DNA of 47,772 nt from positions 1-47,772 of IMG/VR virus record IMGVR_UViG_3300018050_000664. The stretch is one strand, 5' to 3'. The stretch is from a virus (taxonomy: Duplodnaviria; Caudoviricetes). The notes beneath the pieces were generated by a model that worked only from the letters and a program-made list of their open reading frames with translations, did no database searches and had not been told where the DNA came from. This document shows, in pieces, positions 1 to 47,772 of this stretch (the first letter of the stretch is position 1; the number at the start of each line of letters is the position of its first letter). Both the position numbers and the translations under genes were made by a program.

Positions 1-100
1 AAAACCTAATAGGAGGGGATACAGACGTCTTCGCAAAATAGTCATTATGTCTAATCGAGGTCAGTTAGGGTAGGTATCATGACCTAAATGCGTATCAAAC
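1..100. repeat. 100-bp terminal direct repeat (left copy), most likely assembly circularisation overlap
   Basis: Bases 1-100 (aaaacctaat...cgtatcaaac) are identical to 47673-47772. Confidence 0.95.
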
Positions 101-191
101 ACACCAAGTGACCCAGAGGGGGCTTGACTAGGCTATCTTTCTTTCAGAATTACCATCAGCCATGCGACGCATTTAATCCTAGGCTAATCAA

Positions 192-641
192 TCAATCAGC
201 CTGATTATCGCTGTCTATCGGTCTAGTCCTAGTGCTTATCGGTAAGCCAATAGTCGATACACGCCACAATTCGGTAATGGGGACTAGGATGACTGTCGAT
301 TGGTCATCATCTCCTCCTTGAACCAATCTAGAGCCAGCATAGCCCTTGGTTGTGATGCATATCCTTAAGAACTGCTTAAGGTCTTCCACTGACCAAATGA
401 AGCCCATGTGAGTGGTATCACCCAACTTGAACAGGTGTATCCAATAGTCTGATGCAGTGATGGCTATGCCTGATGCCTTGCCTCTGCATCTGTATTCGAA
501 GCACGCATTGCCTGTGGTAGCCCAAGTATCACGCTCTGTCTTCACCTCTACCTTGGCTTGGTCTGTTCCGAGCCACGTGAGCCAACGTTCGCCTGCCTGA
601 CCATACTGTAGGTCGATATCGAACTTGGCTCTGTCGCTCAT
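192..641 (-). CDS. PD-(D/E)XK/restriction-endonuclease-like phage protein
   Basis: F-D-x-D-L-x-x-G-x-x-G-E N-terminus, VEVK motif, then TGN..FEY...SGI..T.SDYW, a pattern common in phage nuclease-fold proteins; ATGA overlap with the upstream gene. Confidence 0.6.
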   Translation of the reverse strand: MSDRAKFDIDLQYGQAGERWLTWLGTDQAKVEVKTERDTWATTGNACFEYRCRGKASGIAITASDYWIHLFKLGDTTHMGFIWSVEDLKQFLRICITTKGYAGSRLVQGGDDDQSTVILVPITELWRVSTIGLPISTRTRPIDSDNQAD

Positions 642-1297
642 CGGTAGAGGGTTGGACGTCCAAACAATCGCACTGAGTTGGTGTGGTCAAACAACAAATT
701 GGAGTATCGTGAGCCTGTCTCAATCTTACGCTTGGCCATGTATGTAGTGTAGCCAACTGAGGTGAGGAATGAATAGGGCTTGGTCACATCGGGGATGAGC
801 ATGATGGCATCATGTGGTATCTGGTATGCCCTGAGATTACGCATACGTGGTATCTTGGCTATGATGCTTGGGCCAAGGGAATAGCATGCATACAGCACGC
901 TTGGATGTGGGCTATGCCTATGATGCCTGATGAACTCAGCGTTGATGGCATTCAACAGATAGTAGGCATACTCTTCGCTGGCATAGCGATTGTGGGCACT
1001 GTGATAGGTGAATGATGCACGTCCTTCCTTGGCACGCATGGCACTGATGTCATCCCATGCTGATTGGTGTATCTGGAATCTACCTAATGCTGGCCCATCG
1101 CTTGAGCGTCTATCACCAACAGCCAAATCATCATCTCCTGATTCAATCAGGGACAGGGCGGACGTGAGTGCACGCCTATCGTCGTAGATTAACATTCGCT
1201 TGCTCTGGCTCTGATTCATCGCACACAACTGTGTCATGGCCAAGAATAACAAAGCGGGTAAACGTAAGGAGAAGAATGCAAAGCGTGCGTCACTCAT
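638..1297 (-). CDS. Lysozyme/lytic-transglycosylase-like muralytic protein with probable N-terminal signal peptide
   Basis: IESGDDDLAVGD...ALGRFQIH..AWDD (catalytic ES plus GxFQI motif of the lysozyme-like superfamily). Start chosen at MSDARFAFFSLRLPALLFLAMTQLCA (1297); alternative start at 1237. Confidence 0.65.
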   Translation of the reverse strand: MSDARFAFFSLRLPALLFLAMTQLCAMNQSQSKRMLIYDDRRALTSALSLIESGDDDLAVGDRRSSDGPALGRFQIHQSAWDDISAMRAKEGRASFTYHSAHNRYASEEYAYYLLNAINAEFIRHHRHSPHPSVLYACYSLGPSIIAKIPRMRNLRAYQIPHDAIMLIPDVTKPYSFLTSVGYTTYMAKRKIETGSRYSNLLFDHTNSVRLFGRPTLYR

Positions 1298-1667
1298 ACC
1301 TGAGGCATGGTGGACTGGATTCATGGAACAGGTAAAGCATAGATATGACGGCGAGTTCGACGCCGTGATGCTGGAGCCACGTGAATACCTAGACCATGCG
1401 ATACAGGACGTCGTGCGTGACGTAACTGACGGCTCATTCCATGTGGTGTATTCATATCCACTCATCGTGAAGTGGACTGCATACTCGATGATTTACGACA
1501 GTGCACGTCATCACGTGTGGTCGGATGTAGTTGAAGAATACATACAAGATAAGAACGGCATTAGGTGTGAGGCTGAAGAGTTCGTCGAGTACAACACCAT
1601 ACGTTCAATCCCCTACATGGGCATCAACAGGCCTATGATTCAGGCTGAAAGTGAAAATTTTAGGTAA
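1236..1667 (+). CDS. Conserved phage hypothetical protein
   Basis: LEPR..LD.AI...VVY....EAEEF.EYN....PYMG...P pattern seen in many phage proteins of unknown function. Confidence 0.75.
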   Translation: MAKNNKAGKRKEKNAKRASLIPEAWWTGFMEQVKHRYDGEFDAVMLEPREYLDHAIQDVVRDVTDGSFHVVYSYPLIVKWTAYSMIYDSARHHVWSDVVEEYIQDKNGIRCEAEEFVEYNTIRSIPYMGINRPMIQAESENFR

Positions 1668-1674
1668 CTGGATT

Positions 1675-1691
1675 TCGTTGATTATCAACGA
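1675..1691. promoter_or_regulatory. Perfect inverted repeat TCGTTGAT-t-ATCAACGA, possible operator
   Basis: 8-bp perfect arms with a 1-nt spacer, about 35 bp upstream of the early promoter candidate. Confidence 0.5.
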
Positions 1692-1727
1692 CTTACGATG
1701 TATCTGGACGATTTATACATTATGTTG

Positions 1728-1755
1728 TTGCACGCACGTATCTACGTCCCATTGT
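1728..1755 (+). promoter_or_regulatory. Putative sigma70-type early promoter
   Basis: TTGCAC-16 nt-CATTGT; the predicted +1 (~1762) coincides with the start of a 5' hairpin. Confidence 0.4.
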
Positions 1756-1761
1756 GGGTTA

Positions 1762-1876
1762 TGTCGGTGCTAGCCACTGATAACTGAACTATTGTAACAA
1801 CCGCACAGGCCTAAAGCCTCGGTAACAAGCCCCTTAAGGCTAGGGGAGATGAAAGTAACCAATCTTTCCTTCAGTT
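1762..1876 (+). ncRNA. Candidate structured RNA / early 5' leader
   Basis: 5' hairpin 1763-1781, then a 7-bp closing stem (1782-1788 with 1870-1876) enclosing three hairpins (1800-1823, 1830-1846, 1851-1868). Confidence 0.35.
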
Positions 1877-1930
1877 CCTACTTTACAAACAACCAACAGT
1901 TCGTACATCAGATACCAACAACCAATCACC

Positions 1931-1942
1931 GCCCTAACGGGC
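1931..1942 (+). promoter_or_regulatory. GCCC-TAAC-GGGC tetraloop hairpin upstream of a CA-rich leader
   Basis: Short GC stem resembling the hairpins at 2068 and 2412. Confidence 0.45.
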
Positions 1943-1962
1943 ACAACCAACAAACAACCAAC

Positions 1963-2061
1963 ATGAACAAGTACCAAATCGGCACCCTCTGGGTCGTCGC
2001 CCTAGTCATCGACATCGCCATCCTAGTGGCTCTCTGCGTGACCATCGGCCTCGTCTGGTAA
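1963..2061 (+). CDS. Small single-pass membrane protein (32 aa)
   Basis: MNKYQIGTLWVVALVIDIAILVALCVTIGLVW after a caaacaaccaac leader; phage-typical C-ending codons. Confidence 0.65.
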   Translation: MNKYQIGTLWVVALVIDIAILVALCVTIGLVW

Positions 2062-2067
2062 GTGCCA

Positions 2068-2081
2068 GCCCCTTCGGGGGC
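2068..2081 (+). promoter_or_regulatory. GCCCC-TTCG-GGGGC hairpin (cUUCGg tetraloop), copy 1
   Basis: The 16-mer agccccttcgggggca occurs at 2067-2082 and 2411-2426, each just after a stop codon; no strong U-tract. Confidence 0.7.
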
Positions 2082-2128
2082 ATCCTTTCCCACCACACAC
2101 ACAACCAACCAACAACCAAACAACCAAC

Positions 2129-2404
2129 ATGAGTAACATCAAGAACATCAAAGGCATCAAGGGCATCAAGTCCGTACGCAAGTCCAAGTCCCGTAAGAAG
2201 GGCGAAGCCATCTGTGCACTGACCATCGCCTCGGGCGATTCAAACACCCTTGAGCACTACTGTCGTATCGAGGAACTTCGTTTCCGAATCGAGCGAGTCA
2301 AGGCGGAGGCCCACAAATGTGGGTACCGCTTCGTCAAGACCGAGTGGGCGACGTGCGTCATCGAAGACGCTCTCACCCAAGTCGAGAAGCAGTTAGGCCT
2401 CTAA
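2129..2404 (+). CDS. Hypothetical early protein with basic N-terminus
   Basis: CA-rich leader, ATGAGTAACATCAA start, four 9-nt repeats encoding NIK/NIK/GIK/GIK. Confidence 0.75.
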   Translation: MSNIKNIKGIKGIKSVRKSKSRKKGEAICALTIASGDSNTLEHYCRIEELRFRIERVKAEAHKCGYRFVKTEWATCVIEDALTQVEKQLGL

Positions 2405-2411
2405 TGTTCTA

Positions 2412-2425
2412 GCCCCTTCGGGGGC
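2412..2425 (+). promoter_or_regulatory. GCCCC-TTCG-GGGGC hairpin, copy 2
   Basis: Identical to 2068-2081; lies between the stop codon at 2404 and the tRNA-Pro gene. Confidence 0.7.
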
Positions 2426-2434
2426 ACCAATTTA

Positions 2435-2509
2435 CAGCAAGTATCTCAAAGGTAGAGTCTATGCATGGGGTGCATAGTGTTGCAGGTTCGAGTCCTGTCT
2501 TGCTGACCA
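2435..2509 (+). tRNA. tRNA-Pro(GGG), CCA encoded
   Basis: Acceptor CAGCAAG/CTTGCTG, C1:G72 and A73 (Pro identity), anticodon stem TATGC/GCATA with loop ATGGGGT, T-loop GGTTCGAGTCC. Confidence 0.9.
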
Positions 2510-2554
2510 TTTCCTAACCCAAAAAAACAACCAACCAAACAACCAAATACAACC

Positions 2555-3559
2555 ATGAGTAACATCAACATCATCGACACGCTCTGCACCTCTGTGCAGG
2601 GGCTCAGTGTTCAGGCATACACCTCTGACGAGGGATGGAGCAAAGACCACGTTCACCAGCGTGCTGTCATTGACGAATCCCACGCCAAGTATGCCGAACT
2701 CAAGTCCCTCAAAGATAAGAAGCGTATCGCACTGGAATCCATCGACCTCGTTCTCAAAGCGTGGCTCGAAGGCAACGAAGGATTCGAAAAAATCCTTACG
2801 GATGCCTACAGTTACAAGCAGTACCTTGCGAACGTCGCACACGACAACTACGATAGCGTCAACTGGAAGCACATTGATGACGTCGGAATCCGCAAGGCCT
2901 TCCGTTCCGCCTTCAAGTCCTTCGCTAAGAGCAATCAGGCTGTCCTGTTCAGGCTGTACCACACCAAGATTCAGGAACTTGAAAACGACATCGGCGAAGA
3001 GGCCATCAAGGCTGTCAGCAAGCACGTCGATGAGCAGGTCAACGTAGTTAAAAACAAGATACACGACAAGATGGCCAAGGCCATCCGTGAGTCTGGCAAC
3101 TACGCCTCTGTCGAAGTCGAAGGGCTCCACAGGAACCACAGGTCCCAAATCTGCTACACGATTCTCCATAACGACTTCCTCATGACCAATGAGGATTTGG
3201 AAGAGCGTAACAAGCGGGGCACGGACAAGGTTGCTCACCAGAACTTCGTCATCTCCGTAGAGTTCGAAGCCGACGGGCGTAACAACTACGCCTCTGGAGA
3301 CAAGGACTCGCACGTGAAGCAGGTGGCCATCGGCCACATCAAGTCCCACGAAGAGGACGGCAAGACCCTTCGCTACTTCGTGGAAGAAGACTACGTGTAC
3401 ATCCGCAGTGGCGGTAGCAGTCTGAACTTCCAGTCCAAGAATATCCGCCAAATCAAGCGTCTCAAGTTGCTCCTCTCCTGCGTCATGGAAATGGCCGAAA
3501 TCGAGAACAACGCCGTCTGGGCTCGCCGTGACTGGCTCTCTCAAGTCCACTGCATCTAA
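2555..3559 (+). CDS. Hypothetical early protein (334 aa)
   Basis: Long ORF with strong phage codon bias, CA-rich leader and ATGAGTAACATCAA start. Confidence 0.85.
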   Translation: MSNINIIDTLCTSVQGLSVQAYTSDEGWSKDHVHQRAVIDESHAKYAELKSLKDKKRIALESIDLVLKAWLEGNEGFEKILTDAYSYKQYLANVAHDNYDSVNWKHIDDVGIRKAFRSAFKSFAKSNQAVLFRLYHTKIQELENDIGEEAIKAVSKHVDEQVNVVKNKIHDKMAKAIRESGNYASVEVEGLHRNHRSQICYTILHNDFLMTNEDLEERNKRGTDKVAHQNFVISVEFEADGRNNYASGDKDSHVKQVAIGHIKSHEEDGKTLRYFVEEDYVYIRSGGSSLNFQSKNIRQIKRLKLLLSCVMEMAEIENNAVWARRDWLSQVHCI

Positions 3560-3564
3560 CCACC

Positions 3565-3855
3565 ATGTCTGACCTCAACATCAACGACGCCGACTTCCTC
3601 AAGTCCCTCAAGTCCCACAAGGACTTGGTACGGGACGGGGAGTACGCAAGAGAAGGCACCTATGCCTTCAGGGAGCCCAAGGCCAACAACCGCAAGGACA
3701 AGATGCGTAGCATCGCTATCTCCATCCACGAACACCAGTTCCAAATCCTTGTGGATTACGCACGTCAGCAAAACTGCTCGATTTCTGCGGCCTGCAAGAT
3801 GTACTTCCACGAACTCATCAACAACCAAATCAAAATCAAAAATGGCCAAGCGTAA
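3565..3855 (+). CDS. Ribbon-helix-helix (CopG/Arc-like) DNA-binding protein
   Basis: MRSIAISIHEHQFQILVDYARQQNCSISAACKMYFHELI fits the beta-alpha-alpha RHH pattern. Confidence 0.55.
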   Translation: MSDLNINDADFLKSLKSHKDLVRDGEYAREGTYAFREPKANNRKDKMRSIAISIHEHQFQILVDYARQQNCSISAACKMYFHELINNQIKIKNGQA

Positions 3856-4144
3856 ATTAGAGTCTTCCTTCAAGAGCACGGCACGTCGCACGTACAAGCG
3901 TGCAGGCAGACTGCTTCATGTCGGACACTCGCATAAAGACCTTCAGCACAACGTCGCCCAACTCAACTGGGGCGTGAGTGACACTGATGAATGGGTCGCA
4001 CGTGCGAGCAAGGCTGACGAGTACATCACCGAACTGGTGAACTACACGTACCTCAAGCACGGATTCAAAATCAGCCGTCGTAAACTCTTCATGAAATTGT
4101 TTGAAGATTTCATGGACAAGAATCCCATCCCCAAGACAATCTAA
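3842..4144 (+). CDS. Hypothetical basic protein, possibly with an RHH-like C-terminus
   Basis: Start MAKRKLESS at 3842 overlaps the upstream stop; C-terminal GFKISRRKLFMKLFEDFM helix. Confidence 0.65.
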   Translation: MAKRKLESSFKSTARRTYKRAGRLLHVGHSHKDLQHNVAQLNWGVSDTDEWVARASKADEYITELVNYTYLKHGFKISRRKLFMKLFEDFMDKNPIPKTI

Positions 4145-4149
4145 CACAT

Positions 4150-4222
4150 CGGGCAGTATCTCAATTGGTAGAGTCCCTGCTTTGGGAGCAGGGTGTTGCA
4201 GGTTCAAGTCCTGTCTGCCCGA
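4150..4222 (+). tRNA. tRNA-Pro(TGG)
   Basis: Acceptor CGGGCAG/CTGCCCG, A73, anticodon stem CCTGC/GCAGG with loop TTTGGGA, T-loop GGTTCAAGTCC; CCA not encoded. Confidence 0.9.
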
Positions 4223-4249
4223 CACTTTCCACCCACACACAACACAACC

Positions 4250-5179
4250 ATGAGTAACATCAACAAATCCGAGGCCCGTGCTCTCTACAAAGCACGTGTC
4301 ATCAACCACCGCAACGGCGTCGCCAAAATCGTCCGTGAGCAGAACGCACATCGCTTCAGCGTGAAGTCCGTTCCCCTGTTCACCGAGGATGGAGTCCCCG
4401 CCAACGCATGGGGCAACGTCCGTGAGGATAGCAACGTCGTCATCGGCGTCACGTCCGAGCGATATGGCATCCTCCAGAACAACGAACTGGAAGACGTCAT
4501 CCTCAACGGCCTGAAGGGACGCAACCTCCAGCCCACCGAAACCGAAGGCATCGTCGCTTCGCACGGCTCCCGTGTGCACGTCCGCTATGACTTCCGTGAC
4601 GAGGCTTTCGAGGTGCCCACCAGCAAGCGTGGAGACATCATCTGCCTCCGCCTCATCACGCACAACTCGTTCAACGGCTCGTCTCCTGCGTCCGTGTCCG
4701 TCGGTGCCGTGCGTCTCGTATGCACGAATGGCATGACGTCCTTCAGCGAAGAACTCACGCTCACCAGCAAGCACAACAGCAGTATCCGTCCTGAGTTCGC
4801 CCTTGGCGTGCTCGACAGTGCCATCCTCCAGTGGGATGCCCTCAAGCGTCAGACCACCACTCTGGCCAGTAAGCGGATTACGGATACGCAGGGATTCAAC
4901 GCCATCGAGAACATCGTCGGGCGTGGTCTTATCGGCGAACACGTAGGCAAGCGTGTGCTTGAACGCTGGAAGTCTCCTTCCTTCGAGCACGACTCCGAGC
5001 GTACGATGTGGAACCTGTACAATGCGTTCACGGAAGTGTTCACGCATGACGCCAGCATCCACAAATACGAATCCAACGAGCGTAAGTCTGGCCGTATCCT
5101 GAGTGCCCTGTACACTGCTTCCGAGCACGAAGACTCTGGCATCAGGTTGCTGGACAGCATCGACCAAGCCTACAACTAA
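4250..5179 (+). CDS. DUF932 (DUF945-like) phage/plasmid protein
   Basis: R.D...VIG.TSERY.ILQN; HNSFNGS; RLVCTNGM; TMWNLYNAFTE motifs. Real start is ATG 4250 after the tRNA. Confidence 0.85.
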   Translation: MSNINKSEARALYKARVINHRNGVAKIVREQNAHRFSVKSVPLFTEDGVPANAWGNVREDSNVVIGVTSERYGILQNNELEDVILNGLKGRNLQPTETEGIVASHGSRVHVRYDFRDEAFEVPTSKRGDIICLRLITHNSFNGSSPASVSVGAVRLVCTNGMTSFSEELTLTSKHNSSIRPEFALGVLDSAILQWDALKRQTTTLASKRITDTQGFNAIENIVGRGLIGEHVGKRVLERWKSPSFEHDSERTMWNLYNAFTEVFTHDASIHKYESNERKSGRILSALYTASEHEDSGIRLLDSIDQAYN

Positions 5180-5418
5180 TGGCCGTTCGCTCCAATCGTC
5201 CCGCCACTGAACAGGTCAATGCCGACCTGTCCGCCGACCTCATCCGTCGGCGTCAGTGGCAGGCGGTCAGGTTCCTGCACTATGCGTGCAAGGACTTGGA
5301 CTGCGTATCGGACAAGAATCTCGCCACTCGAATCAAAGCAAAGATTCAGATTGCAATCGACGAACTCGACCTGAACATCCGAACGAACAACCATGAGTCA
5401 TCTCAAGAATCTATCTGA
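5179..5418 (+). CDS. Hypothetical protein
   Basis: TAATG coupling to the upstream gene, consistent codon usage. Confidence 0.65.
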   Translation: MAVRSNRPATEQVNADLSADLIRRRQWQAVRFLHYACKDLDCVSDKNLATRIKAKIQIAIDELDLNIRTNNHESSQESI

Positions 5419-6280
5419 GTGTGAGGCCAGCCTCACGCTTCACAGGGTCACGCTACGGCCTGACCTCAGCGAAGAAGAGTATCGCTCTCTCGACGCCATC
5501 AACCAGTCATACCTCAAGCGTGTCCACACGCACGGCGTAGCACACGCCGAGGCCGACAAGCACAGCAAGGTGCAGAAGTCCAAGGCTCTCCTCATCGGTA
5601 GCCTGTACCACTGCCTCACGCTGGAGCCTGATGAAGTCCACAAGCGTTACCTCCGTGCTCCTAATGTGGATAGACGCACCAAGTACGGCAAAGAGGTGCA
5701 CGCCGAGTTCGAGCAATCATCCAATGGCCTTGAGGTCGTCAAGGGTGATGACTGGGACGTGGCCGAGGCTATGTCCAAGTCTGCTTTTGAAATCGTCAAG
5801 TCACGCTTCGACAGGCCTGAAGTCATGTACGAGATTGCCTTCACTGGCGTCGCCAAGGTTGATTACAAATGGGAGGGCAAATTGTACTCCTTCCCTTTCA
5901 ACCTCAAAGGCAAACTCGACCTGCTCACCAAGCCTTGGAAATCAAAGGAGGAACAGGAGATTGAAATCCTCGACCTGAAATCCATGGCCAGCCTGTCCGA
6001 CAGCGACGTTATTGCGTCCGCACGTGGCAGTTGCTGGGGCATCCAGTCTGCCTTCTACAGCGACTGCGTGCGTGAGGCGTTGGGCACCATGCCCAAGTTC
6101 ACCTACGTATGCTCCGAGAAGGAAGAGCCCAACCTGAGCCGTGAGTTCGTCGTCGCACCCGAGATGATTGAGCGTGGACGTCATATGTACCTGCGTTCGC
6201 TTGTGCAAATCTCCGAGTGGAAAAGGAACGGAAAGCCCATGGACTACCGCTATGTCGGAGTCACGGAACTCAATGCCTGA
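5393..6280 (+). CDS. RecE/exonuclease VIII-like PD-(D/E)XK exonuclease (DUF3799 type)
   Basis: EYR...AINQSYLK, GSLYHCLTLEP, DRRTKYGK, KGKLD...ILDLKS, QSAFY, EKEEP motifs. Confidence 0.85.
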   Translation: MSHLKNLSECEASLTLHRVTLRPDLSEEEYRSLDAINQSYLKRVHTHGVAHAEADKHSKVQKSKALLIGSLYHCLTLEPDEVHKRYLRAPNVDRRTKYGKEVHAEFEQSSNGLEVVKGDDWDVAEAMSKSAFEIVKSRFDRPEVMYEIAFTGVAKVDYKWEGKLYSFPFNLKGKLDLLTKPWKSKEEQEIEILDLKSMASLSDSDVIASARGSCWGIQSAFYSDCVREALGTMPKFTYVCSEKEEPNLSREFVVAPEMIERGRHMYLRSLVQISEWKRNGKPMDYRYVGVTELNA

Positions 6281-6935
6281 AGACTTCCCATTCAAGGGCG
6301 TCTGGATACCTGCCAAGGTGTTCAGGGACTCAAGGCTCACGCAGTCTGACAAGTTCCTGTGGTCTATCGTGCACATCCTGTCCAATGCCAAGGGCTGTTT
6401 CGCCACCCGTGAGACGCTCGCCAACTACCTCGATATGTCCGAGAGGAATGTCCAGTATGGCATCGGCAGGTTAGTGGAATGTGGATACGTCAGGCGTGCC
6501 AAGGATGGCACCATCTGGGATATCCTAACGCTCGCCCTTGAGGGTGAAGCCGATTGCACCCAAGGGGTGAAAGAAATTTCGCTTGAGGGGTGCAAAGAAT
6601 TTCACCCATATGGATACAAGGATATGGATAAGAAAGATAAACGGGCGGAGCCCGAACTGGACGATTCCTTTATCCGTTCAAACGAGAGCCTTAGTGCCGT
6701 CTGGGACAGTTACATGAAGTGGCGTAAGTCCAACCGCAAGCCAGCCAACGTAGCCTACGTCAATCGCTGGAACGAGGAACTCAGGGAGTGGGGCGTCGCC
6801 GATGCCGTCTCCGCAGTCACCACGTCCCTGCTCAACGGCTACCAAGGCATCTTCAGACCCAAGACCAAGGGAGCCTTCCAGCAGTACATCAACAAACAAG
6901 CCAAGAGCACCGATGACCACGCCAAAGGATTCTAA
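6273..6935 (+). CDS. Phage replication initiator (N-terminal winged HTH)
   Basis: FKGVWIP...LT..DKFL...GCFATRETLA.YL.MSER.V...I.RL...GYV; C-terminal NGYQGIF; internal iterons; followed by a DnaC-like ATPase. Confidence 0.8.
   Translation: MPEDFPFKGVWIPAKVFRDSRLTQSDKFLWSIVHILSNAKGCFATRETLANYLDMSERNVQYGIGRLVECGYVRRAKDGTIWDILTLALEGEADCTQGVKEISLEGCKEFHPYGYKDMDKKDKRAEPELDDSFIRSNESLSAVWDSYMKWRKSNRKPANVAYVNRWNEELREWGVADAVSAVTTSLLNGYQGIFRPKTKGAFQQYINKQAKSTDDHAKGF
6542..6641. repeat. Putative replication origin: three 20-bp semi-palindromic iterons at 23-bp period plus an A-rich tract
   Basis: gggtgaagccgattgcaccc (6542), gggtgaaagaaatttcgctt (6565), gggtgcaaagaatttcaccc (6588), then atatggata twice and an A-rich run. 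Confidence 0.7.
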
Positions 6936-7608
6936 CGCACCCCTGTGCCGTAACTTCAACTGCAACAACACGTGCCACGTGCGTGAGTTTGGTGAGGACG
7001 GCATAGCCATCTACGAGACGCTGTGCACGCCCTGCATGGTGCACTGGAACAAGATGGTCCTGTCCGTCGGTATGCCCAAGGAGCCCAAGCCAGAGACTCC
7101 CATGCCTGCCCTATTCGAGGACACCGAGCCTGAGCGTATCGGAGAGCCTTTGGGCCAGTTCGCCGTCGCATGGCAACCCAGTGGCAAGGGCCTGCTTATC
7201 CATGGCTCCACACGTAAGGGGAAAACACGTACGGCTTGGTACATCGCCAACAGGCTTTGGAAGACCGACAGGTACAAGAACAAGTATCTGTTCCTCACCA
7301 TGTTCGAACTCGAAGCACGCATCGCATCGTCGTGGGGCAACAGCACATGGGACAAGACCATGCTCCACATGACCAACGTGCCTCTTCTGTTCCTCGACGA
7401 CCTCGGCAAGGAGAAGATGACTGACCGCATGGCCTCATGCCTCTTTGCCCTCGTTGACCAGCGTACGATGCACCAGCGTCCTACCATCATCACGACTAAC
7501 CTCACGGGCGAGACCCTGCTGGAGCGATTCCATGACAAGGAGACTGGGGCGGCCTTTGTCGCACGACTCAAAGACCCAGACCTCTTCCAGCGTGTCGCCG
7601 CAAAATGA
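6913..7608 (+). CDS. DnaC/IstB-like AAA+ helicase loader
   Basis: N-terminal Cys cluster, Walker A GSTRKGKT, Walker B LLFLDDLGKE, RPTIITTN. Confidence 0.85.
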   Translation: MTTPKDSNAPLCRNFNCNNTCHVREFGEDGIAIYETLCTPCMVHWNKMVLSVGMPKEPKPETPMPALFEDTEPERIGEPLGQFAVAWQPSGKGLLIHGSTRKGKTRTAWYIANRLWKTDRYKNKYLFLTMFELEARIASSWGNSTWDKTMLHMTNVPLLFLDDLGKEKMTDRMASCLFALVDQRTMHQRPTIITTNLTGETLLERFHDKETGAAFVARLKDPDLFQRVAAK

Positions 7609-7766
7609 ACGAAGTCGAAAAACTCCAAGCAGAAATCGCCACCCTCAAGGCCGAGGTCGAGCGTCTGAATCACAAGGTCAACTACTACAGGATTGAAGCC
7701 GAGTGCGACCATGGTCGCTGGTTGCGATGCCTTGAGGAACTGGAGCAACTGCGTAAGCAGAAATGA
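7605..7766 (+). CDS. Small coiled-coil protein (53 aa; absent from the ORF track)
   Basis: MNEVEKLQAEIATLKAEVERLNHKVNYYRIEAECDHGRWLRCLEELEQLRKQK; ATGA overlaps at both ends. Confidence 0.75.
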   Translation: MNEVEKLQAEIATLKAEVERLNHKVNYYRIEAECDHGRWLRCLEELEQLRKQK

Positions 7767-7984
7767 AACATCCCAAACAGGTCGGTATGTCCTGCAAGAA
7801 TACCCGATTCATAAAATCTGGATTAACCGAATCTGAAAAAATCTACGTCGCACAGGCGTCCGAGCAGATACGCCTTATGTGGGAAGACCTGTTCTCCCGC
7901 AACAAATGGACGCCACAAGAAATTCCTAAAAAAGTTATTGCATCGAAGAAGACCAACACCAGATTACCCACCAACAACCAATGA
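7763..7984 (+). CDS. Hypothetical protein
   Basis: ATGA-coupled to both neighbours. Confidence 0.6.
   Translation: MKHPKQVGMSCKNTRFIKSGLTESEKIYVAQASEQIRLMWEDLFSRNKWTPQEIPKKVIASKKTNTRLPTNNQ
7938..7965 (+). promoter_or_regulatory. Putative promoter for the ERF/tRNA-Arg block
   Basis: A-tract then TTGCAT-16 nt-CAGATT, followed by a short CA-rich leader to ATG 7981. Confidence 0.35.
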
Positions 7985-8310
7985 AATCAGCCAAGAACAT
8001 CACCAAGTTCACGGAGGATGACGAGCCCTACAACGGCTACAGCAACTTCACAACGTGGAGCGTCGCCAACTACGTCCAGAATGACGAACACCTCTATGAC
8101 CTCTGCAAGTCTTTCTACCAAGACGGCTACACATCGTGGGGAGCCATGACGTGCAAACTCAAGGAGTTCGGCCCCAAGTGGCAGTCCATCAATAACCCCA
8201 ATGAAGTCCGCTGGGGCGACAGCCGAATCAAATCGAAGGAGATGACGGAACTCCTCAACTCACTTTTCTCCACCACCAATGAAACCAAGCCCAACCGAAA
8301 CAAACGATAA
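7981..8310 (+). CDS. Conserved phage hypothetical protein (YNG..N..TW...NDE.LY family)
   Basis: YNGYSNFTTWSVANYVQNDEHLYD motif, widespread in phages. Confidence 0.75.
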   Translation: MKSAKNITKFTEDDEPYNGYSNFTTWSVANYVQNDEHLYDLCKSFYQDGYTSWGAMTCKLKEFGPKWQSINNPNEVRWGDSRIKSKEMTELLNSLFSTTNETKPNRNKR

Positions 8311-8494
8311 GTCGCACCGACTCGTCTGGATTAAGGTGACCAAGGAGCAGGCAAACGAACTGGACAGCATCGCAGGACAATGGGAACTTACCCGTGCGTC
8401 GCTCTGCCGTCTCATCGTCTCCTCTTTCCTCAGGAACCCTGAATCCTCACTCACTGTCCGCAAGGATATCTCCAATCTCACCCACACCAAATGA
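8279..8494 (+). CDS. Ribbon-helix-helix DNA-binding protein
   Basis: LVWIKVTKEQANELDSIAGQWELTRASLCRLIVSSFL; ATGA-coupled to ERF. Confidence 0.6.
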   Translation: MKPSPTETNDKSHRLVWIKVTKEQANELDSIAGQWELTRASLCRLIVSSFLRNPESSLTVRKDISNLTHTK

Positions 8495-9222
8495 GCACAA
8501 ACAACATCACACCTGAGTTCGCATCCGCATACGTCAAGGCCGTCGCTAAGACCCGTGACGTGGTAGCAGACGCCGAGAACAGTTTCCACAAGAATTCCTA
8601 CGCCACGCTGTCGGCACACATCTCGGCGACGAAGCACATCTTCGCCCAGCATGACCTTGCCATCGTGCAGTTCCCTTTCGGGGACTCCAAGCAGGTCGGA
8701 GTGAACACCATGGTCATCCACAAGGATGGCGGATACATCCAGAACTACATCACGCTCCCCGTCGCCGATGGCGTCAAGGGTCAGGACGTAGGCTCGCTTG
8801 TCTCCTATTTGAGGAGGTACGCCATCGCTGGCGTGGCGAATCTGGCCACGGCGGATGATGACGGAGAAGCCGACAGGCAGGCTCACGAACAGCCCATGAA
8901 GCAGGTCAACATGAACCACTTCCAGCGTGAGCAGAAGGCGATTGAGAAGGCGTATGAGAAAATCAACGACAACGCCGAAATCAAGAAGCCCATCTCTGGA
9001 AACCCTGACCTGTCCATCGTGCTCCACTTCGGCAAGAACAAGGGCAAGACGCTCGGCGAACTGCCCAAGAACTCGCTCGACTGGTACATCAAGGAGTTCC
9101 AAGCCAAGCCCTACAATGGCAAGTTGAGCCCTCAGGACGTGGCTCTGCGTGAAGCCCTTGACAGGCTCGCCCAAGGCAACACCAAGCCTGAAGCGGACAC
9201 CAGCGACGACGTTCCGTTCTAA
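8491..9222 (+). CDS. erf: ERF-family ssDNA annealing protein with C-terminal FGKxKG module and acidic DDVPF tail
   Basis: N.FHKNSYATL, HKDGGYI, QDVGSLVSYLRRYAI.G..NLA..DDDG signature. Confidence 0.85.
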   Translation: MSTNNITPEFASAYVKAVAKTRDVVADAENSFHKNSYATLSAHISATKHIFAQHDLAIVQFPFGDSKQVGVNTMVIHKDGGYIQNYITLPVADGVKGQDVGSLVSYLRRYAIAGVANLATADDDGEADRQAHEQPMKQVNMNHFQREQKAIEKAYEKINDNAEIKKPISGNPDLSIVLHFGKNKGKTLGELPKNSLDWYIKEFQAKPYNGKLSPQDVALREALDRLAQGNTKPEADTSDDVPF

Positions 9223-9228
9223 CCCTTA

Positions 9229-9300
9229 GGCCTCATCGTTCAACGGATAGGACAGGCGTTTCCTAAACGCTTAATCTAGGTTCGATTCCTAGTGGGGCCA
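9229..9300 (+). tRNA. tRNA-Arg(CCT), decodes AGG
   Basis: Acceptor GGCCTCA/TGGGGCC, anticodon stem GGCGT/ACGCT with loop TTCCTAA, T-loop GGTTCGATTCC. Confidence 0.9.
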
Positions 9301-9305
9301 GATTC

Positions 9306-9331
9306 GGAGAGACTCATGTCTCTCCTTTTTT
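9306..9331 (+). terminator. Rho-independent terminator ending the early arm
   Basis: GGAGAGAC-tcat-GTCTCTCC followed by TTTTTT, at the convergence of the two arms. Confidence 0.85.
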
Positions 9332-9375
9332 GTGCCTGTCGGGCTGGGCTATCGTACAACCAGAACGACGCCCAT

Positions 9376-10161
9376 TTAACCTTGCGGACCCGTGACACGC
9401 ACAGGCTCATCTTTGCCATCCTGCTGGCTGGTCAAGCGACTTTTAACGCATTTGTGATGCTGGTATGCCTCTATGAGGAAAAGCACGGCACCGAGCCCAA
9501 TGAGGACGCCTACGCCAATCTTGAACCAAAGGGATTCAACCACGTCTTGAATGATGAATGGGCATGCGAAAAAGAACGCCGACGTGGCCATCAGGGTGAG
9601 CCCGTTCTTCTTGCTCATGCCGAGGACGCTGGAGCCTATGAGCAACAGCACGCCACCGATTGCGAACCATGAGCCAAGGGTGAAGCACTGTGCCCTGAGT
9701 TCCGAGAACGCCTGCTCCTTGCGGATGGCTTCGTTCTCTTCCTTTAGGGACTGGTTCTCTAACTGCACCATGTCCACCATCGTCCACAGTTCGTTGGTAT
9801 CTTCCTCCACCTTGCTAGCCTTGTCTTCGGCCTTCTTAAGTTCCTTGGTGTTACCGAGCGTGACCTTAAATGCATCCACCTGTTTCTGGGTGGGTGGCTT
9901 CACGCCGTCGAGCCTGACGATGGTCAGGTCAACCAACTTAGAATGAGGAGGCGTCACGCCTTCCTTGGCTACCTTAAGGGCGGCGGATGCCTCCGACGCC
10001 TCATGCTCGATGCGTGCGATGTACTTATCTTTCTCTGGATTGTCCACGACCTTGATTACCTCCTGAGGAGGCTTGGTCGTACAGCCAATCAGAAGATAAG
10101 CGACAGCAAGAATCCAATAACCAGACCGATGCTGAAGTAACGGATGGTTTGGTGTTCCCAT
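9376..10161 (-). CDS. Spanin-like lipoprotein (lipobox, coiled coil, three C-terminal TM helices)
   Basis: WILAVAYLLIG-C lipobox, long charged helical region, three hydrophobic segments; directly downstream of the holin. Confidence 0.55.
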   Translation of the reverse strand: MGTPNHPLLQHRSGYWILAVAYLLIGCTTKPPQEVIKVVDNPEKDKYIARIEHEASEASAALKVAKEGVTPPHSKLVDLTIVRLDGVKPPTQKQVDAFKVTLGNTKELKKAEDKASKVEEDTNELWTMVDMVQLENQSLKEENEAIRKEQAFSELRAQCFTLGSWFAIGGVLLLIGSSVLGMSKKNGLTLMATSAFFFACPFIIQDVVESLWFKIGVGVLIGLGAVLFLIEAYQHHKCVKSRLTSQQDGKDEPVRVTGPQG

Positions 10162-10193
10162 AGGTAGTTAGCGACTTCTTTGATTTTTTCCAT
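10089..10193 (-). CDS. Nested 34-aa membrane peptide overlapping the holin end and lipoprotein start
   Basis: MEKIKEVANYLWEHQTIRYFSIGLVIGFLLSLIF*, in a frame different from both neighbours. Confidence 0.4.
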   Translation of the reverse strand: MEKIKEVANYLWEHQTIRYFSIGLVIGFLLSLIF

Positions 10194-10491
10194 GGCTTAT
10201 GCGATTGATGGTTCGAATTAAAAGGGACACTAGTTCCTGCGATGCGGAACCGCAACATGAATAGATGATGGCTTCGTAGATAGGCTCAACCCTGCCATGC
10301 ACGGCGAAGTAGCAAAGCACGCCGATGATTCCACCAGCGATGATTCGCTTTACCCACATCCACCAGTGAACGTCTTCATTGGTCAGCAACAGCCTGCATA
10401 GGGCACCAGCCGCCCCAAGCATGGCCACAATCCAGCCACCCTTCTTCAGGTCTTCGGCTGTCTGTAGCAGGTCTGGGTCTGGAGCACTCAT
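10168..10491 (-). CDS. Putative holin (about three TM helices)
   Basis: 107 aa, hydrophobic helices GWIVAMLGAAGAL / IIAGGIIGVLCYFAV / AIIYSCCGSAS, basic C-terminus, end of the late operon. Confidence 0.65.
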   Translation of the reverse strand: MSAPDPDLLQTAEDLKKGGWIVAMLGAAGALCRLLLTNEDVHWWMWVKRIIAGGIIGVLCYFAVHGRVEPIYEAIIYSCCGSASQELVSLLIRTINRISHGKNQRSR

Positions 10492-13400
10492 GCATGAGGA
10501 CCTCCGTATGGTTCAGTCGGGTCGGCTCGGTCAGGCCTGTAATCAGGACGATTTTGATTGAGGTAGTAACTTACAGTTGACCTAGACATGCCTATGGCAC
10601 GTGCGATTTCACGCTGAGAATGTCCAGAGTTCGCCATCTGGATTATCAATTGAACAGTTTCTTGAGGAATCCTTGGGCGACTTGTTTCTGGATTTACCAC
10701 ACGCTCTACATCTGAGTAATGCTCAGGAACCCTTCTTGGAAAATCAACGCCCTGATTTCTCAATCTGGATTCAGACCTACGTATGTGAGGGACTGGCAAT
10801 TCATGCTTCTGAGAGGCCTCCTCAATGGGCATCTGGTTTTGGTGTATGTCGTAGAGTGCCCTTCTCATCTTTCCAACCTTGTCGTAGTTCTTGCCGACGT
10901 TATCTAGCCACCTGAGAAGTTCTGGGTTGGCCTGAGGCCTACCGCCTTCATCGACGCCACCGACCATCATGTTCGGGATGCCAGCGATGACCTTACGCCT
11001 GAACTCATTACGCTGGGCGTCGGTCTGGAACTCTGGGGCGAACCTCATCACAGTGGTGCCGTTTGAGTTCATCAACTTCATGACCTTGGCCATGTTCTCC
11101 GAGGTGGGCTCAAGGCCGAACTGGAGTTTGGTAATCAGTTTCATCGGCAGGCTGGACATGTGTTCTGGAATTTGTTTCCAAGACTTTGCCGCCCCGTTCG
11201 AGATGGTGTGTGAAAATCCGCTGGTCACATCGACCTTATCACCAAGCCTCCTAAAGACCTTGGAACGTTCTCCCCTTCCAATCTCTCCGTCTGCTGGATT
11301 AAACGTGGTCGAATCATCGACGCTGATGTTGGTAGCGTATTTGTATGGCTCGGCTCCGCTGTTCAAGAGTGCCTCTGCCCTAGTGTCCTGAGTGGTCATT
11401 AGGTGATGCTCAAGCCTGACTCCTAGGCCGTATCCAGAGAACACGTAACCTCCCGCTGGCTTCCACTCTGCGATGAACTTCGAGATGTATGGCAACGAGC
11501 CGAGATACTTCGAGTGATACAGCATGGCTTCTCTAGCCTGTGCTGGATTGTCCGTCTCAAGAATCAGTTTGGAAGTCTTGGGGTCGATGATGCGGAACTT
11601 ATCTCCAGCAATCTCAAGCACAGGCCTTTCGAAGGAGTCGGTGGACAGTTTCTGCAACGACTTGATGTTCTGGCCAGTGTAATTGAGTTTGAGGTACCAG
11701 AGTGGCAGGCCGTAATTGCCAACGTAGCCAGAGGCCTTCTGGGATTCGACATACATGTAAACGGATTCTGGGTTGGCGGCTATGCCGTCAATCATCCTCT
11801 GGTAGTCGGTCTTATCACCGCTGACCACGTTTCCGTAGTTGCCCTGCCAGAATCCAGTTCCGCCCTTCCTGTATGCCAATGGCTTTCCGTCCAGTCCTAC
11901 GAGTGCATTGCCTCCGTCTGGTCGGAAGTATTCCGATAGTTGGTGGTTCCACCTGAACAGCCTAGTGCCATCTCCAGCGACGATGGCCGACATGGTTGGC
12001 TCATCTCCAGCGACAGCCCTTTGCAGGCTGGCCGTGGAAATCATGCTACTGTCTCCTAGGCTATGGACTTCTTCGGCTTCAGCCATGGCGTGAACCATGT
12101 GCTGTGCGAGGTTGGCGTTGATTCCGTTATGCTCGAACCTTGAGCCATTCATCATGGGCTCAAGTTCCAAGTCTCCTACGAGCGAAAGCCTTTCGAACAG
12201 GCCACCATGGAGTTGCTTGAACCTCTGCTCTGGAAGAAGCCTGAGTGCCTTGAGCGTCTGTGTGAATTTGCCGTTTTCGATTCCAACCTGAGTAATCGCA
12301 CGCTTTCTGTTGCCGAGAACGAACGAAAGCCTTGGTGCGGAATCCCATCCACGTACGAAGTGATGCCTAGCGTCAGTCATCGCAATCTGCCTGTATCCAG
12401 AATTGGCCGCACGAAGCACAGTTCCCTGAAGGGAGATTGGCCTGTAGATGTCCTCTATGCCGAACGGCTGAGTGGTGATGATGTTCGGGTCGTTCTTGCC
12501 TTCAGGGTTTGATGCGACTGGAAGTTTGGAACGCAGTTCAGCAACCCTGTCTTTTAGTTGACCGATACGCTTCGGAGTGTCGCCTACCTTGTGCTGTACG
12601 GCAAACAAGGCATGGAAATCCATGAGCAACTGAGACAGTCCGTTGTTGGCGGTAGGTGACCTCATCCTGTAACGAATGGTCCTTCCAGACGAAATCTCCT
12701 TATTAAGGTCCCTAAGGTTTACCCTCGTCTGGCGTCCCCTCGTATCTCCATCAAGTTCGTACCTGAAGTGATATGCATCGCTCATCGCATCTGCATCGAA
12801 GAAATCGAATGCGTATGGAGAGATTCCAGTGATGGAAGATTTAGCAATCTGGTCTATCTGGCCGGGACTTTGCCAGAATCCCTCGGTCCTATCCAGCGTG
12901 CTGTTGACGATGAAGTTCGGATTTTCCGACTGCAACCTCTTGAGCATGTTGGAGAACGACTTGAGTGCCTTCAATTTGGACAGGCGTGTTCCCTCGTTGT
13001 TGTAATTGAACGCAGGGTCGTTTCTCATCCATGCGGCGATTGCCTTATCGACACGCTCAATGAGCCTTTCGGCCATCGCATCGAAGTCGAAATTGGGAGG
13101 CCTAGTCGAAGCAAACGCATCGTTCATCTCAGAGGCGGACATGTGTGCCTGCTCATCCATTTGTGCGAACTGCAACATCAGGACGGATGGGGTAAGTCCA
13201 GAATTCTGACCAGCGTGGGTAAGGTCAACGAGTGAGTCGTCGAACTTCCTCATGTCTAGGATTCCGAATTGTCCAGAATTGATTTCGTAAAGAGCGTTCC
13301 TTATCGATTTAAACGCAGCAAAGGTAAGACCACGGACGAGCACGCCATTGTTTTCATCGACGTGGATTCCCTTCTTCCATTCGTAGTAAGGAATTTCAGT

Positions 13401-16400
13401 AACGCCAAGTTGCTCCGCCTGCTCTGGGCTAAGTTTCACTGTGCCAGACGTAGGTGCAAGTGGAAGGTTTTCCACGTTGTCGTTCATCTTGATGAAGTCC
13501 CTATAGATGAGGTGACGCTCGAATTGACTAGTTGCGTCAAAAATCTCTCTGCTCATCAGGTACTGCAACTGCCTGTTGATTGGATTCCCCCTGCCTTTGA
13601 TAACGTTGATTGCCTCCTGTACGGAGGTCAGCGTGTCTTGCATACTTTGCTCCAGTGATTTGATTTCTGCTTCGGCGGCGGTTAAGTCAGAAACGCCCCT
13701 CAGTGCCTCCGCCTGTTCAATCGTATCTGGAAGTGCATAGGCAGGGCTAACTGGGTCGCCGAACGACTTGTACTGGAATGTGTCGGACTGGATTTCCTCA
13801 ATCAGGTAAGTAGGTTCGATTTCTTTTTTGATTCCAGTGACGGCATCAGTGTCATCGAACAATTGCGTTCCTTCGCCGAGAACCTGAGGTCCGTGAGATG
13901 CGAGCATGACGCCAGCGGTAGCCCTGATGTGACCCAACTGGAACGTACCCTGCATGTTGGTGCCGTAGTGGCCAGCGTTACCCATCCTGCCACCATGGTG
14001 CTTATTCCATCCAGACCTGACGACCCTGACACGCTCGGTGGCTAGGATGATGGAGTTGATTCTTTCAGCGTCCTGAGCGTTGGTCGCCTCAAGGGACCTC
14101 TTCTTCAGAATCTGAGTAAACCTATCAAACTCCTTTTCCATTCGGTCAGACCAGAGTTCGGTAAGCCAGATACTGCTGGTATAGGCACCACGATAGGTCG
14201 CATAGCCCTCATGTGCAGAACCATTGGCAGTGATGACGCCTTGTTGCCACAGGTTGCGTTGCGACGGGGTGATTTCTGCTATGCTCTGAACGCCTTGGGT
14301 GTTGTTCGTGTAATTTCCTTCGAGGACTCCAAACTCGTTGTTGTGGGGGAAATCCATGTACCCATTGCTGACGTCAGAGTATCCCCAATTCCATGGGTCT
14401 TTAACTCCGATGTCCCCCAGTGCGGACTTGGTGATACCACTTGCCTCTGCGAGTTTTGCGTCAATCGCCGCCCTGACGATAAGTTCTAATTGTGCTGGCC
14501 TGATGAGCCTGCTCGTACCTCCGACATACTCGGCTGGACTATCTTGAGTGAAGCCCTTCTGTGCCCGATTCATCACTGCGTCGAGTTTGGACTGAAGTGA
14601 ATCTTCCTTGCTGAACATGTTCGGCATTCCGAAGACATCCACAAGTTCATCGAGCGTCTTTCCGATTGCAGATTCTACGGCGTTGGCACGTGCGACACCC
14701 TCTTCTCCAGAGTTCCTCAGTGTATCAATGTGCGTAAGGATAAGCCTGATGTTCTCGGTGTGAATTTCAACGGCCTGCTTTTCCTTGCCTTCGGCATTAA
14801 AGATGAACGGATAAAGGAACTCTCCATTGTTGCCACGCTTTGCTCCGTCCTTTCCAGTAATTCCGAGCAGGTATGAACTGTCCGTAATCGGACCACCTTT
14901 ATCCTGTCTGAAGTTCCTAGGATAGACAGTGTAAAGGAACTCTGCGAGTTCCAGCCTGCTAATCTGCCTGCTGGCGTTGTCGGCCAGAAGGAACATAAGG
15001 CCAGTCATTCTTACCTCATCCTTAGACACGCCGTTTTCCTTGATGAACTTGGCCCACTCAGTTCCAGTAAGTGTGTCTGGGTAGAGGTTCTTGCCAGTCC
15101 TCATCTTACCATAGGCGATGACGGACATCAGTTTGGAGGAGAATTCTACCCTGCCCTGACCGACGCCGAAGTTAATCTTACGCCTAAGCATGCCTTCAAT
15201 TTCCTTTGGCGTATGCGGGTCGCCAATCATCATGTTTGGCCTAGAAACGTTGATAACGTCAGCCTGCAAGGAATCCCTTACGGACAGTTGGGCACTGAGT
15301 GCCTCGGCCTGTTCTTTTGTGAGGGAAAGGTCCAAGTCTCCTACAGTGTATTCCTTTGAATTGGAATAACTCAACTCATAGCCCCTATGGTCCTCACGGA
15401 CAGACCTGATAATCTGCCTCCTCCTCACTGGTGCGTGATGGTCTTTTGTTCCAGCGTCGGTATTGACGGAGAACCTTCCAGTTTCGTTGGTCAGGGTTTC
15501 GATAGCCCTAGCCATCTCGGCCTTACTGGTGCTGATGGTGTACTTGGCCTTTAGTGCTTCAGCCTCGGAAAGCGTCCTTACGGACGTTACCTTTCTGGCG
15601 GTGATTACTCTTCCAGTGCTCTGGTCGATACCGCTTGGGATGTCATAGCCAACCAAGTAACTGACGATTTTCTTACCCTCACGCTTGGGGACAATCGACA
15701 CGTTTGAAGTCTCGGCGTTATCCCATGCGAACTCGGCAAGTTCTGGCCTATTGGGGAACAGGGCTTCGATTACGGCACGCTTGTCGCCGTTCATGGCGAG
15801 TTGGCGTTCCAAGTCTGGCATGAGATATCCGTGGTCTTTGGTTACGGCCATCTGTGCCAACTTCTCGATGTCTCCAGCCAAATGCGGAAGATTCTCGAAG
15901 AGGAAGTCATTGGCCTCCCTCAGTTCTGCCTGATTCTTGCCACGTCCAAGAGTTCCAGTCGAGGAACTCTGATTGGAAGCATCCTTGACGTGACGTTCGA
16001 GTGCTTGGTGGACGGAACCAAATATGCCCCTAGTGCTGATTGCACTGCCACTGCCACCAGCCTCACGTGCCTTCTCTCCCATGAGATGTCTGGCGAACTC
16101 CGTGTCGCCGTCGTAGATGGAGTAGGAAAGCGTAGAACTGAACCTGTTGTAGTCGAAGTGACCACCAGTGTACATGTCCTTGTAGAACCTGAGCACGCCC
16201 TGCTTCTCTAGCAGGAACGTGTAAATGTGAGCCTTGATGTCCTCTGCGGTTGCGTTTGCTGGAATCGTAAGCGTGATGTAGTTGTCGGTAGAAGAGTCCC
16301 TGACAAGTGCCATGGCCGTCATGACATCAATCTGGTTGTTGTGGTCCGCCGTACCGCTTGCAATCCTCTCAAGTGCGTCATGGTAAATCTGACCATACAA

Positions 16401-19400
16401 TCCACTGACGCTCATGAGTTTCTGGTTCACGTCCCTTATCTCATGGACGCCAGACATGAGTTTCCTAGCCTTCTTAAGTGCCTCGATACGCCAGCCACCT
16501 CCGTAGATGTCGGTCAGCCTCGCAATCTTTGCGGCGGCTTCGCTGTTCAGGTGCTTAACGTTCTGACCGAACAACTTTGGGTCGGTGTGGGAAATGAGGC
16601 CGTCCGAGTAAGAGTATCCAAGTGCCTCTTCAAGGTTTACGCCGATTGCATGGGTTCCCCATCCGCTTCGGGTAGAGAGACTGCTGAAGTTCTTGTATCC
16701 GAGGACGTCTCCAGAGATGTTAATAACGATTCGTCCGTCTTCCAGCCTCTTGAATGCGAAGCCCATGGATGCCTTTTCTCCATACGGAGAGATTTCACCA
16801 TGCTTGAAAGTTGCGTCCGAGTATGGAAGTGCACCGCTGAAGTCTCGGCTGATTGGGGACATGAATCCGCCAAGTCCGATAGACCTGATGCCGTAGTCCA
16901 TGAAGTAGCCCTTTTGGCCTTCTAGGCCAGTCTCTCCAGCGGAGATAATCTGACCCTTGCCTAGGAGCCTCCTGCCATAAGTGGCCGTCCTAGCAGGCTG
17001 AAGACCAATCTTTCCACTATTCGCCTTCCTAGCCTCCCTGATGACCATATCGACCAAATGCTTCCTAGCGAAAGCCCTAGACACGGACACGGCCTTCTTC
17101 GGGAGGAAGATGCTTCCGTTCTTCATGGCCACGTCGGCATTTGCGTTGGACTGAAGTAGTTGAATGTCTCCAAGATTAACGTCACTGAGCAACATCTGCC
17201 CGAAGGTCATTCCAGCAACTTCCCTTACGCCAAGATAGACTGGAGAGTTGTTTGCGTAATGGCCAGTTGCGTTGAGGCTATGCTGACGCTTGAGGGGCTC
17301 GCTGTTTCCATCTAGCACCATCTTTCTGGCCGCACCTAGGGCTCCGTTATCAACGGATGCCCATCCTTCTTGGGCAGTCCTGACGGACATCCTGAACAAT
17401 GCCTGAACAGACGGGCCAGAATCCATTCCATTCCTAGTTGGCTCGGTAAGGTCATACCTTTTTTCACCCCTAGTGACTTCATACGCTGGGAACTTGTCCA
17501 TCTCCCTGAGTCCGAGGAGGAACCTAGCAAATCCTAATGCATTGTCTTCACGAAGCAACATGCTGACGGCGTTGACGTATGGCCTTTCCGCTTCTGGGCT
17601 CTTACGCTGGATTGGGTCGGCGATTTTCTCGCTCACTCCCTGCTCCCACTGAATAGCACCACGCTTGATGTACTCACGCATCTGCTCACGCATCTGCTCC
17701 TTGAAGTTTGGAAGGATTGCTTCCATGGCTGGGTAGGTTCCCAGCGTTTCAATTGCCGCCATGCCCTGCATGCCAGCGATGTTAGAATCCAACAGCATGT
17801 TGGAATTAACATCCGAGCACATTTCTGAAATAATCACCCTCTGGGAAGGTTCGAGGGACGTAAGGAAACTTACGATTCTGTTTTCGTACTCTGGGTCAAG
17901 CGTACCGCTTTCTGGAATGTTTACTTCCTTGTTTGCGTCGGCGAGAAGGCTTTCGAATTCGGCCCTCTGCGTGACGCTGAGGATGTCAGACTTCTGGAGT
18001 TTGCCGTCCTTGTAGAATACGGAACTCTTAGCAAAAGCCTTGGATAGAATCGGAACCATTCCCAGTGCATACGTGCTCATGGAAACCCTGACCTGACCTC
18101 CGCCGATTTCCACTGGGTAAACGTTGCTTCCGTTGTAATGGGTTTGCTGAAGCAATTCTATCAGTTCTGGGGAACTTTGAATGGCAAGTGCCAGAGTCTG
18201 CGGAGTAATTCCACGCCTTCCAGCCAACTGATAAAGGGCCGAATGCATGGCATGAACGCCAGTGTAGGCGTACATGTTGTCCTGCCTAAGTGTAATAGTT
18301 ACCTCTACTGGGTCAGTTGGGGTGGCGATTCCGTTCCCGATGAGACTGTTAAGTGCGATGTGGATGTCTCCAGCACGCATGACTGTCCTCATGTTTGGAC
18401 CGCTTTCGGTGGTGATTTCTCCGTTGAAAATGAAAGCCCTCTCTAGGTCGGCAGTGACGCTTGTCATGACTACATCCTTCAACGCCTTGAGGGACTTATC
18501 TACGTTGAACTTAGAACTGTGAGGGCCCTGAGGGTCTGCGATGTAGGGGACAGTTACGACGTCAGTGTGAGCCGTGCTGGCATCCAGAACGTTCTCATTG
18601 ACTGATTCAATTACCAAAGCCCCGTTCTTGTCCAAGTATCCCTTCGCACTGTAAGCCTTTGCCGAGGAGCCTTGGACGTCCGTGTATGCACTCTGGGATG
18701 CGTTGTACGGAACCAGAAGCGTGTTTCTCCTCTGCCAAGCCTCAGTGATTTCGGTCAGGGTTCCATGAAGGCCTTTCAGAATTCCGATAGTCCTTTCCCT
18801 TTCCTTTTCAACCATCTCGAACATCTCCAACTTTCCTTCAGTGCCTTCTGGAATCCTTCCCACGATGTTCTTGGAACGCTCAAACGCTTCGTCGGCGGTA
18901 TTGTTGAGTTGTTTAATCAACATCATGAGCCCTTCGTGTGCCGTATCCAAGGACTTGAGTGCACCCACTCCGTGGCCAAGCATGTTCGTGCCAGTGAAGG
19001 CTTCGTTGTGGTAAATTGCGTAGTACGGATTTCCTAGCCTTGCCCCATCAATCTCAATTCCCATGCCACTGCTGAGTTGGCCATTTTCGTCGTACTGTGG
19101 CTTGTACCAGTTGAGAGGGATTCCCCTTTCGAAATCTGAGGCTGGGCCTCCAGAGTAATTAAATACCTTGTTGGCAGTAAGGCCGATGGTCGGTACGACG
19201 AGGAGGTTCGTTCCGAACATGGCAGAGTCGGCCAAGGAGCCAGAGGTCCTGAAGGCGTCGCCAAGCAGGATGCTTGGTCCAAACGGACCAATCCTTCCCT
19301 TGTTCTGGTCGGTTACGTCGCCTTCGCCTAGAAGGTCCCTGAATGCCTCCATCTGTGGCTGGCTTCCGAGTTCCTCGTTCTTAATAGCCCTGAGTCCGAA

Positions 19401-22400
19401 TGGGTCTAGTTTTACAGTCCTAATCGACTCTGGCTCATACCTAGTTCCAACAAGAAGGGCTTCGTCGATGAGGGAGAACTTCAACTGGTCGTCGATTTCA
19501 TCAATCTTGGACATGAAGTGCTGGAAGAACGGCTTAATCCTTAGGCACCTCTGTGCGTAAAGTTCGTTAAGCCTGTCTATCCTGCGTTCATTAGTGGACC
19601 TGTCTGGGTACTGGTCGAATACGGCGTGCAGTTCGGTGACTGGGATTTCGATGTACTTCTTGTCTTTTGGCCAAGTCCCGTCGGCCTTCTTCTTGGCTAC
19701 CCAAGCGTCCCACAATTCAATTGGGATAAAGTCTGGCCTTACTGGTTCAAAGGTAATTTTACCCCTGACCGCCTTGAACATGCCGAACTTCTGGAACCCG
19801 TCGTCGTCGTATTTTGCAAAAGCATCTGGATTGATTCCGATGGCCTGCAAAGTTCTAGGAAGTTGCTTGTCGTAGTTGTCTCCCCACTTCCTTTTGAGTG
19901 CCTGCGTGAGCATCTCTGGCGTCGGGTTAGAGTCCTGCACCGCTTTGCTAAGTCGCTCACGACCAAACCCAGAACCATACGAAAACTCAGTTGCGACGAA
20001 CTGGTGGTTGATTGCCAAGACATTGGCAAGTTCCTCACGGGTAAAGGTGACACCAGCGAAGTTGCTCTGAATGATGCCAATGTTGGCCATCCTGATGCCG
20101 TCATTGGACACGCCAAACTTGGCTAAGACAGTGCCGATTTCTTCGGCGTTGATGTGTTCTGGGAAGTCTTCCCTGTAAACTGCGTCAACGGCTTCGGATG
20201 GGGTCCTAAGTTCATTCTCTAGCACAACAGTTCCGTCAACAAGCCTTGCAAGTTCCTCCAGAGAAATGGAGTTCTGCATGTTTTCCGAAAGGCCGTTTGC
20301 GATTGCGAGCCTAGTGTCTGAACCATCGCCGAAGTTGGTATTAATCGGAGAGAAGAGGCCACGATTTCCATACCTAGTTTCGACGACGCCCTCATTCCTT
20401 CCCTCGCTCATCTTCTTGTTTTCGATGATGCCAGTCTTGTAAACCAGTCTGGCCTTTCCGTCGATGACCTCCCAGCCCCTAGCGGAGAAGACATACCTAC
20501 CAAGCCTCCTCAGTTCGGCCTGAGTTCCTTCAAGGTAATAAGAAATGGTGGACAGGCGTGCGATACGCCTAAGTGCTTCAAGTCTTCCGTCTCCAGCGGT
20601 GGTGGTGACTTCCTTGCCCATGCCGAGTCCGCCAATCATCATGTTGGACACCCTTGGAACCTGACCACGCTTGAACATCAAGCCTAGGTCGGTAAGGGAG
20701 TTTGCCTTTCCGATGGTGCCGATAGACCCAGAGTATCCATCCGCAGGCCGTTCTGCATTAAGTTGCTCCTGAGTCATCTTGCGACGCTCGGCAGTCTCAT
20801 AAGCCTGCTTCTCGTTGGTCTGGCCGTAGTACTGCATCAGGCCAAGCGATTCAGCCAAATCCCTAATCTTGTTGGCGTTGAACGCAGGCCCGTTGGTATT
20901 GCGATACTTGAACGAGTCAGTGACCCTGACCACATCAAGCATGAGGTCGAGATACCTAGCATGGTGCGAAAGGTATTCAAAGGCTAGGGACGAAACATCC
21001 CTGCCCATGGTGGAATGAAGGGATGCGATGATTCCGTTACGCTTGGTAAGTAGGCTCTCCGATGGGCCGACAAGAAGGGTGCGTGCGGTATCTGGATGCA
21101 TGAGTCCAGACTTCACTGAATCGCTTAGGACCTGAGCCTGCTTGCTGAGTTCGAGCAGTCCCCTGCTCATGTCGGCAATCTTGCCATACTCCTTTGTCCC
21201 AGCACCGAATTCGAATGCGAGCCTTTCAAAGGACATGGCATCCGCCTCGAACAGCCTGATGGCGTTCGGAAGTGCAAGTTCGCCTACCCTCTGTGCGAGA
21301 GGGCTGTCTAGGAGTTCTACGAGATGCTTTTCAATCTCCTGCTCGCTCAGTTCAAGGGCTTTTGCGATTTCGGCGTCAGCGACGCCAGCCTCCATGGCCT
21401 TCGCCACTTCAAGGTTGATGGCTTCCCCGCCCTTGCCCTTCGCTTCGATAAGAGGGCCGTAGAACGGACCGCCAAGACCCATCATGTTTCGGATGAGGTA
21501 CTTGTAGAGGCCACGCTTGTACTGGGCACTTTCAGAGATGTCAGCGGTCTGCGTCCAAGCCTCAGCCCTCTGGATGGCGTGCTGGATTTCATGGATTAGG
21601 GAACTGAGCACGCTCTCGGAGCGAACGTTATCTGGGATGATGACGCTATCGGCGTCGAGGCCGTTCGCTTCACGTACGGCACCAGAAATAAGCCTGTCGA
21701 TACCAAGAACGATGTGGTCCCTGTTCGGGAAGTACCCAGCACCAAAGCCTTCGACGAAGGAAACCCTGACGTTTCTAAGGCGTGGGTAGTGCTTGTAGAG
21801 CAGGTCGTGCTTAAGGATGTCCCCGAGTTCAACGCTTGGGATTTTCCTGATAGCGTTTCCGATGGCCACTTCGTCCTTGTTGAGGGAGGCTTGCTGGTAC
21901 TCCTTGATGAAGTTTTCGAACCCAGAAGAAGGTGAGTCTAGGTCGTTGATGAACGGAAGCAGATGAATCTTTTCGTCAACAGCACCGAGCAGAAGGCTTG
22001 CACCCTTGTCGCTGAATTCAAACGCCTTGTACATCTTTCCGTTCTCGGCGAAGACCATCCTGAGCATGCCAGCGGACTCCATCATGCGTTCGTTGGCGTC
22101 AAGGGAAGCCCTGAATCCACCGACCATCATGTTGGTGCTACCAATCTCAATGACTGGGCTGGCTGGTTTGGACTTGTCGAATCCAGATTCTACCAGCATC
22201 TCGTTAATCTTGCTAGAGACGTCAGCCATGCTCTTCCTGAAGGCATCGGCCTTTCCAGCGGCGGTTCCGTCGGCGTCCATGTAGGCCTTTGAGAAACTAC
22301 TGTAGCCAGCATCGACGATGGTAGGAACGCCCATGCGTTCGGAAAGGAGAAGGATTCTGGCCACGCCTTCATTTACCGAGCCAGCACCAAGGTACTTGGC

Positions 22401-25400
22401 ATCGTAGAATCCATTAGAAATCATCAGGCTAGCACTTTCCTGCCTGTCTGCGTCACCCATGACCCTAAGGATGTCGTCTTCCATGAGACGCACGGCGTTC
22501 TTTCCGAATTCCGTGCCCATAATCATCTCTTCTCCTACGAGAATCTGAGACAGTGCCGTGGCGTACTGGAAGATTGCGTAGTCACGTGGCGTCGTAATTC
22601 CGTCCGTGAAAATGCTTGTAGCGATACGCCTGACAGCCCTGTAATCCTCAAATGGGTTGGTTCCATCACCAGCCTTTTGCATCAGGGCTGCAAACTTTTG
22701 TGGGTATTCCTTCCCGTACATGTATGCAAGCAGTTTGGAGAACTCTCCGTTCTTGACGTGCTTGTACAGGCTTCCGTTGGAAATCTGTCCGTTGCCTTCC
22801 CCGTGAAGGTAGGGCGAAAGGCCGTTAGCGGCCATGATAGCGTTGATAGAAACCTGAATTCCACGCCTAGAGGCCTTCATGCCTGAATACGGAGTGTTAG
22901 ACCTAGACGCTAGGGTGTCGGTAGTCGCCTTGGCTCCAGCGAGAGAAGAGTATCCGCCAGCGGCAGTTACGTAAGTTACAGTAGGCTGAATGTTCTTTTG
23001 CTCGCCCTTGGTCGGGTCCATGTTTCCGCCAATCGAGAAGATTGCAAAGTCCTCAACGCCCATGAGGGCCCAAGCGGTCTGTGCGGACGCATTCGGTTCT
23101 CCAATGAAAACGACTTCGCCAGCAGAACGTGGGGAAACGTTTTCAACCATGCCATACTCAATTGCGTCTAAGTTTGAGCGTTCCTCCATGCCAGAGAGCC
23201 TGCCTCCGTCCTTTCTGGTCCTGTTTCCCATCTTGGTAACGTGATGGAATCCAGAGAATCCATTCATCATTACCTTGTCATAGGCCTTCCTGTAGGTGGT
23301 TATTCCTTTGCCGAGATTGATGTTGCTCGGTACGTTTCTAGACAGGACCTGCTCTAGTGCCGAAGAAACCTTAAGTACGCTTGGGTTTACGTAGAGGAAC
23401 GTAGAGCCCATGGCCTGAATAACATAGGACGATTTGTTCTTTCCGCTGAACGAATTGATTATCCCGCTGAAGTGATTCGTTATTAAGGCGTGCTCCTGCT
23501 TGGTAAAGCCATGCGGATTAGTCCTTCTTCCGCTGACACCAAACATCATCTCTACTAGGCCAATCCTTTTTGTCGTAGCATCGTACTTCCAGTAATCAGT
23601 GAGAACATCTTCGATGTTACTGGAAGCCTCGTTTTCTAGGACATCCCTAAGCGTGGCGTCTGGGTTCGTCTTCTTCAGTTCTTCAAGTTCTCCAGTGAAC
23701 CTCCTAAGTGAGGCCATTACGTTGGTGTTTCCGTAATACCTCAAGTCTCCATCGACATAGGCTAGCCTATTCGAGTCAACGGCCCCATCGCTAAAAGAGA
23801 TAAGTTCCTGAAGTTTAACCTGAAGCATGGCCTTCAGGCTCTTTTCGACGTTCTTTGCCATGCCACCCTCAATCATGGACACTGGCAAAGTCAGGATGGT
23901 GCGACTATTCCTAGAGGAGGTTACTCCCTCTGAGTATCCACCATGAAGGACGGCCATTGGGCTCGCTACGATTTCGAAGTCCCCAATGAAAGGATAGTCG
24001 GCAATCAGCCTGCTGTCCTTCTTGAAGATGTCCTTCAGTGTAATTGACGCCTGCTGGTAGAACCAGTTTTCGTTTCGAGCCTGAGTGTTGCTGTTGAACT
24101 TGAAATTCTTGGCATCGGCCACGAAATTGTCCCAAGCGTCGTTTCCATCAAGTCGAACGTCCGCTTCGTAGTATCCGCCCTTGCCGACCATCATGTTGGC
24201 CGAAAGGCTAGTAACGTCAGCCAAAGAGGTCTTGATTTCCAAGTCGCCTTCTGGGGCTGGACCCTGCTCGGTTCCTACAAATCCACGGCCCTCCTCTTGA
24301 GGGATGCTCTTCATGTGACGCTCTGCGTAGGACTGAGCCTTGGCCAGAGTCTTGAACGAGCCTACGAGGGCACCGAACGGACTGAACAGGGATAGTTTTC
24401 CTCCGTTCTTCCTAATTTCGTAGCCAATGTGGTTAGACCAATAGGAACCATCCTGACCGACTGGGTATTCCACGAATCCACCAACCATCATGTTACGCCT
24501 TACGCCTTCGTATGCGTTGACGTGGTTGTATGGCAGGTTGCCTAGGTCGGTTCCAAATGTCTCTTGGAACACCGAGGTCTGCTTCTGCATGTTGGCGAGA
24601 AGTTCAAACCTGAGGGAGTGGAAAGGGTAGTTAGGGCCGTCGGCGTTGCCAGCATAGCCAGACTTAGGTGCGTTGATGAAGGATTCATCCATACGCTTCC
24701 TGCCGCCGAAAGTTTCATACATGACATCCCTGACAGCCTCGGCGTTGTCGCCAAACTCTGGCTTGAACCTCTCAACGGACGTCTTCCTGCTGGAGGAGTC
24801 CTGAGAGAGGTTGTGCATGTAGTCCGTGAAGGTCCTAGTGTAGTGGCCAAAGTCGGTGAAAAGAGAGCGTACGTCAGCCCTCTGCCACAGTTTCATCCTT
24901 CGACGATTAAGAACACGGACGTCAACGGCATGAACAGTTACATGGCCTTTTGGCTTTTTCAGCGGGTTGCCGTACTCGTCATACTTATCGAACCTAAGTT
25001 CGATTGCGTATGGGGAGAAATGCCTGTTCGTAACTGGGACGTCGCTACCAGTCAGACGCCTGACCTGACCATCAATAACTACCTGATGAGTGCGTCCAAG
25101 ATACTGGGAGATAAAGGTGTTGAAGACTGGCTTTCCAGCACGGGTATTCCTTACGACTTCGGTCAGTCCCCTCAGTTCATCAACTTCAGACCTGCTGTAA
25201 GCACCAGAATTAATGACCGAATCCCACTGTTTCTTATTGAGCGTGGTCAGGTCGAGGGTCCTGTTTCCGTTCTGGTCCACGTTAAACCTAGGACGCTCGC
25301 TTTCTGGGAGTGCGTCTAAGGCGTCTGCAATCTTTTCGGTATTGCGGGTGATGATTTCGTCAACCTCCGCCTTCCCCTTCATGACCTTTCCGCCCTTTAC

Positions 25401-27983
25401 TGCGTTGGCAAACCTCTCCTTGCCAGTCTGCTTGAAGTAGGCGTCAGCCCTTTCTGGGCTCATCAGCGATACGTTTACGTCGCCATGACGCATGGCCTGA
25501 GCCATGATACGCTGAGTCCAAGCATCGAGCATTGGGATGTGAAGATACCTTCCATCCTCCCACATGAACGCTTGGAAGTTCGGGTTTGGGCTATTTGGAT
25601 TAGATGGCCTGATTAGAACTCCAGCCTCTTCAATCTTTGTGACAAGACGCTGAGTGTGGAGCATGTAAAGGTTTTCAAGTCCAGCACGCAGGCTCCTGCT
25701 TTCTGGGTTCCTAAGGAAGAAGTCTGGGCTCTTATTCAGTATGCTGTTCGAAAAGGAGTATGCAAAAGTCTCCTGAACTAGGCTTTCTAGGTCTGGGTTA
25801 TTCTTGAGCACTTCTGGAATCATCCTTCCATCGTCCGTCCTAGATGGCCTGTCAAAAATTGCTGGCTCACCCGCCTGAGCAGTCCTCATGTCGTTCAGGA
25901 TGCTACGCATTCCCTTCAGGGCTCTTTCAAACTTAACAGCCCTCACCTGCTCTTCGCTCATTCCAGCAAAGTACTGTGAGTCGGTTTCCAACTTAAACTT
26001 GCTCCTGTAATCGGCGTAAAGATGGGCCATCGCCTCGTCGCTAATTACGCCCTTATCCTTACCTTCTCCGAAGAATTGCCTTACGATTTCTACGGAATCG
26101 GCATCATGCTTAAAGATGTTGTTGAGGTGTCCGTGGGCCAGTTCGTGTGCAATCGTTTCTGGCGTAGCAGATTTGGAGTTAATCCACTGGATACGCATCT
26201 TGGCACCATTCTTTTCGACCTCGAGTTCTGAGCCTAGGCCGTTTTCGGCCATCTTAGAAATCGCATCCTGTGGCCCGAACTCCTTGATGAGTTCTTCCCT
26301 AGTTCCGAACCTGTACTGGAACTCTGGGTCAGCAGTGAAAGACTGGGAGAAGACAGCCCTGACAGTAGCACTAATCCTATTGTCTCCCATGGCATCTACG
26401 GCCTTGAGAGTAGCCCTGATGTGGCGTGCGTTATCAGGGCTCTTGGAATCAATCATGTTAATCTGAGAACTGTCGAAGTTCTCAATCATGTAGAGATGTC
26501 CCTGATTCTGGCTGTAAACGTTATGGACGTGCCTGAGGCTTCCAGAAAGGCCACCCCAAGCGAAGCCGATGCCTACGCCACTGGCCGCACCAGCACCACG
26601 TGCCGACAGGTATCCAAGCGTGCCCATGTAGGCAGCGTCGCCGACAGCCCTTTTCAGGACTGGGACGGCCATGGATGCTGGCCAACCGACAACGACATTG
26701 GTGAACTTGGCTACGGCAAGTGCTTCAGCACTCATCGGAACCCTGCTACCATTCTTGGTGGCAAGCCGTTCAAGCATGCCCATGCCCATGTTCTGGGATT
26801 TAACCTGCACTACGCCGTTGGCGTAATCTACGATTTCATTTCCGAGCACGCTGGCGTACTCGGTGATTGGCTTTACACCAAGCGAGAAAATCGTTGAACG
26901 AATGGGCGAAAGGGTGAGCCCTTCGCCGACTGCCCTTTCGCCAGCGTCGGCAAGAGCAGTTTGGGCGGCGTTACGGAGGACAGTTGGGTTCGAGCCAGCG
27001 GTTTCAGCAACCGCAGTTGAACCTTGGGCAATCTTTTGTTGTACATACGAGAAAGGCTTTGCGACAACATCTGCGGTTCCAGCGATAGTGGAGCCAGTAA
27101 CACGCATGGAAAAGTCCTTCATGCGTTTTGCAACTGTGTCGAAATTATCTCTCCAAGCAGAGCCAAGTGAACCGAGAGCCTCGGAGGCGGCGGCGGTTGC
27201 TTCCTCCTGTGCAATCTGTGCCATCACGCCAGTCTTGTAGGACTTTACGGAGTCCCTGATTGCCCTTTTTCCAGTGTTCCTTAGTGGGCTAAGTAGCAGG
27301 TGCGGGGTTTCTAGTCCGATGTAGGAAAGTGCATTCGCAAGTTTAGGGTCAATGAGGTTCTTTACGAAGCCCTTATAGTCTTCTGGAACCCAGTCTTCTA
27401 GGACAGTTGTCTTCCCTTCCTCAAGTTCAGCGGAACGATTATTGAACCACCTAGCCTCATTGAACTGGTCAATTTGGTCTTCGATAGTTCCAGTTCCATT
27501 GATGTAGTCCTTGAACCTGAAAAGAAAAGAATCTGGGTCTTCGGACTGTGCTAGTATTCCATAAAGGTCACGCACATCCCTCGCCATGCCATCGACCATG
27601 GAGAGGGGGACCTTTGATGGATTCCTTGCAATACCGCTGGCGATGTCAAACGGGACCTTTGCTACGATGTTGGCCATCTGCTTGACGGCTTCCATCGTGA
27701 AATTGTTTCGGTCCTTATTGGCTATCCTGAACAGTTCGTAGAGCCTTCTGCCCTCTGGGGTCGTCTTATCAAAGGTCTTGGTCCTGTTGGCCGCAAAGTA
27801 CTCCCAGACTTCATCTGGAGTTGGCTCATTCCCGCCCTCGACGCCATCAGAAATCCCCTGCTCCTCTGGGGTGAGATTGTAGGAAAGCCTTAGGCCTTCG
27901 GTCCTAGCCTCATTAACCGCTTGGTCAATCAGTGCTGGGTCAATCTGCTCTGGTTCGTTAGGGCCATCCTGTTCGTTAATCAT
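10488..27983 (-). CDS. Giant (5831 aa) internal virion / large polyvalent protein with zincin metallopeptidase, LPD23-like and HTH modules
   Basis: Uninterrupted 17.5-kb ORF; HELAH (aa 613) and HEIQH (aa 2131) zincin motifs; LGDILKHDLLYKHYP.L LPD23-like motif; GHIR...IEEIQSD motif; C-terminal SQREIARAIGMSRSTVSYYL HTH; position after podovirus tail genes. Confidence 0.8.
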   Translation of the reverse strand: MINEQDGPNEPEQIDPALIDQAVNEARTEGLRLSYNLTPEEQGISDGVEGGNEPTPDEVWEYFAANRTKTFDKTTPEGRRLYELFRIANKDRNNFTMEAVKQMANIVAKVPFDIASGIARNPSKVPLSMVDGMARDVRDLYGILAQSEDPDSFLFRFKDYINGTGTIEDQIDQFNEARWFNNRSAELEEGKTTVLEDWVPEDYKGFVKNLIDPKLANALSYIGLETPHLLLSPLRNTGKRAIRDSVKSYKTGVMAQIAQEEATAAASEALGSLGSAWRDNFDTVAKRMKDFSMRVTGSTIAGTADVVAKPFSYVQQKIAQGSTAVAETAGSNPTVLRNAAQTALADAGERAVGEGLTLSPIRSTIFSLGVKPITEYASVLGNEIVDYANGVVQVKSQNMGMGMLERLATKNGSRVPMSAEALAVAKFTNVVVGWPASMAVPVLKRAVGDAAYMGTLGYLSARGAGAASGVGIGFAWGGLSGSLRHVHNVYSQNQGHLYMIENFDSSQINMIDSKSPDNARHIRATLKAVDAMGDNRISATVRAVFSQSFTADPEFQYRFGTREELIKEFGPQDAISKMAENGLGSELEVEKNGAKMRIQWINSKSATPETIAHELAHGHLNNIFKHDADSVEIVRQFFGEGKDKGVISDEAMAHLYADYRSKFKLETDSQYFAGMSEEQVRAVKFERALKGMRSILNDMRTAQAGEPAIFDRPSRTDDGRMIPEVLKNNPDLESLVQETFAYSFSNSILNKSPDFFLRNPESRSLRAGLENLYMLHTQRLVTKIEEAGVLIRPSNPNSPNPNFQAFMWEDGRYLHIPMLDAWTQRIMAQAMRHGDVNVSLMSPERADAYFKQTGKERFANAVKGGKVMKGKAEVDEIITRNTEKIADALDALPESERPRFNVDQNGNRTLDLTTLNKKQWDSVINSGAYSRSEVDELRGLTEVVRNTRAGKPVFNTFISQYLGRTHQVVIDGQVRRLTGSDVPVTNRHFSPYAIELRFDKYDEYGNPLKKPKGHVTVHAVDVRVLNRRRMKLWQRADVRSLFTDFGHYTRTFTDYMHNLSQDSSSRKTSVERFKPEFGDNAEAVRDVMYETFGGRKRMDESFINAPKSGYAGNADGPNYPFHSLRFELLANMQKQTSVFQETFGTDLGNLPYNHVNAYEGVRRNMMVGGFVEYPVGQDGSYWSNHIGYEIRKNGGKLSLFSPFGALVGSFKTLAKAQSYAERHMKSIPQEEGRGFVGTEQGPAPEGDLEIKTSLADVTSLSANMMVGKGGYYEADVRLDGNDAWDNFVADAKNFKFNSNTQARNENWFYQQASITLKDIFKKDSRLIADYPFIGDFEIVASPMAVLHGGYSEGVTSSRNSRTILTLPVSMIEGGMAKNVEKSLKAMLQVKLQELISFSDGAVDSNRLAYVDGDLRYYGNTNVMASLRRFTGELEELKKTNPDATLRDVLENEASSNIEDVLTDYWKYDATTKRIGLVEMMFGVSGRRTNPHGFTKQEHALITNHFSGIINSFSGKNKSSYVIQAMGSTFLYVNPSVLKVSSALEQVLSRNVPSNINLGKGITTYRKAYDKVMMNGFSGFHHVTKMGNRTRKDGGRLSGMEERSNLDAIEYGMVENVSPRSAGEVVFIGEPNASAQTAWALMGVEDFAIFSIGGNMDPTKGEQKNIQPTVTYVTAAGGYSSLAGAKATTDTLASRSNTPYSGMKASRRGIQVSINAIMAANGLSPYLHGEGNGQISNGSLYKHVKNGEFSKLLAYMYGKEYPQKFAALMQKAGDGTNPFEDYRAVRRIATSIFTDGITTPRDYAIFQYATALSQILVGEEMIMGTEFGKNAVRLMEDDILRVMGDADRQESASLMISNGFYDAKYLGAGSVNEGVARILLLSERMGVPTIVDAGYSSFSKAYMDADGTAAGKADAFRKSMADVSSKINEMLVESGFDKSKPASPVIEIGSTNMMVGGFRASLDANERMMESAGMLRMVFAENGKMYKAFEFSDKGASLLLGAVDEKIHLLPFINDLDSPSSGFENFIKEYQQASLNKDEVAIGNAIRKIPSVELGDILKHDLLYKHYPRLRNVRVSFVEGFGAGYFPNRDHIVLGIDRLISGAVREANGLDADSVIIPDNVRSESVLSSLIHEIQHAIQRAEAWTQTADISESAQYKRGLYKYLIRNMMGLGGPFYGPLIEAKGKGGEAINLEVAKAMEAGVADAEIAKALELSEQEIEKHLVELLDSPLAQRVGELALPNAIRLFEADAMSFERLAFEFGAGTKEYGKIADMSRGLLELSKQAQVLSDSVKSGLMHPDTARTLLVGPSESLLTKRNGIIASLHSTMGRDVSSLAFEYLSHHARYLDLMLDVVRVTDSFKYRNTNGPAFNANKIRDLAESLGLMQYYGQTNEKQAYETAERRKMTQEQLNAERPADGYSGSIGTIGKANSLTDLGLMFKRGQVPRVSNMMIGGLGMGKEVTTTAGDGRLEALRRIARLSTISYYLEGTQAELRRLGRYVFSARGWEVIDGKARLVYKTGIIENKKMSEGRNEGVVETRYGNRGLFSPINTNFGDGSDTRLAIANGLSENMQNSISLEELARLVDGTVVLENELRTPSEAVDAVYREDFPEHINAEEIGTVLAKFGVSNDGIRMANIGIIQSNFAGVTFTREELANVLAINHQFVATEFSYGSGFGRERLSKAVQDSNPTPEMLTQALKRKWGDNYDKQLPRTLQAIGINPDAFAKYDDDGFQKFGMFKAVRGKITFEPVRPDFIPIELWDAWVAKKKADGTWPKDKKYIEIPVTELHAVFDQYPDRSTNERRIDRLNELYAQRCLRIKPFFQHFMSKIDEIDDQLKFSLIDEALLVGTRYEPESIRTVKLDPFGLRAIKNEELGSQPQMEAFRDLLGEGDVTDQNKGRIGPFGPSILLGDAFRTSGSLADSAMFGTNLLVVPTIGLTANKVFNYSGGPASDFERGIPLNWYKPQYDENGQLSSGMGIEIDGARLGNPYYAIYHNEAFTGTNMLGHGVGALKSLDTAHEGLMMLIKQLNNTADEAFERSKNIVGRIPEGTEGKLEMFEMVEKERERTIGILKGLHGTLTEITEAWQRRNTLLVPYNASQSAYTDVQGSSAKAYSAKGYLDKNGALVIESVNENVLDASTAHTDVVTVPYIADPQGPHSSKFNVDKSLKALKDVVMTSVTADLERAFIFNGEITTESGPNMRTVMRAGDIHIALNSLIGNGIATPTDPVEVTITLRQDNMYAYTGVHAMHSALYQLAGRRGITPQTLALAIQSSPELIELLQQTHYNGSNVYPVEIGGGQVRVSMSTYALGMVPILSKAFAKSSVFYKDGKLQKSDILSVTQRAEFESLLADANKEVNIPESGTLDPEYENRIVSFLTSLEPSQRVIISEMCSDVNSNMLLDSNIAGMQGMAAIETLGTYPAMEAILPNFKEQMREQMREYIKRGAIQWEQGVSEKIADPIQRKSPEAERPYVNAVSMLLREDNALGFARFLLGLREMDKFPAYEVTRGEKRYDLTEPTRNGMDSGPSVQALFRMSVRTAQEGWASVDNGALGAARKMVLDGNSEPLKRQHSLNATGHYANNSPVYLGVREVAGMTFGQMLLSDVNLGDIQLLQSNANADVAMKNGSIFLPKKAVSVSRAFARKHLVDMVIREARKANSGKIGLQPARTATYGRRLLGKGQIISAGETGLEGQKGYFMDYGIRSIGLGGFMSPISRDFSGALPYSDATFKHGEISPYGEKASMGFAFKRLEDGRIVINISGDVLGYKNFSSLSTRSGWGTHAIGVNLEEALGYSYSDGLISHTDPKLFGQNVKHLNSEAAAKIARLTDIYGGGWRIEALKKARKLMSGVHEIRDVNQKLMSVSGLYGQIYHDALERIASGTADHNNQIDVMTAMALVRDSSTDNYITLTIPANATAEDIKAHIYTFLLEKQGVLRFYKDMYTGGHFDYNRFSSTLSYSIYDGDTEFARHLMGEKAREAGGSGSAISTRGIFGSVHQALERHVKDASNQSSSTGTLGRGKNQAELREANDFLFENLPHLAGDIEKLAQMAVTKDHGYLMPDLERQLAMNGDKRAVIEALFPNRPELAEFAWDNAETSNVSIVPKREGKKIVSYLVGYDIPSGIDQSTGRVITARKVTSVRTLSEAEALKAKYTISTSKAEMARAIETLTNETGRFSVNTDAGTKDHHAPVRRRQIIRSVREDHRGYELSYSNSKEYTVGDLDLSLTKEQAEALSAQLSVRDSLQADVINVSRPNMMIGDPHTPKEIEGMLRRKINFGVGQGRVEFSSKLMSVIAYGKMRTGKNLYPDTLTGTEWAKFIKENGVSKDEVRMTGLMFLLADNASRQISRLELAEFLYTVYPRNFRQDKGGPITDSSYLLGITGKDGAKRGNNGEFLYPFIFNAEGKEKQAVEIHTENIRLILTHIDTLRNSGEEGVARANAVESAIGKTLDELVDVFGMPNMFSKEDSLQSKLDAVMNRAQKGFTQDSPAEYVGGTSRLIRPAQLELIVRAAIDAKLAEASGITKSALGDIGVKDPWNWGYSDVSNGYMDFPHNNEFGVLEGNYTNNTQGVQSIAEITPSQRNLWQQGVITANGSAHEGYATYRGAYTSSIWLTELWSDRMEKEFDRFTQILKKRSLEATNAQDAERINSIILATERVRVVRSGWNKHHGGRMGNAGHYGTNMQGTFQLGHIRATAGVMLASHGPQVLGEGTQLFDDTDAVTGIKKEIEPTYLIEEIQSDTFQYKSFGDPVSPAYALPDTIEQAEALRGVSDLTAAEAEIKSLEQSMQDTLTSVQEAINVIKGRGNPINRQLQYLMSREIFDATSQFERHLIYRDFIKMNDNVENLPLAPTSGTVKLSPEQAEQLGVTEIPYYEWKKGIHVDENNGVLVRGLTFAAFKSIRNALYEINSGQFGILDMRKFDDSLVDLTHAGQNSGLTPSVLMLQFAQMDEQAHMSASEMNDAFASTRPPNFDFDAMAERLIERVDKAIAAWMRNDPAFNYNNEGTRLSKLKALKSFSNMLKRLQSENPNFIVNSTLDRTEGFWQSPGQIDQIAKSSITGISPYAFDFFDADAMSDAYHFRYELDGDTRGRQTRVNLRDLNKEISSGRTIRYRMRSPTANNGLSQLLMDFHALFAVQHKVGDTPKRIGQLKDRVAELRSKLPVASNPEGKNDPNIITTQPFGIEDIYRPISLQGTVLRAANSGYRQIAMTDARHHFVRGWDSAPRLSFVLGNRKRAITQVGIENGKFTQTLKALRLLPEQRFKQLHGGLFERLSLVGDLELEPMMNGSRFEHNGINANLAQHMVHAMAEAEEVHSLGDSSMISTASLQRAVAGDEPTMSAIVAGDGTRLFRWNHQLSEYFRPDGGNALVGLDGKPLAYRKGGTGFWQGNYGNVVSGDKTDYQRMIDGIAANPESVYMYVESQKASGYVGNYGLPLWYLKLNYTGQNIKSLQKLSTDSFERPVLEIAGDKFRIIDPKTSKLILETDNPAQAREAMLYHSKYLGSLPYISKFIAEWKPAGGYVFSGYGLGVRLEHHLMTTQDTRAEALLNSGAEPYKYATNISVDDSTTFNPADGEIGRGERSKVFRRLGDKVDVTSGFSHTISNGAAKSWKQIPEHMSSLPMKLITKLQFGLEPTSENMAKVMKLMNSNGTTVMRFAPEFQTDAQRNEFRRKVIAGIPNMMVGGVDEGGRPQANPELLRWLDNVGKNYDKVGKMRRALYDIHQNQMPIEEASQKHELPVPHIRRSESRLRNQGVDFPRRVPEHYSDVERVVNPETSRPRIPQETVQLIIQMANSGHSQREIARAIGMSRSTVSYYLNQNRPDYRPDRADPTEPYGGPHA

Positions 27984-28933
27984 TGGGGCTGGGTGTCGAT
28001 TACGCCTTTTTGGAAGTATGAGTTGGCTTTGGCCTTCGGCGTGGAGTCAATGAGCATCAGTCCATTGGCTTCGCCTACCTCCATCGCCTTACGCATCGCA
28101 CTTTCCCTTACGTTTCTGAGGATAGCAAGTTCGTTTCCACCAAGCCTAGTAATCGCAGACGACGCCCTCTGGGGCACCATGTGGGAAGCGATAGCCATGT
28201 CATTGTCGGACACGGAGCCCCCCATGCCCTTCATGTCTTTCATGAGGGCTAGGTAGTCTGTCTTGATGCTGGATTCCAGCATCCTAGCCATGGCGGCGTC
28301 TTCGGATGGGTCTAGGCTGCTTAGGTATGTATTCTTTCGATACAGGGACTCCAATTGGGCTAGTTCCCTGTTCATCTTGGACAACTTGGACAGGGTTCCC
28401 CTGTAGTTCCTAGCCGCCTCGTCGCCACCCTTGAACGGGATGGAACCGACTCCAGCCTTCCTAGCCATCATGTGGGCTGGGACGGACATTCCTTTGTAGT
28501 TGTAAATACCCTTTGGGCCAAAAGTAAATTTCCTTTTGATGACTTTGCCCTGCTCATCGACGTCATCCAACTCTAGGGCCTCGTCCATCTGGAAGATGGC
28601 ACCGCCCTTGCTCTTCATAAGGGCTTCGGCGGCTCCGTAGTCTCCAAGGCCAGCGTAGAACTGTGCGTCCTTCATCCTAGGGTCTGGAGCCTTTTGCTCC
28701 TGCTGTGGCATCATAGAAACCCTAGACCTAGCCTGTTGGAGTTGCTTGGTCTGCGAGTTCTTGCCCACGTGTGCCCAAGGGCTGAATCCCATGGATACGT
28801 TTTGCTGTGCCTCGGTCATTTGGTCGAAGCCAGTCGGTGCCATAGACTGCTGTCTTACCATGCTGGCCATGTCGGAGCCATAATCTGGCTCCTGTTGCTC
28901 TGCTGGCTCCTGCTGGTATTCTTCGTCAATCAT
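27980..28933 (-). CDS. Putative internal virion/ejection protein
   Basis: Helical, Gln/Met-rich, GGSVSDND..IA motif; ATGA-coupled to the giant gene. Confidence 0.55.
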   Translation of the reverse strand: MIDEEYQQEPAEQQEPDYGSDMASMVRQQSMAPTGFDQMTEAQQNVSMGFSPWAHVGKNSQTKQLQQARSRVSMMPQQEQKAPDPRMKDAQFYAGLGDYGAAEALMKSKGGAIFQMDEALELDDVDEQGKVIKRKFTFGPKGIYNYKGMSVPAHMMARKAGVGSIPFKGGDEAARNYRGTLSKLSKMNRELAQLESLYRKNTYLSSLDPSEDAAMARMLESSIKTDYLALMKDMKGMGGSVSDNDMAIASHMVPQRASSAITRLGGNELAILRNVRESAMRKAMEVGEANGLMLIDSTPKAKANSYFQKGVIDTQPQ

Positions 28934-29775
28934 TTGGATTCTGGCTCAAACGGCCTCTTTCCGATTTCAATTGGAACAAACCTTACCTTAGGCCTGTTGT
29001 TGTCGTCACGCTCGCTGGCGTCTAGGGCATAGGCGTAGGTCTTACCGCCCTTGGTGAAGGTGTTGGGCAGGTAGAGTGGCTTGGATGCATTGACCTTCTT
29101 GCCAGCGGCCTGAGCCTTCCTGACGACTGCGTTCCAAATCATGTTTGGGTCGTTCGCCTTGATGGAATCAGAGGCGAGTTTTTCATACTCGTCGTCTTTC
29201 ATCCCGTCAATTGCTTCACGCCAGCCTGCGTCCTGAGACTTGTCGGCGGTATCAAGGTCATCAATCGTAAATCCGTCAGTTCGGCTCCCCATGATTGCGT
29301 CAGAAACCTTTTTCTCGTACTTCTTCTGCTGTTCTGTCTTGATACGAACTTCTTTATTTTCGGCAGATTCCGTCATCCTATTCCATCCAGACTCGGCGAG
29401 TGGGTAGAGTTTGTTCAAGGCGTAGTAAAGCGTTCCGTATTTGGCGGCGGCACCGCCGAGCATAGAGCCAAGGTTTCCAGCAACTGCTCCGCCAACCGAC
29501 TGGCCAACTCCCTCTGCAAATCCGAGAGGTGCTGAGACGCCTGCGGAACCAGCCATTCTTCCGTACTCTCCGCCCTTCTGGCCGAGTTCTCGCCCGAGAA
29601 GTCTTCCTCTTTCCCCCATGGAAAGCGGATTGGGTGCTGGAATGGTCTGGGCTGGGGCAGTCTGGGCGGGGCCACCCGCAGATTGGTTAGAACTACTAGT
29701 TTGCCTTGGCCTTGGCCTTAGGTTCTTTTTAGGTTTCTTTGAGGGCTTTCCGCCCCTTCTTGGGTTTTTAGCCAT
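28930..29775 (-). CDS. Putative internal virion protein with basic N-terminal leader
   Basis: MAKNPRRGGKPSKKPKK leader, Gly/Ala-rich hydrophobic segment. Confidence 0.6.
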   Translation of the reverse strand: MAKNPRRGGKPSKKPKKNLRPRPRQTSSSNQSAGGPAQTAPAQTIPAPNPLSMGERGRLLGRELGQKGGEYGRMAGSAGVSAPLGFAEGVGQSVGGAVAGNLGSMLGGAAAKYGTLYYALNKLYPLAESGWNRMTESAENKEVRIKTEQQKKYEKKVSDAIMGSRTDGFTIDDLDTADKSQDAGWREAIDGMKDDEYEKLASDSIKANDPNMIWNAVVRKAQAAGKKVNASKPLYLPNTFTKGGKTYAYALDASERDDNNRPKVRFVPIEIGKRPFEPESK

Positions 29776-29779
29776 AAAT

Positions 29780-31819
29780 TTACGTGTTTGGTTGGCCAGC
29801 GTTGGCCTTAACCTGTCGGGCTAGGAACTCTCTCCTCCTTTGTGCTTCATGTGCCTTTACTGCATTGCTCTTTGGATTCCGAACCTCGTCAAGCCATCCC
29901 CAGAACCTATCACCTAGGCTTTCTGCGGCGGAGCCAGCACCGAGAGGGTCAGCATCAACGACGCCACCACGCTGTGCGATGTAGTCATCACCGCCCCACA
30001 TGTTGGCCCTCATGGCGTCGTAACCGCCTACTGTAAGGTTGTTGAGCATCGCTTCGGCGGCTCCGACGTAGCGTGAGCCTTCTTTGCCAGCCCACTGTTG
30101 GGCATTGGCACGCTTGCCTTTTTGTCCAGAGTTTTCTCCGAACTTGGTTTCCCCAAGTCCGACAAGTGCGTAAGGGTCGTAATTGTCTCCAGTGAATTCA
30201 TTGTAAGCGGCGGCAAGGCCACCAGCAGCATTGAGTCCAGCAAAGAACGTGTTCGCTTTGTTTGCTTTTGCGATTTGTCCGACACTCGGATTCTTTAAGG
30301 CTTTTGCTCCAGCGGCGGTGGCATCTTTCGTGATGTTCCTGCCTAGTGCACTGTTTACTGCATTTGCAACTGGCTGTGGCGTTGCGTTTGCGACAAACTG
30401 AGGAACGTACGAAGCCCTTGTTGGATTAATAGCGTAAAGCGTATCCCTGAAGCCAGATAGATTGCCCTTACCTAGCAAAGTTTTCCCAAGGCCATAAGCA
30501 CCTGCGGACGACTTAATCCTCCATGCTTCGTCGGCAAACTGACCCAGCGAAGAAAGGTTATCAAAAGATGCCTGAGTAAATGTCCTGTCCCTCAGGTCCT
30601 GCCTCTGGGCCGCCCTATCTTCTTGGGGATTCACGTTCATGGAATCTAGACGCTCTTGCTCCGCTTCTGCGGCGGCAATCTGGGCCTGAACCCAAGGGTC
30701 ATTTTCATCCATAACGGCAATCGGATTCCCTTCCGAGTCCGTCAGCGTTTCGCTGGAGGTTGCCACTGGGGATTCCGTTGACGCCTGATTCTGAACCTGC
30801 GTTGCGATGGTTCCGCCTTGCGGGGCAAGGTTAGCACCACCACCTCCACCAAGCGTAAACTGAGAAGGGTCAACGCCATTAAGAGCAACTACTCCGCTTG
30901 GGTTGGTTGTTGCTGGCTGGGCTGGCTGGGCGACCTGCGTTGGCGTGGTCCTGTAGTCAGCCTCTGGCATCTTGTACTTAGGTTCTGGACCTTCTCCAGT
31001 TGCCTGAAACTTAGCCAAAATCTTTTGCTGTTCTGGGGTGATTCCTTCCAGAAGTTTTTGCGGGGCGGCTCGCCTTTCCTTGTCCGCTTCCCACTCCCTC
31101 TGCTTGGTCAACGAACCGCCAGTCATCCTGTCGTAAGCCTGATAAAGGGGGCTATTCCTGTCGGACAACTGAGCATTAAGGTCCATGTCACGCTGTCGTG
31201 CGGTAGGCATTCCATACTGATTCAGGTAGGCCTGTTGTGCCCTAGCGACTGGATTATCCGTGACCATCCTTCCAGTGGCGTCCTTGTATGCATTTCCAGA
31301 CCTTTCACCCCAAGGCTTTCCAGAGGAGTTTGGGTCCATCTCAAGGTTTTGCTTAACCTCTTCTGGAGTGATTGCGTTGGCACCGACGCTGTTAGTTTCG
31401 GCTACGGGGGTTTTGGTGCTAGAGCCAGTGTTAGGACTTCCAGCGGGTGTAGCGGAATTTGGCTTATCTTCAGGCTTCTTGTCTTCTTGTTTGGCGTTTG
31501 CCTTTACGTCATCTGGGCTGATTGCCGTGTTTGCTGGAGTGGCGGCAGGTGCGGACCACCCGCCTCCAGCGGCTTCGGTTCCCTCTGCTACGCCCTTGTT
31601 GTATGCAACACCTCCGACAGTTCCCAGAAGAAGAGTCTTTTGTAACCAGTTTGGCATTTCACCACTCGCAACTGGTGCGACTGGGGCTGGTGCTGGATTC
31701 GGTGCGGGAGTTCCACTTCCGCCACCGCCATTAGGCGGTTTTCCTCCGCCAGCCGTTTTCGGCTTCCTTGAGCGAGAAGATGTCCTACTCCTAGATGATA
31801 CACGTGGTGTTTTTGCCAT
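29780..31819 (-). CDS. Putative internal virion/ejection protein (679 aa, low complexity)
   Basis: Basic leader, Pro/Ala-rich linkers, Gly/Ala-rich helices typical of ejection proteins. Confidence 0.6.
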   Translation of the reverse strand: MAKTPRVSSRSRTSSRSRKPKTAGGGKPPNGGGGSGTPAPNPAPAPVAPVASGEMPNWLQKTLLLGTVGGVAYNKGVAEGTEAAGGGWSAPAATPANTAISPDDVKANAKQEDKKPEDKPNSATPAGSPNTGSSTKTPVAETNSVGANAITPEEVKQNLEMDPNSSGKPWGERSGNAYKDATGRMVTDNPVARAQQAYLNQYGMPTARQRDMDLNAQLSDRNSPLYQAYDRMTGGSLTKQREWEADKERRAAPQKLLEGITPEQQKILAKFQATGEGPEPKYKMPEADYRTTPTQVAQPAQPATTNPSGVVALNGVDPSQFTLGGGGGANLAPQGGTIATQVQNQASTESPVATSSETLTDSEGNPIAVMDENDPWVQAQIAAAEAEQERLDSMNVNPQEDRAAQRQDLRDRTFTQASFDNLSSLGQFADEAWRIKSSAGAYGLGKTLLGKGNLSGFRDTLYAINPTRASYVPQFVANATPQPVANAVNSALGRNITKDATAAGAKALKNPSVGQIAKANKANTFFAGLNAAGGLAAAYNEFTGDNYDPYALVGLGETKFGENSGQKGKRANAQQWAGKEGSRYVGAAEAMLNNLTVGGYDAMRANMWGGDDYIAQRGGVVDADPLGAGSAAESLGDRFWGWLDEVRNPKSNAVKAHEAQRRREFLARQVKANAGQPNT

Positions 31820-31820
31820 T

Positions 31821-32432
31821 TTAGTCTATTGAAATTTGTTTTCTGGCAGAGGCGACCTTTCTGGTTCCCTCTTCCTTTTTCTGTTCAGGCTTTGCCTGAG
31901 TTCCAGAAGGCTTTTGCTGTGGCTTTTCCTTCTGCTCTGGGGCCCTAAGTGCACCACGATTGCCAGCAGTATTTGCCTCAAGGGATTCGGTTTCCGTGTT
32001 CCTCTTCAGGATTCCCTCAAGCGTGTCATAATTGATTCCCTGCTGGAGCATGCCCTTCATCCTTGCGACGTTCCTAAGAACTTCTGGAACACGCCTAATC
32101 TGTTCTGGGTCGTTGCTGTCCATGGCGGCGTCAGCAAGCATTTCCTGCTCGTTGATGAGTTCGCCTAAGTAGGCAAGTTGTTGCCTTCGTTTCGCCCTCT
32201 GCTCCTCAGAGGCAACCCTGCGTTGCTCGCTCCGTGCCATCTGGCTTTCGGCGGCCTGTGCTCCAGACGACACTATCTGACGCCTCATTGCGGCAGAGTT
32301 GCTCAGGCCTTCTTCGGCAAACATCTGGCTCATCTTCTGCATGTTTTCAAGTGGTGAATAGGTTTGTCCGAGGGCCTGCCCGACGGAAGACCTTCCGCTT
32401 TCCTGACCGCCTCCTAGATATTGATAGTCCAT
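31821..32432 (-). CDS. Putative virion protein (helical, Gln/Glu-rich)
   Basis: Tightly packed ORF in the late operon. Confidence 0.6.
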   Translation of the reverse strand: MDYQYLGGGQESGRSSVGQALGQTYSPLENMQKMSQMFAEEGLSNSAAMRRQIVSSGAQAAESQMARSEQRRVASEEQRAKRRQQLAYLGELINEQEMLADAAMDSNDPEQIRRVPEVLRNVARMKGMLQQGINYDTLEGILKRNTETESLEANTAGNRGALRAPEQKEKPQQKPSGTQAKPEQKKEEGTRKVASARKQISID

Positions 32433-32434
32433 AA

Positions 32435-33322
32435 TTAAGTTTGTCTTGCGGCCCCGAGTTGTCCGTAGGCTCCGATGATAATGGATGCGTAGTCTGTCTC
32501 AGACGTGCTCGTTGCCCTAAGTGCATCAAGTACGCCTTGAGCAGAGGAAATAGACTGCCTGATTTGCTGGTCACGGATTTCTCCAGCGTTTTTGGCTTCG
32601 ACGGCCTGAGAGTGGGCTTCGGCGACAAGCGGAGACTCAAACGGACTAACAATCGGCGTAGAGGATGCCTCCTTGAAGGCGTTCTCAGCGATGCTTTGTA
32701 GTTGGGTGGCCGACAGAGAGTTAGCCAAATAAGTAGTATTCTGACCGCCACCAGAGGCCGCAGAAAGCCCAAGCACGTATTGCTGGTTGGAATCTTGATT
32801 GATTACCTTCCCTGCGACGTAGTTGTAAATCGAGTTGGCGTTAGTTACATTCCTAGCCGTAAGGCCAGCCGTAATCTGTGCATCAACTGATGCGAATTCA
32901 TCGGCGTTTTGCTTGTAGGCGTCAAGAGCCTGAGCCATTTCGAACCTAGGGTTCCTGCCCCAGAAGGAATACTTTCCATCCGTAATTGCTGGAAGGTTCT
33001 GAATGGCGGCTGAAGCCTTCGACATGCTATCAAATGCCAGTGGCACTCCAGAACCGCTAGAAACCCTTACGTATGGCGTACTGGCGTTCCTTACCCATAC
33101 CAAACCAATAAGACCATCAACAACCTGATACTTAGCCTTGTCGGTGTAGTCTGGTCCGCTTACGTAGGTATCCTGAAAGCCGCCGCCGTTGACACTAAGC
33201 CAACTGACAATCGTTTTGATGGCATACCCACTGGCAGTTACGCCATAGGTATTCATTTCGTGGACCTTTACATACGTCTGATTGGCGTATGGCGGGTAAA
33301 GTTCTGGATTTGGGTCAGGCAT
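32435..33322 (-). CDS. Putative virion protein
   Basis: TGATG coupling with the upstream tail gene; beta-rich N-half, Ala-rich helical C-half. Confidence 0.6.
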   Translation of the reverse strand: MPDPNPELYPPYANQTYVKVHEMNTYGVTASGYAIKTIVSWLSVNGGGFQDTYVSGPDYTDKAKYQVVDGLIGLVWVRNASTPYVRVSSGSGVPLAFDSMSKASAAIQNLPAITDGKYSFWGRNPRFEMAQALDAYKQNADEFASVDAQITAGLTARNVTNANSIYNYVAGKVINQDSNQQYVLGLSAASGGGQNTTYLANSLSATQLQSIAENAFKEASSTPIVSPFESPLVAEAHSQAVEAKNAGEIRDQQIRQSISSAQGVLDALRATSTSETDYASIIIGAYGQLGAARQT

Positions 33323-34695
33323 CAGAATGAGGAGAAGATTGAGCGACCAACAGTGGAGGCTTCGACTCCGATGCTCATGATTTCAGGCCTGCCAGATTTT
33401 ACGACTATTTCCAACTTGCCCAACATGGACTTTTTGTTGGCCAAAGCACGTCTAACCGCTGTGCCTAGGTTCCCACTGAACTTATCTAGTAGCCATCTTC
33501 CATCTGGATTGGTCGAGATGAAGTAAAATTCAACCGACGCATCACCCATCGTGTCTAGGTATGCGTAGCAGTTTTCGAAACGCTTTTCTCCGTGCGTGGC
33601 AAAAAGGTAGTTTCTGCTCCTAATCTTTGCAACAATAGGAGTCCCGTTGTCGGTGCTAGATTCTTCGAGCAGATAAATTCGTCCGCTGGCCTTGTTGATT
33701 CCCCATACACGTGGGATTCCGTCTTTTCTGGCTACGGCGAGGACGTCGATGCTTTCTGGGTAAACATGCAAGGACTCAAAGATTCCCTTGTTGTCGCTAT
33801 TCAGAACCAAAACGACGCTTTTGTTGTACGGCGAGCCGAGGTGCATGGCGTAGTAGGCTCTCGTTTTTAGGCCAACCGCAGAAACTTCTGCCAGTTTCTC
33901 TGGCGTGATGTTCCTGATGACATCAAGTATTGTGTCCGAAATCGGAGGAACGCCCTCTCCAAACTTACCTTCGCTGAAAACCTTGATTCCGTCATGGTCC
34001 AAGAAGGAGATGTTTCCTCCCAAATAAGCCCATGCGTCTGGTCCTACGACGCCATCGCTCTCAGAGAGTTTGTTAATCTTATGGAATACTGCCTGTTCTG
34101 GCTTCCTGTCGATGTTTGCCTGACGTCCAAGGCCAGCCTGAACCTGATAGACGCTCCTTTTGCCTAAAACAGTGAAAGAGTTAAGGTCTGGTATGATTGC
34201 CTGAATCGAATCATAGGTTCCCTGAACCAGATAAGCCGAATCGGGCTCGTATGGAGCAACTCCAGTGTAAAGGGAAAACTTCAATTTATCCCCTTTTGCC
34301 GTAACCAGCCGTTCGACGATGTTTGCCCCACTGATAAAGTCAGTGTCAGCAGTCTCCATCGTCAATGCGTCCTGATAGCCTTGACCACGGGCTTTTTGTT
34401 TTGCCGCCAGATTGACCGAAGTGAACGTTCCGCTTTGGCAGTTGAAACGCTGGTTCGCTCCCCAGAGAAGGATGCTATCTCCGTTGCTGGACTGTGCGGT
34501 GCAAGCGTAGGTTACTGGAGCAGACGCAGTGCCAGCCAGCATGTAACCAAGCCTAGGCATCACCTTGCCAGCAATCAGTTCCATGTTCTCGGAGTACTCA
34601 AGCAGGCCAGAGTCACCAGAGAAGGTGCAACTGTTCGGATAGGATGCGAACCCGTCGAACTTGATGTCTCCGTCCTGTTGGATTTCTTTAGCCAT
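33322..34695 (-). CDS. Tail nozzle / DNA-stabilisation protein (P22 gp10 / T7 gp12-like beta-propeller)
   Basis: SENM....G....R.G N-terminus, G.VGPDAW....NI.FLD.DGI, PISD.I motifs typical of podovirus nozzles. Confidence 0.65.
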   Translation of the reverse strand: MAKEIQQDGDIKFDGFASYPNSCTFSGDSGLLEYSENMELIAGKVMPRLGYMLAGTASAPVTYACTAQSSNGDSILLWGANQRFNCQSGTFTSVNLAAKQKARGQGYQDALTMETADTDFISGANIVERLVTAKGDKLKFSLYTGVAPYEPDSAYLVQGTYDSIQAIIPDLNSFTVLGKRSVYQVQAGLGRQANIDRKPEQAVFHKINKLSESDGVVGPDAWAYLGGNISFLDHDGIKVFSEGKFGEGVPPISDTILDVIRNITPEKLAEVSAVGLKTRAYYAMHLGSPYNKSVVLVLNSDNKGIFESLHVYPESIDVLAVARKDGIPRVWGINKASGRIYLLEESSTDNGTPIVAKIRSRNYLFATHGEKRFENCYAYLDTMGDASVEFYFISTNPDGRWLLDKFSGNLGTAVRRALANKKSMLGKLEIVVKSGRPEIMSIGVEASTVGRSIFSSF

Positions 34696-34698
34696 AGA

Positions 34699-35088
34699 TT
34701 ATACTGGCGGTTCTGTGTACGACCAATTGCAACCATCGTAAGTCCAGCCTTCTTCGCCAGCGTGAAGGTAAGGGTCTTCGCATGGTGGTGGCTCTTCTCC
34801 GCCGCCGCCGTTACAGCACTCGCAATTGCACTCGCAGTATCCGTTGGTGCCATCAATGCCGTCGGTGCCATCCTGACCACGTGGTAGCACCAATTCTATG
34901 TGCCAGTTCGGGTGGGTGCCAGAGATGGTTGCGGAAGCCGTCTCACCTTCGGTGGCACTGATGGTAAAAATCGGAGGCTCTTGGCTTCCTGTTTCCCTTG
35001 CAAGCCTCTTAATGGCCATGCCTCCGCCAGTCATGGCAGACCTTGCGGTGGAAGACCTATCTGAGCCATGGTAGTTTCTAAATGTCAT
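34699..35088 (-). CDS. Short tail-associated protein with collagen-like and Cys-rich segments
   Basis: LVLPRGQDGTDGIDGTNG followed by YCECNCECCN. Confidence 0.55.
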   Translation of the reverse strand: MTFRNYHGSDRSSTARSAMTGGGMAIKRLARETGSQEPPIFTISATEGETASATISGTHPNWHIELVLPRGQDGTDGIDGTNGYCECNCECCNGGGGEEPPPCEDPYLHAGEEGWTYDGCNWSYTEPPV

Positions 35089-36077
35089 ATGGCTTCAGTG
35101 TAGTAGCCCCCCGAGCCGTTCCAGTAATAATTATTCCATTCATCGGAGGCAAACCATGACCCGCTTGAGGCATACCAACTAGTAATGTAACTGTAGCCAC
35201 CAGAGCCATCCCAAGTAATCTTGTAGCCCACTCTGAGAGGGAAGTACCAATTGTAATTAACCTCCACCCCGTCACCAGAATAAGAGTCTATCTGGAAGGT
35301 GATTAGGTCTCCAGCGGAATAGTAACTTCCAGTAGTCGTTGCAGTGCTATGTGGTCCAGTAAAACCACCATAGCCATCTGCCGTGTACTGATAGATTTCA
35401 TAAATCCCGTTTGGGTAAGATGTGTCCACCTCGGAAACGTAAGTCGTGTAGGGCTCGTTAAACTCATGAATGACTGTGCCCAATGAATAAGGTTCAAAAT
35501 GACTTTCAAAATAGTGGCCACCACTTCCGTCATGGTAGTACGATGTGGAGTTGGAGTAGCCAGTCGCCACGCTGTCGGCACCGATAACAACATGCCCAGC
35601 CGCAACGGCTGGGTACGTTACATTAACGATTAAGGTATGTTGGCTTGTGTAGGATGAGTCGCTTCCCGTTCCATTGTGCCCACCAACCCCATCGTGTTCG
35701 TAGTAACTTGTGTAGGTACCATACGAATACGAATAAGTAAGTTGGTTTAAGTTGTTTTCTGATGGGAGATTTAAGGTGCCATAGTACGTTCCACTTTCCG
35801 AAAAACTTCCCGTAATGTAAGTAATGTTTCTCGCAGTGGACCAATCAATAAATTCCCCTCCAATCCCGTCTGCTACCTTATCAACGGAACATACCTGATT
35901 AGGGAAAGACGTGCTCACGACCCAGTCGCCGCCATTTGCAACTGGGTAGGTGGTCTGATGGATGGTCTCGATGAGAGTGCCATACGGGGGGACTGACTCA
36001 AAGTCGCTTGAAGTCCCATTGAGGTTGGCCTCGTTGTCGTGAGGGCCACCTAGACGCATGTCCCCCTTGAAAGGCAT
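35085..36077 (-). CDS. Putative tail fibre / receptor-binding protein with DGxGG repeats
   Basis: Tyr/Gly/Ser/Thr-rich; six [AHW][DN]GxGG repeats. Confidence 0.55.
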   Translation of the reverse strand: MPFKGDMRLGGPHDNEANLNGTSSDFESVPPYGTLIETIHQTTYPVANGGDWVVSTSFPNQVCSVDKVADGIGGEFIDWSTARNITYITGSFSESGTYYGTLNLPSENNLNQLTYSYSYGTYTSYYEHDGVGGHNGTGSDSSYTSQHTLIVNVTYPAVAAGHVVIGADSVATGYSNSTSYYHDGSGGHYFESHFEPYSLGTVIHEFNEPYTTYVSEVDTSYPNGIYEIYQYTADGYGGFTGPHSTATTTGSYYSAGDLITFQIDSYSGDGVEVNYNWYFPLRVGYKITWDGSGGYSYITSWYASSGSWFASDEWNNYYWNGSGGYYTEAI

Positions 36078-36376
36078 TACTGGGAGTAGTGATAGACGTA
36101 ACCTTCACCATCAACCCAGACTTCGCCATTGTAGCCGTTCAATTCGAACGAACCGCCGTCATGCTTGTTGGCGTTCTTTTCGTGTGCAAGCGTGATAGGA
36201 GAGCCAGCACCATTGGGCTGAAGGTAAAAATTGAGCAGGGCGGAGTCGGAAGAATTGACGATACCGAAGACACGCCTGTTTCGCACGCCATCGAGCACCT
36301 TAATCTTGGTGCCGACGCTATTGAAGACAGTCACATCTACGTTAGGAATGTTTTGAGGCTGATAGGCGTGGGACAT
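36077..36376 (-). CDS. Hypothetical virion protein (small beta-rich fold)
   Basis: NRRVFGIVNSS...GGSFEL..YNGEVW; TAATG coupling. Confidence 0.65.
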   Translation of the reverse strand: MSHAYQPQNIPNVDVTVFNSVGTKIKVLDGVRNRRVFGIVNSSDSALLNFYLQPNGAGSPITLAHEKNANKHDGGSFELNGYNGEVWVDGEGYVYHYSQ

Positions 36377-36377
36377 G

Positions 36378-37133
36378 TTAGTAGTTTCTGAAGTTTATTT
36401 TGCGGGTTTGGCCTTGCTGACGCAACACTTGGTCAACCGCTTCGTCGAACGCTTGGGCGGCGTCCGCTTCTGCGACACGGGCTTCCTCCATTTGGCCTTG
36501 CGAACGGAGATAGTCAGCGTGGCATCCGTGGATGAGGTAGGACCCGAAGAGTCGAGGGATTTGAACCAATTGCCACACTCCGATAGGAGGGATTTGGCCC
36601 GATTGAGCAGTTTCTCCAGTGTATTCATAGAAATTTCCGATGCTAGGCGTACCTTCTTTCGGCACAAGACCAGTCTCAATGGTGTCGGCGGCACCAGTAT
36701 CGTAGTAGCACTGGGCACCTTTGGTGTAGGTGGTGGACGATTTCCAGTGAGTGCCGAAGAGTTTTGGGGCATCGACACGATATTCCACCCAAACGACGGC
36801 ATCGGCGTCGTTGACGAGGTAAACATCGCCATTGTACAGCGAGAAGTCTTTCTCGACTGCCGTCCATGCAAGGGGGTCTTTGTTCCAAACGGCCAGAACT
36901 TGGCCTGCAAAGCCTACTGGGAGCGTAACTTTACGCCTTCCATCGGCCAGCACGCTGTCGCATTTGACGTATCGCCTGTGGTCTGGCCAGTCTTGAGACT
37001 CCCAGATGGTCTGGAGCCTCCTAGAGGTGAAGTCCCTCACAGTGTTGAACCTGTCAGTGGTGGTCAGATTCCTGTCCAGACCGCACATCTGGAGTGCGGA
37101 GTACAGAATTTCACTGAAAGGGATGGTACGCAT
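36378..37133 (-). CDS. Head-tail adaptor / tail tubular protein A-like
   Basis: Helical N-terminus ...RRL..IWE..DWP, C-terminal IP..F..YL..G..ADYL...GQ..EA; position after the capsid gene. Confidence 0.6.
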   Translation of the reverse strand: MRTIPFSEILYSALQMCGLDRNLTTTDRFNTVRDFTSRRLQTIWESQDWPDHRRYVKCDSVLADGRRKVTLPVGFAGQVLAVWNKDPLAWTAVEKDFSLYNGDVYLVNDADAVVWVEYRVDAPKLFGTHWKSSTTYTKGAQCYYDTGAADTIETGLVPKEGTPSIGNFYEYTGETAQSGQIPPIGVWQLVQIPRLFGSYLIHGCHADYLRSQGQMEEARVAEADAAQAFDEAVDQVLRQQGQTRKINFRNY

Positions 37134-37504
37134 TAAGAAATTGGGACGCCGTAAGCGTCATAGAGGGGCTTGTTACCCTCGACCCTGACAGTTGTCTTGG
37201 TCGCTTTTGAGTTTACCCTGCACTCAGGGTTGTCACGCAGGAACTCCTTCCTGAAACCAGCATCCCTCCAGCAGTCGTAGCCGAGGCGTTTGCCCCAATA
37301 GTGGTACGATTCGACTGGAATCCGCATGGTCATCTCGCCAAGTCCTTCGACGTGGCCGTGCTCTTTCTGGTTCAGTTTACCCAACAGTTTAGCGTTGGCC
37401 TTCGCCTGAACTTTACGAAGGGACCACCCCGTCCGAAACTCCTCCAGCATTTGCGGGAGAAGGTCGGACGGGATGGCTTCGTGGATGGACTCTAGTCCGT
37501 CCAT
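37133..37504 (-). CDS. Conserved phage hypothetical protein after the major capsid gene
   Basis: RIP...YHYW...LGYDCW.D..F.KEFLRDNPE motif. Confidence 0.7.
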   Translation of the reverse strand: MDGLESIHEAIPSDLLPQMLEEFRTGWSLRKVQAKANAKLLGKLNQKEHGHVEGLGEMTMRIPVESYHYWGKRLGYDCWRDAGFRKEFLRDNPECRVNSKATKTTVRVEGNKPLYDAYGVPIS

Positions 37505-37513
37505 TCCTCTGGT

Positions 37514-38935
37514 TTAGGAGAGGAGACCGCCGTTCGCCGTGCTGGCACGATAGTCCATCATGCCGAACGTGAGAGGACTCTGGACGACGAGAGCCGCCAT
37601 AGCCTCCATCATGCGACGTGGACCACCGCCGTTTTCGGTGAGTTCTCGAACCTGAGCGATGTTACCGCCGTAGCGGATTTCGAGCATGTTCCAAGGGATG
37701 ATAAAGCCCTTGCACTTGGCGTTGTTGGCGTGGAGGTTGGCGTAGGTCTTGGCCTCGGCTTCGGTGGCGAAGCGAGCAGGAACGGCATTGGCGGTGCCGA
37801 AGGCAACACGCTCATACTTGTTCGAGTTAGCGTCCTTGAGCCAGACGAGGTTCTTGCCAGAGCCGTTAAGGCCAGAGCCGTTGGAGGCGACGTCAGCCGT
37901 GGAGTACACGCCATCGACGATAGCGTAACGACCAGTGGCCGTGTAGGAGTTGCCAGTAGCACCAGCACCGCAGTCAACGATGGTGTAGGGGTTGACGCCA
38001 GCGTGCAGGAACTGCGACGGGATGAGGGCCAACTTACCGAAGTCACCCTCGAAGTAGTCAACCGACGCCTTGATGGTGTCAGAGTTGGCATCACGCTGGT
38101 TCTGGATGCGGGAGGTCAGGGCAGGCTCGGTCTTGGTATAGACGAGGTTCGTGAACTGACGCTTGAGGGCGGTACCGACCACGGCTTCGTGGTTCTTGAA
38201 CTGGCCAGTCTGCTCATAGACCGAGGTCATGAGGTCCTGAACAGTGTTCTCACCCAACTGGTCAACAGTCTCACCAGTGCCGACGATAGACGAGGCAGGG
38301 GTGCGGAAGTTTTCACCGACAGGGCGGATGGACTGAGCCTGAGAGCCGTACTTCTGCTGGGTGTTGGTGGAGGCACCAAGGAGGTCATTCTTAATCCAAG
38401 CGGTCAGACAGCGGGTGCGATATGGGGTCGAGCCGTCGTCGAGAGCAGGGAGAATGTCCGAGGTGAAGGTCAGTTCCATCGAACGCTTGAGGTCGATGGT
38501 GGCCTTGGACAACTGGCGGGAGAGTTCATCCTGAACGCCAGCGATGTTGAGGATGTCCTGCGTCAGGTTGGACACGTGAACGGCACGGCGGAACATGTGG
38601 ATGTTGTTTTCCACTTCTTCACGATAGCCGAGGGTGTACTGCTTGAAGGCAGGGTTCTGGGACGGGTTGCTTGGGTCAACGTCAGCACCATCGAGAACGC
38701 CGAGTTCAATCGAGGGGTCTGGGTTGCGGTCAACCTGCCAGCGGAAGGTCGTATTGCCAGGTTTGGAACCACGCTTGGCCATCGAGGAGATGGGGGTGTC
38801 CTTGGCATCGACGTTGGCGATGAGGTCCGAGAGTTCTTCTCGGATACCGATGCGACCCGAGGCGAAGCCGTTGCGGGTTGGGCCGTTGGGAAGCGGACGC
38901 TGATTCTGGAATTGAGATTCGAACAGTGAAGCCAT
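37514..38935 (-). CDS. Major capsid protein (HK97 fold, DUF5309/SU10-like)
   Basis: REELSDLIANVDAKDTP.SSM...TTF.WQ.D, N...MFRR...VS, LKRSME, EGDFG.L..IP motifs; most strongly biased codon usage; follows the scaffold. Confidence 0.85.
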   Translation of the reverse strand: MASLFESQFQNQRPLPNGPTRNGFASGRIGIREELSDLIANVDAKDTPISSMAKRGSKPGNTTFRWQVDRNPDPSIELGVLDGADVDPSNPSQNPAFKQYTLGYREEVENNIHMFRRAVHVSNLTQDILNIAGVQDELSRQLSKATIDLKRSMELTFTSDILPALDDGSTPYRTRCLTAWIKNDLLGASTNTQQKYGSQAQSIRPVGENFRTPASSIVGTGETVDQLGENTVQDLMTSVYEQTGQFKNHEAVVGTALKRQFTNLVYTKTEPALTSRIQNQRDANSDTIKASVDYFEGDFGKLALIPSQFLHAGVNPYTIVDCGAGATGNSYTATGRYAIVDGVYSTADVASNGSGLNGSGKNLVWLKDANSNKYERVAFGTANAVPARFATEAEAKTYANLHANNAKCKGFIIPWNMLEIRYGGNIAQVRELTENGGGPRRMMEAMAALVVQSPLTFGMMDYRASTANGGLLS

Positions 38936-38954
38936 GATAGTAGGTATTTAGGGG

Positions 38955-40004
38955 TTAGACGAACTTAGACCGAAACACGGCGGCGAGGTCGTCGATTGAG
39001 CCCGACTGTCTGAAGCGAGTGTAACTTTCCTTGGCCTGCTTTTCGTCCAGTTTAGCGGACGCTTTTGGGGCTGAGGACATCAGGGATGGCTGATAAGGTG
39101 CACGGCTGGCCGTTGGTTGGCCCGTCCTTGCAGACTTTTTCTGGTCCTGATACGTGGACATTCCCATAGCAAGTTGGGCAGCGTAAATCTCGTAGTCTGG
39201 GAACTTCTTGATTTCGGGAACGGCGGCGATGAATTTCTTGGCGATGCTCGCCCTCTTGTCGGAGGGGTCACTTAACCAAGGAAACTCTTTGCGAGCCCTT
39301 TCCTTGAACTGCGACTGTGCTACAACGAATTCTGCCTGATTTGGCAGGTACTCCTCAAGGGCTCGAAGTGCCACGACCTTGGCCTTGGCAATCTCCTCCC
39401 TGCTGACATGCTGTCTGGAGTCTTCTCCCTCGTAGTATCCATCTGGATAGCGTTCGCAGAACAAACGAATCTGACGCTGACGCTCAAACTCGGCCTTTAA
39501 TTTCTCTTGAGAGTCCACATTTCGGTATGGATTGGGACTCTTAATAGTGGCCTGATTTCGCCTGAGTGTTTCAACCTCTTCTTCTAGTTGCTTTGCTTTC
39601 GCTTCCGCTTCACGTCGTAGAGCCGTGAGTTTGGCCAGCCTCTTCTTGACGCCTTTTGGCGTTTCAGCGGACTGGGCATACGCCTCGACTTCTTCTTCAT
39701 CCGTGTCTGCCTCTGCTTCCTCGGCTTCCTGACCTTCTTCCTCGGAGTATTGCGTTTCCTGTTCGGAATCGCCTTCTTCCTCGTCATCTGGGTCGATGGC
39801 CTCGTTGTCATCGGCACTTTCGACTTCATTGGTAACGGAGTTGTCGCTCTCCGCCCTAGTCTGTCCGTCAGACAGGACCTTCAGAAAGTAATCTGAAAGG
39901 CTTTGTTCATTGAGCGAATCGGATTTTTCGCTCTGTTGTGGCATGGGGGGATTAGCCTCGGTCCCAAGTTCGAGGTCAGCGGTGGGCTGTTGTTCGTTTT
40001 CCAT
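38955..40004 (-). CDS. Capsid scaffolding protein
   Basis: Very acidic N-half, GVKKRLAKLTA.RR.AE coiled coil, C-terminal RF.QSGS.DDLAA; between portal and capsid genes. Confidence 0.75.
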   Translation of the reverse strand: MENEQQPTADLELGTEANPPMPQQSEKSDSLNEQSLSDYFLKVLSDGQTRAESDNSVTNEVESADDNEAIDPDDEEEGDSEQETQYSEEEGQEAEEAEADTDEEEVEAYAQSAETPKGVKKRLAKLTALRREAEAKAKQLEEEVETLRRNQATIKSPNPYRNVDSQEKLKAEFERQRQIRLFCERYPDGYYEGEDSRQHVSREEIAKAKVVALRALEEYLPNQAEFVVAQSQFKERARKEFPWLSDPSDKRASIAKKFIAAVPEIKKFPDYEIYAAQLAMGMSTYQDQKKSARTGQPTASRAPYQPSLMSSAPKASAKLDEKQAKESYTRFRQSGSIDDLAAVFRSKFV

Positions 40005-40043
40005 GTAGGAAGTCAGGGTTTTATGCTCCCAGAAGCGTTGGTT

Positions 40044-40071
40044 AGTGTTGGGCTTTGTATCGAGAAATCAA
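40044..40071 (-). promoter_or_regulatory. Putative promoter for scaffold/capsid genes
   Basis: Minus-strand TTGATT-16 nt-AACACT in the only sizeable intergenic gap of the late arm. Confidence 0.3.
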
Positions 40072-40110
40072 GTACACTGCCCAAAAGTGATGGTTTGATA
40101 CGCTTTTGCT

Positions 40111-40359
40111 TTAAGTTCGATGCCTCAGGGCTTCTTCCCTGAGTTTCTGAAACTCCAGCAACAGGTCATTTATGGCGTCTAGCCGTCCGCAGGCGTGAAC
40201 TCTGGCTTCTCCAGTAGTATTCACCTGCATGACCTTGGACATTTCCACCTGTAAAGCCAAGTCGCATACAAAAAGGACTTGTTTGTACAGTTCCTGAGCC
40301 TCCATGTCTTTAAACATGAAGGCCTTCAGGGCGTCAATTCTGGCTTTTTCTTCGCTCAT
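40111..40359 (-). CDS. Small conserved protein after the portal
   Basis: R.HACGR..AI.DL motif; TAATG coupling to the portal. Confidence 0.65.
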   Translation of the reverse strand: MSEEKARIDALKAFMFKDMEAQELYKQVLFVCDLALQVEMSKVMQVNTTGEARVHACGRLDAINDLLLEFQKLREEALRHRT

Positions 40360-42590
40360 TAGAGCATTGGCTGGTTAAGGTCCATCTGCTGTTCGCCTTC
40401 TTCTGGGCTAGGTGCCTCTTGGGCCTGCTCCTGCTCCATTTCGCCGAATTCCTTTTGGATTTCCTCAGACGCTGGAGATACCCCGACCCTTCCGATTTGC
40501 TTGTTCTTCTCTTGGTCAACAGAGAACTGCAACTGCTTCATGTAGTTCTGGAAGAGAATCTGGAAGATTTGGTCGCCCTGAAGTGCCTGCTGGGCCTTCG
40601 GGTTCTTCTGGAGGATGTCCTGAGCGAACTGGAGTTTCGAGGAGGCGGCTGGGTCGTTCTCCACGTAGGTAGCCTCGTTGCCAAGCATCATCATTCCGAT
40701 GTCGCTTACGACGTCCTTGTACAACTTCTGGGAAGCGGAGGCTTGGTCGATGACCAGTTCTCTGGCGGCGTCTGGCGAGATGGATTCGATGACCAGTTTG
40801 ACCAGTTTGTTCCTGTCGATGATGCCACTGCTGTCCAGAGGGACGACAGTCTTGATGATGGCTTCAAGTTTCTTCTGAACGAACTCTGGGTCAGTATCCC
40901 TTACGTCGAAGCGTACGTTGAAGTCGTACTGGGAATGGATGTCCGACATGCCCTGCTTAAGTGGGGTGTTCGTAATCCTTACGATTTGCTCCTCTGGCAT
41001 GTACTGAAGGCACAGAGAGAACATCTGGGAGAACACACGGGTCCAGAACTGGAGCCAGTTATCCACCTGAAGTTGCTTTAGCATCTGAATCTTGGTCGGG
41101 TCGATTGCCTCACCGACGGCGTATCCATAGTAATTGCCAAGATTCTGCTCAACCTGAGCAATGCACTGGAAGGCCATGCCTGCGTCTCCCTTCGGGGACT
41201 CAAGCCAAGTGTAATCGTCCTTATTGGACACTGGGAGGACCTGTGCTGGAGCGATGCGGTTAAGGGCACCAATACGCTTAACGACCTTCACTGGTGGAAG
41301 GACGTCAAAAGCAGTCCTATCCCTGATGGCGTCGTGCTGTGCCTTTACCTCATCCTGCTCCGTCTTGTTGATTTCTGGGATGCCACGGGATTCCGCCACC
41401 GCCCTGCGGTGCCTTTCACGCCTGTACTCAATGAAGGGGTATTCTCCGTGTGCGTAGTTAAGGAGTTCCTGCTTTGCGTAAAGGCCTTCGCCGACCCTAG
41501 GGGAAAACACAGTGTAGTAAATGGCTGGTACGTTATCTTCGTCCAACTGCCTGTAGTAGGCCCAAACAATCTCGCACAGGTTATTGCCCCTTTCGATGTT
41601 CGAGTTGAGCATGGTGGTAGTCGGAATCAGGTTAGGGTCATTGAAGTAGTAGTGGTTGCCTAGCGTGTTGGCCACCTTGTCAACCCATTCCTGATTCCAT
41701 CCGTCAACCTGTGCGGTGGACCTGAGTTCCACCTCGGTCATGTATTGCCTGCGGAAAATGACACGGGCTTTTTGTAGGTCAGCCGTCTCGGGAGGGAAGC
41801 ACACTTCGTCGAATGGCTTGAGTGCCTCGACGCACGGGAGGTTCTTGGAAACGTACTGCTCTGGCATGTCGCCCTGACCCTTTTCCCTCATGCCACGCAC
41901 GAACTTCTTGATGTCCTTTACCTTCATGTCCCTGAGCAAGTCTCGGACGAGGTGAATGGCATACTCCTCCTTGGCTGGGTCCATGATGGCATTAATCAGT
42001 TTACCAAACTGTCCGTCTGGGTTGCCCTCTTGAACTTCCTGTTGTGCCATCTGTTGGAGTTCTTGCATGGTCATGCTCTGAATCCTTACAGACATCTGTT
42101 GCTCCCAAGTGACCTGAACGACTGACCATCCATAAGTGAGAGCATAGTCTGCGGCCAGTTCTGCCTCCCTGTGCAGTTCGTTCTTAATCTTAGTTTCAAC
42201 AAGCCACCTCATAAGGTTGGTGGCCGACGCCGCCGCCATGGTGTCGTTGATTTCGGTTCCGCCCACCTTCAGCGTGCAACCTTTAAACGAAGTGAGGAGA
42301 AGTGCCTTCTGGTCATTGATTAGCCTATCAACAAGCCTGACACGAACATCGGAAGCACCCTCGAACGGGAAGGCTGGGTCGCCCTCTGGGCGTGCCCAAG
42401 AATGCTTCTTGCCGTCTTCGGTCTGGCCAGCCCAACGGGCGAGCCTGATGTCGTCGGCGTAGTTCATCTTGGACACCATCGTGCCCATGTAGGCGGAGCG
42501 TTCATACTCCTCCAGAAGAAGTTGGATGTCTGGCTTGTCCTTATGGAAGGCCAGTTTATCGCTATGCGGGTTAGGGCTTTTGAATTTCAT
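40359..42590 (-). CDS. Portal protein (podovirus type)
   Basis: 743 aa, PFEGASD.RVRL.D, HGEYPF...RRE......SRGIPE motifs; between TerL and the scaffold. Confidence 0.8.
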   Translation of the reverse strand: MKFKSPNPHSDKLAFHKDKPDIQLLLEEYERSAYMGTMVSKMNYADDIRLARWAGQTEDGKKHSWARPEGDPAFPFEGASDVRVRLVDRLINDQKALLLTSFKGCTLKVGGTEINDTMAAASATNLMRWLVETKIKNELHREAELAADYALTYGWSVVQVTWEQQMSVRIQSMTMQELQQMAQQEVQEGNPDGQFGKLINAIMDPAKEEYAIHLVRDLLRDMKVKDIKKFVRGMREKGQGDMPEQYVSKNLPCVEALKPFDEVCFPPETADLQKARVIFRRQYMTEVELRSTAQVDGWNQEWVDKVANTLGNHYYFNDPNLIPTTTMLNSNIERGNNLCEIVWAYYRQLDEDNVPAIYYTVFSPRVGEGLYAKQELLNYAHGEYPFIEYRRERHRRAVAESRGIPEINKTEQDEVKAQHDAIRDRTAFDVLPPVKVVKRIGALNRIAPAQVLPVSNKDDYTWLESPKGDAGMAFQCIAQVEQNLGNYYGYAVGEAIDPTKIQMLKQLQVDNWLQFWTRVFSQMFSLCLQYMPEEQIVRITNTPLKQGMSDIHSQYDFNVRFDVRDTDPEFVQKKLEAIIKTVVPLDSSGIIDRNKLVKLVIESISPDAARELVIDQASASQKLYKDVVSDIGMMMLGNEATYVENDPAASSKLQFAQDILQKNPKAQQALQGDQIFQILFQNYMKQLQFSVDQEKNKQIGRVGVSPASEEIQKEFGEMEQEQAQEAPSPEEGEQQMDLNQPML

Positions 42591-42774
42591 TAGAGTTTTG
42601 TTTGATGAATTCTAGGATACTGTCCCTGTAAATCATGTGCTGACCGCCAAGCGTCTTGAACGTCTTAATGCGTCCAGAGCGACGAAGCCTCAGGATAGTG
42701 GACTTAGAAATGTTCAGGAGTCTGGAAGCGTCAGCGAGCCTGAGAAGAGGTGGGGTGTCTTTGGGTAGTTCCAT
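42571..42774 (-). CDS. Excisionase-like / MerR-type HTH DNA-binding protein
   Basis: LLRLADASRLLNISKSTILRLRRSGRI.TFKT.GG.H.I.RDSI; start ATG 42774 directly after the TerL stop. Confidence 0.75.
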   Translation of the reverse strand: MELPKDTPPLLRLADASRLLNISKSTILRLRRSGRIKTFKTLGGQHMIYRDSILEFIKQNSNEIQKP

Positions 42775-42775
42775 T

Positions 42776-44404
42776 TTAGTAAGAGCCTCCTCCGAAAGCA
42801 CGATAAGAGTCGGAGCCGCCATACTGGGGGTCCATTACTGCTAGGTACCTTAGTGCGTCGATTGGGTCTTTGCTCGCACCCTTTTCGGCGTCTAGGCCAG
42901 TCCACTCACGCAGGCACCAGATTAAATTGTGGCAGTTCTCGGAGATGTAAAGTTTCGGCTGGTTAATGGCACTGATTGGCTGGTTGGGGTCGTAGGCGAA
43001 CCAGTCATTGATGATTGAGATGCCTTCTTCCAGCCTCAGTCCCGCCGCTGGAGTGAAGAACATCGGGTTTTCTCCGTCATCGAGGAGTTGAATCAATGTA
43101 GTGCCACCTTCCTTCTGGATGATGGTGGTTCCACCCGCACGTGGGTCGATAAACCTGTCGGCAATCTCTTCGCCGTTCTCAAAGTTCAAGATGTGGGCTT
43201 TGATTTCCTCAAGACCCATTCCAGCACCTTGTCGCTGTGCTGGCCCAGCCTTTCCGTCGTGCTTATCACCAGCCATAGCCCATTCACCCATGCTGATGTC
43301 TGGCCACTCACGATAGACGAACTTGTTGCCGAATTCGTCCACACGCATCCAAATCATGAACCAGTTTCTGGCACCAGCGGGGTCAACTGCCATGAAGTTT
43401 GTGCCCTCCTCTGGAATTTGGTCGTCGGGGATGATGTTTGGCTCTCCGAACCTCGGGAACTGAGAACCAGAAAGGGACTCAGCCCATCCGTATGCACGAA
43501 TTTTGACCTCATACGGGCCACGACCACGAAGTGCTAACTTAATCTGCTCGAACGGGGAATACCTGTTAAGTTCGGAATGGAACCAGATGACTCCAGCCGC
43601 CCCTTTTGAGCATTTCGCCGTGTATGGCATGTGTCCAAGCGGGATGCTCGGAACGTTTTGCGTGTCTGGTAGCAGTGTTGCGGGCAAAGTCTTCTTAATT
43701 CTGCACCCAGCAACGTAATCCTTCACAACTGGAGTGAATCCAGTGATTGGAGTGAAGGTGATAATCATCTTTCCGCTTCGTGTAGCCAGTCGGTACCTCA
43801 GTGTTTCCACCCAATCTGGAGGAACTAGTTCGTCGCACCAAATAAGGTCTGGCTCGCCACCTTCGATGACTTTCTTCTCCTGACCATAGTTCATGAAGAA
43901 GATTTGCGACCTGTTCGGGAGAACGAAAGTAGCGTCAGTAAACCCGTTCTTCTGGGAATACTGGATGTTGGTCACCTTGGTCTTCTTGGCGTTTTTGAAC
44001 TCAGGTGGCATGTATTTCCAGATGACCGCCTGTTGCATCTGAATGGACGTCTGGGACGTGGTGTGGAGGCACCATACCCTGCTTTCTGGCCTAGTGCACA
44101 GAAGTTGCATCACACGCTTGGCGGCGTACTCAGTTTTGCCTGCACGATTCCCGCCCATGATGAGCAACTCGGTGCCAGACATGAGAATCTCGTCTGCGTC
44201 GGCCCAGCAGTCTGGCTCGTATCCATGCCTGTATGGGTCAACTTCTTCTGCCTTAATCTTCTCCTCACGACGCTTCAAGATTTCCGCAGTCGCTTCTGGA
44301 CCAAGTTCACGTGCAATACGCAAAACCTCTTCCTCCGTGGGGAGGTGGATTACTGGGTGCTTGGTGAGTTCGACTCCAGCGACAGTGACTCTCTCGAATG
44401 CCAT
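42776..44404 (-). CDS. terL: Terminase large subunit
   Basis: Walker A GGNRAGKT, Walker B LIWCDE, TFTP coupling motif, nuclease AVDP...KDPIDALRY. Confidence 0.95.
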   Translation of the reverse strand: MAFERVTVAGVELTKHPVIHLPTEEEVLRIARELGPEATAEILKRREEKIKAEEVDPYRHGYEPDCWADADEILMSGTELLIMGGNRAGKTEYAAKRVMQLLCTRPESRVWCLHTTSQTSIQMQQAVIWKYMPPEFKNAKKTKVTNIQYSQKNGFTDATFVLPNRSQIFFMNYGQEKKVIEGGEPDLIWCDELVPPDWVETLRYRLATRSGKMIITFTPITGFTPVVKDYVAGCRIKKTLPATLLPDTQNVPSIPLGHMPYTAKCSKGAAGVIWFHSELNRYSPFEQIKLALRGRGPYEVKIRAYGWAESLSGSQFPRFGEPNIIPDDQIPEEGTNFMAVDPAGARNWFMIWMRVDEFGNKFVYREWPDISMGEWAMAGDKHDGKAGPAQRQGAGMGLEEIKAHILNFENGEEIADRFIDPRAGGTTIIQKEGGTTLIQLLDDGENPMFFTPAAGLRLEEGISIINDWFAYDPNQPISAINQPKLYISENCHNLIWCLREWTGLDAEKGASKDPIDALRYLAVMDPQYGGSDSYRAFGGGSY

Positions 44405-44405
44405 G

Positions 44406-45008
44406 CTATGCGTCCATGTTAGGAACTATTCCAGTTCCGATAGACTCTTGAAGAGAGGACTGAGGCAGTCCGCCTTGAGAAGAAATCGTTATTGGCCTGA
44501 ATGGACCACATACCTGAGGAAGGTGAGTGTTCATTGGGAATGTGGAAGTGAACTTTGCGGAGCAGGCATCCTGCATCACTTTACTCTTAAACCTCATTAC
44601 TGCGTAATCTACGCCAGACGAGTTAGAGATTCCAAACTGCATACCACGACCATTCCAGCCCCTGCGACCACCGCCACTTTCCCCGCCACCGCCATACTGC
44701 GTCTGCTTGGGCCTGTTGTCTGGATTGCGTTTAGCATCGTCTTTACGCTTCCTCCAGTATTCATCCAAGTCCTCCTTTTGCCTGTCGCTCTCGCTTAGAG
44801 AGCGACGACGATTTTTTTCGCCTTCCTCGGCCATCTCGGACCAATGCTTTCCGCCGAAATAGCCTACCCTAGTCTCAAATTTCTGTTCGGAACGGGTGTC
44901 CGAAAACTTGCCCTGAAGATTTAATTTAGCAACGAGCCCACTCTCGGCCCGTGATGGGTCGAGAGCAGGGTTGCCCGAGGTCGGGACTATGACCTCGTTT
45001 TCGGCCAA
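44406..45008 (-). CDS. Hypothetical protein
   Basis: TTG start; fills the gap between the neighbouring genes almost exactly. Confidence 0.55.
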   Translation of the reverse strand: MAENEVIVPTSGNPALDPSRAESGLVAKLNLQGKFSDTRSEQKFETRVGYFGGKHWSEMAEEGEKNRRRSLSESDRQKEDLDEYWRKRKDDAKRNPDNRPKQTQYGGGGESGGGRRGWNGRGMQFGISNSSGVDYAVMRFKSKVMQDACSAKFTSTFPMNTHLPQVCGPFRPITISSQGGLPQSSLQESIGTGIVPNMDA

Positions 45009-45011
45009 GGC

Positions 45012-45563
45012 TTAGTAGCCTCCGCCAGTCGAATAACCTTCGCCCTTGGCCTTGTTCTTGCTTTCGGTCCAACCAGAGAAAGCACCACGCCCAGTAGCGT
45101 AAGCACCGCCCATCAGGGCGGCACCACCATAGGTCACGCCACGGCCAATGTTGGCACGGGTGTTGGCGGACATCTTGCCGAAGAGTGGGGACTTGCCCTT
45201 ACTGTTGGCACCGCTGACGTAATCGCCAATCATGGTCTGGCCCTTACGCTCCTGCTTGCGGACGTATTTAGCACCAGACTTGATTGCCTTGGCTTCTGGC
45301 CTGAAGTCGCCAGTGCCATAACGCTTGGCGACCTGACCGACTTTCTTCGAGGCGGCCTGATAGCCAGCCTTCGTGGCCTGATAGCCAGCGACGGCAGCGT
45401 TCTTGGTAGCCTTGGCGGCTTGGGCCACGCCCTTGGCGGCACCACGATAATTGCCAGCGACAGTCTTGCCGAAGTTATCGACGGCACGGCCAGCGGTCTG
45501 CATAGGGCCGATTGGTTTCTTCCTCATGGGGGTCCTGCGACCACCCCTAGTATTTTTAGCCAT
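45012..45563 (-). CDS. Highly basic Ala/Lys/Gly-rich protein
   Basis: MAKNTRGGRR leader, AGYQATK/AGYQAAS repeat, biased codons. Confidence 0.7.
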   Translation of the reverse strand: MAKNTRGGRRTPMRKKPIGPMQTAGRAVDNFGKTVAGNYRGAAKGVAQAAKATKNAAVAGYQATKAGYQAASKKVGQVAKRYGTGDFRPEAKAIKSGAKYVRKQERKGQTMIGDYVSGANSKGKSPLFGKMSANTRANIGRGVTYGGAALMGGAYATGRGAFSGWTESKNKAKGEGYSTGGGY

Positions 45564-45590
45564 TTGTGTATTTAGTTTGGGGTTAAAAAA

Positions 45591-46022
45591 TTAGTAGCCG
45601 TTGGCCCTGTTCTTGTTCTTGTGGATGGACCACATGGACTGGCCAGATTTGCCAGACTCAATGCCTTGGATGTAGGCTTCGGTCTGCATTCGCTTCGGCG
45701 TACCATGCTGGGCGTCATAGCGAGACGCACCTGCACGGAGTTTCTTGGGACTGACCATCTGGCCCTTGAGGGCGTCAGTGACGGCCTTAGGACCTTGGCT
45801 CTTCATAGCCTTCTTCGAGACGTGAGCACCGCCCTGTCGGTAGCCACCGACGTATTCAAAACTTTTCTCGGCGTTGCGGGTCTTCATCCGCTGGCCAGCG
45901 ATAACAGTCGTGTCGGCCTTTTTATTTTCAGCGGCGGAGGACTTTCGCATCTGCGAAGGAGCCCTCATGTTTGCGGTTCGTTGTTTCCTAGCAAGCGAAC
46001 CTTTGCGAATCATCATAGCCAT
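45591..46022 (-). CDS. Highly basic hypothetical protein
   Basis: Lys/Arg-rich 143-aa ORF in the late operon. Confidence 0.65.
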   Translation of the reverse strand: MAMMIRKGSLARKQRTANMRAPSQMRKSSAAENKKADTTVIAGQRMKTRNAEKSFEYVGGYRQGGAHVSKKAMKSQGPKAVTDALKGQMVSPKKLRAGASRYDAQHGTPKRMQTEAYIQGIESGKSGQSMWSIHKNKNRANGY

Positions 46023-46043
46023 GGCTTTTTATCTTGGCGGCGG

Positions 46044-46112
46044 TTAGCAACGCTTACCTCCACGGACAGGCTTGTTCATCTTAGATTTATTCTTTCGGGT
46101 GCTCTTGCTCAT
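46044..46112 (-). CDS. Tiny basic peptide (22 aa; absent from the ORF track)
   Basis: MSKSTRKNKSKMNKPVRGGKRC*, preceded by a C/A-rich leader and bridging the gap between two genes. Confidence 0.4.
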   Translation of the reverse strand: MSKSTRKNKSKMNKPVRGGKRC

Positions 46113-46551
46113 TGGGATTGGTTCGATTGAGGGTGGTAAAGAGTTTCTCCTTACTGAGGGGACGTTGCAAGCAGATAAGTGAATTTCCCCTACGAGTGAT
46201 GACGACCTGTGCTCCTCGGTAGAAAAGGCTAGAGTCGGCAGTCTGAACTGTAACTGGCTTGTCGGACCCCTCTGGCATGACGGACATTAGACGTCTATTG
46301 GGAAAGTCGCATCGGACCACCTTGGCCGAAAATGTAGATGGGTCAGTTTCGGCTGGTTTCGCCCCATTGACGCCAAAGCGTTCCAAAACAGCCTTAAGGC
46401 CCTCTTCTGTGAAAGCGACAGGACACAGGGTTGCTGGCTTATCCCCTGAACGCTCCCGATGCCACATCTTACCCTCTTCGAGGGTTCGCCTGTATTCTTG
46501 GAGTTCTGCCTTGGGGATGCCATACTTGGCGATTACGAATTGTTCACGCAT
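46087..46551 (-). CDS. Hypothetical protein
   Basis: Start MREQFV overlaps the RusA stop (ATGCGTGA). Confidence 0.65.
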   Translation of the reverse strand: MREQFVIAKYGIPKAELQEYRRTLEEGKMWHRERSGDKPATLCPVAFTEEGLKAVLERFGVNGAKPAETDPSTFSAKVVRCDFPNRRLMSVMPEGSDKPVTVQTADSSLFYRGAQVVITRRGNSLICLQRPLSKEKLFTTLNRTNPNEQEHPKE

Positions 46552-47029
46552 TGGAAAGGTTTTGTCTGAGTTGGTCACAATAGGCGTTATCGACCCAGTT
46601 GCATGGCTTGACCCAGAATCCGACAAATGGCTTATCCGTCCTGAACTTGAGGACCTTGCCAAAAACCACCTGAGAGTCGTCATGCCAGTATCCGCACTTG
46701 GTCAGGGCGTCGCAGACGGACTTGCTCAAATTGTCGAAATCGGGCTTGGTCGTCATGGCGGTACTCTTGCCCTTGTCGGACTGAATAAGTGGAAAACCGA
46801 AATAGAGCGTAAGTTCCAGCGGACCCGTGTATGGCTTGTCTGGAGCCTTGGCCTTGGCCAAATGCTCAAAACGCTCAATCCACTGCTTGACGTCGCTCTT
46901 GGCATACTTGCCGACAAACGGCTTCCCGCCCTTGCGGTGGATGATTCGGAGGGCAGACTGGTGCGTGCTCTTGATGGGGGTGATTTCGAGCATGCACTTA
47001 CGCTCAAAGTAGTTAGGCTGGTTCTCCAT
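46544..47029 (-). CDS. rusA: RusA Holliday junction resolvase
   Basis: KPDFDNLSKSVCDAL....YWHDDSQV signature; start MENQPN at 47029. Confidence 0.9.
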   Translation of the reverse strand: MENQPNYFERKCMLEITPIKSTHQSALRIIHRKGGKPFVGKYAKSDVKQWIERFEHLAKAKAPDKPYTGPLELTLYFGFPLIQSDKGKSTAMTTKPDFDNLSKSVCDALTKCGYWHDDSQVVFGKVLKFRTDKPFVGFWVKPCNWVDNAYCDQLRQNLSNA

Positions 47030-47068
47030 TGACCCGATACTCACTTGGGACCAATTTGGGTCAATGGA
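47025..47068. promoter_or_regulatory. Symmetric bidirectional promoter, probably leaderless in both directions
   Basis: Inverted repeat TCCATTGACCC...GGGTCAATGGA; + strand TTGACC-17-CAATTT-6-ATG, - strand TTGACC-16-GAGTAT-7-ATG. Confidence 0.6.
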
Positions 47069-47621
47069 AAACGAACGCCTAGACACCAACCCCTCGTCTG
47101 AACACAACGCAAGCCGAATTGACCCTGCCAGACGTGAAGCGGTACAGGAAGCCCTAAGGGCAGGGACCCCAATCCTCGAAATCGCCAAGGAACACAAGAT
47201 GTCCCCGAACAACGTCATGGCCATCAAGCGGGAGATGCCCGAATCCACTGGGCTTAGGGATGAATTCAAATCGGTCACTGTCCGCAACCTGAAGAACTTC
47301 GTCCAACAGGCCTCCCACAAACTGGTAGCCGAACTGGACAACCTGCACGTCTCCCAGATACCCATCGCCATGGGCATCGCCATCGACAAGATTCAGTCCC
47401 TACAAGACCAACCGACGGCTGTCGTAGAACACCGATTTAGCATCACCCACGACACCATCAATAAACTGTTGAAGGAAAAGGGGGAGGGGCTCAAGAAGGC
47501 CAAAGAAGTAATCCTTGACGCCGAGGTAGTCGTGGATAAACCTAAGGCTACGTCAGCGTTCCTTGAGTGGTCTAAGGACCCGAAGAAGGGTCTTTTTTCG
47601 GATAAAGGGGATGTCTCCTAA
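47064..47621 (+). CDS. HTH protein, candidate terminase small subunit
   Basis: N-terminal HTH (GTPILEIAKEHKMSPNNV), helical core, IPIAMGIAIDK...DQPT..VEH motif resembling TerS-like proteins. Confidence 0.5.
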   Translation: MENERLDTNPSSEHNASRIDPARREAVQEALRAGTPILEIAKEHKMSPNNVMAIKREMPESTGLRDEFKSVTVRNLKNFVQQASHKLVAELDNLHVSQIPIAMGIAIDKIQSLQDQPTAVVEHRFSITHDTINKLLKEKGEGLKKAKEVILDAEVVVDKPKATSAFLEWSKDPKKGLFSDKGDVS

Positions 47622-47672
47622 CCCGTCTGGAGATACGAAAAATTCTCAATTATCGACCCCCCCCCGCCCCCT

Positions 47673-47772
47673 AAAACCTAATAGGAGGGGATACAGACGT
47701 CTTCGCAAAATAGTCATTATGTCTAATCGAGGTCAGTTAGGGTAGGTATCATGACCTAAATGCGTATCAAAC
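47673..47772. repeat. 100-bp terminal direct repeat (right copy)
   Basis: Identical to 1-100. Confidence 0.95.

What the first reader, a model, noticed from the sequence alone, without database searches (positions are those of the whole stretch)
10956..24494. 5831-aa protein punctuated by six N-M-M-[VI]-G motifs at module boundaries: candidate processed ejection polyprotein
Seen: NMMVGG aa1164 (24477-24494), NMMVGK aa1263 (24180-24197), NMMVGG aa1951 (22116-22133), NMMIGG aa2447 (20628-20645), NMMIGD aa4250 (15219-15236) and NMMVGG aa5671 (10956-10973), plus a weaker NMMGLGG at aa2166. They divide the protein into 1163/99/688/496/1803/1421/161-aa units whose borders match recognisable modules (LPD23-zincin, GVSxD/EEIQSD module, HTH). 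V/I and G codons vary synonymously, implying protein-level selection. Established: phage polyvalent proteins carry zincin peptidases proposed to self-process, and this one has two HExxH sites. Inference: the motif is a cleavage, docking or translocation tag that lets one ORF deliver several effectors. An alternative is internal translation starts, because every copy reads AAC-ATG-ATG, like this phage's CCAAC-ATG start context.
Basis: partly seen in the sequence, partly recalled or inferred. Interest (0 to 1): 0.9.

Follow-up and report, generated by a model that had tools for sequence, protein, structure and literature searches.

The report
Cut-here tag for phage's own protease
A 5,831-residue protein of an uncultured bacterial virus repeats one short tag six times between its parts, related viruses change all copies of the tag together and in step with one residue of the protein's own zinc-protease domain, so the tag is likely the site where the protein cuts itself into separate pieces, although no cut has been observed.

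Summary
The six N-M-M-[VI]-G motifs are real (6 seen, 0.003 expected). The seventh, NMMGLG, is not conserved. In 41 full-length family members the central residue is clade-specific: of 358 columns conserved in two clades, the only Met-to-Ser switches are the six motif positions. Distant relatives use F-K-P, F-Q-P, F-M-P or F-S-P, repeat their own variant (349 seen, 33.5 expected) and swap modules at it. The four copies modelled lie in low-confidence linkers. Internal starts are rejected.

A Lys tag goes with an acidic residue before the predicted edge strand of the N-terminal zincin in 48 of 50 proteins, against 1 of 137 others. It is the top of 2,877 features and holds in 5.5 of 6 independent pairs.

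Limits: no cut is shown, the link holds only for Lys tags, and that position varies in this phage's own clade. The scan noted such tags before on other DNA; I found no note or paper on the protease link.

The parts
10488..27983 (-). 5831-aa giant protein, last large gene of the virion-gene cluster of an uncultured tailed phage (podovirus-like layout inferred); polyvalent-protein type
   Evidence: upstream terminase, scaffold and SU10-type capsid genes; N-terminal model matches predicted structures annotated as large polyvalent proteins, E 1e-20 to 1e-10 but low TM-scores
25734..26318 (-). Zincin-1 domain, aa ~556-750: three-strand sheet, HELAH helix, third-ligand Glu738; likely reader and cutter of the tag
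   Evidence: AF2 pLDDT mostly 83-95 here; His613 187/187, Glu614 186/187, Glu738 187/187
26235..26237 (-). aa 583 (Leu here), just before the Gly of the predicted edge strand; acidic in relatives whose tag has Lys
26133..26147 (-). HELAH zinc motif, aa 613-617
24477..24494 (-). Tag 1 NMMVGG, aa 1164; Asn invariant in 187 of 187 homologues; ends the conserved N-terminal core
   Evidence: pLDDT <50 at its centre
24306..24476 (-). Small beta-beta-beta-alpha domain after tag 1 (aa ~1170-1226); often present a second time in distant relatives
24180..24197 (-). Tag 2 NMMVGK, aa 1263 (least conserved copy)
   Evidence: low-confidence region
22116..22133 (-). Tag 3 NMMVGG, aa 1951
   Evidence: coil, pLDDT <50
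20754..22100 (-). Folded module aa ~1962-2410 holding zincin-2 (HEIQH aa 2131, nt 21579-21593); related to the zincin of LPD23-bearing proteins; absent from most of the shorter relatives
21471..21488 (-). NMMGLG aa 2166: not a conserved copy, inside the zincin-2 insert
20628..20645 (-). Tag 4 NMMIGG, aa 2447
   Evidence: coil, pLDDT <50, but near the poorly predicted end of the model
15219..15236 (-). Tag 5 NMMIGD, aa 4250
   Evidence: not modelled
10956..10973 (-). Tag 6 NMMVGG, aa 5671
   Evidence: not modelled
10533..10895 (-). C-terminal HTH module, aa ~5697-5817; absent from most family members; found as an internal module ending just before a tag in five distant relatives

Best explanation
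The repeated N-M-M-[VI]-G peptide marks the joints of a giant phage protein and is likely the recognition site of the protein's own N-terminal zinc protease, which would cut it into separate modules. Shown: the tag is conserved at the joints, all copies change together between lineages, relatives swap modules at it, and its central residue co-varies with one zincin-1 residue in Lys-tag lineages. Inferred: the protein is packed in the head and ejected. Zincin-1 binds each tag along its edge strand and cuts before the first hydrophobic residue (Asn|Met-Met-Val-Gly, with the variable residue as P2'), in the head or after entry. That would give pieces of about 130, 11, 75, 55, 199, 158 and 18 kDa. 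A change in the protease cleft would force all tags to follow, which explains the concerted change.
For: (1) Enrichment: 6 vs 0.003. (2) 37 of 41 family proteins have the same central residue at all well-anchored sites they cover (sites 1 and 3-6, picked within +/-4 residues by a permissive score). Of 358 columns conserved >=80% in both the Met clade (17) and the Ser clade (18), 68 switch, and all 6 Met-to-Ser switches are tag positions. (3) In 49 distant homologues, downstream [FYWM]-X-P with the protein's own X: 95 vs 15.4 expected; other X: 70 vs 62. In a second set of 106: 349 vs 33.5; other X 188 vs 154. X needs 20 changes on the tree of 187. (4) Homology breakpoints among 105 relatives: 40% of alignment starts and 44% of ends lie within 15 aa of a tag, against 7% at random. 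(5) Tags 1-4 fall in low-confidence coil. (6) Zincin-1 keeps all its ligands and its catalytic Glu in 186 of 187. No other HExxH or HExxxH occurs in 19 other window genes scanned, and no protease family was hit. (7) Position 583 was the top column in the first set. The prediction was written down in the same turn as the second search, before its result was seen (note). In the second set 33 of 33 Lys-tag proteins had Glu there and 0 of 72 others were acidic. Pooled: 48/50 vs 1/137, r 0.81, top of 2,877 features, family-wise p 0.005-0.007 (about 0.03 for four states tested), and 5.5 of 6 independent pairs concordant with none opposite. (8) In thermolysin simulations Asn112 contacts the P1' and P2' backbone and Asn111 the P2' side chain, and the enzyme prefers to cut before hydrophobic residues (PMC12316308, passages). 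Mapping aa 583 to Asn112 is my inference from a recalled thermolysin pattern.
Against: No cleavage, virion or expression data. The all-state column scan was not significant (family-wise p 0.41 and 0.63). Met, Gln and Ser tags have no significant partner column, and Gln/Ser vs basic residue failed on independent pairs (p 0.63). Only 6 independent pairs exist (sign test p 0.03-0.06), and the second set is kin of the first. The Lys/Glu link comes from relatives only ~17-23% identical over the aligned N-terminal segment; in this phage's own clade aa 583 is Leu, Met, Lys, Arg or Asn while the tag stays Met. Four proteins have mixed Gln/Met tags. P0027 has HDVMGH yet keeps its tags. Co-variation shows binding, not cutting. 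N4 vRNAP has such a domain and is packaged uncut (PMC5512222 section 8). Breakpoint counts are pseudo-replicated, and the tag's own similarity pulls alignment ends towards it.
Confidence: 0.62

Rival explanations
1. Zincin-1 binds the tags in its cleft but does not cut them. The tags tether or order the modules for packaging, unfolding or ejection, and the protein stays whole.
For: Explains the concerted change and the aa-583 link equally well. N4 vRNAP, ArdC and TraC1 carry MPTases and travel full-length. N4 vRNAP is modelled as beads on a string for ejection (PMC13434306, passages).
Against: The catalytic Glu is kept in 186 of 187 homologues. A binding-only cleft would be expected to lose it more often (inference).
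Confidence: 0.2
2. The tag is cut or read by something else: zincin-2 in this family, another phage protein (portal, ejection channel), or a host protease, and the aa-583 link is indirect.
For: In this phage's clade aa 583 is free to vary. Zincin-2 is intact in all 41 family members. Only the N-terminal ~790 aa around zincin-1 and tag 1 were scanned for co-variation; other genes were not.
Against: Most shorter relatives have tags and zincin-1 but no second HExxH. The one significant partner column lies at the zincin-1 edge strand. No other window gene carries the NMM tag or a zinc motif.
Confidence: 0.13
3. The tag is only a structural cap or a recombination scar at module ends, with no reader.
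For: Module swaps coincide with tags.
Against: Flanking DNA is unrelated and codons vary, including TCN and AGC for Ser. Simultaneous change at six distant sites and a link to a zincin residue need a common reader.
Confidence: 0.04
4. The copies are internal translation starts (AAC-ATG-ATG).
For: All six read AAC ATG ATG in the window.
Against: The 15 nt upstream hold 3.8 G on average, like ordinary in-frame ATGs (4.1) and unlike 28 assumed gene starts (1.3; p 0.0005). AAC is already 222 of 317 Asn codons. Many Ser-clade copies (NLSVAG, SFSVGG) contain no ATG.
Confidence: 0.01

Closest known systems
Phage polyvalent proteins with zincin-like MPTase domains (Iyer et al. 2017, PMC5512222; section 8 read whole, plus passages)
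   Same: Giant multi-module protein beside head genes; two interspersed MPTase domains, including the HExxxH variant in the Ser clade; relatives carry ART-PolyVal and GNAT domains; self-processing was proposed there.
   Different: In the text I saw, that paper names no junction tag or cut site (12 of 13 'motif' places seen; 'boundar', 'recognition site' and 'linker' 0 hits; its external supplement not seen). Most modules of this protein match no library family.
Coliphage N4 virion RNA polymerase (PMC13434306 passages; PMC5512222)
   Same: Giant ejected protein with an HExxH domain and flexible linkers.
   Different: Packaged uncut. No RNA polymerase domain was detected here. I did not test N4 for a repeated tag.
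LPD23/MPTase/ART-PolyVal proteins P0011 (annotated Synergistaceae) and P0012
   Same: Share the zincin-2 region and also repeat a tag, E-x-[YF]-x-Q (14 copies) or E-x-[FY]-N-Q (10 copies); by eye it precedes the repeated modules.
   Different: Different tag spelling; many repeated modules; a Pfam LPD23 hit that the window protein lacks.
Head-maturation protease sites of T4 (gp21) and phiKZ-like phages (recalled, not checked here)
   Same: A short recurring motif directs cutting of virion proteins.
   Different: There a separate serine protease cuts many proteins after Glu. Here the tag is confined to one protein and the candidate enzyme is a built-in zincin.
Thermolysin-type gluzincins (PMC12316308 passages)
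   Same: HExxH plus downstream Glu; cut before hydrophobic residues; edge-strand residues contact P1' and P2'.
   Different: Broad specificity and secreted. No sequence match to solved structures was found, and the fold comparison with the PDB could not be run for this domain.

Membership tests
Phage polyvalent protein (Iyer 2017) | Large multi-domain protein encoded with virion genes | tested here: met
   5831 aa downstream of terminase, scaffold and capsid genes
Phage polyvalent protein (Iyer 2017) | MPTase: three-strand sheet, HExxH helix, Glu in the following helix | tested here: met
   AF2 secondary structure and conserved His613/Glu614/His617/Glu738; zincin-2
Phage polyvalent protein (Iyer 2017) | Several biochemically distinct named effector domains, variable between relatives | tested here: inconclusive
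   Met in distant relatives (ART-PolyVal, GNAT). In the window protein only the HTH is named and the family layout is fixed
Phage polyvalent protein (Iyer 2017) | Packaged in the virion and delivered into the host | not testable with these tools
   Gene position only
LPD23 (PF18838) | Pfam model match | tested here: not met
   No hit in the window protein or 12 homologous segments at E<=1; only the adjoining zincin region resembles LPD23-bearing proteins
Self-cleaving polyprotein | Recurrent motif at domain joints, in linkers | tested here: met
   tags 5 and 6 not modelled
Self-cleaving polyprotein | Motif specificity tied to the built-in protease | tested here: inconclusive
   Significant for Lys tags in distant relatives, not for Met, Gln or Ser tags
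Self-cleaving polyprotein | Observed cleavage at the motif | not testable with these tools
   Needs biochemistry or proteomics
Virion RNA polymerase (N4 or crAss type) | RNA polymerase domain | tested here: inconclusive
   No hit in Pfam, PHROGs or NCBIfam; aa 2520-5670 were not modelled

The most novel reading that the evidence does not exclude
A widespread group of phage ejection polyproteins carries a private, evolvable protease-and-tag code. The N-terminal zincin cuts before hydrophobic-X-[PVIL] tags, one edge-strand residue helps set X (Glu for Lys; other pairings unresolved), and any new module flanked by the lineage's tag is released as a free protein in the host. This would be a plug-in delivery grammar and the missing cut-site rule for MPTase self-processing.
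Probability: 0.5. Interest if true: 0.87.

Novelty: new variant of a known kind. Interest (0 to 1): 0.74.

Why it matters
Self-processing of phage polyvalent proteins by their zincins was proposed in 2017, with no cut site named in the text I read. This gives a predicted scissile bond, a named catalytic domain and a residue pair (tag Lys, zincin Glu) that can be swapped in a simple assay. The tag also gives a sequence-only way to split thousands-of-residue phage proteins into their working modules.

Tried and rejected
Complex prediction of zincin-1 plus Zn with a 31-aa tag-3 peptide gave no verdict (score 0.00); it is not used either way.

Fold search of the zincin-2 model against PDB representatives returned only generic helical bundles. 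The PDB fold search of the zincin-1 model could not be run. The sequence search of solved structures found nothing. The ESM Atlas gave no answer.

No relative of the N-terminal core was found among annotated phages or prokaryotic genomes, so the host is unknown.

The HExxxH form of zincin-1 first seemed tied to Ser tags. It is so in one clade only; five other Ser-tag proteins have HExxH, so the idea was dropped.

The unbiased pattern scan found no clear tag in F116 gp59/gp60, StenR_269 or Dartukuta gp57. It also missed the degenerate tags of six family members, so it is insensitive.

No strongly hydrophobic membrane helix was found (best 19-residue mean 1.31).

One search had a faulty segment cut (73 rows unassigned) and was redone. 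The codon tallies repeat first occurrences and are not quoted.

Rows dropped: 3 of 109 second-set proteins lacked a region, and P0194 lacked the zincin. In one search, five proteins whose anchor fell on a late tag (P0046, P0070, P0075, P0076, P0088) and N-terminal fragments were left out. P0081 was relabelled Leu to Met from its downstream copies. The tree is the quick one; those are FastTree.

Seven literature searches listed no paper whose title or abstract start describes such a tag. Most subscription journals and the 2017 external supplement were not visible.
Full report
OBSERVATION. The window is a whole 47,772-base virus record. It has terminase, scaffold and SU10-type capsid genes followed by ORF 10488-27983 (-), 5831 aa. 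NMM occurs seven times in this protein and nowhere else in six frames. Six copies read NMM[VI]G against 0.003 expected. Only the C-terminal HTH has a library name. Pfam LPD23 is not matched, though aa ~2037-2162 resemble the zincin region of two LPD23-bearing proteins.

CONSERVATION. Twelve full or near-full homologues, 21-71% identical, were aligned. Eleven keep a tag-like peptide at aligned sites 1 and 3-6; the twelfth lacks site 6 because its end is cut or shifted. Site 2 is more degenerate. NMMGLG at 2166 is not kept. With 41 family members, the central residue is Met in one clade, Ser in another and mixed Gln/Met in a third; 37 of 41 are uniform over the well-anchored sites they cover. 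An unbiased column test gives the clearest result. Of 358 columns conserved in both the Met clade (17 proteins) and the Ser clade (18), 68 differ, and the six Met-to-Ser differences are exactly aa 1166, 1265, 1953, 2449, 4252 and 5673. This is one event on the tree, but at six sites spread over 4,500 residues, with unrelated flanks and mixed Ser codons. That implies a common reader at protein level.

WIDER FAMILY. A profile search found 79 representatives sharing the N-terminal core, which ends at tag 1 and a small domain. Their tag 1 reads NFKP, NFQP, NFMP, NWSP, NMKV and so on, with invariant Asn. Each protein repeats its own variant: 95 seen vs 15.4 expected in 49 proteins (other variants 70 vs 62), and 349 vs 33.5 in a second set of 106 (other variants 188 vs 154). 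The central residue needs 20 changes on a tree of 187 sequences. These relatives carry ART-PolyVal and GNAT modules. Their homology breakpoints pile up at tags: 40% of starts and 44% of ends within 15 aa against 7% at random, and 306 of 321 tags have at least three alignment ends within 10 aa against 34% of random positions. These counts are pseudo-replicated, and the tag itself attracts alignment ends. The window's HTH module appears in five of them as an internal module ending just before a tag. Two unrelated LPD23 proteins use E-x-[YF]-x-Q in a similar way.

STRUCTURE. The AF2 model of aa 1900-2520 (mean pLDDT 61, 13 sequences) puts tags 3 and 4 in coil below pLDDT 50, outside a folded zincin module; NMMGLG lies in its insert. 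The model's last 110 residues are all poorly predicted, so the placement of tag 4 is weak. The model of aa 480-1300 (pLDDT 79, 49 sequences) shows zincin-1 as a three-strand sheet plus HELAH helix. Tag 1 is a short low-confidence coil between confident domains, and tag 2 lies in a long low-confidence stretch. It matches predicted structures annotated as large polyvalent proteins, with low TM-scores.

WHICH READER. Zincin-1 is universal and intact: His613 187/187, Glu614 186/187, Glu738 187/187. Most shorter relatives lack a second HExxH. A scan of 693 columns over 21 hand-drawn clades ranked aa 583 first, without family-wise significance (0.41). By eye it was Asp or Glu in 15 of 17 Lys-tag proteins and 1 of 65 others. 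I wrote the prediction down in the same turn as the second search, before seeing its result, and tested it on that set: Glu in 33 of 33 Lys-tag proteins and acidic in 0 of 72 others, with Ala in 30 of 31 Met-tag and Lys in 30 of 35 Gln-tag proteins. These new sequences are kin of the first, so I corrected for the tree. On 37 clades the Lys-vs-acidic feature is first of 2,877 (r 0.81, family-wise p 0.005; about 0.03 after four states). It holds in 5.5 of 6 independent pairs with none opposite, and the next other column reaches 3.0 among the 2,500 features so tested. Against this: the all-state scan stays non-significant (0.63), Met, Gln and Ser have no significant partner, the Gln/Ser-basic idea failed (p 0.63), and in this phage's own clade aa 583 is Leu, Met, Lys, Arg or Asn. 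Aa 583 sits directly before the Gly that opens strand 584-591, ahead of the hairpin leading to the HExxH helix. I equate it with thermolysin Asn112 from a recalled sequence pattern; this was not tested by superposition. In thermolysin simulations Asn112 contacts the P1' and P2' backbone, Asn111 the P2' side chain, and the enzyme prefers to cut before hydrophobic residues (PMC12316308, passages). That geometry would place the cut at Asn|Met-Met-Val-Gly, with the variable residue at P2'.

INTERNAL STARTS. Real starts here are preceded by G-poor, A/C-rich sequence (1.3 G in 15 nt over 28 assumed starts). The tags have 3.8 G, like ordinary in-frame ATGs (4.1; p 0.0005 against starts). Many Ser-clade copies have no ATG. 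This alternative is rejected.

MECHANISM. Most likely (0.62), zincin-1 recognises and cuts the tags, releasing pieces of about 130, 11, 75, 55, 199, 158 and 18 kDa, in the head or after entry. Shown: conservation, concerted change, module swapping in relatives, and the Lys/acid link. Predicted: linker position for four tags. Inferred: virion location, ejection, catalysis and the scissile bond. The main rival (0.20) is binding without cutting, since N4 vRNAP carries such a domain and is packaged whole (PMC5512222 section 8; PMC13434306 passages). Another reader is possible (0.13).

KNOWN VS NEW. It works like, and meets the tested features of, the polyvalent proteins of Iyer et al. 2017, who proposed MPTase self-processing. 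In the section and passages I read they give no junction tag; their external supplement was not seen. Phage phi24B gp47, a polyvalent protein found in virions, is proposed as an ejection protein, with no tag mentioned in the passages seen (10.64898/2026.04.10.717836). Seven searches listed no paper on such tags (listings only, apart from the four papers cited). The scan's earlier notes describe the same kind of tag in other phage genomes (eight notes shown; unchecked). None resembles this sequence, and two word searches for a protease-residue link found nothing (one dropped the word 'coevolve').

VERDICT. A real feature and a new variant of a known kind. Interest is 0.74 because it turns a standing hypothesis into a precise, cheap experiment.

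Noticed in passing
L040:8030-8130 (record G006): The giant gene is split into 2367-aa and 3289-aa ORFs that overlap at ATGA, about 55 aa before tag 4. It looks like a one-base loss: either an assembly error or a natural split with coupled translation.
   Followed up: partly
window 24306-24476 and distant homologues: The ~60-aa domain after tag 1 gives 238 profile hits in 152 proteins; late copies seen again follow a tag. It may be a terminal handle for ejection or packaging.
   Followed up: partly
Ser clade (L044, L060-L064, P0021-P0037 in part): Zincin-1 has the HExxxH form throughout this clade, and P0027 has HDVMGH.
   Followed up: partly
P0018, P0019, P0020, P0022, L059: Mixed Gln/Met tags. 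P0022 and L059 are near-identical but differ at tag 1 (NFQLSG vs NMMVSG): a possible switch caught in progress.
   Followed up: partly
window 2104-2140 and 2530-2566: Two genes (starts 2129, 2555) share a near-identical A/C-rich leader and the first 12 coding bases ATGAGTAACATC. Starts in this phage lack a Shine-Dalgarno-like sequence.
   Followed up: no
window 10533-10895: The HTH tail is present in only some family members. Weak hits include NCBIfam HTH_Cbp1 far below its cut-off.
   Followed up: partly
window 27980-36376: Nine genes between the capsid region and the giant gene have no confident library match. They are candidates for tail and small ejection proteins.
   Followed up: no
P0011, P0012: Repeated E-x-[YF]-x-Q peptide, apparently before each module, in canonical LPD23/ART-PolyVal proteins.
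   Followed up: partly
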